NCBI GenBank assembly: GCA_043750125.1 | Contig: JAYVCD010000112.1 | Span: forward strand, 1-47,618 | Direction: 5' to 3' | DNA length: 47,618 bases | Source: Archangiaceae bacterium | Lineage (GTDB): Bacteria > Myxococcota > Myxococcia > Myxococcales > Myxococcaceae | Shown here: positions 1-47,618 of the stretch, in pieces | Position numbering within the stretch: the stretch's first letter is position 1 | How the letters are laid out: each line of letters starts with the position of its first letter | Notes under the pieces: generated by a model | What the model saw: the letters and a program-made list of their open reading frames with translations, nothing else | Database searches by the model: none | What the model was told of the DNA's origin: nothing | Program-made: the position numbers and the translations under genes

Positions 1-2
1 GG

Positions 3-938
3 GTGTGCAAAGAGCCCAGCGGAACCGGCGGTGGCAGTGGAGTCGGCGGTGGCAGTGGAGTCGGTGGCGGCAGTGGAGTCGGTGGTGGCGGCAGTGGAGT
101 CGGTGGTGGCGGCGGCGGTTCGGTCACGGACGGGGGCCTTACTGCCGAACAGAAGATGCTGCTGACTGCGCGCCCGTACACGATGGTCGTGCCGACGGGC
201 TACGACGGAGGAACGGTGCCGATGGTCGTTCTGCTCCACGGCTACGGAGCGACGGGTGCGGGCCAGAATCTCTACTTCGGCTTCACCGCGCTCGCCAACA
301 GCAAGAACTTCCTGCTGGCCACGCCCGATGGGACGTTCGACGGCACGGCTCGGCGCTTCTGGAATGCGACCGACGCGTGCTGCAACTTCGCGCCGCCCAT
401 CGTCGACGACGTGAAGTACCTGACCGCCATCCTCGATGACGCTGCGATCAAATACCGCGTCGATCCGAAGCGGGTGTACTTCGTCGGTCACTCGAACGGC
501 GGCTTCATGTCGCACCGCATGGCGTGCGACAAATCAGAGCGGATTGCTGCGATCGCCAGCCTCGCCGGCGCCAACTGGAAGACGCTGAGCCTGTGCCAAC
601 CGACGAACCCGGTCTCAATCCTCGAGGTTCACGGCACCGCCGACATGACCATTCGCTACGACGGGGGCAACAACGGCAGCTTCGTCTACCCGGGCGCGCT
701 CGAAACCGTCCAGGGCTGGGCCACCAAGAATGGCTGTACCGGAACGCTCACCCCCATCGCCGGCGCGCTCGACATCGACACCAACGTGGCCGGCGCTGAA
801 GCCAAACGCGCGGGCTACACCTGCACCGCGGGAGCATCCGAGCTGTGGACGCTGGAAGGCAGCGGCCACATCCCCGGACTCAACGCCACCTGGGGCAACG
901 AGGTCTGGAAGTTCCTCGCTGCCCACCCCAAGCCGTAG
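3..938 (+). CDS. PHB-depolymerase/LpqC-family alpha/beta-hydrolase esterase, probably 5'-truncated by the window edge; Gly-rich linker precedes the catalytic domain
   Basis: VLLHGYG oxyanion motif, GHSNGG nucleophile elbow, HGTAD (Asp) and GSGH (His), WNATDACC motif; no signal peptide or RBS visible, so the true start is likely upstream. Confidence 0.8.
   Translation: MCKEPSGTGGGSGVGGGSGVGGGSGVGGGGSGVGGGGGGSVTDGGLTAEQKMLLTARPYTMVVPTGYDGGTVPMVVLLHGYGATGAGQNLYFGFTALANSKNFLLATPDGTFDGTARRFWNATDACCNFAPPIVDDVKYLTAILDDAAIKYRVDPKRVYFVGHSNGGFMSHRMACDKSERIAAIASLAGANWKTLSLCQPTNPVSILEVHGTADMTIRYDGGNNGSFVYPGALETVQGWATKNGCTGTLTPIAGALDIDTNVAGAEAKRAGYTCTAGASELWTLEGSGHIPGLNATWGNEVWKFLAAHPKP
27..119 (+). repeat. 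Coding tandem repeat, 18-21 bp unit GG(C/T)GG(T/C)GGCAGTGGAGTC x4, encoding a (GGGSGV)n linker
   Basis: Units read directly at 27, 45, 63 and 81, followed by poly-Gly codons. Confidence 0.9.
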
Positions 939-941
939 GGC

Positions 942-2441
942 TCAGTAGTTCTTCGAGTTGCGAATCGCACCGGTGTAATCGAAGAACACCGTCTTCAGCT
1001 GGGTGAAGAACATCGCGCCCTCTTCGGCCATCTCGCGCTCTCCCACGCCCGTCGATTTCCACCCGCCAAACGGCAGCTGCGCTTCGCCGCCGACGGTGGG
1101 GTTGTTGACATGCACCATTCCCACTTCGGACCGTTCGACGAACTTCATCGCGGTGTTCGCATCGCGCGTGTAGATGCTCGCCGAAAGACCGAACTCCACC
1201 GCGTTTGCCGCGTGCAGCGCTTCGTCGAAGTCACCGACTTCGACAATCGCCACCACCGGCCCGAAGACTTCTTCCTGGTGCAAGCGGTGCCCAATCTTCA
1301 CCCCGGAAAAAACAGTCGGCTCGACGAAGAATCCGTTCGCCAATTCGCCCTGCTTCAGCTGGTTGCCACCGCACAGCAGCTTGGCTCCTTCCGACAACCC
1401 GTACTGGATGTAGTCGAGGTCCGTCTTCAGCTGCGCCGCATCGACGGCCGGGCCCATGTCCACGCCCGCTTCGAGCCCGTTGCCGACTTTGAGCTTTTTC
1501 GCGCCGGCGACGAGCAGCTCAGTCAGCTTCGCGGCAACTCCGCGCTGCACCACCACGCGGGAAGTCGCCGTGCAGCGCTGCCCGGTGGACCCGAAGGCCC
1601 CCTGCAGAATTCCGGTCGAAGCCAGCTCGAGGTCCGCGTCATCGAGGACCACCACCGGGTTCTTCCCCCCCATCTCCGCCGTCACCCGGATGCCGCGTTT
1701 GGCGCAGCGCTGATTGAGCGCGAGGCCGATGCCATTGCTTCCGGTGAAGCTGACCGCTTGAACGTCCTTGTGGTCGACGAGGGTATTGCCCACCGCTCCG
1801 CCCGGGCCGGTGATGAGGTTGAAGACGCCCTTGGGGAACCCGGCGTCGTGCATCACCTGCGCCATCAGCGCCGCCGTGCCCGGAGTATTCGAAGCGGGCT
1901 TGAGCACCACCGTGTTGCCCGTCACCAGCGCGGGCGCCGACTTCCAGGCGGGAATCGCGAATGGAAAATTCCAGGGCGTAATCAGCGCGACCACCCCAAT
2001 CGGCTGACGCAGGGTGAACGTCAGCAGCTGTCGAGTCTCGGACGGCAACGTCTTCCCGTGGGTGCGAAAGCCCTCGCCTGAATAGAACTCGAACAGCGCG
2101 ATGCCCTTGTTCACCTCACCCTTCGATTCGGCGAAGGTCTTGCCTTCTTCGCGGCACAGCATTCGCGCGATCTCGTCGACCCGGGCGCGGAACAGCTCGA
2201 CGGCCTTGGCGAGAATGCGACCGCGGGCGGGGCCCGGCGTCGCAGCCCAGCCCGCGGCGGCCCCCTTTGCTGCGGCGATCGCCTCGAGCGCGTCTTTTTC
2301 TCCCGACACCGGGTACTGCCCGATCACGTCTTCCTGGTTCGCAGGATTGCGGTTGGGAGCCCAGGTTCCGGTCGATGGGGCAAGCCACTCGCCCCCGATG
2401 TAGTTGTTGTGCTTCGTGGAAGCCGATGCGTTCGCGGTCAT
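942..2441 (-). CDS. Aldehyde dehydrogenase (alpha-ketoglutaric semialdehyde dehydrogenase/YcbD-like)
   Basis: ITPWNFP, LKPAS, SFTGS, EMGGKN (catalytic Glu), GQRCTA (catalytic Cys), EEVFGPV, PFGG. Confidence 0.93.
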
Positions 2442-2509
2442 CCGCGCTTCTTAAGCGACATCCGTCTATTTCGCTGCCCCCCGCCGCGACTGTCGGCTAG
2501 GGAGCACCG

Positions 2510-3622
2510 ATGACCCGGGTCGCGGTGGTGAAGGAAACGGCGCAGGACGAACGGCGGGTCGCTCAGGTCCCTGATTCGGTTCAGAAATTGATCAAGCTCG
2601 GACTCACCGTCGCCATCGAGCGGGGCGCGGGCGAGGCGGCCGGCATCGATGACGCCCAGTTCGTCAAAGCCGGCGCGATCATCGAGCCCACCGCCGAGGC
2701 AACCCTGGCTGGCGCCGCGGTGGTGCTCAAGGTCCAGCGGCCCAGCGAGGAAGAGGTGCGAAAGCTTCCCGCGGGCTGTTTGCTCGTTTCATTCCTCCAG
2801 CCTTCGAGCTCGGCCGCGCTGTTCGCGCAGCTGGCCGCCGCGAAGGTCAACGCGATGGCGATGGAAAAGGTGCCCCGGACCACCCGCGCCCAGTCCGTCG
2901 ACGCCCTCTCGTCGCAGGCGACAGTGGCCGGGTACAAGGCGGTGCTGCTGGGGGCCTCGCACTGCCCGCGGTTGTTCCCGATGCTCACCACCGCTGCGGG
3001 GACACTCACTCCGTCGAAGGTCTTCGTGCTCGGAGCCGGAGTTGCCGGACTGCAAGCGATTGCCACTGCCAAACGGTTGGGCGCTGTGGTGTCGGCCTTC
3101 GACGTTCGTCCGGCGGTCAAAGAGCAGGTGATGAGCCTCGGCGCGAAGTTCGTCGAGGTCGAAGGAGTCGGAAAGGAAGCAGAGACCACCGGCGGCTACG
3201 CGACCCAGCTCGCCGAAGATCAACAGCGGCGGGTGCTCGAGGCCGTCGGGAAGCAGCTGCCCGAGATGGACGTGGTGGTCACGACCGCGCAGATTCCGGG
3301 CAAGGCGGCTCCCCGGCTGATCACCGCGAAGATGACGGCGCTGATGAAACGGGGTTCGGTGATCGTCGACCTCGCCGCCGAATCGGGCGGCAACTGCGAG
3401 CTGACCCGGGCGGGACAAACCGTCGTCACCGAGCAGGGGGTCACGATTCTGGGGCCCACCAACCTCGCCGCATCGGTGCCGCTGCACGCCAGCATGATGT
3501 ACGCGCGCAACTTGCTGACGCTGATGGGGCTGCTGGTGAAAGACGGCGCACTCAAGCTCGACCTCGCCGACGACATCGTCGCGGCGATGCTGGTGACCTT
3601 CGACGGAGCCGTTCGATCATGA
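2510..3622 (+). CDS. pntA: NAD(P) transhydrogenase subunit alpha part 1 (dI, PntAA)
   Basis: KETAQDERRVA, DALSSQATVAGY, FPMLTTAAG, GAGVAGLQA, GGYA, DLAAESGGNCE; GGAG RBS. Confidence 0.96.
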   Translation: MTRVAVVKETAQDERRVAQVPDSVQKLIKLGLTVAIERGAGEAAGIDDAQFVKAGAIIEPTAEATLAGAAVVLKVQRPSEEEVRKLPAGCLLVSFLQPSSSAALFAQLAAAKVNAMAMEKVPRTTRAQSVDALSSQATVAGYKAVLLGASHCPRLFPMLTTAAGTLTPSKVFVLGAGVAGLQAIATAKRLGAVVSAFDVRPAVKEQVMSLGAKFVEVEGVGKEAETTGGYATQLAEDQQRRVLEAVGKQLPEMDVVVTTAQIPGKAAPRLITAKMTALMKRGSVIVDLAAESGGNCELTRAGQTVVTEQGVTILGPTNLAASVPLHASMMYARNLLTLMGLLVKDGALKLDLADDIVAAMLVTFDGAVRS

Positions 3623-3930
3623 CCCACACCGCAATCGCCGAGCTGTACGTCTTCATTCTCGCGGGCTTCGTCGGCTTTCAGGTCATCACCCGCGTGCCTC
3701 CATTGCTGCACACCCCGCTGATGTCGGCGACCAACGCGATTTCCGGCATCTCGCTGGTCGGTTCGCTGGTGGTCGCAGGCAGCAATCGCAACGAGCTCGC
3801 CACCGTGCTGGGCGTCATCGCCGTCACCTGCGCCACCATCAACTGCGTCGGCGGCTTCATCATCACCGACCGGATGCTGAAGATGTTCAAGGGCCCGAAG
3901 GCTCACCTGGCCGCGGGAGAAAAGAAGTGA
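3619..3930 (+). CDS. pntA: NAD(P) transhydrogenase subunit alpha part 2 (membrane, PntAB)
   Basis: VPPLLHTPLMSATNAISG and GGFIITDRMLKMF; ATGA overlap with the upstream gene. Confidence 0.96.
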   Translation: MTHTAIAELYVFILAGFVGFQVITRVPPLLHTPLMSATNAISGISLVGSLVVAGSNRNELATVLGVIAVTCATINCVGGFIITDRMLKMFKGPKAHLAAGEKK

Positions 3931-5318
3931 CCCCCCAGCAAGTCATCACCGATGTCGCGTACCTGATTGCGTCGGTGCTCTTCATTCTCGGGCTGCGCAG
4001 CCTCACCAAGCCCGAGACCGCCCGGCGCGGAATGCAACTGGCGGCGATCGGGATGGTGGCCGCCGTCGCGGGCACCTTGATGCACCACGAAATCGTCAAC
4101 TACGGCTGGGTGCTGGTCGGCCTGACCCTGGGGACGATCATCGGGTGGCCGCTGGGGACGAAGGTCGCGATGACCGCGATGCCTCAGCGAATCGCGATTT
4201 CCCACATGTTCGGGGCGCTCGCCGCGACGCTGGTCGGAATCGCCGAGTACTACTCGCACCTGCGCGAGGGCCTGGAAATGCCGCGCGCGATGATGGGTGC
4301 GCTCGGCTTCGAAGTCCTCTTCGGAGCGCTCACCGTCGCGGGCAGCTTCATCGCGTTCGGAAAATTGCAGGAGCTGATCTCGGGCAAACCAATCACCTTC
4401 CGGGGGCAGAACTACCTCAACCTGACCCTGTTTGCCGGCGCGCTGTGCCTGTTCGGGTTCCTGATCTACGACCCGACCCAGCAGTGGGCGTTCTTCACGC
4501 TGGTCGGTTTGTCGTTCGTGATCGGGCTTTCGATGGTGCTGCCGATTGGCGGCGCCGACATGCCGGTCGTCGTCTCGTTGCTCAACAGCTACGCAGGCCT
4601 CGCAGCTTCGGCGACCGGGTTTGCGATCGGCAACAACGTGCTGATCATCTGCGGCGCGCTCGACGGCGCGTCGGGCTTCTTGCTCTCGGTGCTGATGAGC
4701 AAGGCGATGAACCGATCATTCGGGAACGTGCTGTTCGGCGCCTTTGGGGCCGCTCCGGTGGGGGGGGCGGCGGCCCTCGCGTCGGGCGAGATGAAATCGA
4801 TTTCCCCGGAAGACGCGGCGGCGACGCTGGCGTTTGCGCGCTCGGTGGTCGTGGTTCCGGGCTACGGGCTCGCGGTGGCTCAAGCGCAGCAGCTGGTGCG
4901 CGAGATGGCCGAGCAGGTTGAAAAGCGCGGCGGTGACGTGAAGTACGCGATTCACCCCGTCGCGGGTCGAATGCCGGGACACATGAACGTGCTGCTGGCC
5001 GAAGCCAACGTGCCGTACGAGAAGATGGTCGAGATGGAAGAGATCAACCCTCAGTTCGCGACGGTCGACGTGGCGATCGTGATCGGCGCGAACGACGTGG
5101 TCAACCCCGCCGCCAAGCGCGATCCGAGCAGCCCCATCTTCGGAATGCCAATCTTGAACGTGGATCTGGCGCGGCAAATCTTCGTGCTCAAGCGCGGGAA
5201 AGGCACCGGGTTCGCCGGAATCGAGAACGCGCTGTTCTTCGACGAGAAGACTTCGCTCATCTTTGGGGACGCCAAGGCCACGCTGCAAAAACTCGTCACC
5301 GAGATGAAGGCGCTCTAA
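3927..5318 (+). CDS. pntB: NAD(P) transhydrogenase subunit beta
   Basis: MTAMPQ, IGGADMPVVVSLLNSY, AMNRS, PGYG, IHPVAGRMPGHMNVLLAEA, GANDVVNPAA. Confidence 0.97.
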   Translation: MTPQQVITDVAYLIASVLFILGLRSLTKPETARRGMQLAAIGMVAAVAGTLMHHEIVNYGWVLVGLTLGTIIGWPLGTKVAMTAMPQRIAISHMFGALAATLVGIAEYYSHLREGLEMPRAMMGALGFEVLFGALTVAGSFIAFGKLQELISGKPITFRGQNYLNLTLFAGALCLFGFLIYDPTQQWAFFTLVGLSFVIGLSMVLPIGGADMPVVVSLLNSYAGLAASATGFAIGNNVLIICGALDGASGFLLSVLMSKAMNRSFGNVLFGAFGAAPVGGAAALASGEMKSISPEDAAATLAFARSVVVVPGYGLAVAQAQQLVREMAEQVEKRGGDVKYAIHPVAGRMPGHMNVLLAEANVPYEKMVEMEEINPQFATVDVAIVIGANDVVNPAAKRDPSSPIFGMPILNVDLARQIFVLKRGKGTGFAGIENALFFDEKTSLIFGDAKATLQKLVTEMKAL

Positions 5319-5320
5319 CT

Positions 5321-5698
5321 CTACCGGCAGCTGCTGATTCGGACCTTGCTGACGCCTTCGTCGATCAAACCCAACCGCCGCGCCGCCTCTTCCGAGAGGT
5401 CGATCAGTCTGTTCTGAACGAACGGACCGCGGTCGTTGATTCGCACTTCGACCGTGCGCGCGTTGCTCAGCAGCTCGACCTTCACGCAGGTGCCAAATCT
5501 CAGGGTTCGATGGGCGCCGGTCAAAGCGTTGGGATTGAAGAGCTCACCGCTGGCCGTCTTCTTTCCGGCGAACTGCTTCCCGTACCAGGACGCCAGCCCC
5601 TCACCCGAAATGTCTCCACCCGCAGACGAGCTCACCCGCGGCGCGGTGGCGCACCCCGAGAGAAAGACGACCGCCCACAGGCATCCTCGAACCTTCAT
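5321..5698 (-). CDS. rlpA: RlpA-family lytic transglycosylase lipoprotein (DPBB domain only, no SPOR)
   Basis: Lipobox LSGC; GLASWYG, TASGE, AHRTL, VRINDRGPF, IDLS. Confidence 0.92.
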   Translation of the reverse strand: MKVRGCLWAVVFLSGCATAPRVSSSAGGDISGEGLASWYGKQFAGKKTASGELFNPNALTGAHRTLRFGTCVKVELLSNARTVEVRINDRGPFVQNRLIDLSEEAARRLGLIDEGVSKVRISSCR

Positions 5699-5754
5699 GA
5701 ACCGAAGACCTAGCCCACGACGCCGGTTCTGCGTCGCCTGATTCCTTCGCCAAA

Positions 5755-5771
5755 ATGCTGCAACGCAACAT
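5755..5771. promoter_or_regulatory. Putative PhaR-binding box between the phaR stop and the rlpA start
   Basis: Near-palindrome ATGCTGC-AAC-GCAACAT; the minus strand reads TGCGTTGCAGCA, the same TGC-N3-GCA core as the sites at 6294-6419. Confidence 0.55.
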
Positions 5772-5778
5772 AGCCGCT

Positions 5779-6270
5779 CTACTTGCGTCGTTTTCGCAAC
5801 GACCGCTTCAGGGCATCGAGCTCGCGCTTCAAGCTCTGTACGTCGGTGACCGGTTCGGGAATGGGCGAGGGGGGCGCAGCCGACCCGCCAAACCCACGGA
5901 AGAAGCTTCCGCCTGCGAAAGGGTTGAAGGCGGAAAAAGGGTTCATCGGCGAGAACGCCTGGGCGCTCTGCTTCGCCTGCAGGTACATCTGGAGCGCCGC
6001 GGTCACATAGCGGCCCAGGAACTCGGCCAGAGCGTCATCCTCGAGGCGAATCAGCTGGTGGAGCAGGGCGCTAGGCAACAGCTGCCCGACTCTTCGGCTC
6101 TCGATGATCACCTGGGTCAGCGTGGCCTGGGTCAGATCCTGGCCGGTCTTCGCATCCATCACCGTCACATCGGTTCCGCCCTGAATGTGACCCGTCAACT
6201 CGCTGAGGGTGATGTAGCGGCTCGCCTCGGTGTCGTAGAGCCGCCGGTTTCCATATTTCTTGACGATCAT
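5779..6270 (-). CDS. phaR: Polyhydroxyalkanoate synthesis regulator PhaR (163 aa)
   Basis: N-terminal IVKKYGNRRLYDTEASRYITL and DAKTGQDLT..TLTQVIIE; start placed at the ATG at 6270. Confidence 0.92.
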   Translation of the reverse strand: MIVKKYGNRRLYDTEASRYITLSELTGHIQGGTDVTVMDAKTGQDLTQATLTQVIIESRRVGQLLPSALLHQLIRLEDDALAEFLGRYVTAALQMYLQAKQSAQAFSPMNPFSAFNPFAGGSFFRGFGGSAAPPSPIPEPVTDVQSLKRELDALKRSLRKRRK

Positions 6271-6293
6271 TGAGCGGACCCTGCCAGAGCATT

Positions 6294-6419
6294 TGTTGCG
6301 TCGCAACACACCAGCTTGACAGGTTCCCGAGCCGTGGGGCATTCAGGAAGCCCCGATGTTGCATTCGCACAATGAAGTCCCAGTTAAACCCTTTCGAGCT
6401 CATGGTGCGGCGCAGCAAT
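6294..6419. promoter_or_regulatory. Three putative PhaR boxes in the divergent phaR / pha operon intergenic region
   Basis: TGTTGCG-T-CGCAACA perfect palindrome (6294-6308), ATGTTGC-ATTC-GCACAAT (6356-6373), ATGGTGC-GGC-GCAGCAAT (6402-6419); TTGACA at 6316-6321 between the first two, without a clear -10. Confidence 0.7.
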
Positions 6420-6554
6420 TTTCGCCAGTCTGGCTCTCGCTGCCGCTGATCCGAGCGCTCAGAGGAGGCCGCACCCGGGGACCTTGAGCCGCCAGGGGAC
6501 TTCTCCACCACCGCCGAGCTACGACGTCTTGGCCTTTGAGCAAAGGAGCACGCG

Positions 6555-6848
6555 ATGATTTGGGACGCCTGGAAGAAAGGGTTTGATGTCTGGGAACAGA
6601 AGACCGCCGAGATGTTCGAGACCGTGCTCAAGAACCCGAAGGTCCTCGAGCCGGCCGGCGCGATGTTGACCGCCTCGATGAAGCTCAAGGCCGCGTCCGA
6701 CAAGGCGATGGCATTGTGGTGGGGCGGGTGGGGGCTGCCGACTCGCGCAGATCAAGAACGGACCCTGCATGCGCTCAATCACCTCACCAGCCGGCTGCTC
6801 GATCTCGAAGAACGGCTCAACGAAACTCAAACCCACAAGCGGCCCTGA
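6555..6848 (+). CDS. Small (97 aa) PhaE-like PHA synthase accessory subunit
   Basis: AAAGGAG RBS; C-terminal [29 protein letters not shown] resembles the PhaE LPTR + coiled-coil tail; first gene of the phaC operon. Confidence 0.65.
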
Positions 6849-6853
6849 CCGCG

Positions 6854-8590
6854 ATGGACATTACCCCCTACCTCGAGCTCAAGCCGGCCCCGCATGCCGT
6901 CTTCGACGCGCTGCCCGCCCGCAGCAGCCGGGTGCGCTTCATGCTGCCCACCCCCGAAGGCGACTGGCGGGCGGTGACCTGGGGTGCCTTCGCAAAGTTG
7001 ATTCGACAGACCGCGATGTTCCTGCCCTCGGTCGGATTTCAACCCGGGGACCGGGCGGCGATCTACGCGTCGAACTGCGTCGAGTGGATGGCCGCTGCAC
7101 TGGCCATTCAAGCCGCCGGTGGAGTGATGGTCCCCATCTACCCCGCGAGCACCGCCCCGCAGGCGGCCTACGTCATTGGCCACAGCGACGCGAAGGTGGT
7201 GTTCGTCGATTCCCCCGCGCTGCTCACCCGCCTCTTCGAATCGTGGAACGACTGCGCCCACGTCGCCCGCATCGTGACCCTCGGCGCGCTGCCGATGGAA
7301 CCGGGCCCTTTGCTCGAGGCGCTGCGGGCCGAAGGCAAGAGTCCTCCGCCGATCAGCGAAGTCGAACGAAAGTTCGTCTCGTGGAACCGCGCCCAGTCGA
7401 CCGGGGCCACCCGCGACGCAGAATCGGCAACCGAGTTCGACCAGATGCTCCGGGCCGTCTCGTTGGATCAGCCTGGAATGATGCTCTACACCTCGGGCAC
7501 TTCGGGAAATCCGAAGGGAGTGCCGCTCACCCATCGCAACGTGTCGATCAACGGGCTCGACTGGATCAAGAGCAACGCGCCTTTGCTCGAGGAAGGCGAT
7601 GTCGATCTGCTCTGGCTGCCGATGAGCCACATCTTCGGCTTCGGGGAAGCGTGCCTGGGCAACACCCTCGGCTTCACGTCCTACTTCGCCGACCCGGCTT
7701 CCGCGCTCGCAAAGCTGCCCGAGGTCCGTCCCTCGGTCTTCATGAGTGTGCCCGCCCTGTGGGAAAAACTCGCGGCCACAGTCCGCGCCGAGCCGTCGCC
7801 CGAAAAAAAACGTGCGGCGTTGATCGCGGCCACCGGGGGCAACTTGCGCTTCTGTCTGTCCGGAGGCGCGGGGCTCAAGCGCGAAGTCAAAGAGCTGTTC
7901 CATTCGTGCGGGCTGCTGATCATCGAAGGCTACGGCCTCACCGAGTGCAGCCCGACCCTGACCCTCAATCGCCCCGACTCGTTTCGCTTCGACGCAGTCG
8001 GGAAGCCTTTCCCCTCGGTGCAGCTGAAGCTCGCCGAAGACGGAGAAATTCTCGCCCGCGGGCCGACGGTGTTTTCCGGCTACCACAAGGACCCCGGTGC
8101 CACCCGCGACGCCTTCACCGATGACGGCTGGTTCAAGACCGGCGATGTCGGCCGCTTCACCGACGACGGCTTTCTCCAGATTGTCGATCGGAAGAAAGAC
8201 ATTCTCGTGACTTCGGGCGGGAAGAATGTGCCGCCGGCCAACATCGAGCTGCGTTTTCGCGATGACCCTTTCATCGCGCACGTCGTCGTCTTCGGCGAGG
8301 GTCAACGCTTCCTCGTCGCCGGGGTGTGGCTCAACAGCGCGGCGGTCGACGCCCAGCTCGACAGCCTGGGGGTGGCTCCCACCGCGCGCGCCGCCGCTGC
8401 CCGGGTGCTGGTGCAAAAGCGGGTCGACGAAGTGAACGGCCAGCTCGCCAGCTACGAGACGATCAAGAAGTTTGCGATCCTCGACGCCCCGCTGACCGTC
8501 GAAGGCGGCCTTCTCACCGCCACTTTGAAAGTCCGCCGCAAGCAGGTCTACCAGTGCTTCGCAAAACAGCTCGAGGCGCTCTACACATGA
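6854..8590 (+). CDS. Long-chain fatty-acid--CoA ligase (AMP-dependent synthetase, 578 aa)
   Basis: [56 protein letters not shown]; start at ATG 6854. Confidence 0.92.
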
Positions 8591-9621
8591 GCCGGCTGAA
8601 GAGCCTGCTCGGGCTGATCACCCGTCCGAAGCCGAAGGTGGGGTTGACCCCCGCCGACGTGGTCTTCCGCGAGAACAAGTGGAGCCTGTTGCATTACCGG
8701 CCGCGTCCTTCGGGGCTGGCCTTCACCACCGCGGTCTTGCTGGTGCCCAGCTTGATCAACCGCCACTACGTGCTCGACCTGATGCCGGGCAAGAGCCTGG
8801 TCGAGTACCTCGTCGCCCAGGGGCACGACGTCTTCTGTCTCGACTGGGGAATTCCCGGGCCCGAAGACCGCTACCTTTCGTTCGAGGCGATCACCGACGG
8901 CTACCTGGGGCGGGCGCTGCGAAAGACGGCGGCGCTGTCTGCGGCCTCGCGGGTTCACGTGCTGGGTTACTGCATGGGCGGCACGCTGGCGGCCATTCAC
9001 GCTGCGCGACATCCCGAACGGTTCGCCTCGTTCGCAGCGCTGGCTGCGCCGGTGCACTTCGCCGAAGCAGGAATGCTCTCGGGGTGGTCGCGGTCGAACG
9101 CGTTGGATCTCGACGCGATGCTCGCCGCCTGCGGCAACGTCCCCTGGCAGCTGATCCAATCGGCGTTTGGGTTGCTGCGGCCGACGATGCCCTTGTCCAA
9201 GGCGGTGATGGTCATCGACCGCGCTGAGAGCCGGGAATTTCTCGATGCGTTCGTAGCGCTCGAGACGTGGGGCAGCGACAACGTCCCCATCCCCGGACAG
9301 TTCTACCGGCGCTACCTTCAGGACCTCTACCGCGACGACGCGCTGATCAACGGGACCTTCAGCCTGGGTGGGCAGCGGGTGAACCTCTCGAGCATTTGCT
9401 GCCCGACGCTGGTGGTGACTTTCGAGAGCGACAACATCGTGCCCACCGCCTGCGCCACCCCGCTGCTCTCGCTGATTTCGTCGCGCGACAAACAGCATCT
9501 GCATCTTCCCGGCGGGCACGTCGGAGCCGTCGTTTCGATGCACGCCGCGAAGGGTTTGTGGCCCCAGCTTTCGACGTTCTGGGCGCTCCACGATGCGCCC
9601 GCCCTGCGTGCCGCCCGCTGA
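8587..9621 (+). CDS. phaC: Class III-type poly(R)-hydroxyalkanoate synthase catalytic subunit (344 aa)
   Basis: [36 protein letters not shown] (catalytic Cys), SDNIVP (Asp), GGHVG (His); ATGA overlap with the ligase. Confidence 0.88.
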
Positions 9622-9738
9622 TCCACTCAGGGGCGCCCACATCGCACCGTTTGTTGCCCTGAAATAGTTGCGAGGTGAACAGGGTCCGCAACCCCTGCCC
9701 ACCACCGTCCAAACGCTTGAAAAGACTCCCCGAAGGAA

Positions 9739-9754
9739 GGGCGCACGCATTGCA
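9739..9754 (+). promoter_or_regulatory. Putative sigma54 (-24/-12) promoter of the pilY1-pilVWX operon
   Basis: GGGCGCACGCATTGCA = GG-N10-GC with TTGCA, 35 nt before the ATG; upstream inverted repeat GTTGCG-N14-CGCAAC (9667-9692). Confidence 0.6.
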
Positions 9755-9788
9755 CACTCCACTCGCAATGAGCTTTTCCGGGAGAACG

Positions 9789-12700
9789 ATGATTCGACGA
9801 TTCAGCAGCCTGGTTGCAGTGGGAATGGTGCTGGCCACGACTCCCTCGCTTGCGGACATCGTCAACTTCCCCAAAGGGTCGCTGATCATTCCCGAGCAGG
9901 CCAACTTCCAGACTCCGTGCGGAAGCCTCGGGACCTACGGCCTGGTCTACCGGCTGTTGCTCGCGAACGCGCCGGGCGGCTACTTCGACCCCGTCGCCCA
10001 CCCGGGTCGAACGCCGATCACCGTCTACTGGATTGTCGGCGGCAACAAGGTCTCGCCCAACCGCTGTGTTCCCACCAACAAGAGCATCCCTCCCAATGGC
10101 TCGTTGTGGAACGCGGTCGGCTCGCCCGGCTACAACGACGGGTGCGACTTCGCAGTGTCCAACGCCCTGCAGCAGCCGGTCACCCAGGTCGACTACTCGC
10201 TCAACCCCTGGACGTCAGGGACGATGGACGGAATCTTTCCGATCGTGGACCTGCCGATGCGCACCCCGAGCCTGGTGGGGAAAGATTCGGATCGGCTTCC
10301 CAGCGCCAGTCGGTTCATTCAGCTGAGCTTTACTTCTACGGTGGCCGGGACCCTCTTCGATTCCGCGTCGATGGCCCTGACCGGGACGGCCGTCGCCTCA
10401 GGAGCAACCATCAAGTTGAGTGGAACCGGAGGGGGAAACAGGAGGGACGTCAATATCCTCGACTCGACCGGCAACCAGATTGGGACCGTCAAGTCCAACT
10501 CTTCTGGGGTCTGGTCCTTGACCGTCCTGGCGCAGGACGCCAACACCCGGGTCCCCAACACGGCAGGCACCACGGTCGCCGGCAAACAAATCTGGTTCAG
10601 CGTCCTGGGACCCTCGGTCAACTACACCGGCATCAATGCTCCGGAAGCCATTCCGGCCTATACGAAAATTGCGACCCTGAATCAGTTCAACGGGTTCAGC
10701 GACATCCAGTACATGGGCGGGCCGTTCGTCATTCACCAATCCGATTCCCGGCAGGTGATCGAGTTTCTGCTCAATGGAGACGGGGCTCGGACCCTGATTC
10801 CTGTCGGCGCCTTTGGTCCCGTGCCGGCCCGCACCGTTGACGTCCTTGCCGAGTTTATCGGCGGGCGTGCTTCGAACAGCGCTCTGTCTGCGCGGCCGGG
10901 GGGGTTCTTCGATGCCTGCACTGGGCCGAAGCTGACCATCAACGGCCTGTTCTCGAGCGGCTCGAGTGCGGGGACTTCCCACTACGTCAGCATGCACCAG
11001 GCGCTCACCGCGTTTAACGCCAACGTCAGTCGGCGATTGGGCAACGCGCCCCCGAAGATTGCGCTGCTCAATCGGCAGAGCAACCTCGACTCGACGGGTG
11101 GTGCGTCGGTCTCTGGCCTCGCGATTCTCGATGCGTACCTCGGAAATGCCGGGCTCTTTCTCACCAACAGCACCTCGAACGTCGATTCGGGGGGGTGCCC
11201 TCCCAACACCCGCGAGGCCTGCACCGCCAACGGCTCGGGCGCCACCAAGAACGGTGGATTCATCTACGACAACATCGATGCCAACGGCGACCTCGTCCCG
11301 CAAGCAGGGTTGCTGAACGGGGTGCTCGGGACCAAAGACGCCTTCGGAGTCAACACCTACGGCGTGATGTGGTCCCCGCACTGGGAAACCACGCACAACG
11401 CGCTCGACGAATACCCATATCAGTCTCCCAGTGGGCTGACCGGCGCTGCTGCAATGAACAACATTGCTTCCTTTCTCAACTTACCCGGCAAGGGCTTGAT
11501 GGGAGAGTGCGCGAGCATCGGCAGTTATGAAGGAACCAATTCGATCGCCAATTACGGTGGCGCCGCGACCCAATTCCAGTTCAATGGACAGGTGACCAAC
11601 AACGGGCTCAGCGTCGACAACGGAAGATGGGACGGGATGAACTGTACGGATCCCAATTACCCAAACAACCTGACTGCCGCTTGCGCGAAATTGGGAATCG
11701 CGCCGGCTCTGTGTTTCAGCAATACGACGGCTGCCAAGCAGGAATGTATGGTTTGGGACAACACCATCAGTGAGTTTGCCCAGATTGGGGACTACCATTT
11801 CGTGCAGGCGGGTGGAGCGATCGACTCCTTCAAGCCGAAAGTGGGCGTTACGGCCAACTCATCCACCCGGATCCTGGCCACCACCTGGATGAACTACACC
11901 CCGGGGGCCTACCCGGCCGGCGGCGCGTGCGATCCGAATGACCCGACCTGCGACAACCACTGGAACATCTTTACCCTGGGCAGCAAAGACAACGACGCCA
12001 CCAAGGGCACCATCGTGTACGTCGCGGGTCACGACTACCAGGTGTCGACGGTCGGCTCGCGCATCATCATGAACACCCTGCTCAACCTGGGTCAGCAGCC
12101 GCTCTACGCCAATCGGGCCGTCTCGAGCCCGACCATTTTCGCCGACCCCAACGGCGCCCGCGACTCGGTGGGAACGATCAAAACCGGCCTCGTTCCGCTG
12201 GCCTTCTCTGGGGTCTACAACCTCGTCTCGGGCGTCTCGAACAGCCGCTTCACCTACTCGTGGAGCGTGGGCTCGCAGTGGATTTTCCCCAAGACCACCG
12301 GCAACATCTTCGAGCGCCCCCTGGTCGATGTCGGGGCGGTCGCGAAGTTCGCCGTTGGCAGCACGAACTTCAACATCTCGGCTTTGTGGGACGCCAACGG
12401 GCAGCTGGGCGCCGTCTACGGCGGGGCGGCCGGAACCCGAAACCTCTTCACCTACCTCGGCGGCACCATCGTCGCCAACGCGGCGTACCCTCACGGGGCT
12501 CTGCAGAAGAACTGGGTGCCTGCGCCGGTGGAGCCCAACGAGGTGGACCAGATGGGCTGCGTCGACGTGCTCAGCTGGGGCAAGGTCACCGACGGCAAGC
12601 ACTTGCCCTACTTCGGTCTGGTCACCGGGGCGGGCGACGGGGTCTGCGATGTCTTCGAGGCGACGCAGTTAATTCTGCCGGCGCCGTGCACGGACGGCTT

Positions 12701-14549
12701 CGGCGTGAACTGCCTGGCGGCGAACATGACGCTGCTCAATTCCACAGCCTCGAGAGACACGGTGAAGGGAATGCTGCAGGTCGTTCAGGGCGCCTGCTTC
12801 ACCACCTCGACCCGGGCCGACAACAGCGGAAATTACGCCGTCCCGGCCACCACCGCCGCGTGCAACAGCAACTTCTTCCCGGTGAACAAGCCGCTGCTGG
12901 GCGGGGTGCTGCACTCGAGCCCGGCGATCGTCGGGGCGAGCGTCAACGTGATCGACAACGGCGCGCCGCGCCCGACGGTGCTCTACACCACCTCGGCCGA
13001 TGGCCAGCTGCACGCGTTCTATGTCTCGGGAGGAGCCGGCTACACCGGCCCTTCGGGGACCTTGAGCTTCCCCAACACTTTGGCTTCCACCGTGTTCAAC
13101 ACCACCTGGGCCAACCCGTTCGTCATGCCTTTGCCGCTGACCGAGCTGTGGGCGTACATGCCGGCCTCGCAGCTTCCGCTGCTGTCGTCGAACAGCCAGA
13201 TGGTCGACTCGGCCCCGGTGGTTCAAGACGTCTTCGCGGACTTCAACAACAGCGGCATTCGCCAGTGGCACACGGTCCTCGTCGCGACCGCAGGAAATCC
13301 ATTGGGAAACCCGGGCAGCGAAGTGTTCGCGATGGACATCACCAACCCGCTCAAGCCCGCGCTGCTGTGGGACATGATGGGCACGTGGACGGGGCCGGTC
13401 GGTACCGTCACGCCGATCGCGGTGGCCAACCTTCCCGCCGCCACCTACCCCGGTGCGCTGCGCTCGGTGCAGACCGGGCGCGGTGGGTCGTACCCCGCGG
13501 CCGGTTTGAGCACGGGCAGCGTGTATGGCTACAGCACCCTGGGCGCGACCTATGGGTTGTCATTGGGAGTCACCCGCAGCGGCGTCGAGCCTTCCTTCCC
13601 GGTCTTCCTCTCGAGCAACTTCGTGCAGGACCTCGCGAACGCGCCGCTCACCAACGGAGCGCAAATCTTTTCCATCGACACGGCCACCGGTCAGATCCTC
13701 TGGCACTGGCTCCAGCCGTACGCCACGACGGGCAGCGTGCCGGGCAACCCGGTGCCGCAGCCGGTCACGTTGGTCCCCGACCGGTACGGGACGGTGAACC
13801 TCGTCTACGTCAACGACATGGAAGGCAAGACCTGGGAGCTGCCTGCGAAGACTGGAATCAACGCGTGGAACTCGTTGGGCGTGGGCGGCAGCGGAGCCAT
13901 CTTCTCGACCGGCACCGCGGCTGAGCCGATCACCACTCCGCTGGCGATCGCCCGGTTGCCGCTGTTCGCCACCGCCAGCACCGGGGTGCTCAAGCCGTTC
14001 AGCCAAAAGCTGATTGCCCTCTTGGGCACCGACAACTCGCCTGATGGCTTCGTCAACCCCGATGGCCAGCTGCACGTGATGAACGTCGACCCGAGCTCGC
14101 GGCCCGCGACGGGCGTCGCCTACTCGGACATGAACCTGGTGCTCACTCCGTTTCCGATGACGTTCGCCGCGCGGCGCATCGCGGGCACCATCTCGGTGAT
14201 TGGACAGACGGCCTACGTGGCCACCACCAGCAAGACGCTCAGCGACCCCCTGCTGATCGACACCGCGGCGCTGGGCGGCGTCTACGCGATTGACCTCGGC
14301 GGAATCACCAGCTCGACCATCACCACCAGCCTTCCGTACTTCAGCACCCAGGGCAGCTACGGCGGGGTGTCTGTCTATTACGAGGCGGGCGTCGGAACCC
14401 ACGTGATTGCTTCCCAGGTGGACCGCCAGGCTCACACCGTCGAAGTCACCACTCCGGCCAACACTCCGAACCCGACCTTGAGGGTCAACACTCCTCAGGA
14501 CGGGGTCCTCTACCGCTTCACCGGTTGGGTCCGCCGCATCCTCGAATGA
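9789..14549 (+). CDS. pilY1: PilY1-like type IV pilus tip adhesin (1586 aa): signal peptide, large N-terminal region, C-terminal PilY1 beta-propeller
   Basis: GGAG RBS; MIRRFSSLVAVGMVLATTPSLA signal; HSSPAIVG, DGQLHAF, ELWAYMP, VDSAPVVQDV, FAMDITNP..P.LLW, DMEGKTW; next to minor pilins. Confidence 0.82.
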   Translation: MIRRFSSLVAVGMVLATTPSLADIVNFPKGSLIIPEQANFQTPCGSLGTYGLVYRLLLANAPGGYFDPVAHPGRTPITVYWIVGGNKVSPNRCVPTNKSIPPNGSLWNAVGSPGYNDGCDFAVSNALQQPVTQVDYSLNPWTSGTMDGIFPIVDLPMRTPSLVGKDSDRLPSASRFIQLSFTSTVAGTLFDSASMALTGTAVASGATIKLSGTGGGNRRDVNILDSTGNQIGTVKSNSSGVWSLTVLAQDANTRVPNTAGTTVAGKQIWFSVLGPSVNYTGINAPEAIPAYTKIATLNQFNGFSDIQYMGGPFVIHQSDSRQVIEFLLNGDGARTLIPVGAFGPVPARTVDVLAEFIGGRASNSALSARPGGFFDACTGPKLTINGLFSSGSSAGTSHYVSMHQALTAFNANVSRRLGNAPPKIALLNRQSNLDSTGGASVSGLAILDAYLGNAGLFLTNSTSNVDSGGCPPNTREACTANGSGATKNGGFIYDNIDANGDLVPQAGLLNGVLGTKDAFGVNTYGVMWSPHWETTHNALDEYPYQSPSGLTGAAAMNNIASFLNLPGKGLMGECASIGSYEGTNSIANYGGAATQFQFNGQVTNNGLSVDNGRWDGMNCTDPNYPNNLTAACAKLGIAPALCFSNTTAAKQECMVWDNTISEFAQIGDYHFVQAGGAIDSFKPKVGVTANSSTRILATTWMNYTPGAYPAGGACDPNDPTCDNHWNIFTLGSKDNDATKGTIVYVAGHDYQVSTVGSRIIMNTLLNLGQQPLYANRAVSSPTIFADPNGARDSVGTIKTGLVPLAFSGVYNLVSGVSNSRFTYSWSVGSQWIFPKTTGNIFERPLVDVGAVAKFAVGSTNFNISALWDANGQLGAVYGGAAGTRNLFTYLGGTIVANAAYPHGALQKNWVPAPVEPNEVDQMGCVDVLSWGKVTDGKHLPYFGLVTGAGDGVCDVFEATQLILPAPCTDGFGVNCLAANMTLLNSTASRDTVKGMLQVVQGACFTTSTRADNSGNYAVPATTAACNSNFFPVNKPLLGGVLHSSPAIVGASVNVIDNGAPRPTVLYTTSADGQLHAFYVSGGAGYTGPSGTLSFPNTLASTVFNTTWANPFVMPLPLTELWAYMPASQLPLLSSNSQMVDSAPVVQDVFADFNNSGIRQWHTVLVATAGNPLGNPGSEVFAMDITNPLKPALLWDMMGTWTGPVGTVTPIAVANLPAATYPGALRSVQTGRGGSYPAAGLSTGSVYGYSTLGATYGLSLGVTRSGVEPSFPVFLSSNFVQDLANAPLTNGAQIFSIDTATGQILWHWLQPYATTGSVPGNPVPQPVTLVPDRYGTVNLVYVNDMEGKTWELPAKTGINAWNSLGVGGSGAIFSTGTAAEPITTPLAIARLPLFATASTGVLKPFSQKLIALLGTDNSPDGFVNPDGQLHVMNVDPSSRPATGVAYSDMNLVLTPFPMTFAARRIAGTISVIGQTAYVATTSKTLSDPLLIDTAALGGVYAIDLGGITSSTITTSLPYFSTQGSYGGVSVYYEAGVGTHVIASQVDRQAHTVEVTTPANTPNPTLRVNTPQDGVLYRFTGWVRRILE

Positions 14550-14570
14550 CCTGACCAAAAAAATCGCACC

Positions 14571-15227
14571 ATGAACTCAGCCCAGAAATCCAAGCGCCCG
14601 CGCGTCACCGGCTTCACTCTGATTGAAGTGATGGTCGCCCTCGTCATCCTCGCGGTGGCGGTGGTCGGTTCGATGGGGGCCCTGATCGCCGCAGGCAAAG
14701 AGCTCAAGGACGGGCAGACCCGCCAGGTCCGGGGGCTGCTGGGTGATTCGAGCGCCCGACGTTGGATGCTCGCCAGCAAGCTGCCCACGTCCCCCCTGGC
14801 GGTGGCCGCCGCGCTGGCGCCGCTGGCGACCGCCTGTCCGACTCCGTGCTCCGGGCTCCCGATTGGCGCCGCGCCCTGGGCGGTCGACGCGACTCCGGTC
14901 GTCGCGGGCGATCTGTCCACCGGTGCTTATTTCCAGATTTTCCGCAACGGCGAGATCCAGCAGATCACCGCGTCGACCACCCCGATTTCTGTCGCGAACG
15001 GGACGGCGTGCAGCGCGGTGCCGACCTCGGTCTATTGCCGCGAGACGTTGATTACCCGCTCTCCGGCGCCGATCGTCACTGCGAGCAGCACCTGGAACTT
15101 GGCCTGGCCCCCTGCCGCGACCAACCTGCCGGCCGGCACCAGCATCTACACCATCTGGATTCGAGTGATGAAAGGCGGCGACACCGCCGCCAACGCCATC
15201 TACTTCACGGACTCCTTCGTTCAATGA
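14571..15227 (+). CDS. pilV: Type IV minor pilin, PilV-like
   Basis: Prepilin site G|FTLIEVMVALVIL with Glu+5. Confidence 0.75.
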   Translation: MNSAQKSKRPRVTGFTLIEVMVALVILAVAVVGSMGALIAAGKELKDGQTRQVRGLLGDSSARRWMLASKLPTSPLAVAAALAPLATACPTPCSGLPIGAAPWAVDATPVVAGDLSTGAYFQIFRNGEIQQITASTTPISVANGTACSAVPTSVYCRETLITRSPAPIVTASSTWNLAWPPAATNLPAGTSIYTIWIRVMKGGDTAANAIYFTDSFVQ

Positions 15228-16315
15228 AACGCTCTGCCCCTGCCGGCTTCTCACTGATTGAGCTGATGGTCTCGGTCGCGATCACCGCGGTGGCGATCGC
15301 CGCGACCATCTCAGTCGTCATCTCGCTGACCTCGATGACCCGCAACGCCGAGAATTACAGCGATGACGTGGGGCGCGCCCGCACCGGAGCGACGAACCTC
15401 ACCCGAGCCATCGAGGGAACCGGGCTGATGACGCCCGGGGGGCTGTGGGTCAATACCGCCACCGGTCCGACGCTGATCAACACCATCTTTGGAATCGATG
15501 GCACCACCGGGGCGGGCTTTGCCGCAGGCGGAGCGGCTCCCGTCGTGACCGGGCCCGACGACCTGTGGGTCATCACTCCGGACCGCAATGCCTTTCGCGA
15601 GGGGTGCGTCGACAAGGGCGCGGGCGTCTCGCTGAACAAGACCGTGGCGACGGGCGTGCTCACCGTTCAGTGCCCGACGGCGATTGCCACTTTTGCGGTG
15701 ACCGACTTTCTCGTCGCCGCCAACGCGACCACCGGCGCCCTGCTCAGTCCTCCGCTCGTCCTGGGGCTCGCAGGGACCACGGCCACCATCGGGTACGCAG
15801 AGCAGGCCGTCTCTGGCTATTCGGCCGCCCCTCCACCGGGTGAAGGGTTCACCAAGGGGGACCTGGTGTACGCGGTGAACGTCTTTCACTACGCGATTCG
15901 CAACAACCCGATGACCAGTCGGCCAGCGTTGATTCGGCACCGGGGAATGACCGGCACCGAGCCGGTGACCAAGCGACCCTTCGTCGAAGATCCGGCCTAC
16001 TCCGACGAAGTCATTCAGGACTACGTCGAAGACCTCCAGGTGTCGTTCGGGCTGGAAAATCCGGGCACCGGGGCGATCACCTTCCAGCCTTCGCTCGCCC
16101 CGGCGTTCAACGCAGGAGCGCCGCTGCGCAGCGTTCGAATCAACGTGGTGGTGATGGGCAGGCAGCGGGACCTGGCGAACGATGCCACCCGGACCTTTCC
16201 CCTCACCCCGCTGACGGTCGACAACCACGTCGCGTCCACCACCGCCGATGGGTTCCGGCGGGTGCTCTTCACCCAGCGAATCGAAGTGCCCAATGCAGCT
16301 CCGGGGAATCTATGA
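15224..16315 (+). CDS. pilW: Type IV minor pilin, PilW-like (363 aa)
   Basis: G|FSLIELMVSVAI; C-terminal VEDLQVSFG, LRSVRINVV, DGFRR; ATGA overlap. Confidence 0.78.
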   Translation: MKRSAPAGFSLIELMVSVAITAVAIAATISVVISLTSMTRNAENYSDDVGRARTGATNLTRAIEGTGLMTPGGLWVNTATGPTLINTIFGIDGTTGAGFAAGGAAPVVTGPDDLWVITPDRNAFREGCVDKGAGVSLNKTVATGVLTVQCPTAIATFAVTDFLVAANATTGALLSPPLVLGLAGTTATIGYAEQAVSGYSAAPPPGEGFTKGDLVYAVNVFHYAIRNNPMTSRPALIRHRGMTGTEPVTKRPFVEDPAYSDEVIQDYVEDLQVSFGLENPGTGAITFQPSLAPAFNAGAPLRSVRINVVVMGRQRDLANDATRTFPLTPLTVDNHVASTTADGFRRVLFTQRIEVPNAAPGNL

Positions 16316-16905
16316 ATCGCAGCTCGAGCATTCGGCGTGGCAGCGCGTTGATGACGTCGGTGTTGCTCATCTCGGTGATGCTGGTGGTCACGGCGGGGGT
16401 CCTCTACTTCGCAGGGCAGGAGCGTCGCCGTTCGATTCAGCAGTCGCGAACCATTCCCCGAAACTATTGCGTCGAGACGGGCCTTCAAATCGCGCGCACC
16501 TATTACGGCGCCAACTACGCGAGCTGGAACACCTTCCTGGCCGCCCCCACCCAGTACAACCCGGTGGCTTCGGCCTGCAACCTGGTTCCCGCGATACCGA
16601 CCGCTTCCACCTTGCCGGCCGCGACCCTGGTGGACCTCGATGGCGATGGAGCCAACGACGTCTACATCTACATTCGCGACAATTTTGATGAGCATCCGCC
16701 GGCGGTGGCCGATTGCGCCCGCGACAACGACCTGCAGGTTCTGGTCGGAGCGGTGTGCATCTCGCGAACGCTGGCTCCGCGCCGCGAGGACGGAAGCGTG
16801 AATCCGATTCTGCAGACCACCGAGGGAATCCTTCAGTATTCCCCTCCGAACAACAACTACGCGCAGGGGCGCGGCTCTGCGCTGGGAAACGCCAACACCA
16901 ACTAA
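16312..16905 (+). CDS. pilX: Type IV minor pilin, PilX-like
   Basis: RG|SALMTSVLL hydrophobic helix lacking Glu+5 (PilX/GspK hallmark); ATGA overlap. Confidence 0.72.
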   Translation: MNRSSSIRRGSALMTSVLLISVMLVVTAGVLYFAGQERRRSIQQSRTIPRNYCVETGLQIARTYYGANYASWNTFLAAPTQYNPVASACNLVPAIPTASTLPAATLVDLDGDGANDVYIYIRDNFDEHPPAVADCARDNDLQVLVGAVCISRTLAPRREDGSVNPILQTTEGILQYSPPNNNYAQGRGSALGNANTN

Positions 16906-16936
16906 AGCTTCCCCCCGATGTGGTTTGTTCCGCGCG

Positions 16937-18265
16937 ATGAAAACCCTCGCGCTTGCGTTTTTCCTGTTGGCTCGCATCGTCTTCGCCCAGGCTTCGGCCA
17001 GCGCTGAGACGGTTCCGATTTCGACCCCCACCGGCGCCAATGACACCGCGGTCTGGGTCCACCCCACCGACGTGAGCAAGAGCCTGGTCTTTGGAACGGA
17101 CCAACTCGGAGGCGGCCTCTACTCCTACGCTCTGGACGGTGGGCTGCGCGAGTTTCTCAACCTCGGCACCACCCGCGCGGTGGATGTCCGCTACGGCCTC
17201 AAGCGGGGCGCGGGCTCGACCGACGTGGTGGTCGCGGTTGGGGTCAACGGTGCCTATCGGTTGCTGGCGCCGGACCCGGACGATGGGGGCCGACTCTTCT
17301 TCCTCGACGGGGCGCCGACCCAGTCGGGCTCGAGCGTCAGTGCCGCGGCGCTCTCGGTCGGGTCAGGCGACCGCAGCTTGATGATCTACGTCAGCGACTT
17401 CTCGGGAAACCTGCGGCACTACCAGGCCCGCGATGACGGCCAGGGCAAGCTGACCCCGACCTTGCTGCGCACTCTGGCCCTGGGCGCTCCCGTCGAAGGA
17501 CTCGTGGCCGATGATCGTTCAGACCGGCTGTTCCTCACCCTCGCGAACCGCGGCCTGTTCGTGGTCGGGGCGGCCAACGGCTCTTCGACGACTCCGCTTC
17601 TGGTCGACAGCCTCGATGCGGGACGTCTGGCCGGAGCCAAAGGCGTGGCGCTCTATTACACTGCGGACGGGGGCGGGTACGTCATCGCGTCGGCCAGCCA
17701 GTCCAGCCGGTTTGCGGTGTACGCCCTGAGCAGTGGCTTTCCGTTCGTCACCTCGTTCAATCTGATTGCCGACGGCGGGAACAAGGGCGCGACCAATACC
17801 TCGGGAATCGACCTGGTGCCGATCTCACTCGGGCCGCCGTTCAACGCGGGCTTGTTCGTCGCCCACGACCAGAACAACGTCACCGGCCCCAACTACAAGC
17901 TCGTGAAGTGGGAAGCGATCGCCTCTTCCACCAGCCCGGCGTTGGCGGTGGATCTTCGCGTCGACCCTCGACTCGGCTTCTTCGACGCCGGGGCAGGGGA
18001 CGCGGGAAAGCCAGAGGGCGGAACCCGATGCCCGCTCGACGCCGGCGCCGGCGATTCCGGATCGATGGCTGATTCCGGAACGGACTCTTGTCAGGGCACC
18101 GGGGGCGGAAGCGCCACCGCCGGCCCAGTCGGAGGCGGCGGACCCAGTGGCAGCGGCGGGGGCGTCGCGGAGCCCAAAGGCTGCAGCTGCAGCTCGGCCG
18201 CTTTGCTCTTTCCGCTCGCCGCCCTCGCCGGTTTGATCCGGCGCCGCTCGCGCGCCCGCGCTTAG
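16937..18265 (+). CDS. Beta-propeller phytase-like protein with MYXO-CTERM anchor (442 aa)
   Basis: NDTAVWVHPTDVSKSLVFGTD, VDVRYG, EGLVAD, GLFVAHD, NYKLVKW; DAG/Gly stalk and GCSCS-hydrophobic-RRR tail. Confidence 0.82.
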   Translation: MKTLALAFFLLARIVFAQASASAETVPISTPTGANDTAVWVHPTDVSKSLVFGTDQLGGGLYSYALDGGLREFLNLGTTRAVDVRYGLKRGAGSTDVVVAVGVNGAYRLLAPDPDDGGRLFFLDGAPTQSGSSVSAAALSVGSGDRSLMIYVSDFSGNLRHYQARDDGQGKLTPTLLRTLALGAPVEGLVADDRSDRLFLTLANRGLFVVGAANGSSTTPLLVDSLDAGRLAGAKGVALYYTADGGGYVIASASQSSRFAVYALSSGFPFVTSFNLIADGGNKGATNTSGIDLVPISLGPPFNAGLFVAHDQNNVTGPNYKLVKWEAIASSTSPALAVDLRVDPRLGFFDAGAGDAGKPEGGTRCPLDAGAGDSGSMADSGTDSCQGTGGGSATAGPVGGGGPSGSGGGVAEPKGCSCSSAALLFPLAALAGLIRRRSRARA

Positions 18266-19992
18266 TTGATGATCGTGGTGCAGGTGCAGCTGCCCGTCGC
18301 GCCGCAGGGGTTGCCCACGGTGTCGAGGCAGAAGTTTCCCACGCAGCACGGCGAGCTGGTCGAGCAGGTCTGCCCGGTGTTCGCGCAGGCGGAAACTCCG
18401 CAGGTACCCGAGGTCGAACCGCTGGGCTTGTTGCAACCCAGGCCCGAGCAGCAGTCGGCGGATGCAGTGCAAACCTGACCCAACGGAGAGCACAGCTGCG
18501 CCGGCTGGCAGATTTTTGCTCCGCCATCGGTGGTGGTGCAGATGCCAGCGCAGCACTCAGCCGAAGCTGCACAGGTCGTCCCATTCGACTTGCAGACGCC
18601 GGCGTCGACCGGAGCCCCACCGTCGGCCATCGGAATTAGCGGCAGCCGGCACGCGAAGGTGGTCGACAGCTCGCCGATCGAAGCCGCGCAGAGTGTCCCG
18701 GCGCAGCAGGCCGTGCCCGCTCCGCCGTCCGGGCCGGCACAGTTGGAACCCAGCGGCGCACAGGTCGGCACCACCGCGCAGGTCAAACCGCCGCCCCCAT
18801 CGGCATTGGGCAGACACGGAGAGCCGCCGCAGCATTGATCTTTGAACTGGCACGACTGGCCCGCCCCGATGCAGCAAGGCGCCACGCCGGTGTACCCGGT
18901 GGGGCACGTGCCGCTGCCGCCACCGAAGCAGCGGGGGATGCCCGAGCTGTCGAGCTTGCAGACGTCTTTCATCCCTTCGCAGCAGTCCTGGGAGGCGTTG
19001 ATTTTTCCGCCGTCGCGCAGCACCGGAGCGCCGCAGATGTTTCCCAGGCCATTGCACGACTGGCCGTTGTCGCAGCGGCTGGTGCCCGGGTCACACACGA
19101 CATTGCCTTGCGCCGGAGCTCCTCCGCAGCAGGCCACCGTCGACAGACACGAGTTGCCTGTCAGGCGGCATCCGGTCGCCGGAGCACAGACGGTTGCGCC
19201 CGCTCCGAGGTCGACACAGGTGCGGGAGCAGCACCCCGTTCCTCCACTGCACGGGTTCCCGTCCTGGGTGCAGCCTCCGCCGCCGCCGCCGGTGAGCAAT
19301 CGGCAGAAGCCCGAGCCGCCGTCATTGACCGAGCACGCCAGGCCGCAGCAGTCTGCGTTCTTCCCACAGAGGTCTCCGGTCGCCTGGCAGGAATACGCCG
19401 GCGCACAGAAGCCCCCCTTGCAGTTGGTCGAGCAACAGTTGGCGCCGGTGGTACAGGCCTGGCCCACCGCTTTGCAACCGGTGCCGCCGACGATCGCCGC
19501 GCACGAGGCGGTGGTTCCACCATCGGTCCCCGACCCGGTGGTCGAGCAGTTGCGGGTGCAGCACTCGGCGCCCGTAGCGCACGAAGTGCTCACGTCCTTG
19601 CACTGGGTGGCCGAACAGCTTCCTGCGGTGCAGAGGTTGGTGCAGCACTCGGTCGAAGTCAGACAGCTGTATCCGGAGGTCTTGCAGAAGCTCTGCTGGG
19701 TGCACACGCCGCTGGCGCTGCAGGAGGCTGAACAGCACTCGCCGCCCGCAGAGCACAACTGGCCCACGACCTTGCAGCCTCCGTCATTGTAGCCTCCCGC
19801 CCCTCCAATCCCGCCGCCGGTTCCTGCCATGCCGCCGCCCGTTCCTGCGGTGCCGCCGCCAGTTCCTGAGTTTCCACCTGAGCCTCCGGCGCCCCCTCCT
19901 GTACCTCCTGGGGGAGTGGGGCTGCAGTTACAGCCGGAGATCAAGGCGACCAGCAGAATGGCTGCACAGCGAAATTGGGCGCGCGTCGTCAT
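18262..19992 (-). CDS. Cys-rich lipoprotein of about 13 tandem C-X6-C-X5-CC-X3-C-Xn-C (knottin-like) repeats (576 aa)
   Basis: GAGGGA RBS before ATG 19992; lipobox ISGC; Gly-rich linker; repeats read from the translation. Confidence 0.85.
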   Translation of the reverse strand: MTTRAQFRCAAILLVALISGCNCSPTPPGGTGGGAGGSGGNSGTGGGTAGTGGGMAGTGGGIGGAGGYNDGGCKVVGQLCSAGGECCSASCSASGVCTQQSFCKTSGYSCLTSTECCTNLCTAGSCSATQCKDVSTSCATGAECCTRNCSTTGSGTDGGTTASCAAIVGGTGCKAVGQACTTGANCCSTNCKGGFCAPAYSCQATGDLCGKNADCCGLACSVNDGGSGFCRLLTGGGGGGCTQDGNPCSGGTGCCSRTCVDLGAGATVCAPATGCRLTGNSCLSTVACCGGAPAQGNVVCDPGTSRCDNGQSCNGLGNICGAPVLRDGGKINASQDCCEGMKDVCKLDSSGIPRCFGGGSGTCPTGYTGVAPCCIGAGQSCQFKDQCCGGSPCLPNADGGGGLTCAVVPTCAPLGSNCAGPDGGAGTACCAGTLCAASIGELSTTFACRLPLIPMADGGAPVDAGVCKSNGTTCAASAECCAGICTTTDGGAKICQPAQLCSPLGQVCTASADCCSGLGCNKPSGSTSGTCGVSACANTGQTCSTSSPCCVGNFCLDTVGNPCGATGSCTCTTIIN

Positions 19993-20200
19993 TTGGTGTT
20001 CCCTCAGTTTGAGATTCGAATTGCTGCGGCTCTCTCGAAAAAACCGCACGCCACTTTCTGTCCGCCGGCACGGGGGAAGAAATCGCGTCGATTGTACCTG
20101 AGAATTCCTAAAGCGAATCTTTCCTACCCACCCCGACACGGGCGGTGGAGTGCGCAAAGTTCGCGCTGGGCCCCACCGAGGTCGTCCGTTAGTTTTAGCC

Positions 20201-20707
20201 ATGCTCCGAACCCTCACTTCAGTGTGGATGTGCGCGGTGGTTCTCTTTTTTGGGGGCTGCAAAGACAAGCCAAAGCCCGAAGTGACCGAGAAGAAACGGG
20301 CCGCTCCCCTCGCTGGGCTTCCGATGGCGGCGAACATCGCTGAACAGCTTCAAGGCGAAGCTGCGGCCCGACCCAAAGAGGCCCTTCGAACAGAGACGGT
20401 GATCGAGGCGCTGGCGAAGGCCCAGATCGCCCTGACCGACAACAAGCAGTTCATCGCCCGTACGGTGCTGGCGAACTATTGCTTCGGCGGCACGACCGCC
20501 CAGGCCACCGCGGTGACGGTGTGTGAATACTCTTCGGTGGAAGCGGCGAAGGAAGGCCTCGAGCATTCGCAAAAGCAGTTCGTCGGAATTCCAAATCGAA
20601 CGCTGACTCAGAACAAACAGACGGTGCTCACGCTGGTGCGCGGAATGGACACTCCCCAGACGAAGGCAGAGGCCGAGAAGGCAATCGAAGTCTTCAGCAA
20701 GTTGTGA
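20201..20707 (+). CDS. Hypothetical lipoprotein (168 aa)
   Basis: Signal with FFGGC lipobox-like motif; TGATG overlap with the next gene. Confidence 0.7.
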   Translation: MLRTLTSVWMCAVVLFFGGCKDKPKPEVTEKKRAAPLAGLPMAANIAEQLQGEAAARPKEALRTETVIEALAKAQIALTDNKQFIARTVLANYCFGGTTAQATAVTVCEYSSVEAAKEGLEHSQKQFVGIPNRTLTQNKQTVLTLVRGMDTPQTKAEAEKAIEVFSKL

Positions 20708-21795
20708 TGCGGGCAGTGCGCCTGGAAGAACTTTCCGTCGAGGCGCTCAGCGTGCCCACCGTGGATCCGTTCGTGATCGCGACCGGGCAGGTGCAGGCCA
20801 CGCGCAGCGTGCTGGTGAAGGTCACGCTCTGTGACGACGCGGGGCTTCGCGGACGCGGGCTGGGAGAGGGAGCCTGTCTGCCGCCGGTGACGCGCGAAGA
20901 TCAACCCGACGCGCTGTTGGCTGTGACGCGTGCCTCGCCCCGGTTGCTCAATCAGAAGTGGACGGACCTCGCCCAATTGGTGACCGCGCTCGTTCTCGAA
21001 TTGCCTGACACGCCCGTCGCCCGCGCAGGAATCGAGATGGCCGTGCTCGATGCGTGGGCCCGGCTCGAAGGGCTGCCGCTGTGGCGGTTCCTCGGGGGCA
21101 GCGGAGCTCCGCCGGCGCTCGTCACCGACATGACACTGCCCATTCTTCCCCCGGCGCGAATGGTCGAGCTCGCGTTGCAGTGGCGCGCCCTGGGCTTCAC
21201 CGCGTTCAAGGTGAAAGTCGGCAAGTCGATCGACGCAGATCTGCGCGTGCTGGAACAGTTGGTCCGGGCGGTCCCCGGGGTGACCTGGCGCCCCGACGCC
21301 AACGGGGGCCTCACCGTGGAAGAGGCGCTGACCTGGGCGAAGGCAGCCGCTCGGCTGGGCGCCACGCTGGAATGCTTCGAGCAGCCGTGTCGCACCGTCG
21401 CCGAGCTCAAAGAAGTAGCGGCGCAGCTCGAGGTGCCGGTGCTCGCCGACGAATCCGTGCAGTCGATGGAAGACTTCTTCGAGGTCAAAGACGCCGGCGC
21501 CGCTGACGGCGTGAACCTGAAGATCGCCAAGTCGGGCGGGCTGATGAACGCGTTCTTCATCGGGGCCGCCGCGCGCGCCTACGGAATGTCCCGAATGGTG
21601 GGGGGAATGGTCGAGACCCGCCTGGGGATGACCGCGGCGGCCCACCTCGCGGCGGCACTCGGAGGGGTCGAGTTCTGCGATCTCGATACCGCCTGGCTTC
21701 TGGCCGAAGACCCATTCGTCGGCGGCTACCAGGCCGACGGTCCCCGCTACAGCCTGCCGAATGCCCCGGGGCTGGGCGTGGCTCCCAAAGGCTGA
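20707..21795 (+). CDS. Dipeptide epimerase (L-Ala-D/L-Glu epimerase family, enolase superfamily)
   Basis: PFVIATG, GLGE, FKVKVG, DANGG, EQP, LADES, NLKIAKSGG, DLD. Confidence 0.9.
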   Translation: MRAVRLEELSVEALSVPTVDPFVIATGQVQATRSVLVKVTLCDDAGLRGRGLGEGACLPPVTREDQPDALLAVTRASPRLLNQKWTDLAQLVTALVLELPDTPVARAGIEMAVLDAWARLEGLPLWRFLGGSGAPPALVTDMTLPILPPARMVELALQWRALGFTAFKVKVGKSIDADLRVLEQLVRAVPGVTWRPDANGGLTVEEALTWAKAAARLGATLECFEQPCRTVAELKEVAAQLEVPVLADESVQSMEDFFEVKDAGAADGVNLKIAKSGGLMNAFFIGAAARAYGMSRMVGGMVETRLGMTAAAHLAAALGGVEFCDLDTAWLLAEDPFVGGYQADGPRYSLPNAPGLGVAPKG

Positions 21796-21812
21796 TACCC
21801 ACCTGAAAAGCC

Positions 21813-22871
21813 GTGCCCTTGCTCAACCTCAAGACCCAGGACCTCGACGGTCTGACCGCTGCGCTGATTCCGGCGAACGCCAGCGGCGTCGCAGTGCTCA
21901 AGGTGTTCGCCTCGGTCTTCGCTCACCGGGCGCAGAGCATGGCCGATGTCCGCAAAGCGAAGCAGGTTCCCGCTGCAGTGCGCGATTGGGTTCAGGCCCA
22001 CGCCGAATTGCCCTCGCTTCAAATCATCGAGCGTCGCCGGGCCGACGATGGCTTTGTGAAGTACCTGTTCGAGTCTCCCCGGGGCGGCCGGATCGAAGCG
22101 GTGCGGATTCCCATCTTCGAAGACAAGTACATCGTCTGTGTTTCCTCGCAGGTCGGCTGCGCGCTGGGGTGCGACTTCTGCATGACGGGGAAGATGGGCT
22201 TCAGCCGCAACCTCGAGGCCTGGGAAATTCTCGACCAGGTGCTGCAGATTCGCACCGAGGCCGACCGTCCAGTCCGCGGAGTGGTCTTCATGGGCATGGG
22301 CGAGCCGCTGCTCAACTACGTCGAAGCGACGAAGGCCGCGCGCGTGATGTGCCACCCGGCGGGGCTGGCCATCTCGTCGAAGAGCATCACGTTCTCGACG
22401 GCGGGCTGGGTTCCGGGCATTCGTCGGTACATCGCCGAAGAGGTTCCGTACCGGCTCGCGTTCAGCATCACGTCGGCGATTGCTGAGAAGCGGGCGCAGC
22501 TGTTGCCCGTCGAGAAGACGTGGCCGCTGGCGAGCCTGGTGGAAGAAATTCGCACCTACGCTTCGTCGCGGCGCGAGCGGGCGATGCTCGCGTACGTGAT
22601 GATTTCCGGCTTCAACACCGGGCGTGAAGATGCCGAGGCGCTGGCCCGCGTTTTCGCCGGCATCCCGGTGAAGATTGATCTCATCGACGTGACGGACCCG
22701 ACCGGCAAATACCAGCCTCCCGACGCTGCAGAGCTGGCGGCGTTTCGCGACTACCTCCAGGTGGTCAAAGCACCCATCGCCCGGCGGTACTCGGGCGGCA
22801 AAGACATCGGAGCGGCGTGCGGCACCCTCGATGCGTCACAGCGCGGTGGCACCCTGCTCGCGGCGATCTGA
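21813..22871 (+). CDS. RlmN/Cfr-family radical SAM methyltransferase, divergent paralogue
   Basis: CVSSQVGCALGCDFCMTG (CX3CX2C), VFMGMGEPLLN, DIGAACG. Confidence 0.85.
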   Translation: MPLLNLKTQDLDGLTAALIPANASGVAVLKVFASVFAHRAQSMADVRKAKQVPAAVRDWVQAHAELPSLQIIERRRADDGFVKYLFESPRGGRIEAVRIPIFEDKYIVCVSSQVGCALGCDFCMTGKMGFSRNLEAWEILDQVLQIRTEADRPVRGVVFMGMGEPLLNYVEATKAARVMCHPAGLAISSKSITFSTAGWVPGIRRYIAEEVPYRLAFSITSAIAEKRAQLLPVEKTWPLASLVEEIRTYASSRRERAMLAYVMISGFNTGREDAEALARVFAGIPVKIDLIDVTDPTGKYQPPDAAELAAFRDYLQVVKAPIARRYSGGKDIGAACGTLDASQRGGTLLAAI

Positions 22872-22939
22872 ACCCTCGAGGTGACGCTCGGAGCATGGGG
22901 GGGGGACGGGGAGGCTCGCAGCTGCGCACAATCGGGCTC

Positions 22940-24595
22940 ATGAGACGGTTCCTCGTGCTGGGCCTGTTGTCCTCGACCGCGTTGGCGTCAGTGGTCGAGC
23001 CCTTTCCGGGTGTGAAGCTGGTGCGCACCGCGCAGTCCTCGATGGTGATCGCCAGCCTGTGCACGGCCGGGGTCACGGTGCGGGCGACGAAATACGCCGA
23101 GCGGCAGGGGACTCCAGAGCAATGGGCGCAGCGAGTCGGCGCCCAGGCCGCGATCAACGCCGACTTCTTCGATTTCCCCGGCTGGACCCGGGTGGTGGGT
23201 CGTGCCCGCGGCAACGGCGAAGACTGGCCCGCCGACAAACAATTCTCCGAGGCGCGCACCTATTGGCAGTTCGGGCAGAACGTGGCGGACCTGATCCAGA
23301 ACGCCAATCAGACTCCCGCTGCGCCGCCCGCGGTCACCGAGATTGTCGGCGGTCACAACATCCTGATTCGCAATGGCGTCTCGCTCGGCCCCACCTTCGA
23401 TGGCGACAGCGTGATCACCACGGCGCACCGCCGCACCGCGATCGGTCTGTCCAAGGACCGCCGCACCCTGTTCCTGTTCGCAAGCAACCTGAATCTCGAT
23501 GGCAACGGGCTGGTCGCACAGCTGGTCGCGCTGCAGCAGGAAGCGGGGGGCCCGACCATTGACGTAGCCACCAACGAGGACGGCGGAGGAAGCAGCCAGT
23601 TGTATGTTCAAGGGTTCGGCCAGGTGATCACCAGTGGTCGACAGGTGAACAACCACCTCGGCATCTTCGCGGGCGGCACCGGAACGCCGAACAACTGCAC
23701 CAACATTGCTCCGCGTGGAAACATCGATTCCGCGGGCTGCGATGGGGTGCACGGTTGGGCGCAGGACACCAACGTGCCGACCACCGCCATCGACGCGCAC
23801 GTCTATTTCGGGGGCCCCGCCGGAAGTGGCGCGACAGCAATCGCCACCCGAGCCGGAGATCGCCGGGCGGACCTGTGTGTTCCGCTGGGCAGCTGCGATC
23901 ACGCCTTCACCCTCGAGGCGCCGCGTTCCCTGCTCGATGGTCAGCCACACCCGATTCACGCCTATGCGATTGATTCCGAAGGTGGGCGGAACACCGAGCT
24001 GACTGGAAGCCCGAAGAGCCTCGTCTGCGGGGAACAGCCGCCCGCGGGTCGAACGCGCCACGTCGTGAATGGAGCGGTGTTTGCGGCCTGGAAGTTTTCG
24101 ATCTACCAGGACGTGCAGCCAAGGACCGAGGGCCAGCTGACTGCTTTTCAGCCGGGGCCTGATTTCTCGACGACGCCGAAGATGATTCGTGGAACGGGCA
24201 CGGCGACGGTCTACGTGATGGACGAAGGCTTCAAGCGCGCGCTGGCGGACCCGCCTACCGCCGCCCGCTGGCATCTGGACCTGGCGAAAGTAATTGAGCT
24301 GCCGTTGGCCGAGGTCGACGCGCTGCCGCTCGGACCCCCGCTGCGCAGCCGCCCGTTCCTGGTGAAGGGAACGGGTCCGGCGATCTTCCTGGTGGATGAC
24401 GCGCTTCCTGAATTTCTCCTCTACCCTGAGCCGCAGTTGTGGGGTGTTCCTGCCCCGGTGGCGTCAACGACGATGCCGATGCAGCCGGTCGATGGGGGCA
24501 AGCCGTCGAAAGAGCTGACCGGGGGCTGCGCTTCTGTGCCCGGAGGGTTGCTGAGTTTTGCGTTGATGCTGCTCGCCGTCCGACGCCGGCGATGA
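22940..24595 (+). CDS. Phosphodiester glycosidase (NAGPA-like) family protein with MYXO-CTERM anchor (551 aa)
   Basis: Signal peptide; AAINADFF, RTAIGLSKD, NEDGGGSSQL; GGC..PGG-hydrophobic-RRRR tail. Confidence 0.82.
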   Translation: MRRFLVLGLLSSTALASVVEPFPGVKLVRTAQSSMVIASLCTAGVTVRATKYAERQGTPEQWAQRVGAQAAINADFFDFPGWTRVVGRARGNGEDWPADKQFSEARTYWQFGQNVADLIQNANQTPAAPPAVTEIVGGHNILIRNGVSLGPTFDGDSVITTAHRRTAIGLSKDRRTLFLFASNLNLDGNGLVAQLVALQQEAGGPTIDVATNEDGGGSSQLYVQGFGQVITSGRQVNNHLGIFAGGTGTPNNCTNIAPRGNIDSAGCDGVHGWAQDTNVPTTAIDAHVYFGGPAGSGATAIATRAGDRRADLCVPLGSCDHAFTLEAPRSLLDGQPHPIHAYAIDSEGGRNTELTGSPKSLVCGEQPPAGRTRHVVNGAVFAAWKFSIYQDVQPRTEGQLTAFQPGPDFSTTPKMIRGTGTATVYVMDEGFKRALADPPTAARWHLDLAKVIELPLAEVDALPLGPPLRSRPFLVKGTGPAIFLVDDALPEFLLYPEPQLWGVPAPVASTTMPMQPVDGGKPSKELTGGCASVPGGLLSFALMLLAVRRRR

Positions 24596-25602
24596 TCTTC
24601 AGCACACTGCTCACGCTGGCCTTGAGTCAGTGTGGGCCGTACACCCGGACCCGGGTCATCGATGGCGATCCCCACTCGCACTGTCTGTACTGGCGCGAGA
24701 ACAGCCTGATTGAATGGCACATCAATGATCAAGGCAACCCTGAGAATGCGGGCGATGCCGGGTTTGTGGCCGTCGAAAGGGCACTCGCGACCTGGCAGAC
24801 CGAGCTGAGCGCATGCGGGTCGCTGGGGTTGCAGGTGGGCCCGCGCACGAGCTCTCGCCTGGCGGAATTCAACAAGACGTCGCCCTCCAATCAGAACGTC
24901 GTGCTGTGGCGCTTTCAGAATTGCGCCCAGGTCGTCAACGCAAACCACCCCTGCTGGATCCAGGGGCAATGCGGAAACCAGTTCGATTGCTGGCAACACA
25001 GCTCAGGCGCGCTGGCGATCACCACCACCAGCTTCGAGCCCACCACCGGTCGAATTCTCGACTCGGACATCGAGCTCAACGTCCCAGGCTTTCTGTTCAC
25101 CACGGTCGATTACCCGGTGTGCGTCAGCCCGAACTTCAACGTCAGTTGTGTCGCCACCGACATTCAGAACGCGCTCACCCACGAGTTTGGTCATTCGCTC
25201 GGGCTGGCCCACAACTGTCAGCCTGCTTCGACCCTGAGTGCGGCGACTGCGCCCGGTGAGCTGAGCAAGCGGTCGCTGGACCTCGGCAGCAGGCAAGCCG
25301 TTTGCGACATCTACCCCAGGGGCCAACCCTCGCTCGATTGTGGAACGGACGGAGGAACAGGCGGTGGAGCCGGCGGCGGAAGTGGGGGTGGAGTCGGAGG
25401 TGGCAGCGGTGGTGGCAGCGGCGGAGTCGGTGGTGGCAGCGGTGGTGGCAGCGGTGGAGGGGGCAGTGCACCGGTCAACCGGGGGTGCGGCTGCAACAGC
25501 GGTCCCGCCGGGTGGCTTGCAATCGTTCTACTCGCCCGCGTCCGGGGGCCACGCCAGCGACGCTCAGTTCAGACCGACGCTGTGAGCCTGCTGCCTGTCT
25601 GA
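24592..25602 (+). CDS. Matrixin-like zinc metalloprotease with Gly-rich stalk and MYXO-CTERM-like tail (336 aa)
   Basis: ALAITTTSF, ILDSDIELN, DIQNALTHEFGHSLGLAH (HExxHxxGxxH); GCGC + hydrophobic + basic tail; ATGA overlap. Confidence 0.87.
   Translation: MIFSTLLTLALSQCGPYTRTRVIDGDPHSHCLYWRENSLIEWHINDQGNPENAGDAGFVAVERALATWQTELSACGSLGLQVGPRTSSRLAEFNKTSPSNQNVVLWRFQNCAQVVNANHPCWIQGQCGNQFDCWQHSSGALAITTTSFEPTTGRILDSDIELNVPGFLFTTVDYPVCVSPNFNVSCVATDIQNALTHEFGHSLGLAHNCQPASTLSAATAPGELSKRSLDLGSRQAVCDIYPRGQPSLDCGTDGGTGGGAGGGSGGGVGGGSGGGSGGVGGGSGGGSGGGGSAPVNRGCGCNSGPAGWLAIVLLARVRGPRQRRSVQTDAVSLLPV
25351..25467 (+). repeat. Low-complexity coding repeat for a (GGGS)n stalk
   Basis: Repeated GGTGGCAGC / GGAGTCGG units. 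Confidence 0.8.
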
Positions 25603-25709
25603 GCGCACCTCGACGACCCCTTGGGGTTCATGCGCCGACCGTGCTCTCACAGGTTCGAGCTCGAGCGGGGTCGACGTTGCCAAGCTCACGCCTTCGATGA
25701 AGATTGCTC

Positions 25710-26606
25710 TCACTGAATCGGCAGCTTCTGCAGCTCGGCGCCCAGCTGTTCGAGCTGCGCCTGACGCGGGTGTTCGGCGCGCCAGATCAGCCGGAAAAAA
25801 TCGGTCAGCAGGCTCTGCGGCTTGAACAGTTGAGTCAGCCGCCCCTTCGCCAGATCTCCGCGCACGAAGTACCGCGGCAGCACGCCGACGCCGCCGCCGG
25901 TCAGGGCCTGTGCCCGCACCGCTGCAATCGTCCCCAGATGTTGCACGCGCTGAAAGCTCCACCGCTCGTCCCGGGGACGCGCATCGAGGAAGTACCGGAA
26001 GAGAGGCAAGTCGCCACTGATGTCCAGCAGTCGGTGATGGGACGCGTCTTCGGGTCGACGCAGCCGCGCAGTCCGCAGCAGCGAAGGGGCAGCGACGAAG
26101 ACGTAGGACTCTTCGTGCAGCACCGTGTACTTCAAGTTCGCTTCGACGAGCCGCGCACTGCTCACCGCGCAGTCGACGGTGCCTCTGCGCAGTGCACCGA
26201 GCATCTGCGCCGTATCGGCAAAGTGCAGGTGGACCGTGCGCTGAGGTCGATGCTGCTCGAGTTTCTCGAGCGCCGGCACCAGCCAGGACAGCCCCAGCTC
26301 GAAGCGGGTCGAGAGCACCAGCTCGTAGGCAGTCTCTTCCTCCCCTTTGGGGTTGAGGCACGCGCGCGCCGCTTCGAGCGCCACTCTCGCCCGGGGCCAC
26401 AGCGCCTGGCCTGCGGCAGTGAGCGCGACGTGGCGCGTGGTTCGCACGAACAGGGGGGCGGAAAGCTGCTCTTCGAGCCGCTTGATTCGATCGCTGAACG
26501 CAGCCGGAGACAGACACACCTGCGCCGACGCCGCGCGAAAGTTCAGCCGGCTCGCTGCCGCGTCGAAGCACCGCAGCGACTCGAGATCCGGTAGCGAAGG
26601 GTTCAC
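25710..26606 (-). CDS. LysR-family transcriptional regulator
   Basis: LNFRAASAQVCLSPAAFSDRIKRLEEQL..PLFVRTTRHVALT.AG; GTGA overlap with the anti-sigma gene. Confidence 0.93.
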   Translation of the reverse strand: MNPSLPDLESLRCFDAAASRLNFRAASAQVCLSPAAFSDRIKRLEEQLSAPLFVRTTRHVALTAAGQALWPRARVALEAARACLNPKGEEETAYELVLSTRFELGLSWLVPALEKLEQHRPQRTVHLHFADTAQMLGALRRGTVDCAVSSARLVEANLKYTVLHEESYVFVAAPSLLRTARLRRPEDASHHRLLDISGDLPLFRYFLDARPRDERWSFQRVQHLGTIAAVRAQALTGGGVGVLPRYFVRGDLAKGRLTQLFKPQSLLTDFFRLIWRAEHPRQAQLEQLGAELQKLPIQ

Positions 26607-26842
26607 GCTTTTCGAAGCGAATTGCGCAGAAAGGACATCAGCCGGTCTGCCACTTCTTTCGGCATTTTCGCTCGCAGCAGCGCTTTACGACACATCGGCG
26701 CGGTGTCGCGGTACTGCTTCAAGAACTCTTCGCACAAAGTGCAACCGTGAAAATGCTGGTCCAGGTGTCGCTTCACTTCGGGCGGCAGCTCGCCGTCGAG
26801 GTACTCAAGCAACTTGTCGATGGAGTCTTTGCAGTTGAACAT
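26603..26842 (-). CDS. Small soluble zinc-finger (zf-HC2/ZAS) anti-sigma factor (79 aa)
   Basis: C..SIDKLLEYLDGEL and H-X3-C-X2-C (HFHGCTLC); downstream of an ECF sigma. Confidence 0.88.
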   Translation of the reverse strand: MFNCKDSIDKLLEYLDGELPPEVKRHLDQHFHGCTLCEEFLKQYRDTAPMCRKALLRAKMPKEVADRLMSFLRNSLRKA

Positions 26843-26899
26843 GCAGCTTGGAAAAACCCCTTGAGTGACCCCAATAGATGCGCCTGCGGGCACTCCGTT

Positions 26900-27535
26900 T
26901 CAATCTGATGATTCCACGTCTTGGTAGAAAGCGTCGATGGCTGAGCGCATCGACAGCCGCGCCCGATGCAGCCGGCTCTTGACCGCCGGCACGGAATCCC
27001 CAGTGATTTCGCCGATCTCCTCATAGGACAGCCCGTCTACATCTTTGAGCAAAAAGACTTGCCGGTACTCCTCGGGCAGCGCATCGGTCGCCTGCCCAAT
27101 CGCCTGCGAAAGCTCGGCATCGAGAGTCTGGCTCAGAGCGTCGCTCTTCCAGTCGGCGACCTCGTCCATCATCGAGCCGCGCTCATTGAACTGGGGCGAC
27201 TCGAGGCTCGCTTCGACCTGGTTGACCACTTTGCGATGACGCAACCGCATCAGCGTCTGGTTGGCTGCAATCCGGTTGAGCCAGGCGATCAGCGCGGGCG
27301 TCGTCGTGCCCTTGAAACCCGAAAAGTTCCGCCACGCCGACAGAAAAACTTCCTGGGTAATCTCAGCGGCGTCTGCTTCCGAGCGCATCATTCGCAGGGC
27401 CAGGCCGTAGACGCGATCTCGGTGAAGCTCGACCAGCTTCTCGAACGCACTCAGCTCACCCGTCTGAGCTTGCTTGAGCAGAAGGTCTTCTTCGAGGGCC
27501 TCCACGAGGGGGCGCAGGTTGAGTGGGGAGAGCAT
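26900..27535 (-). CDS. ECF (sigma70 group 4) RNA polymerase sigma factor; alternative GTG start at 27505
   Basis: AFEKLV..HRDRVY, DAAEITQEVF, WLNRIAAN, LPEEYRQVFLLKDVDGLSYEEI, VKSRLHRAR. Confidence 0.92.
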   Translation of the reverse strand: MLSPLNLRPLVEALEEDLLLKQAQTGELSAFEKLVELHRDRVYGLALRMMRSEADAAEITQEVFLSAWRNFSGFKGTTTPALIAWLNRIAANQTLMRLRHRKVVNQVEASLESPQFNERGSMMDEVADWKSDALSQTLDAELSQAIGQATDALPEEYRQVFLLKDVDGLSYEEIGEITGDSVPAVKSRLHRARLSMRSAIDAFYQDVESSD

Positions 27536-27540
27536 GCGCG

Positions 27541-28092
27541 TCAAGCTCCACGGCTCACGAACGGGTTGCCCGCGAGCCATAAGCGGTACGGCTTGTCGGC
27601 CCACGGTCCGGAATAGTCGATTCCGACGCGAGGGCCCCGGCGAACGTCGCTCGCTTTGATTTGCCTGCCCCGCTCGAGCCACAACACCGGGCCGCTCAGG
27701 CACAGCCGGTCGTGCGCGCGGGTCAGCCCGAACGCGCGGGTCAAACGCCCCGGTCCATCGGTGCGAACGTCCAGCTTCTGCAGCGGCTCGAGCCCGCGGA
27801 TCAACACCGCCGCCCCTCGGCCGGTGACGACGTTGAAGCAATGGTGCATTCCGTAGATGAAGTAGACATACGCGTGTCCGGGCGCGCCGAACAGCACCTC
27901 GGTGCGCGCGGTGCGGCCCCGGGCCGAGTGGCAGGCCAGGTCATGCGGGCCCAGGTACGCTTCGACCTCGACGATTTTGCCCCGCTGCTCGCCGTGGACC
28001 AGCACCTGCCCCAACAGCGCGCGCGCCACTTGAAGCGCCGGACGCGCGTAGAACTCAGGCGGAAGAACGTCCCTTTTTGTCTCACTTTTCAC
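27541..28092 (-). CDS. mpg: DNA-3-methyladenine glycosylase (MPG/AAG family)
   Basis: FYARP..VARALLG, IVEVEAY, D.ACHS, YVYFIYGMH, AVLIRG.EP, GPGRL, PRVGI; GTG start approximate. Confidence 0.92.
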   Translation of the reverse strand: MKSETKRDVLPPEFYARPALQVARALLGQVLVHGEQRGKIVEVEAYLGPHDLACHSARGRTARTEVLFGAPGHAYVYFIYGMHHCFNVVTGRGAAVLIRGLEPLQKLDVRTDGPGRLTRAFGLTRAHDRLCLSGPVLWLERGRQIKASDVRRGPRVGIDYSGPWADKPYRLWLAGNPFVSRGA

Positions 28093-28159
28093 GTTCGCCC
28101 CTGCTCCGCGGATCAGCGGATCCCACGCAAGGGTCGTGCTAGTACCGCGCCGCCCTTTC

Positions 28160-29716
28160 ATGAACCCTTCTCGCCGGCTTTCAGGTGTTTTGCTGCCACT
28201 GTTTTCGCTGCGCGCCCGCAGCGATTTCGGCATTGGCGATTTCGGCTCGGTCGAAGGGCTGTTTGCCTGGCTCGAGCTGTCGGGACAGCGGCTGTGGATG
28301 TTGCTGCCCCTGCTTCCGACGGCATGGGGAGACCCCAGCCCGTACTCCACCTGCTGCGCATTCGGTTTGAACCCGCTGTTCATCGATTTGAATCCCCTGA
28401 TTGCCCGCTACGCGCTGACCCTCACCGAGCAAGAGCAGCGCCATCTGGCCGAGGCGCGGCGCTCTTCGGTGGTGCGCTACGACCTGGTGGTCCCCTTGAA
28501 GGGCGCGCTTCTCGCCCGCGCATTCGAGGCGTTCGAGAAAGAACCCGACGCCGCCTTCGAGACGTTTTGCGCCGCCAAGCACGCCTGGCTTGCCGACTAC
28601 GCGTTGTTTGCCGCCCTTTCTGAAGAACAGCAGCGCCGCCCGTGGTGGGAATGGAAAGACGGGCTGGCCGAGCGCGCTCCCGAGGCGCTGCAGGCCGCGC
28701 GCACCCGGCTGAAGCGCCCGATGCGTTTCGTTCAGTGGGCCCAGTGGGTCGCCGACGCGCAGTGGCAACGGGTGCGAAAGGCAGCGGCGGCGCGCGGCGT
28801 CCTGGTGTGCGGGGACGAGCCGTTCATCATCGGACAGAACAGCTCGGACTGCTGGTGCCAGCCGAAGCTGTTGCGGCGAGACGCGCGGCTTGGAGTTCCG
28901 CCCGACGACTTCGCGGTCGATGGCCAGGACTGGGGTCTGCCGTGGTTCGACTTCGCCGCGATGGAAGAAGAGGAATACCAGTGGCTGAAATTTCGGGCAG
29001 TGCAGGCGGCGGGTTATTACGACCTGCGGCGTGTGGACCATGCGGTCGGATACTTTCGGCAATATCTGCGCGACGAGCACACTCCGCGCGGCCGCTTCGT
29101 GCCTGACGTCGAGTCCGCCCAGGCTGCGCTGGGGGAAAAAAACTTCAAGCATCTGTCGTCGGCCGCTCGGGCGCCCGAAGGTCTGCCATCGGCGATCATC
29201 GCCGAGGACCTCGGAGTGATTCCGCCCTTCGTTCGAAGCGTGCTCGATGCGCTGCAGTTGCCCGGCTACAAGGTGATGCGGTGGGCGCGCGAAGACGGGG
29301 TCTATGCCGACCCCCGCCAATACCCTGCCGTGTCCCTGGTCACCACCGGCACCCACGACTCGGAGACGCTGCGCGAGTGGTGGGGCATCTGCGAAAGCTG
29401 GGAACGCGAGGCGGTCTGCCGCGTCTTCCCCGAGCTCAACCCGTTTCAACCTCCGCCCGCCGAGTTCACGCCCCCGCTGCACGAGGCGCTGCTGCGGGCC
29501 GCGCTCAATTCCGGCAGCGGGTTGTGCGTGCTGCCCTGGCAGGACGTCTTCGGCGAGGCCGAGCGGGTCAATCTTCCCGGGACGGTCAGTGATGCCAACT
29601 GGACGTACCGAATCAAACCGGAAGCCGAAGACTTGAGCAGCCGCGAGGACACCGCGCGCACCGGGTCGTGGCTCAAGCAGCTCACCGTGGCTGGCGCTCG
29701 CGGCACCCCCGGGTGA
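28160..29716 (+). CDS. malQ: 4-alpha-glucanotransferase (amylomaltase, GH77)
   Basis: GVLLPLFSL, GIGDFG, SPYS, GVPPDDF..GQDWG.P, RVDH, IAEDLG, TGTHD, N.PGT..NW.YR. Confidence 0.94.
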   Translation: MNPSRRLSGVLLPLFSLRARSDFGIGDFGSVEGLFAWLELSGQRLWMLLPLLPTAWGDPSPYSTCCAFGLNPLFIDLNPLIARYALTLTEQEQRHLAEARRSSVVRYDLVVPLKGALLARAFEAFEKEPDAAFETFCAAKHAWLADYALFAALSEEQQRRPWWEWKDGLAERAPEALQAARTRLKRPMRFVQWAQWVADAQWQRVRKAAAARGVLVCGDEPFIIGQNSSDCWCQPKLLRRDARLGVPPDDFAVDGQDWGLPWFDFAAMEEEEYQWLKFRAVQAAGYYDLRRVDHAVGYFRQYLRDEHTPRGRFVPDVESAQAALGEKNFKHLSSAARAPEGLPSAIIAEDLGVIPPFVRSVLDALQLPGYKVMRWAREDGVYADPRQYPAVSLVTTGTHDSETLREWWGICESWEREAVCRVFPELNPFQPPPAEFTPPLHEALLRAALNSGSGLCVLPWQDVFGEAERVNLPGTVSDANWTYRIKPEAEDLSSREDTARTGSWLKQLTVAGARGTPG

Positions 29717-29722
29717 AAGGCG

Positions 29723-31864
29723 ATGCACCTCCGCACGCCCGTATGGCGGCTCATCTGCTTCGGGTTGATCGCCACCCAGCTTGGCTGCGCGGGCATGAAC
29801 TCCAAGCCCGACGGGCCGATGGTGGATTCCCTTAAAATCGATGGGACGCAGGACATTCCGCCGCGGCAGCTGAAGAAGAAAATTCTCACCTCGGCCTCGA
29901 GCGTGTTCCCGGTCTGGCTGCAGTGGCTGCCGCTGGTGGGCACCGACGAGTACTTCGATGTGAATGCCTGGCAGGCCGACCTGCGCCGCATCGAGCGCTA
30001 CTACCAGTCCGAGGGCTACTACCAGGCCAAGGTCCTCGACGACGATGTCGTGCCCACCAAGCCCGGCCACGTCGCGCTCGAGGTGAAGCTCAAAGAAGGC
30101 ACCCCGACCAAGGTCACCGAGCTGGCGATGGTCGGGCTCGAGCAGCTGGAAAAAAATCACCGAGAGCAGGCGAGCCAGAAGCTGCCGGTGAAGGTGGGAG
30201 ACATCTTCCGCGAAGCCGACTGGGCGCAGGCCAAGCAGACGATCGTCGCTCGCCTGCAGGAGCTCGGCTACGCCGAAGCCACGGTCGAAGGTGAAGCGGT
30301 GGTGGATCTCGAGAAGGGCACTGCGGCGCTCACCCTCGAAGCCACGCCTGGCATCCGGTACAAGTTTGGCGAGGTGCGCATCGCCGATGCTCCCGGCGCG
30401 CAGGTCCCTCAGAAGTGGATCGTCGAGCAGGCCGAGAACGCGATCAAAGCGGGCGACTGGTATTCCGAGTCCGCGCTCAGCGAAGCCCAGACCCTCGTTT
30501 TTCAAATGGGGGTCTTCGGAGCGGTGAAGGTCAACCGTGCCGCTCCGGACCGTGCGCAGGGAACCGTGCCGGTGGTGGTCGACGTGCGAGAGGCGCCCTT
30601 TCTCAGCGCGCGCCTGGGGCCCGGCCTTGGAGTCGACGGAATTCGCCAGGAAGTGCGGGTCGTCGGGGAATTCACCCACCGCAATTTCCTGGGGGGCCTG
30701 CGCAAGTTCTCGGTGCGCGGAAAACTCGGCTGGGCGTTCTTGCCCACCGTCTGGGACGTGGCCGGAGGAGGCGCCAACCTGCCGCCGGGCCGGGCGACGC
30801 CTCAGCAGGGGCTGGTGGCGCGGATCATCAACGAGTTCGAACAGCCTCGTTTCCTCGGCGCGCGCAACTTGACCGGAATCGTTTCGCTCGAGTTCTCGCG
30901 CGGCCTCGAGCCCGCCTACAACTTCGTCGGCAGCACGTTGAAGGCCGGCGTGATCTGGCGCCCGTTCAGCACGTTGATGATTTTCCCTTCGTACAATCTC
31001 GACGTTTATTTTCTCGGTTCGAAGATTCCGCTCGGCTCGCAGGCGCCCGAAGTGCTCTTCGGTTGCAACGAGCTGTGCATCATCAGCTACCTGGACCAGA
31101 CGATCGAGTGGGACCGCCGCGACAGCAAGCTCGAGCCGAAGACCGGAACGTTTGTCGGTCTTTCCCTGCAGGAAGGGGGGCTGGGCGGGCAGTTCACCTT
31201 CCTTCGCATTCAGCCCGAGTTGCGCGGTTACATCTCTTTTGGGGAAGAGAAGACGGTGACGCTGGCCGCCAAGCTGAAGGTCGGGACCCTGTTGTCGTTC
31301 AGCCAGAACGAAGAGTCGCCGATCATCGCGCGCTTCTTTTCCGGGGGCTCTGCGATGCGCGGGTTTTCCAGTCGCCGCCTCTCGCCGTTGATTGTCGTCC
31401 CCAGGTCCAATCCTCCGCCGCTGGACCCGAGCAAGCCGATCGCCGACCAGGACCTTTCCGGAGAGACCCTTCCGTTCGGAGGGAAGGGACTGGTCGAGGC
31501 GTCGGTTGAGCTGCGATGGAACGTGTGGGGTGACCTGATGCTGGCCCTTTTCTCCGACAGCGGAATGGTCACCTGGGAATCGCTGGGGAAAAGCAAAAAC
31601 CCGTTTCAATATTTCTACACCGCGGTCGGAATTGGCGCCCGCTACCGGACTCCGCTGGGCCCGATTCGCGTCGATTTCGCCGTTCGACTTCCGGTCGGTG
31701 CACCGCAACAAATCAACCCGACCGGCGACTTGAACCCCGACGCGAGGGCGATCATCTACCCGAAGAGCGGGGGCTGCTTCGGGCTGGGCAACGTGTCTGA
31801 GAATTGGGGCGGCAGCCCGGAAGGAATCTGCGCGTTCCACTTGTCGATCGGTGAGGCGTTTTAG
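29723..31864 (+). CDS. tamA: Omp85-family TamA-like outer-membrane insertase with lipoprotein-type signal
   Basis: POTRA motifs (YYQSEGYY, LQELGYA, MGVF..V), RFFSGG..MRGF, ELR, GIGARYRTPLGPIRVD, C-terminal SIGEAF; followed directly by tamB. Confidence 0.88.
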   Translation: MHLRTPVWRLICFGLIATQLGCAGMNSKPDGPMVDSLKIDGTQDIPPRQLKKKILTSASSVFPVWLQWLPLVGTDEYFDVNAWQADLRRIERYYQSEGYYQAKVLDDDVVPTKPGHVALEVKLKEGTPTKVTELAMVGLEQLEKNHREQASQKLPVKVGDIFREADWAQAKQTIVARLQELGYAEATVEGEAVVDLEKGTAALTLEATPGIRYKFGEVRIADAPGAQVPQKWIVEQAENAIKAGDWYSESALSEAQTLVFQMGVFGAVKVNRAAPDRAQGTVPVVVDVREAPFLSARLGPGLGVDGIRQEVRVVGEFTHRNFLGGLRKFSVRGKLGWAFLPTVWDVAGGGANLPPGRATPQQGLVARIINEFEQPRFLGARNLTGIVSLEFSRGLEPAYNFVGSTLKAGVIWRPFSTLMIFPSYNLDVYFLGSKIPLGSQAPEVLFGCNELCIISYLDQTIEWDRRDSKLEPKTGTFVGLSLQEGGLGGQFTFLRIQPELRGYISFGEEKTVTLAAKLKVGTLLSFSQNEESPIIARFFSGGSAMRGFSSRRLSPLIVVPRSNPPPLDPSKPIADQDLSGETLPFGGKGLVEASVELRWNVWGDLMLALFSDSGMVTWESLGKSKNPFQYFYTAVGIGARYRTPLGPIRVDFAVRLPVGAPQQINPTGDLNPDARAIIYPKSGGCFGLGNVSENWGGSPEGICAFHLSIGEAF

Positions 31865-34800
31865 ATGACCCCGCGACGGAAGAAGATTTTGATCTGGGTC
31901 GCCGCGGGGCTGCTGCTGCTGTTGCTGTTGATTCCCACCGTCGCCTGGCTCTACCTGACGAGCGACACCGGTTCCGAGCTGATCCGAGATCGAGTCCTTG
32001 GAATGGTCAACGCCGACCTGCAGGGCAAGCTCGAAGCGAAGTCGCTGCGAACCCGCGGCGGGCTGATCGTGATCGACGGCTTGAAGCTCTTCACTCCCGA
32101 GGGCGAGCTGGTGGTCGAAATCGAGCACGCCGAGCTCGACCCGCGGCTGCTGGCTTTGGCCAAGGGTCGAATCGTGCTGTGGAGCTTGAAGGTCGACAAG
32201 CCGCGCTTCTATCTGAAGTCCGACGAGCGCGGCCTCAACCTCAATCGGGCGATCGACTCGAAAATCCAGGCCCTGCCCGGGGTGAAAAAGGAAACCAAGC
32301 TCTACGTCGACATCGGGAAGGTCGCGATCGACGAGGGCTACTTCGACTTCGCGTTCGGCCAGGACGACTACACCGTTCAGCAGATCCACATCGAGGGCAA
32401 GGCGACCATCTCGTTGCCGACGCTGAGCCTGCTGGGAGATCTGCATCTGGGCGGGCACGTCACTGCGCCGATCGTCGATGTGCTCAACATCGATGTCGCC
32501 GCCACGACCGACAAGCCGGGCGACGTGCGAATGGACCTCAACGCCCGGACTTCTGATTCCCACGTCAAGGGCCAGCTGTCGCTCGACCCGGTGAAGCTCG
32601 TCATCGCCGAGTCGGTGGCTTCGCCGATCACGCTGCGCGGCTTCGTTCCGGACTTCAAGATCAAGGTGCCGATCTCGACCCAGGGGACGGCGAGCCCTGC
32701 GGCGATTGACGTGACCGCCCAGGCGGGAAGTGCGCGCATCGCGGCGAAGGCGAGCTTTCCCAAAGGCGGGCTGCTCGAAGCGGTCGAGCTCCATGCCGAG
32801 GGCATCGACCTGGCCGAGCTGCTCGAAGGCGGCCGGCATTCCCACCTTTCCGGCGACCTGAAGGGAAAGCTGAACAACGTCGGCCTCGAGACTCTCGACG
32901 GGGCGGTGAAGGGCCAGGCCCGCTGGGACGAAGAAGGAAAAGTGCTCGCCAGCGCGGACATCGACGTGACGGCGAGCGGCGGACAAATCGAAGTGAAGCA
33001 GCTCGAGGCGAAGGTTCCCGGCGCGACGGTCAGCGTCAAGGGCCGCGGCAACAGCAAGACGCTGGCGATCAACGGCTCACTCGAGGTGACCAACCTGCAC
33101 AGCGTGGCGCAGGCGATTTCCGAATTCACCGGGTCCGAAGTGCTGCCGCTGTCGGGACAGGGCTCGTTGCGTTTGGCGACCGCCGGACCGTTGCTGCACC
33201 CGGCGCTGTCGGTGCAAGGGGGCTTCAAACAGCTGGGCTACGACACCGTCGGAGTCCAGGATTTCAAGATCAACGCCCAGCTGGCCGACGTGATGCGGCC
33301 GTTGGAAGCCCAGGCCCAACTTTCGGCGGCGCGCCTGGCGATGGGTGAGACTGTGCTGGAAGGATTGAGCGCCGAGATGTCGAGCCGCGGCCGCGTGCTG
33401 ACAGCAAAACTGTCGACCAGGGGCCTGGCGACGCTCGCGATGACCGTGGCGGTGGAAGGAACGTTGGACACCGACAACCGCGGGCTGGTGCTCTCGGCGC
33501 TGACCGTCGACTACCCCAAACAGCAGTGGACGCTCGAGGGTCCGGCGCACGTCGGCTGGACCGCCGAGGGAGACGTAGAGGCGCAGCCGGTCGCGCTGCA
33601 GGCCGGCGCTCAGCGCGTCGTGCTCGAGGGCAGCTTGAAGGCCTCGCAGCTGCTGGCCAGCGCGCAGCTGCAGCAACTCGATTTGTCCCAGCTGCCGCAC
33701 TCGCTGATTCCTGCGTCCCTCGGGTTGGGAGGGTTCGTCAACGCCAAGGCCACCGTCCAGGGGCCAACCGCTCGGGTGCAGACCCAGGTCGAGCTGGCCT
33801 GGCACACCGGCACGCTGAAGGGGTTGAGTGGAATTACCCTCGTGGGCCGGGCGCTGCTCGCGGACTCCCGGGTCGAGGGCGCGTTGACGGCGGACACTTC
33901 GCTCGGTCAGGCGACCAGCGACTTTTCTTTTCCTCTGGGCCGAAAAGCGGGCAAGCCCCAGCCGGTGACCCTGCGGTTGTCCACCAGCGCGCTCGAGCTG
34001 TCGGGAGCGGCGATGGCTTTTGGAGGGCAGCTGCCGGTGGACGGCGCGGTGAGCCTGTCGCTCGAAGTCGAGGGGACCCTCGATCACCCCCGACCCAACA
34101 TTCAGATTGAGAGCCCGAACCTGCGGGTGTGCGAGGGCCCCTGTGCTCCGAACGGAAAAGTGCTCGCCGACGTGACCCGGGTCCTCTTCGACCGGGTGGT
34201 CTTCTCTCTTCTGGGCGATGCCGAGAACCACCCCGAGCTGTTGCTGGCGGTGAATGCGTTCGGGGGCTTGAGCCAGCTGAAGTTGAAAATTCCGTTCACG
34301 TTCACCCAGCTGCTCGACGCCTACCTTCCGGCCGCTCCCCGCAGAGGCCCGACCCCGACGGCCAAGGGGATCAACTGGCTGCTGACTCCGATGGAGCTGG
34401 GCCTCGAGGCCAGCGGCATCGACCTGTTGAAGGTCGGCCCGGTGCTTCAGCTCTCAGACCCGCTGAAAGGAACGATGCACATCGCGGCGAGGGCCACCGG
34501 AAATTGGCTCCACCCGGATCTCGAGTCGACCGTCGGGGTGGTCGGCTTTCAGGGCGAAGGCAAGCAGCCGCTGGAAGTGTCCACCTCGGTGACGACCAAC
34601 CGCGAAGAGAGTCGGGTCAAGCTCACCGTGCTGCGGGTGACCCGCCCGGTGCTGGTGCTGAACGGGCGCATGGGGGGGCCGCTCGAGCGGGTTCGAAATG
34701 AAGCCGAGTTGATGGAAACCGACCTGTCGATCGACGCCTCGCTGGGCCCGGTCGCGATGGCCGACCTGTTCCTTCCGGTCGAAGACGAAGCCGCGGCTCC

Positions 34801-36400
34801 CACCGGCAGTCTGCAGGCCCAGCTTTCCGTGAAGGGCACCGCCGCCGCGCCCAGAGGTTCGGTGCGGGGCTCGTTGCAGAATCTGAAAGTCGGCAGCGTG
34901 GCCCTCGGGCAGGCGAACCTCAGCTGGGACTACGAAGCGCACAAGCACGTCTTTTCCACGGACCTGGTCAGCGCGGGGAATCTGAACGCGCAAGGCGAGC
35001 TCGAGCTCGATGTCTCGGTTCCGGCGATTCGCAAGGGGCTGCAGCTCGCCACCGCTCCGCTGAAAGCCACGGTTCATTCGTCGAACTTCGACGTCGGATT
35101 CTTCTCGGGGATCCACCCGATGCTCCGGGTGCTGGGGGGCCTGCTCAAGCTGGACGCGAAGGTGGATGGGCAGTTGGCCAGCCCCGGTTTCGAGGGGACC
35201 ATCGACTGGACCCGGGGACGCCTGGGGCTCGCCGGCTTCGGCGACTACCGCGACATTCACCTGCTGCTCGATGGCAACAACGCGGGCTACACCCTTCAAG
35301 AGCTGACCGCGAGGTCCGGCGGCGGCAACATCGAGCTGGTCGGAAAAGCGGTGCGCGAGAGCCCGGGCCATCTGAACTTGACGGGCCAGGGCTCGCTGTC
35401 GAAGTTTCCGATCATCACCGATGATCAGCTGCTCGCAGTCGCGACGGCGCGGCTTTCGCTTCAGGGCCAGGCGACCGGGCGAATGGTCGACATTCAGCAG
35501 CTGTCGATTCCCGAGGCGCACATCGAGCTGCCGGACGTGAAGCGCAAGGACCTGCAAGAGCTCGAACGGCCTGCGGACATCGTGTTGGTGCGCAACGGCA
35601 TTCCGGTGAAGAAGAGGAAGAAGAAGCCCGACGCGGCGGCGGTGCAGGAGTCGCTGGAAGCGCCGCGAACCTTCCGGGTGACGGTCGATGCGCCCCGAAA
35701 CCTCTGGGTGAAGAGCTCGGACGTGAACCTCGAGCTGGGACTCAGCGACAAGTTTCGAATCGAATACACCGACCGGGTGCTGATCTACGGCGAGGCCAAT
35801 GTGATGCGCGGTCGGGTCGACGTGCTCGGGCGCCGCTTCGACATGCAAAAAAATTCTCAGGTGCGCTTCAACGGAATCGCCAACCAGCCCTATCTCAACA
35901 TCAGTGCGATCCACGTCAATGAGCGCGAGAACGTGACGGTGTACGTGAACGTCGTCGGGAAAGGAAAAGATGCGTCGTTGAAGCTCAGCAGCCAGCCGGT
36001 GATTCCCGATTCAGAGCTGTTGATCTTGATCGCCACCGGCCGACGCACTCTGAAGCGTGGAGGCGGCAGCTCGATTTCAGGCGCCGACGCCGCCAGCGTG
36101 CTCGGCTCATTGGCGGCCTCGCAGCTGAAGACCCTGGTGGCCAAGCGGCTGCCGCTCGATGTGCTGTCGATCGAGTCGGGGGAAGCGGGGATCACCGACG
36201 CGCGATTGGAAGCAGGGGTGTACTTGTCGGACCGGGCGTACATCGGCTACCAGTTGAACCTGGGGGCAGATCGCAGCCGGGGCCAGAACTCGAATTCGCT
36301 CAAGCTCGAGTACCAGCTGTCGAAGTCGTGGAGCTTCGAGGCCTCGGCAGGAGACGCGCCGGCGGTCGGGGCCGAGCTGCTGTGGAGTCGGGACTTCTAG
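31865..36400 (+). CDS. tamB: Translocation/assembly module TamB (AsmA-like, C-terminal DUF490-like region)
   Basis: N-terminal TM anchor, long beta-rich body, C-terminal GRRF, P.LNISA, LSSQP, LEAGVYLSDR, LEYQL; 1511 aa. Confidence 0.88.
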   Translation: MTPRRKKILIWVAAGLLLLLLLIPTVAWLYLTSDTGSELIRDRVLGMVNADLQGKLEAKSLRTRGGLIVIDGLKLFTPEGELVVEIEHAELDPRLLALAKGRIVLWSLKVDKPRFYLKSDERGLNLNRAIDSKIQALPGVKKETKLYVDIGKVAIDEGYFDFAFGQDDYTVQQIHIEGKATISLPTLSLLGDLHLGGHVTAPIVDVLNIDVAATTDKPGDVRMDLNARTSDSHVKGQLSLDPVKLVIAESVASPITLRGFVPDFKIKVPISTQGTASPAAIDVTAQAGSARIAAKASFPKGGLLEAVELHAEGIDLAELLEGGRHSHLSGDLKGKLNNVGLETLDGAVKGQARWDEEGKVLASADIDVTASGGQIEVKQLEAKVPGATVSVKGRGNSKTLAINGSLEVTNLHSVAQAISEFTGSEVLPLSGQGSLRLATAGPLLHPALSVQGGFKQLGYDTVGVQDFKINAQLADVMRPLEAQAQLSAARLAMGETVLEGLSAEMSSRGRVLTAKLSTRGLATLAMTVAVEGTLDTDNRGLVLSALTVDYPKQQWTLEGPAHVGWTAEGDVEAQPVALQAGAQRVVLEGSLKASQLLASAQLQQLDLSQLPHSLIPASLGLGGFVNAKATVQGPTARVQTQVELAWHTGTLKGLSGITLVGRALLADSRVEGALTADTSLGQATSDFSFPLGRKAGKPQPVTLRLSTSALELSGAAMAFGGQLPVDGAVSLSLEVEGTLDHPRPNIQIESPNLRVCEGPCAPNGKVLADVTRVLFDRVVFSLLGDAENHPELLLAVNAFGGLSQLKLKIPFTFTQLLDAYLPAAPRRGPTPTAKGINWLLTPMELGLEASGIDLLKVGPVLQLSDPLKGTMHIAARATGNWLHPDLESTVGVVGFQGEGKQPLEVSTSVTTNREESRVKLTVLRVTRPVLVLNGRMGGPLERVRNEAELMETDLSIDASLGPVAMADLFLPVEDEAAAPTGSLQAQLSVKGTAAAPRGSVRGSLQNLKVGSVALGQANLSWDYEAHKHVFSTDLVSAGNLNAQGELELDVSVPAIRKGLQLATAPLKATVHSSNFDVGFFSGIHPMLRVLGGLLKLDAKVDGQLASPGFEGTIDWTRGRLGLAGFGDYRDIHLLLDGNNAGYTLQELTARSGGGNIELVGKAVRESPGHLNLTGQGSLSKFPIITDDQLLAVATARLSLQGQATGRMVDIQQLSIPEAHIELPDVKRKDLQELERPADIVLVRNGIPVKKRKKKPDAAAVQESLEAPRTFRVTVDAPRNLWVKSSDVNLELGLSDKFRIEYTDRVLIYGEANVMRGRVDVLGRRFDMQKNSQVRFNGIANQPYLNISAIHVNERENVTVYVNVVGKGKDASLKLSSQPVIPDSELLILIATGRRTLKRGGGSSISGADAASVLGSLAASQLKTLVAKRLPLDVLSIESGEAGITDARLEAGVYLSDRAYIGYQLNLGADRSRGQNSNSLKLEYQLSKSWSFEASAGDAPAVGAELLWSRDF

Positions 36401-36417
36401 CGCCGGCTCTTTTTTTT
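36385..36417 (+). terminator. Putative intrinsic terminator after tamB
   Basis: GAGTCGG-(11 nt)-CCGGCTC stem (one G-U pair) followed by T8, between convergent genes. Confidence 0.6.
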
Positions 36418-37805
36418 CAGCGTCGTTGTTCTGGGTCCACGTCGAGCAGCACTTCGAGGTCGACCCGCTCGTGGCCGACGCCGATCTCGACCCGCACCAA
36501 CTTGCTCTTGTAGCCATCCTTGCGAAGGCGCAGCTCGTAGCTTCCTGCGCTGAGCTGGGTCAGGGTGGTCGGGGTGCGCGGCTCGAGCCGTTCACCGTCC
36601 AGGTAGAGCACCGCATCGGGTGGAATCGAACGGACCGTCGCCTGGTAGGTCGGCGATTGCTCGGAAACGGCGGGCGCAAACGCAGACCGGTAGAGGAGCA
36701 ACGAGACGACCGCTCCCGCCGTCAAGCCGACCAGGGCCGCAGGAAGTTGCCACCGCCTCGAGAAGGAAACCCGCTTGTCGGTCTTGAGCGTCTCGTGGTC
36801 CAGCGGTTGGGATGCGAACAGCAAATCGTCCATCGGCTGAGTGCTGTTGCCCCTCAGCCGCGGCTGCAAGGTGGCCCGCGCCAACTTCGCTTGCGCCCGG
36901 TCGGGACCAAACAGCGAGGTCAGGTAGACGTCGAGCTGCGGGGTCCCACCGGAAGCGTCGCGCACCGCGTGGGCGAGGTCGAGGGCAGTCTGGTACCGGT
37001 CGCGCGGGTGCACCGCCAGCGACCGCTGCACGACGACTTCCAACGCCGCAGAAATCTCGGGACGAAGCGCGCGCAGCGACGGCAGGTCTCCGCGCAGCAG
37101 CTTGATCACCGTCTGGGCGGGCGCGGACCCCGCGAACAGCCGTCGTCCGGCGAGCAGCTCGAACAGACACACCCCCAGCGACCAGACGTCGGCGCGGCGA
37201 TCGACCGGCAACCCCCGAGACTGCTCGGGCCCCATGTAGCCTGCCTTCCCCTTGATCTCTCCGGCCAGGGTCTGGCGCAGCCTTTCCTCAGCGCGGGCAA
37301 TTCCGAAATCGAGCAGCTTCACCTGGCCCCGGTAGGTGACGAACAGATTCGCAGGCGAGACGTCGCGGTGAACGATGCCCAAAGGCTTCCCGTCGGTGCC
37401 CCGCATCTGGTGGGCGTAATGGAGCGCGTCGGCGGCCGCGGCGATGATCGCGCACGCCACGTCCACCGGTACCGGGCGCTGCTGGGTCTGCGCCCGCTCG
37501 AAGATCGACGCGGCGTCTTCGCCTGGCAGATATTCCATCGCCAGGTAGTAGTCGTCGTCCTGCTTTCCCAAATCGAAGATCTGCACGATTCCCGGGTGCT
37601 CGAGCCGGGCGGCGATGCGCGCTTCGTCGAGGAACATCTTCACGAACGAATCGTCAGCCGCGAGGTGAGGCAGCACGCGCTTGATGACGCACACCTTTTC
37701 GAAACCCCCATCGCCGGTGGCCTTCGCCAGAAAGAGCTCGGCCATTCCGCCCACTGCCAGGCGGTCGAGCAGCAGGTACCGGCCGAAGAGGAGAGGAGCG
37801 GGCAT
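36417..37805 (-). CDS. Membrane Ser/Thr protein kinase with C-terminal PEGA domain
   Basis: LAVGGMAELF, VIKR, DEARIA, HRDVSPAN, DFG, GK.GYM.PE, DVWSLG; TM helix; VRSIPPDAVLYLDG..TP..L.AG.Y.L...KDGY. Confidence 0.94.
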   Translation of the reverse strand: MPAPLLFGRYLLLDRLAVGGMAELFLAKATGDGGFEKVCVIKRVLPHLAADDSFVKMFLDEARIAARLEHPGIVQIFDLGKQDDDYYLAMEYLPGEDAASIFERAQTQQRPVPVDVACAIIAAAADALHYAHQMRGTDGKPLGIVHRDVSPANLFVTYRGQVKLLDFGIARAEERLRQTLAGEIKGKAGYMGPEQSRGLPVDRRADVWSLGVCLFELLAGRRLFAGSAPAQTVIKLLRGDLPSLRALRPEISAALEVVVQRSLAVHPRDRYQTALDLAHAVRDASGGTPQLDVYLTSLFGPDRAQAKLARATLQPRLRGNSTQPMDDLLFASQPLDHETLKTDKRVSFSRRWQLPAALVGLTAGAVVSLLLYRSAFAPAVSEQSPTYQATVRSIPPDAVLYLDGERLEPRTPTTLTQLSAGSYELRLRKDGYKSKLVRVEIGVGHERVDLEVLLDVDPEQRR

Positions 37806-37906
37806 CGGGCTTTCGCCCGAGAGTAATCCCAGAAATCAGCTCGGCCGTCACCGAAGCATTGCGCCCGGCCTTCGAGCCACCGGTATGCACCGCAAACCTC
37901 ACCGGC

Positions 37907-38167
37907 TCATAGGCTGACGGCCGAGCTCAGCACTTTCTTCCTGAAGTCCTCGCGCAGCCGCAGCAAGTTGGGTTGCTTCGACCGCTTTCGGGCCTGGACG
38001 TATTCGCCATCGGGGCGCATCAGCTCGCCGTCGATCGTCTCGTCGCTGAACGTGAACTCGGTGGTCTTCTTGTAGGTCACGTTGCCTTCGCCGACCTTCT
38101 TCGTCGGGTCCTGCGCGTGGCTGGTCGCGCCCAACAGCAGGGCCGCGAGAAGGAAGAATGATCGCAT
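37907..38167 (-). CDS. cglF: CglF/GltF-like small exported gliding protein
   Basis: GGAGG RBS, signal peptide, YKKTTEFTFSDETIDGELMRPDG and LLRLREDF pattern matching the CglF family as I recall it. Confidence 0.78.
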   Translation of the reverse strand: MRSFFLLAALLLGATSHAQDPTKKVGEGNVTYKKTTEFTFSDETIDGELMRPDGEYVQARKRSKQPNLLRLREDFRKKVLSSAVSL

Positions 38168-38194
38168 TGGGGTGAAACCTCCGCGGGCAGCTTC

Positions 38195-38210
38195 AGCAAG
38201 CGCCGAGCCG
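38195..38210 (-). promoter_or_regulatory. Putative sigma54 promoter for cglF (and possibly the kinase)
   Basis: Minus strand CGGCTCGGCGCTTGCT = GG-N10-GC with TTGCT, 28 nt before the ATG. Confidence 0.68.
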
Positions 38211-38332
38211 GCGGGGTTCTCCTCTGAAGGCTTCCCACGGGCGAGCCGGGGGAAGGGTCAGGCGCACTCCAGCTGCGGCCTCGAAGCGACAGGGTCGCGT
38301 TGCAAGCGACGCGATTTCCGATCATCCCGCGA

Positions 38333-38348
38333 GGGCACGAGAGTTGCT
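38333..38348 (+). promoter_or_regulatory. Putative sigma54 promoter for the pseudokinase / Cys-repeat lipoprotein genes
   Basis: GGGCACGAGAGTTGCT, one mismatch from the TGGCACG-N4-TTGCW consensus. Confidence 0.75.
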
Positions 38349-38360
38349 CGAGCGCCCTTC

Positions 38361-39212
38361 ATGACTGGTCCTCTTTCGTTCGCGTCTGCCCTCCCGCTGT
38401 CCGAGATTCGCTGCGCCGAGCTGACGGGGTACGACGTGCATCGAACTGTGGCGCGCAGCGACTCGGCCCTCGTCTACGTCGCGGGCAAGGTGGACCGCGC
38501 GGGAGAGAGCTTCGCCCTCAAGGTCTACGACTCGGTGTTGTGCGAGCAAACCTTCTCTTCGACCGCCGCGGCGCAAGAGCTCTGTGGCCCTTGCGTGGTG
38601 CCGCTGATCGAGTACGGCATCTGGCAAGGCAAGCCCGCGATGGTCAGCCCTTGGGTCGACGGGATCTCACTGCAAGATCTGCTCGGCGACCTGGACCAGC
38701 GCATTCCCATGGCCACCGCGCTTCGCATCGGCGGGCTGGTCTGCCGCGCCCTCGCTGAAGCCCACGCCAGCGACAGCGGGGCCCTCGTCCACGGGCGGGT
38801 CGAGCCGAGCCACGTTTTGTTGGGGCACGACGGCGCCGTTCAGCTCACCGGGTTCGGCGGGGGGCCGTCGCGATCGATCGTCTCGAGGCTCCAACCTTCC
38901 TATGTCTCGCCCGAGGTCGCGGCCGGGGAGCCGGCCGATGTGCTCTCTGACGTGTACTCGCTGGGCGCCGTCCTCTACGAGCTGACCACCGGTGAACGAC
39001 CGGTGGGTGCCCGCCCCGAGCGGCCCTCGAGCCTGAGCCCGGGGGTCGACGATCGTCTCGATGCGACGATCATCGCCTGCCTCGAGCGGGACCCTGGCGA
39101 GCGCCCCTTTTCGATTCGCGCCGTCGAGCACTGCATCGATGCGTGCTTCGAGGAGCTCGAGCTGATTCCCCATCCCGAGGAGCTGGCCGGCCTGGTGAGG
39201 CTCGCCCGATGA
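38361..39212 (+). CDS. Ser/Thr kinase-fold protein, predicted pseudokinase (about 283 aa, start uncertain)
   Basis: FALK, YVSPE and SDVYSLG..LYEL.TG are retained; HRD..N reads HGRVEPSH, DFG reads GFG, and the Gly loop reads ARSDSA. Confidence 0.82.
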   Translation: MTGPLSFASALPLSEIRCAELTGYDVHRTVARSDSALVYVAGKVDRAGESFALKVYDSVLCEQTFSSTAAAQELCGPCVVPLIEYGIWQGKPAMVSPWVDGISLQDLLGDLDQRIPMATALRIGGLVCRALAEAHASDSGALVHGRVEPSHVLLGHDGAVQLTGFGGGPSRSIVSRLQPSYVSPEVAAGEPADVLSDVYSLGAVLYELTTGERPVGARPERPSSLSPGVDDRLDATIIACLERDPGERPFSIRAVEHCIDACFEELELIPHPEELAGLVRLAR

Positions 39213-40951
39213 GGCCGGCGCTCGCACTGGTGCTGTTGCTTGCCGGCTGTGCCCGGGTGGGGGGGGAAGTCCCGGTCGCCCCCGCGGGCACCGGCGCCGC
39301 CGGCGCTGCCTGCGCCCGAAATCTGGAGTGCGCTTCAGGTCAATGCGCGGCGGCCCGATGTCTGGGCGGGGCCGGAGCCGATGCCCCGTGCACCGGTGGC
39401 AGCAGCTGCGGTTCCTCGCGCTGCGTCGGGGGAAAATGCACTGCCGGAGGTGAGGGCAATTCGCTGTGTCAGACCGCGCGCGAGTGCGCCTCGGGCGTCT
39501 GTTCCACCGGGCAGTGCACCGCCTCGATGGGGGGCACCGACGCGCCCAGCAGCAGCGGCAGTTGCCTGAGGGCGGTCGGGATTCCGTGCAGCGCCGCGGG
39601 GCAGTGCACCTCGAACCGTTGTCAGCACGGAAAATGCGAGTCGCCCCAGCCCACCGGCGGCGCTTGTACCCAGGACGCCCAGTGCGGCTCGGCCCGCTGC
39701 GAAGCCAACGCCTGCGCGGGGCCGTTGCCGTCGGGGTCTGCCTGCGCCCGGCGGGCCGATTGTTCCTCGCTGCTGTGCGTCAGCGGAACCTGCGAAGCGC
39801 TGCGGGCCAACGGCCAGTCGTGCGCGTCCGCCGGAGAGTGCGCTTCGTCGAGCTGCCACAACGGAGGCTGCATCGGCGCTGACACCCTGTGCACCAGCGG
39901 CGGCGACTGCAGCAGTGGCGCGTGCGGGTCCTCGGGAATCTGCGAGCCCCCCAAACCCGTGGGCAGCGCCTGCCAGGCCAACGCCCAGTGTGGCTCGAAG
40001 GAATGTGTCGCGGGCGCCTGCGGAGCCTCTTCGACCGCGACCCCCAGCGCCCCGGTCGAAAAGCCGCTGTGCGAATCGGGCCTGTGGGAAGGGCAAAAAT
40101 GCACCACCGGCGCCGACTGCACTTCGCGCCTGTGCACCAACGGAATCTGCGAAGGGCAGAAGAAGAATGGCTCGCCCTGCAGTGACGGCTATCAGTGCTC
40201 GTCTTTTCAATGCATCGAAGGAATCTGCGAAGTGCCGCGGGGCGCGGGCTCGCCCTGCACCAGTGATCGGCTCTGTTTTTCCAACTGGTGCCGCAGTGGA
40301 ATCTGCGAAGCCAAGCGCCCGAACAAGGCCGCCTGCACCAACGGCAACGAGTGCTCTTCGCGGCTGTGCTGGGACGGGCTGTGCGAAGCGTTCAAGCCCG
40401 GCGGGGCGGCGTGCATCAACCCGATTCAATGCGGCTCGCAACTGTGCACGGCGGGCATTTGCGAAGGTCCCCGGCCGGTGGGCAGCGGGTGTTCCCAGGC
40501 AGCGCAGTGCAGCAGCGCGCTCTGCAAGGCGGGGGTGTGCGAGGCGCAGCGACCGACCGGCTCGGTCTGCACCCAGAGCGTGGAATGCAGCTCGGCGCTC
40601 TGCGTGAACGGGGTTTGCGTCGGCGGTCAGCCGGGGGGCGCGACGTGCCTGGCCAACGCCGAGTGTGCCTCGAGCGTGTGTCGGCTCGGAGTGTGTGAAG
40701 CGGGCAAACCCACCGGCTCGGCCTGCACCCAGCCGGGCGACTGCGCCACAAGTTTGTGTACCAACGGAGTCTGCAGCGGCGCCCACCCCAACGGCTTCTC
40801 GTGCACCCAGTTTGATCAATGCATCTCGGGAATCTGTACCACCGGAATCTGCGAAGGGCCCGGCGGCAACGACACCGGCTCGGCGTGTACCCAGAATTCC
40901 GACTGCATCAACTACAGCTGCGTCGTAGGGGTCTGCGCCGGCCTGAACTGA
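39209..40951 (+). CDS. Cys-rich lipoprotein of 20 tandem ~26-aa repeats G-x2-C-x5-C-x4-C-x4-C (580 aa)
   Basis: Lipobox LAGC; ATGA overlap with the pseudokinase; repeats counted from the translation. Confidence 0.87.
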   Translation: MRPALALVLLLAGCARVGGEVPVAPAGTGAAGAACARNLECASGQCAAARCLGGAGADAPCTGGSSCGSSRCVGGKCTAGGEGNSLCQTARECASGVCSTGQCTASMGGTDAPSSSGSCLRAVGIPCSAAGQCTSNRCQHGKCESPQPTGGACTQDAQCGSARCEANACAGPLPSGSACARRADCSSLLCVSGTCEALRANGQSCASAGECASSSCHNGGCIGADTLCTSGGDCSSGACGSSGICEPPKPVGSACQANAQCGSKECVAGACGASSTATPSAPVEKPLCESGLWEGQKCTTGADCTSRLCTNGICEGQKKNGSPCSDGYQCSSFQCIEGICEVPRGAGSPCTSDRLCFSNWCRSGICEAKRPNKAACTNGNECSSRLCWDGLCEAFKPGGAACINPIQCGSQLCTAGICEGPRPVGSGCSQAAQCSSALCKAGVCEAQRPTGSVCTQSVECSSALCVNGVCVGGQPGGATCLANAECASSVCRLGVCEAGKPTGSACTQPGDCATSLCTNGVCSGAHPNGFSCTQFDQCISGICTTGICEGPGGNDTGSACTQNSDCINYSCVVGVCAGLN

Positions 40952-40968
40952 CCTTGCTTCAGAAGCCG

Positions 40969-41008
40969 CTGAAGGCCAGGGCCCCGCACGGGGCCTTTGG
41001 TGTTTCAG
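40969..41008 (+). terminator. Possible terminator or RNA hairpin after the Cys-repeat gene
   Basis: GGCCCC-GCAC-GGGGCC core followed by TTTGGTGTTT, outer arms CTGAA/TTCAG. Confidence 0.45.
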
Positions 41009-41113
41009 GGCCGCCTGCAGATCCGTGGACTTTGATCCGCACTGGAGTGCGCGTGCCTTGTCTCGAGGGGTTCGCAGCGGGACCCAAAGCCGCAGAGCGA
41101 CTGCGGAAATAAC

Positions 41114-41129
41114 GGGCACGGCGGACGCA
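41114..41129 (+). promoter_or_regulatory. Putative sigma54 promoter for the cglB-cglC-cglE-gltABC operon
   Basis: GGGCACGGCGGACGCA = GGCACG with exact GG-N10-GC spacing; weaker -12 element (AC instead of TT). Confidence 0.55.
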
Positions 41130-41141
41130 GTGGGTGGGTTC

Positions 41142-42269
41142 ATGTCCACCCGACTTCCGCTGCTCCTCGCCGTGCCCCTGCTGGCGCTGGCCTGTCAGGA
41201 ACACGAGTTCCAAACCCTCGAGCCGGTCACCTTCCGGCAGGTGAGCACCTTCAAGAAAGTGGTCGCCAAGCAGTTCAAGCCCAACATCATGTTGGCGGTC
41301 GACCGCTCGCAGTCGATGTCGTTTCCGATCGCGGCCGGCGGCGAATCGCGCTGGTTCCACCTCAAGGCCGCGATGACCGAATACCTCTCGACCCACGGGA
41401 CGGTCGCGCGGATGGGGTTGATGACGTTTCCCGTCGACGACGCCTGCGGCCCGGGGGCAGTCACGGTCCCGATGTTCGAGACCAACGACAACCCGGTCGA
41501 GCTGCAGAAGCACGCCGACGAAATCAACGCCAAGCTCCAGGCCACCCAGCCCGGCGGCGTGACCCCGACGATGGAAAGCCTGCGGGCGTTGGCGAACTAC
41601 GCTCCGATGCTCGGCGGCCGCGAGAGCATCGTGGTGCTCGCCACCGACGGGCTGCCCAACTGCAATCCGGGCAACCCCAACAGCTACGACGTGAACCCCG
41701 CTGCGTGCGATTGCACCTTCGCCTCGAACATGTGCGGGGGACAGTACAACCGCCTCTCGTGCCTGGACCGCAGCGGCACGGTCGCAGTGGTCAAGGAGCT
41801 GCTCGCGAAAGGCATCAAGACCGCCGTCGTCGCCTTCGGAGAAGACACCCTGTTCGGCGTCGGGCCGCAGGTGATGAACGCGATCGCCAGCGAAGGCGGC
41901 GCCCCGAGGACCTGCCCCCACGGAAACAACGCCGAGTGCGGCGCCAACAACGTCTGCGACAAGGCCACCAAGGTCTGCGAGATGCGCTTTTACGCTGCGA
42001 GCAATTCGCGCGAGCTCGCCGACGCGCTGGCCACCATCGGGTACGACCTGAGCAAGGGCGACGCGTGCGAGCAGACGCTGGAAGTCGTGCCGGCCGACGA
42101 GCGGTACTTGACGGTGCTGCTCAACGACCAGCCGCTGCCTCCGGGGCCCGACACCTGGACCTACGCCGCGGGCACGGTCACGTTTCATTCCATCCACTGT
42201 CAGAAGCTGGGCAGCTCGACGCCCGATGATCCGGTGCGCCTCGAGTTTCGCACCGTGGAGGTCCTGTGA
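41142..42269 (+). CDS. cglB: CglB-like vWA-domain Cys-rich gliding adhesin lipoprotein (375 aa)
   Basis: Lipobox ALAC then QEHEFQTLEP; KPNIMLAVDRSQSM (MIDAS DxSxS), GVTPT, LATDGLPNCN, SCLD, FY.A.N..ELA.AL. Confidence 0.82.
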   Translation: MSTRLPLLLAVPLLALACQEHEFQTLEPVTFRQVSTFKKVVAKQFKPNIMLAVDRSQSMSFPIAAGGESRWFHLKAAMTEYLSTHGTVARMGLMTFPVDDACGPGAVTVPMFETNDNPVELQKHADEINAKLQATQPGGVTPTMESLRALANYAPMLGGRESIVVLATDGLPNCNPGNPNSYDVNPAACDCTFASNMCGGQYNRLSCLDRSGTVAVVKELLAKGIKTAVVAFGEDTLFGVGPQVMNAIASEGGAPRTCPHGNNAECGANNVCDKATKVCEMRFYAASNSRELADALATIGYDLSKGDACEQTLEVVPADERYLTVLLNDQPLPPGPDTWTYAAGTVTFHSIHCQKLGSSTPDDPVRLEFRTVEVL

Positions 42270-42691
42270 TCCTCCGCGCCTGCCTCGTCGTCGTTCTGAC
42301 TCTCACTGCCTGTTCAGGAAGCACCGGGCTGGGTGACCCCTGCACCCTGGTGAAGGCAAACCCCGCCGGCGGAAAAGCGATTCCGATTCAGGAACGCGAG
42401 CTGCCGGTAGCGCGCGCCGACTACGTCACCTTCGCCTCTCCCAGCTGTGCCGAGGTCTGCGTGCGCGACGCGGATCAACCCCGCACCGGAAACAACGACG
42501 CGCTCGCCACCGGCTACTGCTCCTCGCCGTGCGCGGGCACCGGCGCTTCGTGTGGGGATCCCGCTTTTACCTGCCGTGCACTCCTGCTCGACGAGGCCAC
42601 TCTTGCTGCGCTCTGCTCTTCCGACGCCGTCCCCTGCCGCTCTTTCCCCAATGGTCCGAAGACGTTCTTCTGCGTTCAGGGAGCGCGCTGA
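42266..42691 (+). CDS. cglC: CglC/GltK-like lipoprotein
   Basis: Lipobox LTAC; G.PC.LVK, DYVTF...C...CVRD, GYCS.PC, TCRALLLD, FFC; GTGA overlap. Confidence 0.78.
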   Translation: MILRACLVVVLTLTACSGSTGLGDPCTLVKANPAGGKAIPIQERELPVARADYVTFASPSCAEVCVRDADQPRTGNNDALATGYCSSPCAGTGASCGDPAFTCRALLLDEATLAALCSSDAVPCRSFPNGPKTFFCVQGAR

Positions 42692-42692
42692 G

Positions 42693-43241
42693 ATGCGGCC
42701 CCTGGCGCTGGCGGTGTTGCTGTCGTGCTCGGCCTTCGCTGACGTGCCCGAGCCCCTGGTCGAGCGCGGCACCTACCTGGGCGTCGGGGTGGGCCCGCAC
42801 GGGTTCGTCAGTCCTCCCATCGCGCCGCAGCGGGTGATCGTCGGTTATGGGCTGAGCCTCGAAGCCCGCTACGCCCCGTGGGAAAGGCTGGCGTTCTCGG
42901 TGCTGATGATGAGCTCGGGGATGAAGGGCGGGGCCCAGGCGCAAGGCGACATTCTCGCGGTGACGCCTGCGTTCGCGGTGCGCCTGAACACCTTCGGCGT
43001 CATCGACCGCTTCGATGTGCGGCGGCTGTGGGTCTACCTGCGCGCTGGAGCCGGCTACACCCTGTTCTGGCCCCAGTCGGTGATGTCGCGCGGTGCGCCG
43101 GTCGTCTTCGCCAGCCTCGGCCTCGAGTACCGCACCCACCTTCGCCACTTCGCTCTCGGTCTCGAAGCCACTCCCATCTTCTACCCGACGCTCAATCTGT
43201 GGAGCTTCGCCGTCACTCCCAGCCTTCAGTTCGCTTTCTAA
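42693..43241 (+). CDS. cglE: CglE/GltH-like outer-membrane beta-barrel (182 aa)
   Basis: Signal peptide; VERG.Y, W.Y.RAGAGY, GLEY.T.LRHF..GLE, C-terminal P.LQFAF. Confidence 0.75.
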   Translation: MRPLALAVLLSCSAFADVPEPLVERGTYLGVGVGPHGFVSPPIAPQRVIVGYGLSLEARYAPWERLAFSVLMMSSGMKGGAQAQGDILAVTPAFAVRLNTFGVIDRFDVRRLWVYLRAGAGYTLFWPQSVMSRGAPVVFASLGLEYRTHLRHFALGLEATPIFYPTLNLWSFAVTPSLQFAF

Positions 43242-43253
43242 AAGGGGTCGTCC

Positions 43254-43934
43254 ATGCGCTCGATTTTCATCGCACTGCTTGTCGCCTCGACCGCGCTCGC
43301 CGCGGAAAACCCACCCTCACCCCTCGACCCGGCCCGGGAAGAAAAAGAAGGCGAGCCCGAGACGGTGGCCGATCGCATTCGCAGCATGCAGCCCAAAGCG
43401 ATCGTCAAGCGCGGTCGCTTCGCGGTGACGGCGTGGGGCAGCGCCTCGGTCAATGACCCCTTTCACACCAAGGTGGGGGGAACGCTGTCGCTCGCGTTTC
43501 ACATCGAGAACAGCCTCGCGGTCAGCCTGCGCGGTGGAATCGTTCGGGTGGTGAAGGACGACGACCTTCAAGTCGCGCGGCAGAACTTCCAGGTCGGCAT
43601 CGTGGCGTCCCAACCCAATTGGCTGGCGATGGGCGACATCGAGTGGACGCCGATTTACGGAAAGCTGCGGTTCAGCGATTCGATCGTTCACCTCGACGGC
43701 TACGTCGTCGGCGGCCTGGGAACCGTGGTCCACCGTTCTCCCGAGGTGGCCTTCGAAGCGGGAATCGGGCTGCGTTTCATCGCCACCCAATGGCTCGCAG
43801 TCAACCTCGCGTGGCTGAACACCTTCTACCTGGACAAGCCGGTCGGCAGCTCGACCACCCTGATTCAGAACCTGATGACCGCCAACCTCGGGGTCACGAT
43901 CTTCGTGCCCTTCTCGAACCGGAGCCCGCAATGA
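43254..43934 (+). CDS. gltA: GltA/GltB-family outer-membrane beta-barrel (closest to GltA as recalled)
   Basis: DRIRSMQ.K...KRGRF, SVNDPF, DIEWTPIYGK, HLDGY, GLRF, QNLM..NLG.TIF.P; the A versus B assignment is from memory. Confidence 0.7.
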   Translation: MRSIFIALLVASTALAAENPPSPLDPAREEKEGEPETVADRIRSMQPKAIVKRGRFAVTAWGSASVNDPFHTKVGGTLSLAFHIENSLAVSLRGGIVRVVKDDDLQVARQNFQVGIVASQPNWLAMGDIEWTPIYGKLRFSDSIVHLDGYVVGGLGTVVHRSPEVAFEAGIGLRFIATQWLAVNLAWLNTFYLDKPVGSSTTLIQNLMTANLGVTIFVPFSNRSPQ

Positions 43935-44683
43935 ACCGAATGCTCATGCTGTGGATCCTCGCTCTGGCGACCGGTGCCAGGGCTGACGAATCATCCGAGC
44001 CCCAAACCGCGCCGCCCGCGATTGATGCCGACCGGACCGGGCTGCTGAAGGCCCGCATTCCAGTGATCGCCGGGACCCGCTTCCTCAAGAATGACCGGCT
44101 CGAAATCACCCCCTCGGTCGCGCTCTCGTTTCGCGACGCGTTCTTCAAGAAGACCGTCGTCGGCCTCGAAGTCGGCTGGCACTTCAGCGACGCGTTGGCG
44201 TTGAGCGTGCGCGGCGCCTATTCCTTCTCGGCCCCGTCCGGAGCGATTCAGGTCTGCTCGGGCACCACCACTGGAGGATGCCAGAGCCCCGAGCGCGCCG
44301 AGCTCGCCGGCCACGCCCCCGGGGACCTCATCTTCCTCACCGGCGGCAGCCTCGAGTGGACCCCGCTGTACGGAAAGATTTCGGTGCTCGCCGAGACCTT
44401 CCGCAACTTCGAGCTCTTCGCCGACCTGGGAGGAACGCTGGTCGGCTACCGCGGAATCTCGGCCAACGCCGGCGGGGCGCTGGCCTTGACCGGCGGCGGC
44501 GAGCTCGGGCTGGGCGCGCGCTTCTTCTTCACCCGCTGGCTCGCGCTGCGGCTGGAAATCAAAGACCTCGTCTACCCCGAGCAGGTCGAGGTCGGCACGG
44601 TGAGCTCCCCGCGGGTGCGCCAGCAATTCTTCGGTCAGCTCGGACTTTCCATTTTTCTTCCCTCTTCCCGCTCGGACGGCTGA
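43931..44683 (+). CDS. gltB: GltA/GltB-family outer-membrane beta-barrel (closest to GltB as recalled; 250 aa)
   Basis: RI.V..G..FLK..RLEI.P, RDAFF.K, Cys-bridged loop, EWTPLYGKISVLAE, G.RFF, GLSIFLP; ATGA overlap. Confidence 0.7.
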   Translation: MNRMLMLWILALATGARADESSEPQTAPPAIDADRTGLLKARIPVIAGTRFLKNDRLEITPSVALSFRDAFFKKTVVGLEVGWHFSDALALSVRGAYSFSAPSGAIQVCSGTTTGGCQSPERAELAGHAPGDLIFLTGGSLEWTPLYGKISVLAETFRNFELFADLGGTLVGYRGISANAGGALALTGGGELGLGARFFFTRWLALRLEIKDLVYPEQVEVGTVSSPRVRQQFFGQLGLSIFLPSSRSDG

Positions 44684-44686
44684 CCC

Positions 44687-46171
44687 ATGACTTCCGCCCT
44701 CTTCCTTGCCTTGTCCCTGGCTGCCTCTCCCGCCGAGCTGTTCAAAGACGGCGACTACCCGCAGGCGGCGCTCGCCGCAGCCGAGCTGCAGCAAGACCTC
44801 GCTTCCGGGCTCGATGCGCAGCTGGTCCTCGGCAAATCGCTGTACCGGCTGGGTCTGCTCCACTCGTCGCTGGCCGTCTTCTCGAAGGTGCTCGTCAACG
44901 CGCCGCGCACGAAGCACGCGACCAAGGCGCTCGAGTGGATGCTCTTCATCAGCCGGAAGACGCCGAACAAGGACCTGGTCCTCGACGAGATTGCGCGCAA
45001 CGCAGGGTCCGAGCTGCCCGAGCGCTACCGCACTGAAATCCAGGTGCTGCTCGCGCGTCACCACTACGCGTACGGGCTCTCGTTGGACGAAGCGGGCCAC
45101 AACGCGGAAGGCGCCGCGAGCTTTGCCGAGGTGAAGCGGTTGGCGCGGCTGATTCCCCGCGGCGACCCGTTCTACGCCAGCGGCAAGTACCTCGAAGGGC
45201 TGACCGAGTTTCGGGACAACAAGGTGCCTGAGTCGGCGGCCGCGCTCAAAGAAGTGCTGCGCTCTACCGACGACACCGCCTTGCGAGAGCTGACCTTCAT
45301 GCAGCTGGGCCGCGCCGCCTACGGAGCCCGGCAAGAGCGTCACGCCGTCGCCTGGTACGGAAAGGTGCAGCGCGGGGGGCCGCAATGGTTGGACTCGTTG
45401 TTCGAATCATCGTGGGCCTCGTACCGAATGGGCAATGACGAGCAGGCGCTGGGAAACCTGGTCACCTTGTCCTCGCCGCACTTCAAGAACGAGTACTACC
45501 CGGAGGCCTTCATCATGCGGGGCGTCATCTACTTCGAAAATTGCCGCTACCCCGAAGCGCGCGCGGTGGTCGACGAGCTCACCCGGGTTTACCAGCCGGT
45601 CCTGAACAAGCTCGACGCGCTGCTGAAGACCAGCGCCGAAGGCGGGGACTTCTATGACCAGCTCGATGAGATGGGCGGGGCCTCTTCCTCGCCTACCGCC
45701 GTGACCGAGGACGTGAAGCGGCTGATCGGCTCGGTGAAGGAAGTCGAGGCCGAGCTCGACGCGATTTCGGGCACCGCGCCCGCGTTTTCCCAGTCGGGGC
45801 TGGCGCAGACCCTGGCAGAAGATTTGAAGCAGCGGCGGCTCGACCTGCGCAAGAAGGCAGGCACGCTCGCCCGGCGCTCGTTCGCCTCGCAGTCCGAAGA
45901 CTTGAAGCGCCTCTTCGTCGACGGGCTGCGCATCAAGTTCGACGTGAAGTCGCTCGAGAAGGACCTGCTCGAGGCGAAGCTCAACGGGAAGAACAAGGGC
46001 GCGAAGCTCGTCGACTACGACTTCCCGATGGAAGCAGGGGAAGACGAAGAATACTGGCCGCTCAACGACGAGTACTGGCGCGACGAGCTGGGTACCTACC
46101 TCTACACGCTGACCAAGGGCTGCGCCGAACACCGCACCAGCGTTCCGGTCGCGCAAAGGGCCTCGCGCTGA
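44687..46171 (+). CDS. gltC: GltC-like TPR periplasmic gliding protein
   Basis: GKSLYRLGL.HSSL..F, LEW..FISRK, W...LFESSWA, ALGNL.TL.SP.F, IY.ENCRY.E, C-terminal YWP...EYWRDELGTY.YTLTKGC. Confidence 0.85.
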   Translation: MTSALFLALSLAASPAELFKDGDYPQAALAAAELQQDLASGLDAQLVLGKSLYRLGLLHSSLAVFSKVLVNAPRTKHATKALEWMLFISRKTPNKDLVLDEIARNAGSELPERYRTEIQVLLARHHYAYGLSLDEAGHNAEGAASFAEVKRLARLIPRGDPFYASGKYLEGLTEFRDNKVPESAAALKEVLRSTDDTALRELTFMQLGRAAYGARQERHAVAWYGKVQRGGPQWLDSLFESSWASYRMGNDEQALGNLVTLSSPHFKNEYYPEAFIMRGVIYFENCRYPEARAVVDELTRVYQPVLNKLDALLKTSAEGGDFYDQLDEMGGASSSPTAVTEDVKRLIGSVKEVEAELDAISGTAPAFSQSGLAQTLAEDLKQRRLDLRKKAGTLARRSFASQSEDLKRLFVDGLRIKFDVKSLEKDLLEAKLNGKNKGAKLVDYDFPMEAGEDEEYWPLNDEYWRDELGTYLYTLTKGCAEHRTSVPVAQRASR

Positions 46172-46197
46172 GTCCTCTCAGTTATGGTGCCGGGGCT

Positions 46198-47511
46198 TTG
46201 ACGACCGACCGCCCCCTCACCGATGTTCTCGCTCCGTCTTCGGTTCAGCCGATGCGGTTGAAGTTGCAGATCGTCTCGGGTCCGGACTTCGGAAACGAAT
46301 TCGTCCTCGGTCCCGGGACCCATCGAATCGGGAAGGAAGAGGAAAACGACCTGGTGCTGCACGACAGCGCCGTCTCGCGCCTGCACCTCACCGCCCAGGT
46401 GTTGCCCTCGGGGGTGAGGTTCACCGACAACCAATCGACCAACGGGTCCTTCTGCGACGGAATGCGGTTCACCACCCTCGAGGTCGGGCCCCACGCCACC
46501 ATTCGCATCGGGAACACCGTGTTGCGCGTCGTCCCCACCGACATTCAGCGGCCGGCCCTTCCCCCTTCGAAGTCAGACCATTTCGGCAACCTGTCGGGCG
46601 AAAGCCTGGTGATGCGGCACTTGTTTGCGCTGCTCGAGCGGGTCGCTCCCACCGACATGAACGTCCTGTTGTTGGGCGAGACCGGCACCGGGAAGGACGT
46701 TTGCGCCCGCGCGATTCACGACCAGAGCCCCCGGGCGAAGGCACCGTTCGTGGTCTGCGACCTGGCTGCGATTTCAGCAGAGCTGGTCGAAGCCGAGCTT
46801 TTGGGCCACGTGAAGGGCGCCTTCACCGGAGCGTCCAGCGATCGCGCCGGCCCCTTCGAGCGCGCCAACCACGGGACCATCTTCCTCGACGAGCTGGGCG
46901 AGCTGCCGCTGGACCTGCAGCCCCGACTGCTGCGGGTGCTCGAGAGCCGCGAAGTCCAGCGGGTCGGGGGAACGTCTTCGGCGAAGGTCGATGTCCGGGT
47001 GATTGCCGCGACCCAGCGCGATCTGGGGCAGATGATGCGCGAGGGAAAGTTTCGCGAAGATCTCTACTTTCGGCTCGCGGTGACCACCGTTACCCTGCCC
47101 CCGTTGCGAGATCGCTGGGAAGACATTCCCCTGCTGATGCAGCAGATCGCCCAGAAGTCGGGCAAGCCCCTGGTCGAGTTTGCCCCCGAGACGCGCGCCT
47201 TGCTCTGTGACTACCGCTGGCCCGGAAACGTGCGAGAGCTGCGCAACGTGGTCGAGCGCGCCTTGAGCGTCGACGCGGTGCCGCAGGTTCCTGCCGAAAA
47301 TGACAGCGGGGTTCCGACCGAGGCCCGCGGCACCGGCTTCCATCAAGCCAAGGAACGGCTGGTGATGGCGTTCGAGCGGGACTTCGTCGCCACGCTGTTG
47401 AAGAAGTGCGATGGGAACGTCGCGCTGGCCGCTCGCACCGCCGGAATCGATCGCGCCTACCTGCACCGGCTGATCAAGAAGCAGCGCAAGGGCGAATCGC
47501 TGCCCGACTGA
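46198..47511 (+). CDS. FHA-domain sigma54-dependent enhancer-binding protein (FHA-AAA+-HTH); start is TTG 46198 or ATG 46252
   Basis: FHA: IGK, VSRLH, STNGS; AAA+: GETGTGKD, GHVKGAFTGA, LDELGE, FREDLYFRL, WPGNVRELRN; Fis-type HTH GNVALAAR.AGIDR. Confidence 0.94.
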   Translation: MTTDRPLTDVLAPSSVQPMRLKLQIVSGPDFGNEFVLGPGTHRIGKEEENDLVLHDSAVSRLHLTAQVLPSGVRFTDNQSTNGSFCDGMRFTTLEVGPHATIRIGNTVLRVVPTDIQRPALPPSKSDHFGNLSGESLVMRHLFALLERVAPTDMNVLLLGETGTGKDVCARAIHDQSPRAKAPFVVCDLAAISAELVEAELLGHVKGAFTGASSDRAGPFERANHGTIFLDELGELPLDLQPRLLRVLESREVQRVGGTSSAKVDVRVIAATQRDLGQMMREGKFREDLYFRLAVTTVTLPPLRDRWEDIPLLMQQIAQKSGKPLVEFAPETRALLCDYRWPGNVRELRNVVERALSVDAVPQVPAENDSGVPTEARGTGFHQAKERLVMAFERDFVATLLKKCDGNVALAARTAGIDRAYLHRLIKKQRKGESLPD

Positions 47512-47618
47512 CCCTCCGGCTAGCCCGACCTTCGCAGACTTCGGCGGTTGAGCGGGGTCAGCGATGGTGCTTTCACGAGGGAGGGCCTTGTGCGGGAAGA
47601 TCGCGCAATGGTAGTTGA

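Follow-up and report, generated by a model that had tools for sequence, protein, structure and literature searches.

The closest described relative of the locus reported here is the outer-membrane part of the Agl-Glt gliding machine of Myxococcus xanthus. As reported in PMC11761067, a GltABHK-CglB complex of this machine has been purified from E. coli, GltF has been modelled to insert into GltC and to bridge to GltG/GltD, and GltK helps to expose the adhesin in the published model. The M. xanthus genes are described as split, with gltKBAC together, gltF and gltH inside the gltD-J cluster and cglB on its own (PMC9946355). A further gliding adhesin, the β-integrin-like surface lipoprotein CglD, combines a VWA domain with EGF-like repeats in a Cys-rich, disulphide-rich stalk and assists CglB (bioRxiv 10.1101/2023.10.19.562135). 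Duplicated Glt-type modules that leave the motility genes unreplaced are also known in the same family, namely the Nfs machinery (NfsA-H), in which NfsA-C are homologues of GltA-C, and the extra M. xanthus clusters G3, G4, G5 and M2, which are described as not substituting for glt genes (PMC3169522).

The DNA analysed here, a window of 47,618 nt that is the whole of contig C112 of an Archangiaceae MAG, carries at 36417-47511 a block in which every component of the M. xanthus platform has a homologue, the set corresponding to the GltABHK-CglB complex together with GltC and GltF (PMC11761067). Unlike their M. xanthus counterparts, the genes are united in one block, and the genome has a split canonical set besides them. 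Further differences are a shorter CglB without a four-Cys insert, a GltC missing about 120 N-terminal positions, and the attachment of a Cys-repeat lipoprotein, kinases and a σ54 activator. A first-pass annotation of this DNA had known of no description of such an arrangement, and no paper describing it was found in a literature search whose scope excluded the supplementary synteny figures of Islam et al. 2023, which may show cglB synteny in 61 genomes. We consider it somewhat better than evenly likely that the block represents a paralogous, accessory version of just the outer-membrane module of the gliding machine, docking on the housekeeping motor as a separately switched alternative foot.

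Gene content and layout of the block

The Cgl and Glt homologues named in the first-pass annotation are all present where it had placed them, and profile HMMs back the calls (Table 1). Family assignments were made with NCBIfam equivalog models at their curated bit cut-offs and other domains with Pfam; the cut-offs are exceeded by CglB, CglC, CglE, CglF and GltC, in the case of CglE and CglF only just. The kinase, pseudokinase, Cys-repeat lipoprotein and FHA-type activator of that annotation are likewise borne out by Pfam domains and by the HGR/GFG and GAFTGA motifs.

Table 1. Genes and candidate regulatory features of the block, with coordinates in the window (bits / cut-off where a curated cut-off applies)
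Feature	Position	Strand	Evidence
Ser/Thr protein kinase, C-terminal PEGA	36417..37805	-	Pfam Pkinase 120.1 bits, PEGA 36.9 bits
cglF/gltF paralogue, 86 aa, signal peptide	37907..38167	-	NF033764 90.7 bits / 90
Candidate σ54 -24/-12 element facing cglF	38195..38210	-	CGGCTC-N5-TTGCT, 2 mismatches
Candidate σ54 -24/-12 element facing pseudokinase and Cys-lipoprotein genes	38333..38348	+	GGGCAC-N5-TTGCT, 1 mismatch
Pseudokinase	38361..39212	+	Pfam Pkinase 41 bits; catalytic Asp and DFG Asp absent
Cys-repeat lipoprotein	39209..40951	+	Pfam DUF7107 86.2 bits; LLAGC lipobox
Terminator-like GC hairpin, T-rich tail	40978..40997	+	Consensus match only; 27 nt past lipoprotein stop
Cassette-type cglB, VWA lipoprotein adhesin, 375 aa	41142..42269	+	NF033757 329.5 / 200
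cglC/gltK lipoprotein paralogue	42266..42691	+	NF033754 89.9 / 60
cglE/gltH β-barrel paralogue	42693..43241	+	NF033755 74.8 / 70 (marginal)
gltA paralogue, OMP_myx_plus barrel	43254..43934	+	TIGR04565 92.9 / 60
gltB paralogue, OMP_myx_plus barrel	43931..44683	+	TIGR04565 102.9 / 60
Short gltC paralogue, 494 aa	44687..46171	+	NF033756 526.9 / 450
FHA-domain σ54 enhancer-binding protein (EBP)	46198..47511	+	Pfam Sigma54_activat 218.9, FHA 32.5, Yop-YscD_cpl 68.6 bits

The tight coupling that had been noted from cglB to gltC amounts, from the coordinates, to spacings of -4 to +12 nt, with overlaps of 4 nt at cglB/cglC and gltA/gltB and gaps of 1 nt at cglC/cglE, 12 nt at cglE/gltA and 3 nt at gltB/gltC. 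The EBP gene follows gltC after 26 nt, and the pseudokinase and Cys-lipoprotein genes overlap by 4 nt. All 12 genes of the block are intact, the six-gene core from cglB to gltC included, and every ORF is open. No tRNA gene lies within the window and no integrase was seen among its called ORFs, with no evidence for a mobile element. The contig ends 107 nt past the EBP stop, so that sequence 3′ of the EBP is not visible in this genome.

The source is a MAG of 460 contigs that is 89% complete, and the contig end directly after the block would also fit an assembly or binning chimera in which the block of another organism was joined to tamB by error. This is the least probable of the explanations considered, as positions 36331-36501 are spanned without a mismatch by contigs from two runs, X1 (which may be the source) and X5 (from a second study), 38129-46889 is covered by an 8761-nt contig of X1, and the GC and GC3 of the block are typical of the genome and match the rest of the contig.

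Housekeeping copies elsewhere in the genome

The proposal that canonical copies would exist elsewhere is confirmed by a whole-genome search, which places them on contigs C28, C184, C105 and C331, so the block does not hold the only copies in the genome. The canonical G1 cluster on C28 comprises gltC-B-A and cglC (GltC 910.9 bits), the G2 (gltD-J) cluster lies on C184 (GltE 541.5, CglF 130.1, GltG 939.2, CglE 144.1 and GltJ 568.4 bits), and two further cglB genes are on C105 and C331 (418.8 and 425.6 bits). An Nfs-like set on C256 and C141 is separate from the cassette, and beyond the single gltD-J set (C184/C302) and this Nfs-like set no further set was found in the genome. Because the canonical gltKBAC, gltD-J, two cglB genes and the Nfs-like cluster all sit on other contigs, the cassette is an extra set. 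The reported absence of AglRQS and GltD/E/G/I/J from the window also stands: the MotA_ExbB and ExbD matches (six each) are all on contigs other than C112, as are both loci that combine one MotA_ExbB gene with two ExbD genes, and tblastn with the GltD (partial), GltE, GltG, GltI and GltJ of this genome finds nothing on C112.

The kinship of NfsA-C with GltA-C and the existence of the extra M. xanthus clusters raise the question of whether the block belongs to one of these described paralogous systems, namely the Nfs spore-coat machinery or G4/G5, and this appears very improbable. The Nfs layout keeps GltA-C-like genes together with GltD/E/G/H-like genes, and no GltD/E/G homologue is found on C112; the Nfs, G4 and G5 clusters carry GltD/E/G-type transducer genes without a CglB, CglC or CglE equivalog, whereas the cassette encodes cglB, cglC, cglE and cglF equivalogs. 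G4 and G5 are moreover defined by gltD homologues (in the description of PMC3169522), of which the cassette has none. In this genome and in two others that hold a cassette, G224 and G225, a separate Nfs-like set is present, with a GltC-like protein of 219-226 bits and GltG-like and GltE-like genes nearby; the cassette GltC proteins of the three genomes score 497-527 bits and are sister to canonical GltC rather than to the Nfs-like set. In G224 and G225 the canonical GltC (967 and 945 bits, respectively) is likewise present beside the Nfs-like one, together with a single canonical GltG. The block is neither the Nfs cluster nor a gltD-containing paralogue.

Occurrence in other genomes

In four of four same-genus genomes the block is absent downstream of tamB, and blastn homology to all four stops at 36400-36408, the PEGA kinase gene being the first past the break. 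The best same-genus match of the EBP is 48-50% identical, compared with 73-77% for TamB. Of 208 species genomes of the family, 3 encode a cassette-type CglB, and these belong to three genera. CglB was used for this census because cassette GltC does not outscore canonical GltC, and an E-value cut on GltC misses the copy in G209. Among 5.8 billion proteins there are 14 further cassette-type CglB clusters at 59-89% identity, with the remainder at or below 52%; at least 15 CglB sequences thus span 59-100% identity, which points to a lineage that has long persisted. Among the best 80 of 260 relatives in a metagenome scan, one of 79 distinct loci is of the cassette type, and the remaining 78 encode distantly related VWA proteins at 23-33% identity. 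The cassette is rare and is known from MAGs alone.

A conserved gene order, as had been expected, is seen at two loci in other MAGs, L038 and L039, where the order Cys-lipoprotein, cglB, cglC, cglE, gltA, gltB, gltC is kept although the cassette copies are only 40-62% identical. At L039 the cassette is accompanied by cglF and by genes for a PEGA kinase and an FHA activator. All of these are missing within 10 kb of L038, where no kinase of any kind was found, and the regulators and the GltF paralogue are consequently not universal parts of the cassette. The description of a separately regulated cassette therefore holds for two of the three genomes, with regulators of their own, and fails beside L038. 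The flanks of L038 and L039, about 6 kb on the downstream side and 5-10 kb on the upstream side, contain no motor genes.

This rare and patchy distribution, together with the long branches of some components described below, might be expected of a redundant duplicate drifting to loss without a distinct function, and the cglB and gltA genes of L039 are each read in two frames, as apparent frameshifts. Since L039 is on a 'tig'-named MAG contig, indel errors may account for these breaks. In L038 each of the six core genes gives one full-length match, the window genes are intact, MIDAS residues and lipoboxes are retained, gene order has survived the divergence of the copies and the CglB subtype has persisted, all of which makes drift towards loss improbable.

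Divergence of the components

Each component that was placed in a tree falls in a clade apart from the canonical copies, as had been predicted; the cassette genes have an origin distinct from that of the housekeeping set. Cassette CglB is in a clade of four with support of 100 (starred), and cassette GltC groups with other short GltC proteins in a starred 10-member clade that is sister to canonical GltC. The barrel GltA falls with GltA proteins (98/98, starred) and there with the other cassette GltA (86/86), and GltB correspondingly falls with GltB proteins (98/99, starred) and other cassette GltB (88/91). Cassette CglC shares 50-52.5% identity with other cassette copies versus 38% with the canonical CglC of its own genome, and for CglE the values are 43-46% versus 31%. 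For GltA, GltB and GltC, identity between cassette copies (38-48%) is on a par with identity to canonical ones, and the cassette branches are two to four times longer, which could mean relaxed constraint; long-branch attraction could also inflate the GltC clade.

Cassette GltC matches positions 125-621 of the 622 of the NF033756 profile, compared with 3-622 for canonical GltC, and the same N-terminal truncation is found in the cassette GltC of G224 and G225. Cassette CglF shares 50.6% identity with the canonical CglF on C184 in one comparison and 52% in another, and the core FxDDxIxGxLxRPDGEYVxAR...NLIRxRxxF is common to the cassette, canonical and L039 cassette copies.

In CglB the MIDAS residues D54, S56, S58, T141 and D169 are invariant relative to canonical copies, and lipoboxes are present in both CglB (LALAC) and CglC (LTAC). 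The insert missing from cassette CglB in the alignment with canonical CglB comprises 19 aa. The Cys-repeat lipoprotein has 83 Cys in 20 units of C-x5-7-C-x3-5-C-x4-5-C (mostly C-x5-C-x4-C-x4-C), and its gene is directly upstream of cassette-type cglB in four of four loci (the window, L038, L039 and L112), in L039 as a 77-aa mini form. It resembles CglD in that it could act as a stalk beside a VWA protein, in this case CglB, and differs from it in having no VWA domain and in matching DUF7107 rather than CglD. Furthermore, cglD is described as never clustered with gliding genes (bioRxiv 10.1101/2023.10.19.562135), whereas the Cys-repeat lipoprotein gene always adjoins the cassette cglB. In the protein atlas this lipoprotein has Cys-rich family labels only, and the atlas model is poor (pLDDT 0.57).

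A possible function as an alternative foot

The module encoded by the block consists of the barrels GltA2, GltB2 and GltH2, the lipoprotein GltK2, the VWA/MIDAS adhesin CglB2, the periplasmic TPR connector GltC2, the small linker GltF2 and the Cys-repeat lipoprotein. These products would assemble into a second outer-membrane platform displaying CglB2, with the Cys-repeat lipoprotein perhaps serving as a stalk or co-adhesin beside it. Through GltC2 and GltF2 the platform would be coupled to the only GltD/G/J-AglRQS motor of the cell, the housekeeping one, and the cell would thereby gain an alternative, separately regulated foot with another adhesive specificity. A more elaborate version is possible but less probable: a swappable, self-sufficient outer-membrane module with a two-part adhesin (an integrin-like VWA head, CglB2, and a separately encoded Cys-repeat stalk) would vie with the housekeeping platform for the single Agl-GltDEGIJ motor and so switch substratum or prey specificity, would be turned on by a Ser/Thr kinase, FHA-EBP and σ54 circuit, and would owe its patchy spread among Myxococcaceae to gene transfer. 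The platform parts may have been gathered into one cassette, as the first-pass annotation had proposed.

The absence of motor or transducer genes from all three cassettes and their surroundings would suit a motor-independent role in surface display or adhesion, in which the platform holds CglB2 and the Cys-repeat lipoprotein statically, without AglRQS/GltDEGIJ coupling, for possible attachment to prey, kin, particles or biofilm matrix. The lack at L038 of cglF, the modelled bridge to GltG/GltD, and the N-terminal shortening of GltC2 in all three genomes are consistent with such a role, and a VWA/MIDAS adhesin outside gliding is reported in Bdellovibrio (PMC11003981). However, GltC and GltF have, in the account of PMC11761067, no known role beyond linking the outer-membrane complex to the periplasmic transducer, CglF2 retains the motif common to the canonical protein, and GltC2 is still above the GltC equivalog cut-off. 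Static display is regarded as a rather unlikely alternative to docking on the motor.

Taken together, these findings show that the outer-membrane part of the focal-adhesion machine of myxobacteria can exist as a genetically separable, duplicable and possibly transferable unit with its own adhesin. As the cassette content independently matches the GltABHK-CglB complex with GltC and GltF, comparative genomics supports that parts list. Two new players are nominated, the Cys-repeat lipoprotein with its tight linkage to one CglB subtype and, as a possible switch, the pair of kinase and FHA-EBP. Should the module dock on the housekeeping motor, it would offer a natural system for how one motor serves different adhesins.

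Regulators and candidate promoters

FHA-domain NtrC-like σ54 activators that are paired with Ser/Thr kinases are known in myxobacteria. The block resembles this scheme, with an EBP of FHA, Sigma54_activat, AAA lid and HTH domains that contains GAFTGA and a membrane kinase nearby, and differs from it in that its promoter support consists of motif matches only. The membrane Ser/Thr kinase would switch expression via the FHA domain of the activator. HRD and DFG are intact in the PEGA kinase, and a 44% identical PEGA kinase adjoins the L039 cassette, which is headed by a 58% identical copy of the EBP. The second kinase has HGR in place of HRD and GFG in place of DFG with a weak Pfam Pkinase match, so that the pseudokinase call holds; it was not found beside the cassettes of L038 and L039.

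The 193-nt spacer between cglF and the pseudokinase gene contains two outward-facing σ54-like elements versus about 0.03 expected, and L039 has another such element upstream of cglF. Over the whole window the pattern gives 40 matches versus 53.9 expected, which is no enrichment, and it is only the placement in the spacer that is suggestive. The genome-wide background is 0.143 per kb for matches like that facing cglF, and 83 matches with at most one mismatch occur in 6.17 Mb. As the element facing the pseudokinase is only about 13 nt before the ATG, either the true start of this gene or the promoter call is uncertain. No σ54-like element was found by the pattern scan directly upstream of cglB, where a GG-N10-GC site at 41114-41129 spotted by eye was weak, with three mismatches, and was discounted. 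A scan for σ70 promoters returned none.

PADLOC matches of the kinases (PD-T4-6, mad6) and of the EBP (RtcR-like) represent domain-level similarity, and a defence-system reading was dismissed because kinase and EBP recur with the cassette. The terminator-like hairpin separates cglB from the Cys-lipoprotein gene, in a region where 13 terminator-like matches are found versus 9.1 expected.

Gene content of the cassette

The block at window positions 36417-47511 is a real, intact, recurrent but rare paralogous cassette for an outer-membrane platform. There is good support for its structure and for its distinctness in evolution; its function and regulation we infer. Its contig, C112, is the entire window, ends at 47618, and belongs to a genome of 6.17 Mb in 460 contigs with a completeness estimate of 89%. 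The products of cglB, cglC, cglE, cglF and gltC exceed the curated cut-offs of their family models, and both barrels match TIGR04565, with one placed by a tree with GltA and the other with GltB. From cglB to gltC, the spacing of successive gene pairs calculated from the coordinates is -4, +1, +12, -4 and +3 nt, and the GC content of the window has no anomaly. The kinase and pseudokinase pair proposed in the first-pass annotation is borne out by the catalytic motifs, which are HRD and DFG in the first kinase and HGR and GFG in the second.

Genes of the cassette and the adjoining tamA and tamB, with scores against NCBIfam equivalog models (bits/curated cut-off)
Gene or product	Position	Strand	Score	Remark
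tamA	29723-31864			precedes tamB in the window
tamB	31865-36400			directly before cassette block
Ser/Thr kinase with PEGA domain	36417-37805	minus		
CglF/GltF	37907-38167	minus	90.7/90	86 aa
pseudokinase	38361-39212	plus		
Cys-repeat lipoprotein	39209-40951	plus		
cglB	41142-42269	plus	329.5/200	
cglC/gltK	42266-42691	plus	89.9/60	
cglE/gltH	42693-43241	plus	74.8/70	
gltA	43254-43934	plus		
gltB	43931-44683	plus		
gltC	44687-46171	plus	526.9/450	
FHA-sigma54 activator	46198-47511	plus		

The Cys-repeat lipoprotein has a lipobox and contains 83 cysteines; its four-Cys repeat unit, of the form C-x5-7-C-x3-5-C-x4-5-C (mostly C-x5-C-x4-C-x4-C), occurs 20 times. It matches DUF7107 in Pfam and is linked to cassette cglB at 4/4 loci. 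Canonical CglB carries a four-Cys insert of 19 aa that is missing from cassette CglB. A preprint describes CglD as a helper adhesin whose Cys-rich stalk carries EGF-like repeats and whose gene is never clustered with gliding genes (bioRxiv 10.1101/2023.10.19.562135). Hypothetically, the Cys-repeat lipoprotein could serve as a stalk or co-adhesin.

Housekeeping copies in the same genome

The window block is an extra set, additional to canonical genes on other contigs of the same genome, to which its copies are 31-51% identical. Contig C28 carries a full-length gltC (910.9 bits), a divergent cglC (122.9 bits) and genes for two OMP_myx_plus barrels. C184 carries a partial gltD, gltE (541.5 bits), cglF (130.1), gltG (939.2), cglE (144.1) and gltJ (568.4); its gltI position is occupied by the gene for a TPR protein of 4083 aa. 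Besides the window copy, cglB is present twice more, scoring 418.8 bits on C105 and 425.6 bits on C331. A distant VWA-barrel-barrel-GltC-like cluster on C256, in which the GltC-like product scores 221.6 bits and is below cut-off, is read together with GltE-like and GltG-like matches on C141 as a putative Nfs-like set. The genome's own GltD, E, G, I and J gave no tblastn match on C112, every MotA_ExbB and ExbD match in the genome falls on other contigs, and the one-plus-two arrangement of these domains expected of aglRQS or exbB-exbD-exbD occurs at two loci.

All three GltA/B/C-type sets of the genome are adjoined by a VWA gene. This gene is cglB in the cassette, a gene next to canonical cglC on C28 (locus L009, 11236-12690; PF00092, 90.6 bits), and a MIDAS-adhesin-like or CglD-like gene upstream of the Nfs-like barrels on C256 (locus L012, 1068-6002; NF052240, 55.6 bits). 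On C184, a 598-aa ORF without clear family (locus L010, 5770-7566) separates canonical cglE/gltH from the giant TPR gene.

Recurrence in other genomes

Cassette-type CglB, defined by E <= 1e-90 and with copies at 61-62% identity, was found in 3/208 species genomes of the GTDB family, the window's own included, representing 3/51 genera, and in none of the four other genomes of the same genus. A pattern scan of ~186,000 species genomes gave 74 cglB loci from the best 80 of 325 relatives, at which platform genes were scored at > 50 bits with window and canonical queries. The full core is present in two of these 74 loci, L038 and L039, both from metagenome-assembled genomes (MAGs); at a third, L044, canonical cglC adjoins canonical cglB, and the other 71 have no further platform gene within the 2.4-21 kb examined. 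L038 has two Cys-repeat lipoprotein genes followed by cglB (61% identical to the window), cglC (52.5%), cglE (46%), gltA (48%), gltB (40%) and gltC (47%), with no kinase, EBP (FHA-domain sigma54 enhancer-binding protein) or cglF within 10 kb. L039 has a PEGA kinase (44% identical) on the opposite strand, then an FHA-EBP (58%), cglF, a 77-aa two-repeat Cys lipoprotein, cglB (62%), cglC (50%), cglE (43%), gltA, gltB (42%) and gltC (47%). Its cglB (~10135) and gltA (~12640) are each split over two reading frames, which may reflect either pseudogenisation or an assembly indel error, given that the sequence comes from a MAG contig with a 'tig' name. The 1.7-kb metagenome contig L112 carries a cglB (60% identical) immediately preceded by the last part of a Cys-repeat gene.

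The flanks of L038 and L039 contain no motor or transducer genes. Their genomes encode canonical GltC (967 and 945 bits, respectively) in addition to cassette GltC (526 and 497 bits) with the N-terminal truncation seen in the window, and each has an Nfs-like GltC and one canonical GltG. A collection of 5.8 billion proteins contains 14 other CglB clusters (59-89% identical, 288-379 aa), below which there is a gap to the remaining relatives at <= 52%; for GltC there is one relative at 78% identity. Among 151 genomes of the phylum, the CglB model exceeds its cut-off in 22, all within the family; matches outside the family are all below cut-off and, where locations were compared, do not lie on GltC contigs.

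L044 (the same locus as L033; 631-2378) belongs to a same-genus genome, with canonical cglC directly upstream of canonical cglB and 56% identical to the canonical copy of the window's genome. The C105 locus is without that cglC, so the cglC-cglB adjacency arose more than once. In many Myxococcaceae and Archangiaceae genomes a second cglB lies ~1.2 kb upstream of the first (L053, L054, L055, L059, L062, L068, L071, L075, L079, L082 and L088), and these upstream copies form their own starred clade (support 100, 11 rows). The cassette-derived patterns DRS[QM]SM[SD]F or ATDGLPNC also retrieved 78 soil and sediment metagenome loci (L113-L190) encoding VWA proteins 23-33% identical to CglB.

Phylogeny and insertion next to tamB

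In a CglB tree of 105 rows built by a quick method, the four cassette rows form a starred clade (support 100) nested among family CglBs, and the genome's two canonical copies group with canonical copies of other MAGs. A GltC tree, also by a quick method, places the window protein and the protein-collection relative P0002 inside a starred five-row clade, itself part of a larger starred clade whose ten rows are all short (476-578 aa) and whose sister group comprises 39 canonical rows; several long branches are flagged in it, so this placement may reflect long-branch attraction. In the careful 14-row GltA/GltB tree, which includes one piece only of the L039 gltA, cassette GltA (86/86) and cassette GltB (88/91) form unstarred groups with branches ~2x canonical length.

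The cassette block is a lineage-specific insertion. Four same-genus genomes have a TamB 73-77% identical to the window's, and in 4/4 of these the nucleotide homology ends at 36400-36408, beyond which they continue with genes found here on C158 and C212. The EBP has no same-genus orthologue, its best match being 48-50% identical. An assembly chimera at the tamB/cassette junction is unlikely, because contigs of sequencing run X1 (possibly the source run) bridge the tamB/kinase junction without differences, as does a contig of X5 from a second study (a 171-nt record, 36331-36501), and an 8761-nt contig spans 38129-46889.

What lies downstream of tamB differs among relatives, three of the four having a C158-like gene of ~950 bp (C158 15111-16076 in the window's genome) and then a C212-like block. 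Positions 1-1669 of C212 are without counterpart in the four relatives; possibly they represent the other edge of the insertion. Within 46664-47618, summed contig depth climbs to 110-340 where the EBP gene encodes its AAA+ domain, and each of the four runs shows this together with numerous loose ends. The pattern is consistent with cross-mapping among genes for conserved sigma54 activators, which may also be why the contig stops at this point.

Proposed function and regulation

In a 2025 structural model for M. xanthus, the complex, purified from E. coli, comprises the barrels GltA, B and H with their outer face covered by GltK, which exposes CglB, and GltC beneath; the C-terminal helix of GltF occupies a crevice of GltC, and the TonB-like domain of GltG, beside GltD, is bound by a further strand of GltF (PMC11761067). 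The cassette is equal to it in content, and this match suggests that its products would form a second outer-membrane platform displaying its own adhesin. A proposed docking of this platform on the housekeeping motor is favoured over a static complex, because the genome has a single gltD-J set and CglF2, the cassette copy, retains the core that it has in common with canonical CglF. A literature search, with supplementary synteny figures outside its scope, returned no paper describing a cglB-gltK-gltH-gltA-gltB-gltC block or any CglB subtype; related work on Glt/Cgl includes Luciano 2011 (PMC3169522) and Islam 2023 (PMC9946355) with its preprint.

The PEGA kinase and FHA-EBP pair lies beside the cassette in 2/3 genomes. 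Two outward-facing sigma54-like elements (background rate 0.143 per kb) occupy the 193-nt cglF/pseudokinase spacer and one precedes cglF in L039. None was found ahead of the window cglB, and downstream of the lipoprotein gene there is a terminator-like hairpin. From this arrangement we infer that the cassette may be regulated by the kinase, FHA-EBP and sigma54.

Other genes in the window

At 9675-16905, three ORFs lie in succession: one of 1624 aa that matches no family, one for a protein of 517 aa with a PilW domain and an N-terminal methylation motif, and one of 197 aa. Together they may encode the minor pilins or tip adhesin of a type IV pilus. The window also encodes a myxosortase-dependent phytase-like phosphatase (16925-18265; 195.9 bits, below cut-off) and a MYXO-CTERM metalloprotease of the MXAN_2677/2678 family (24439-25602; 310.9/250).
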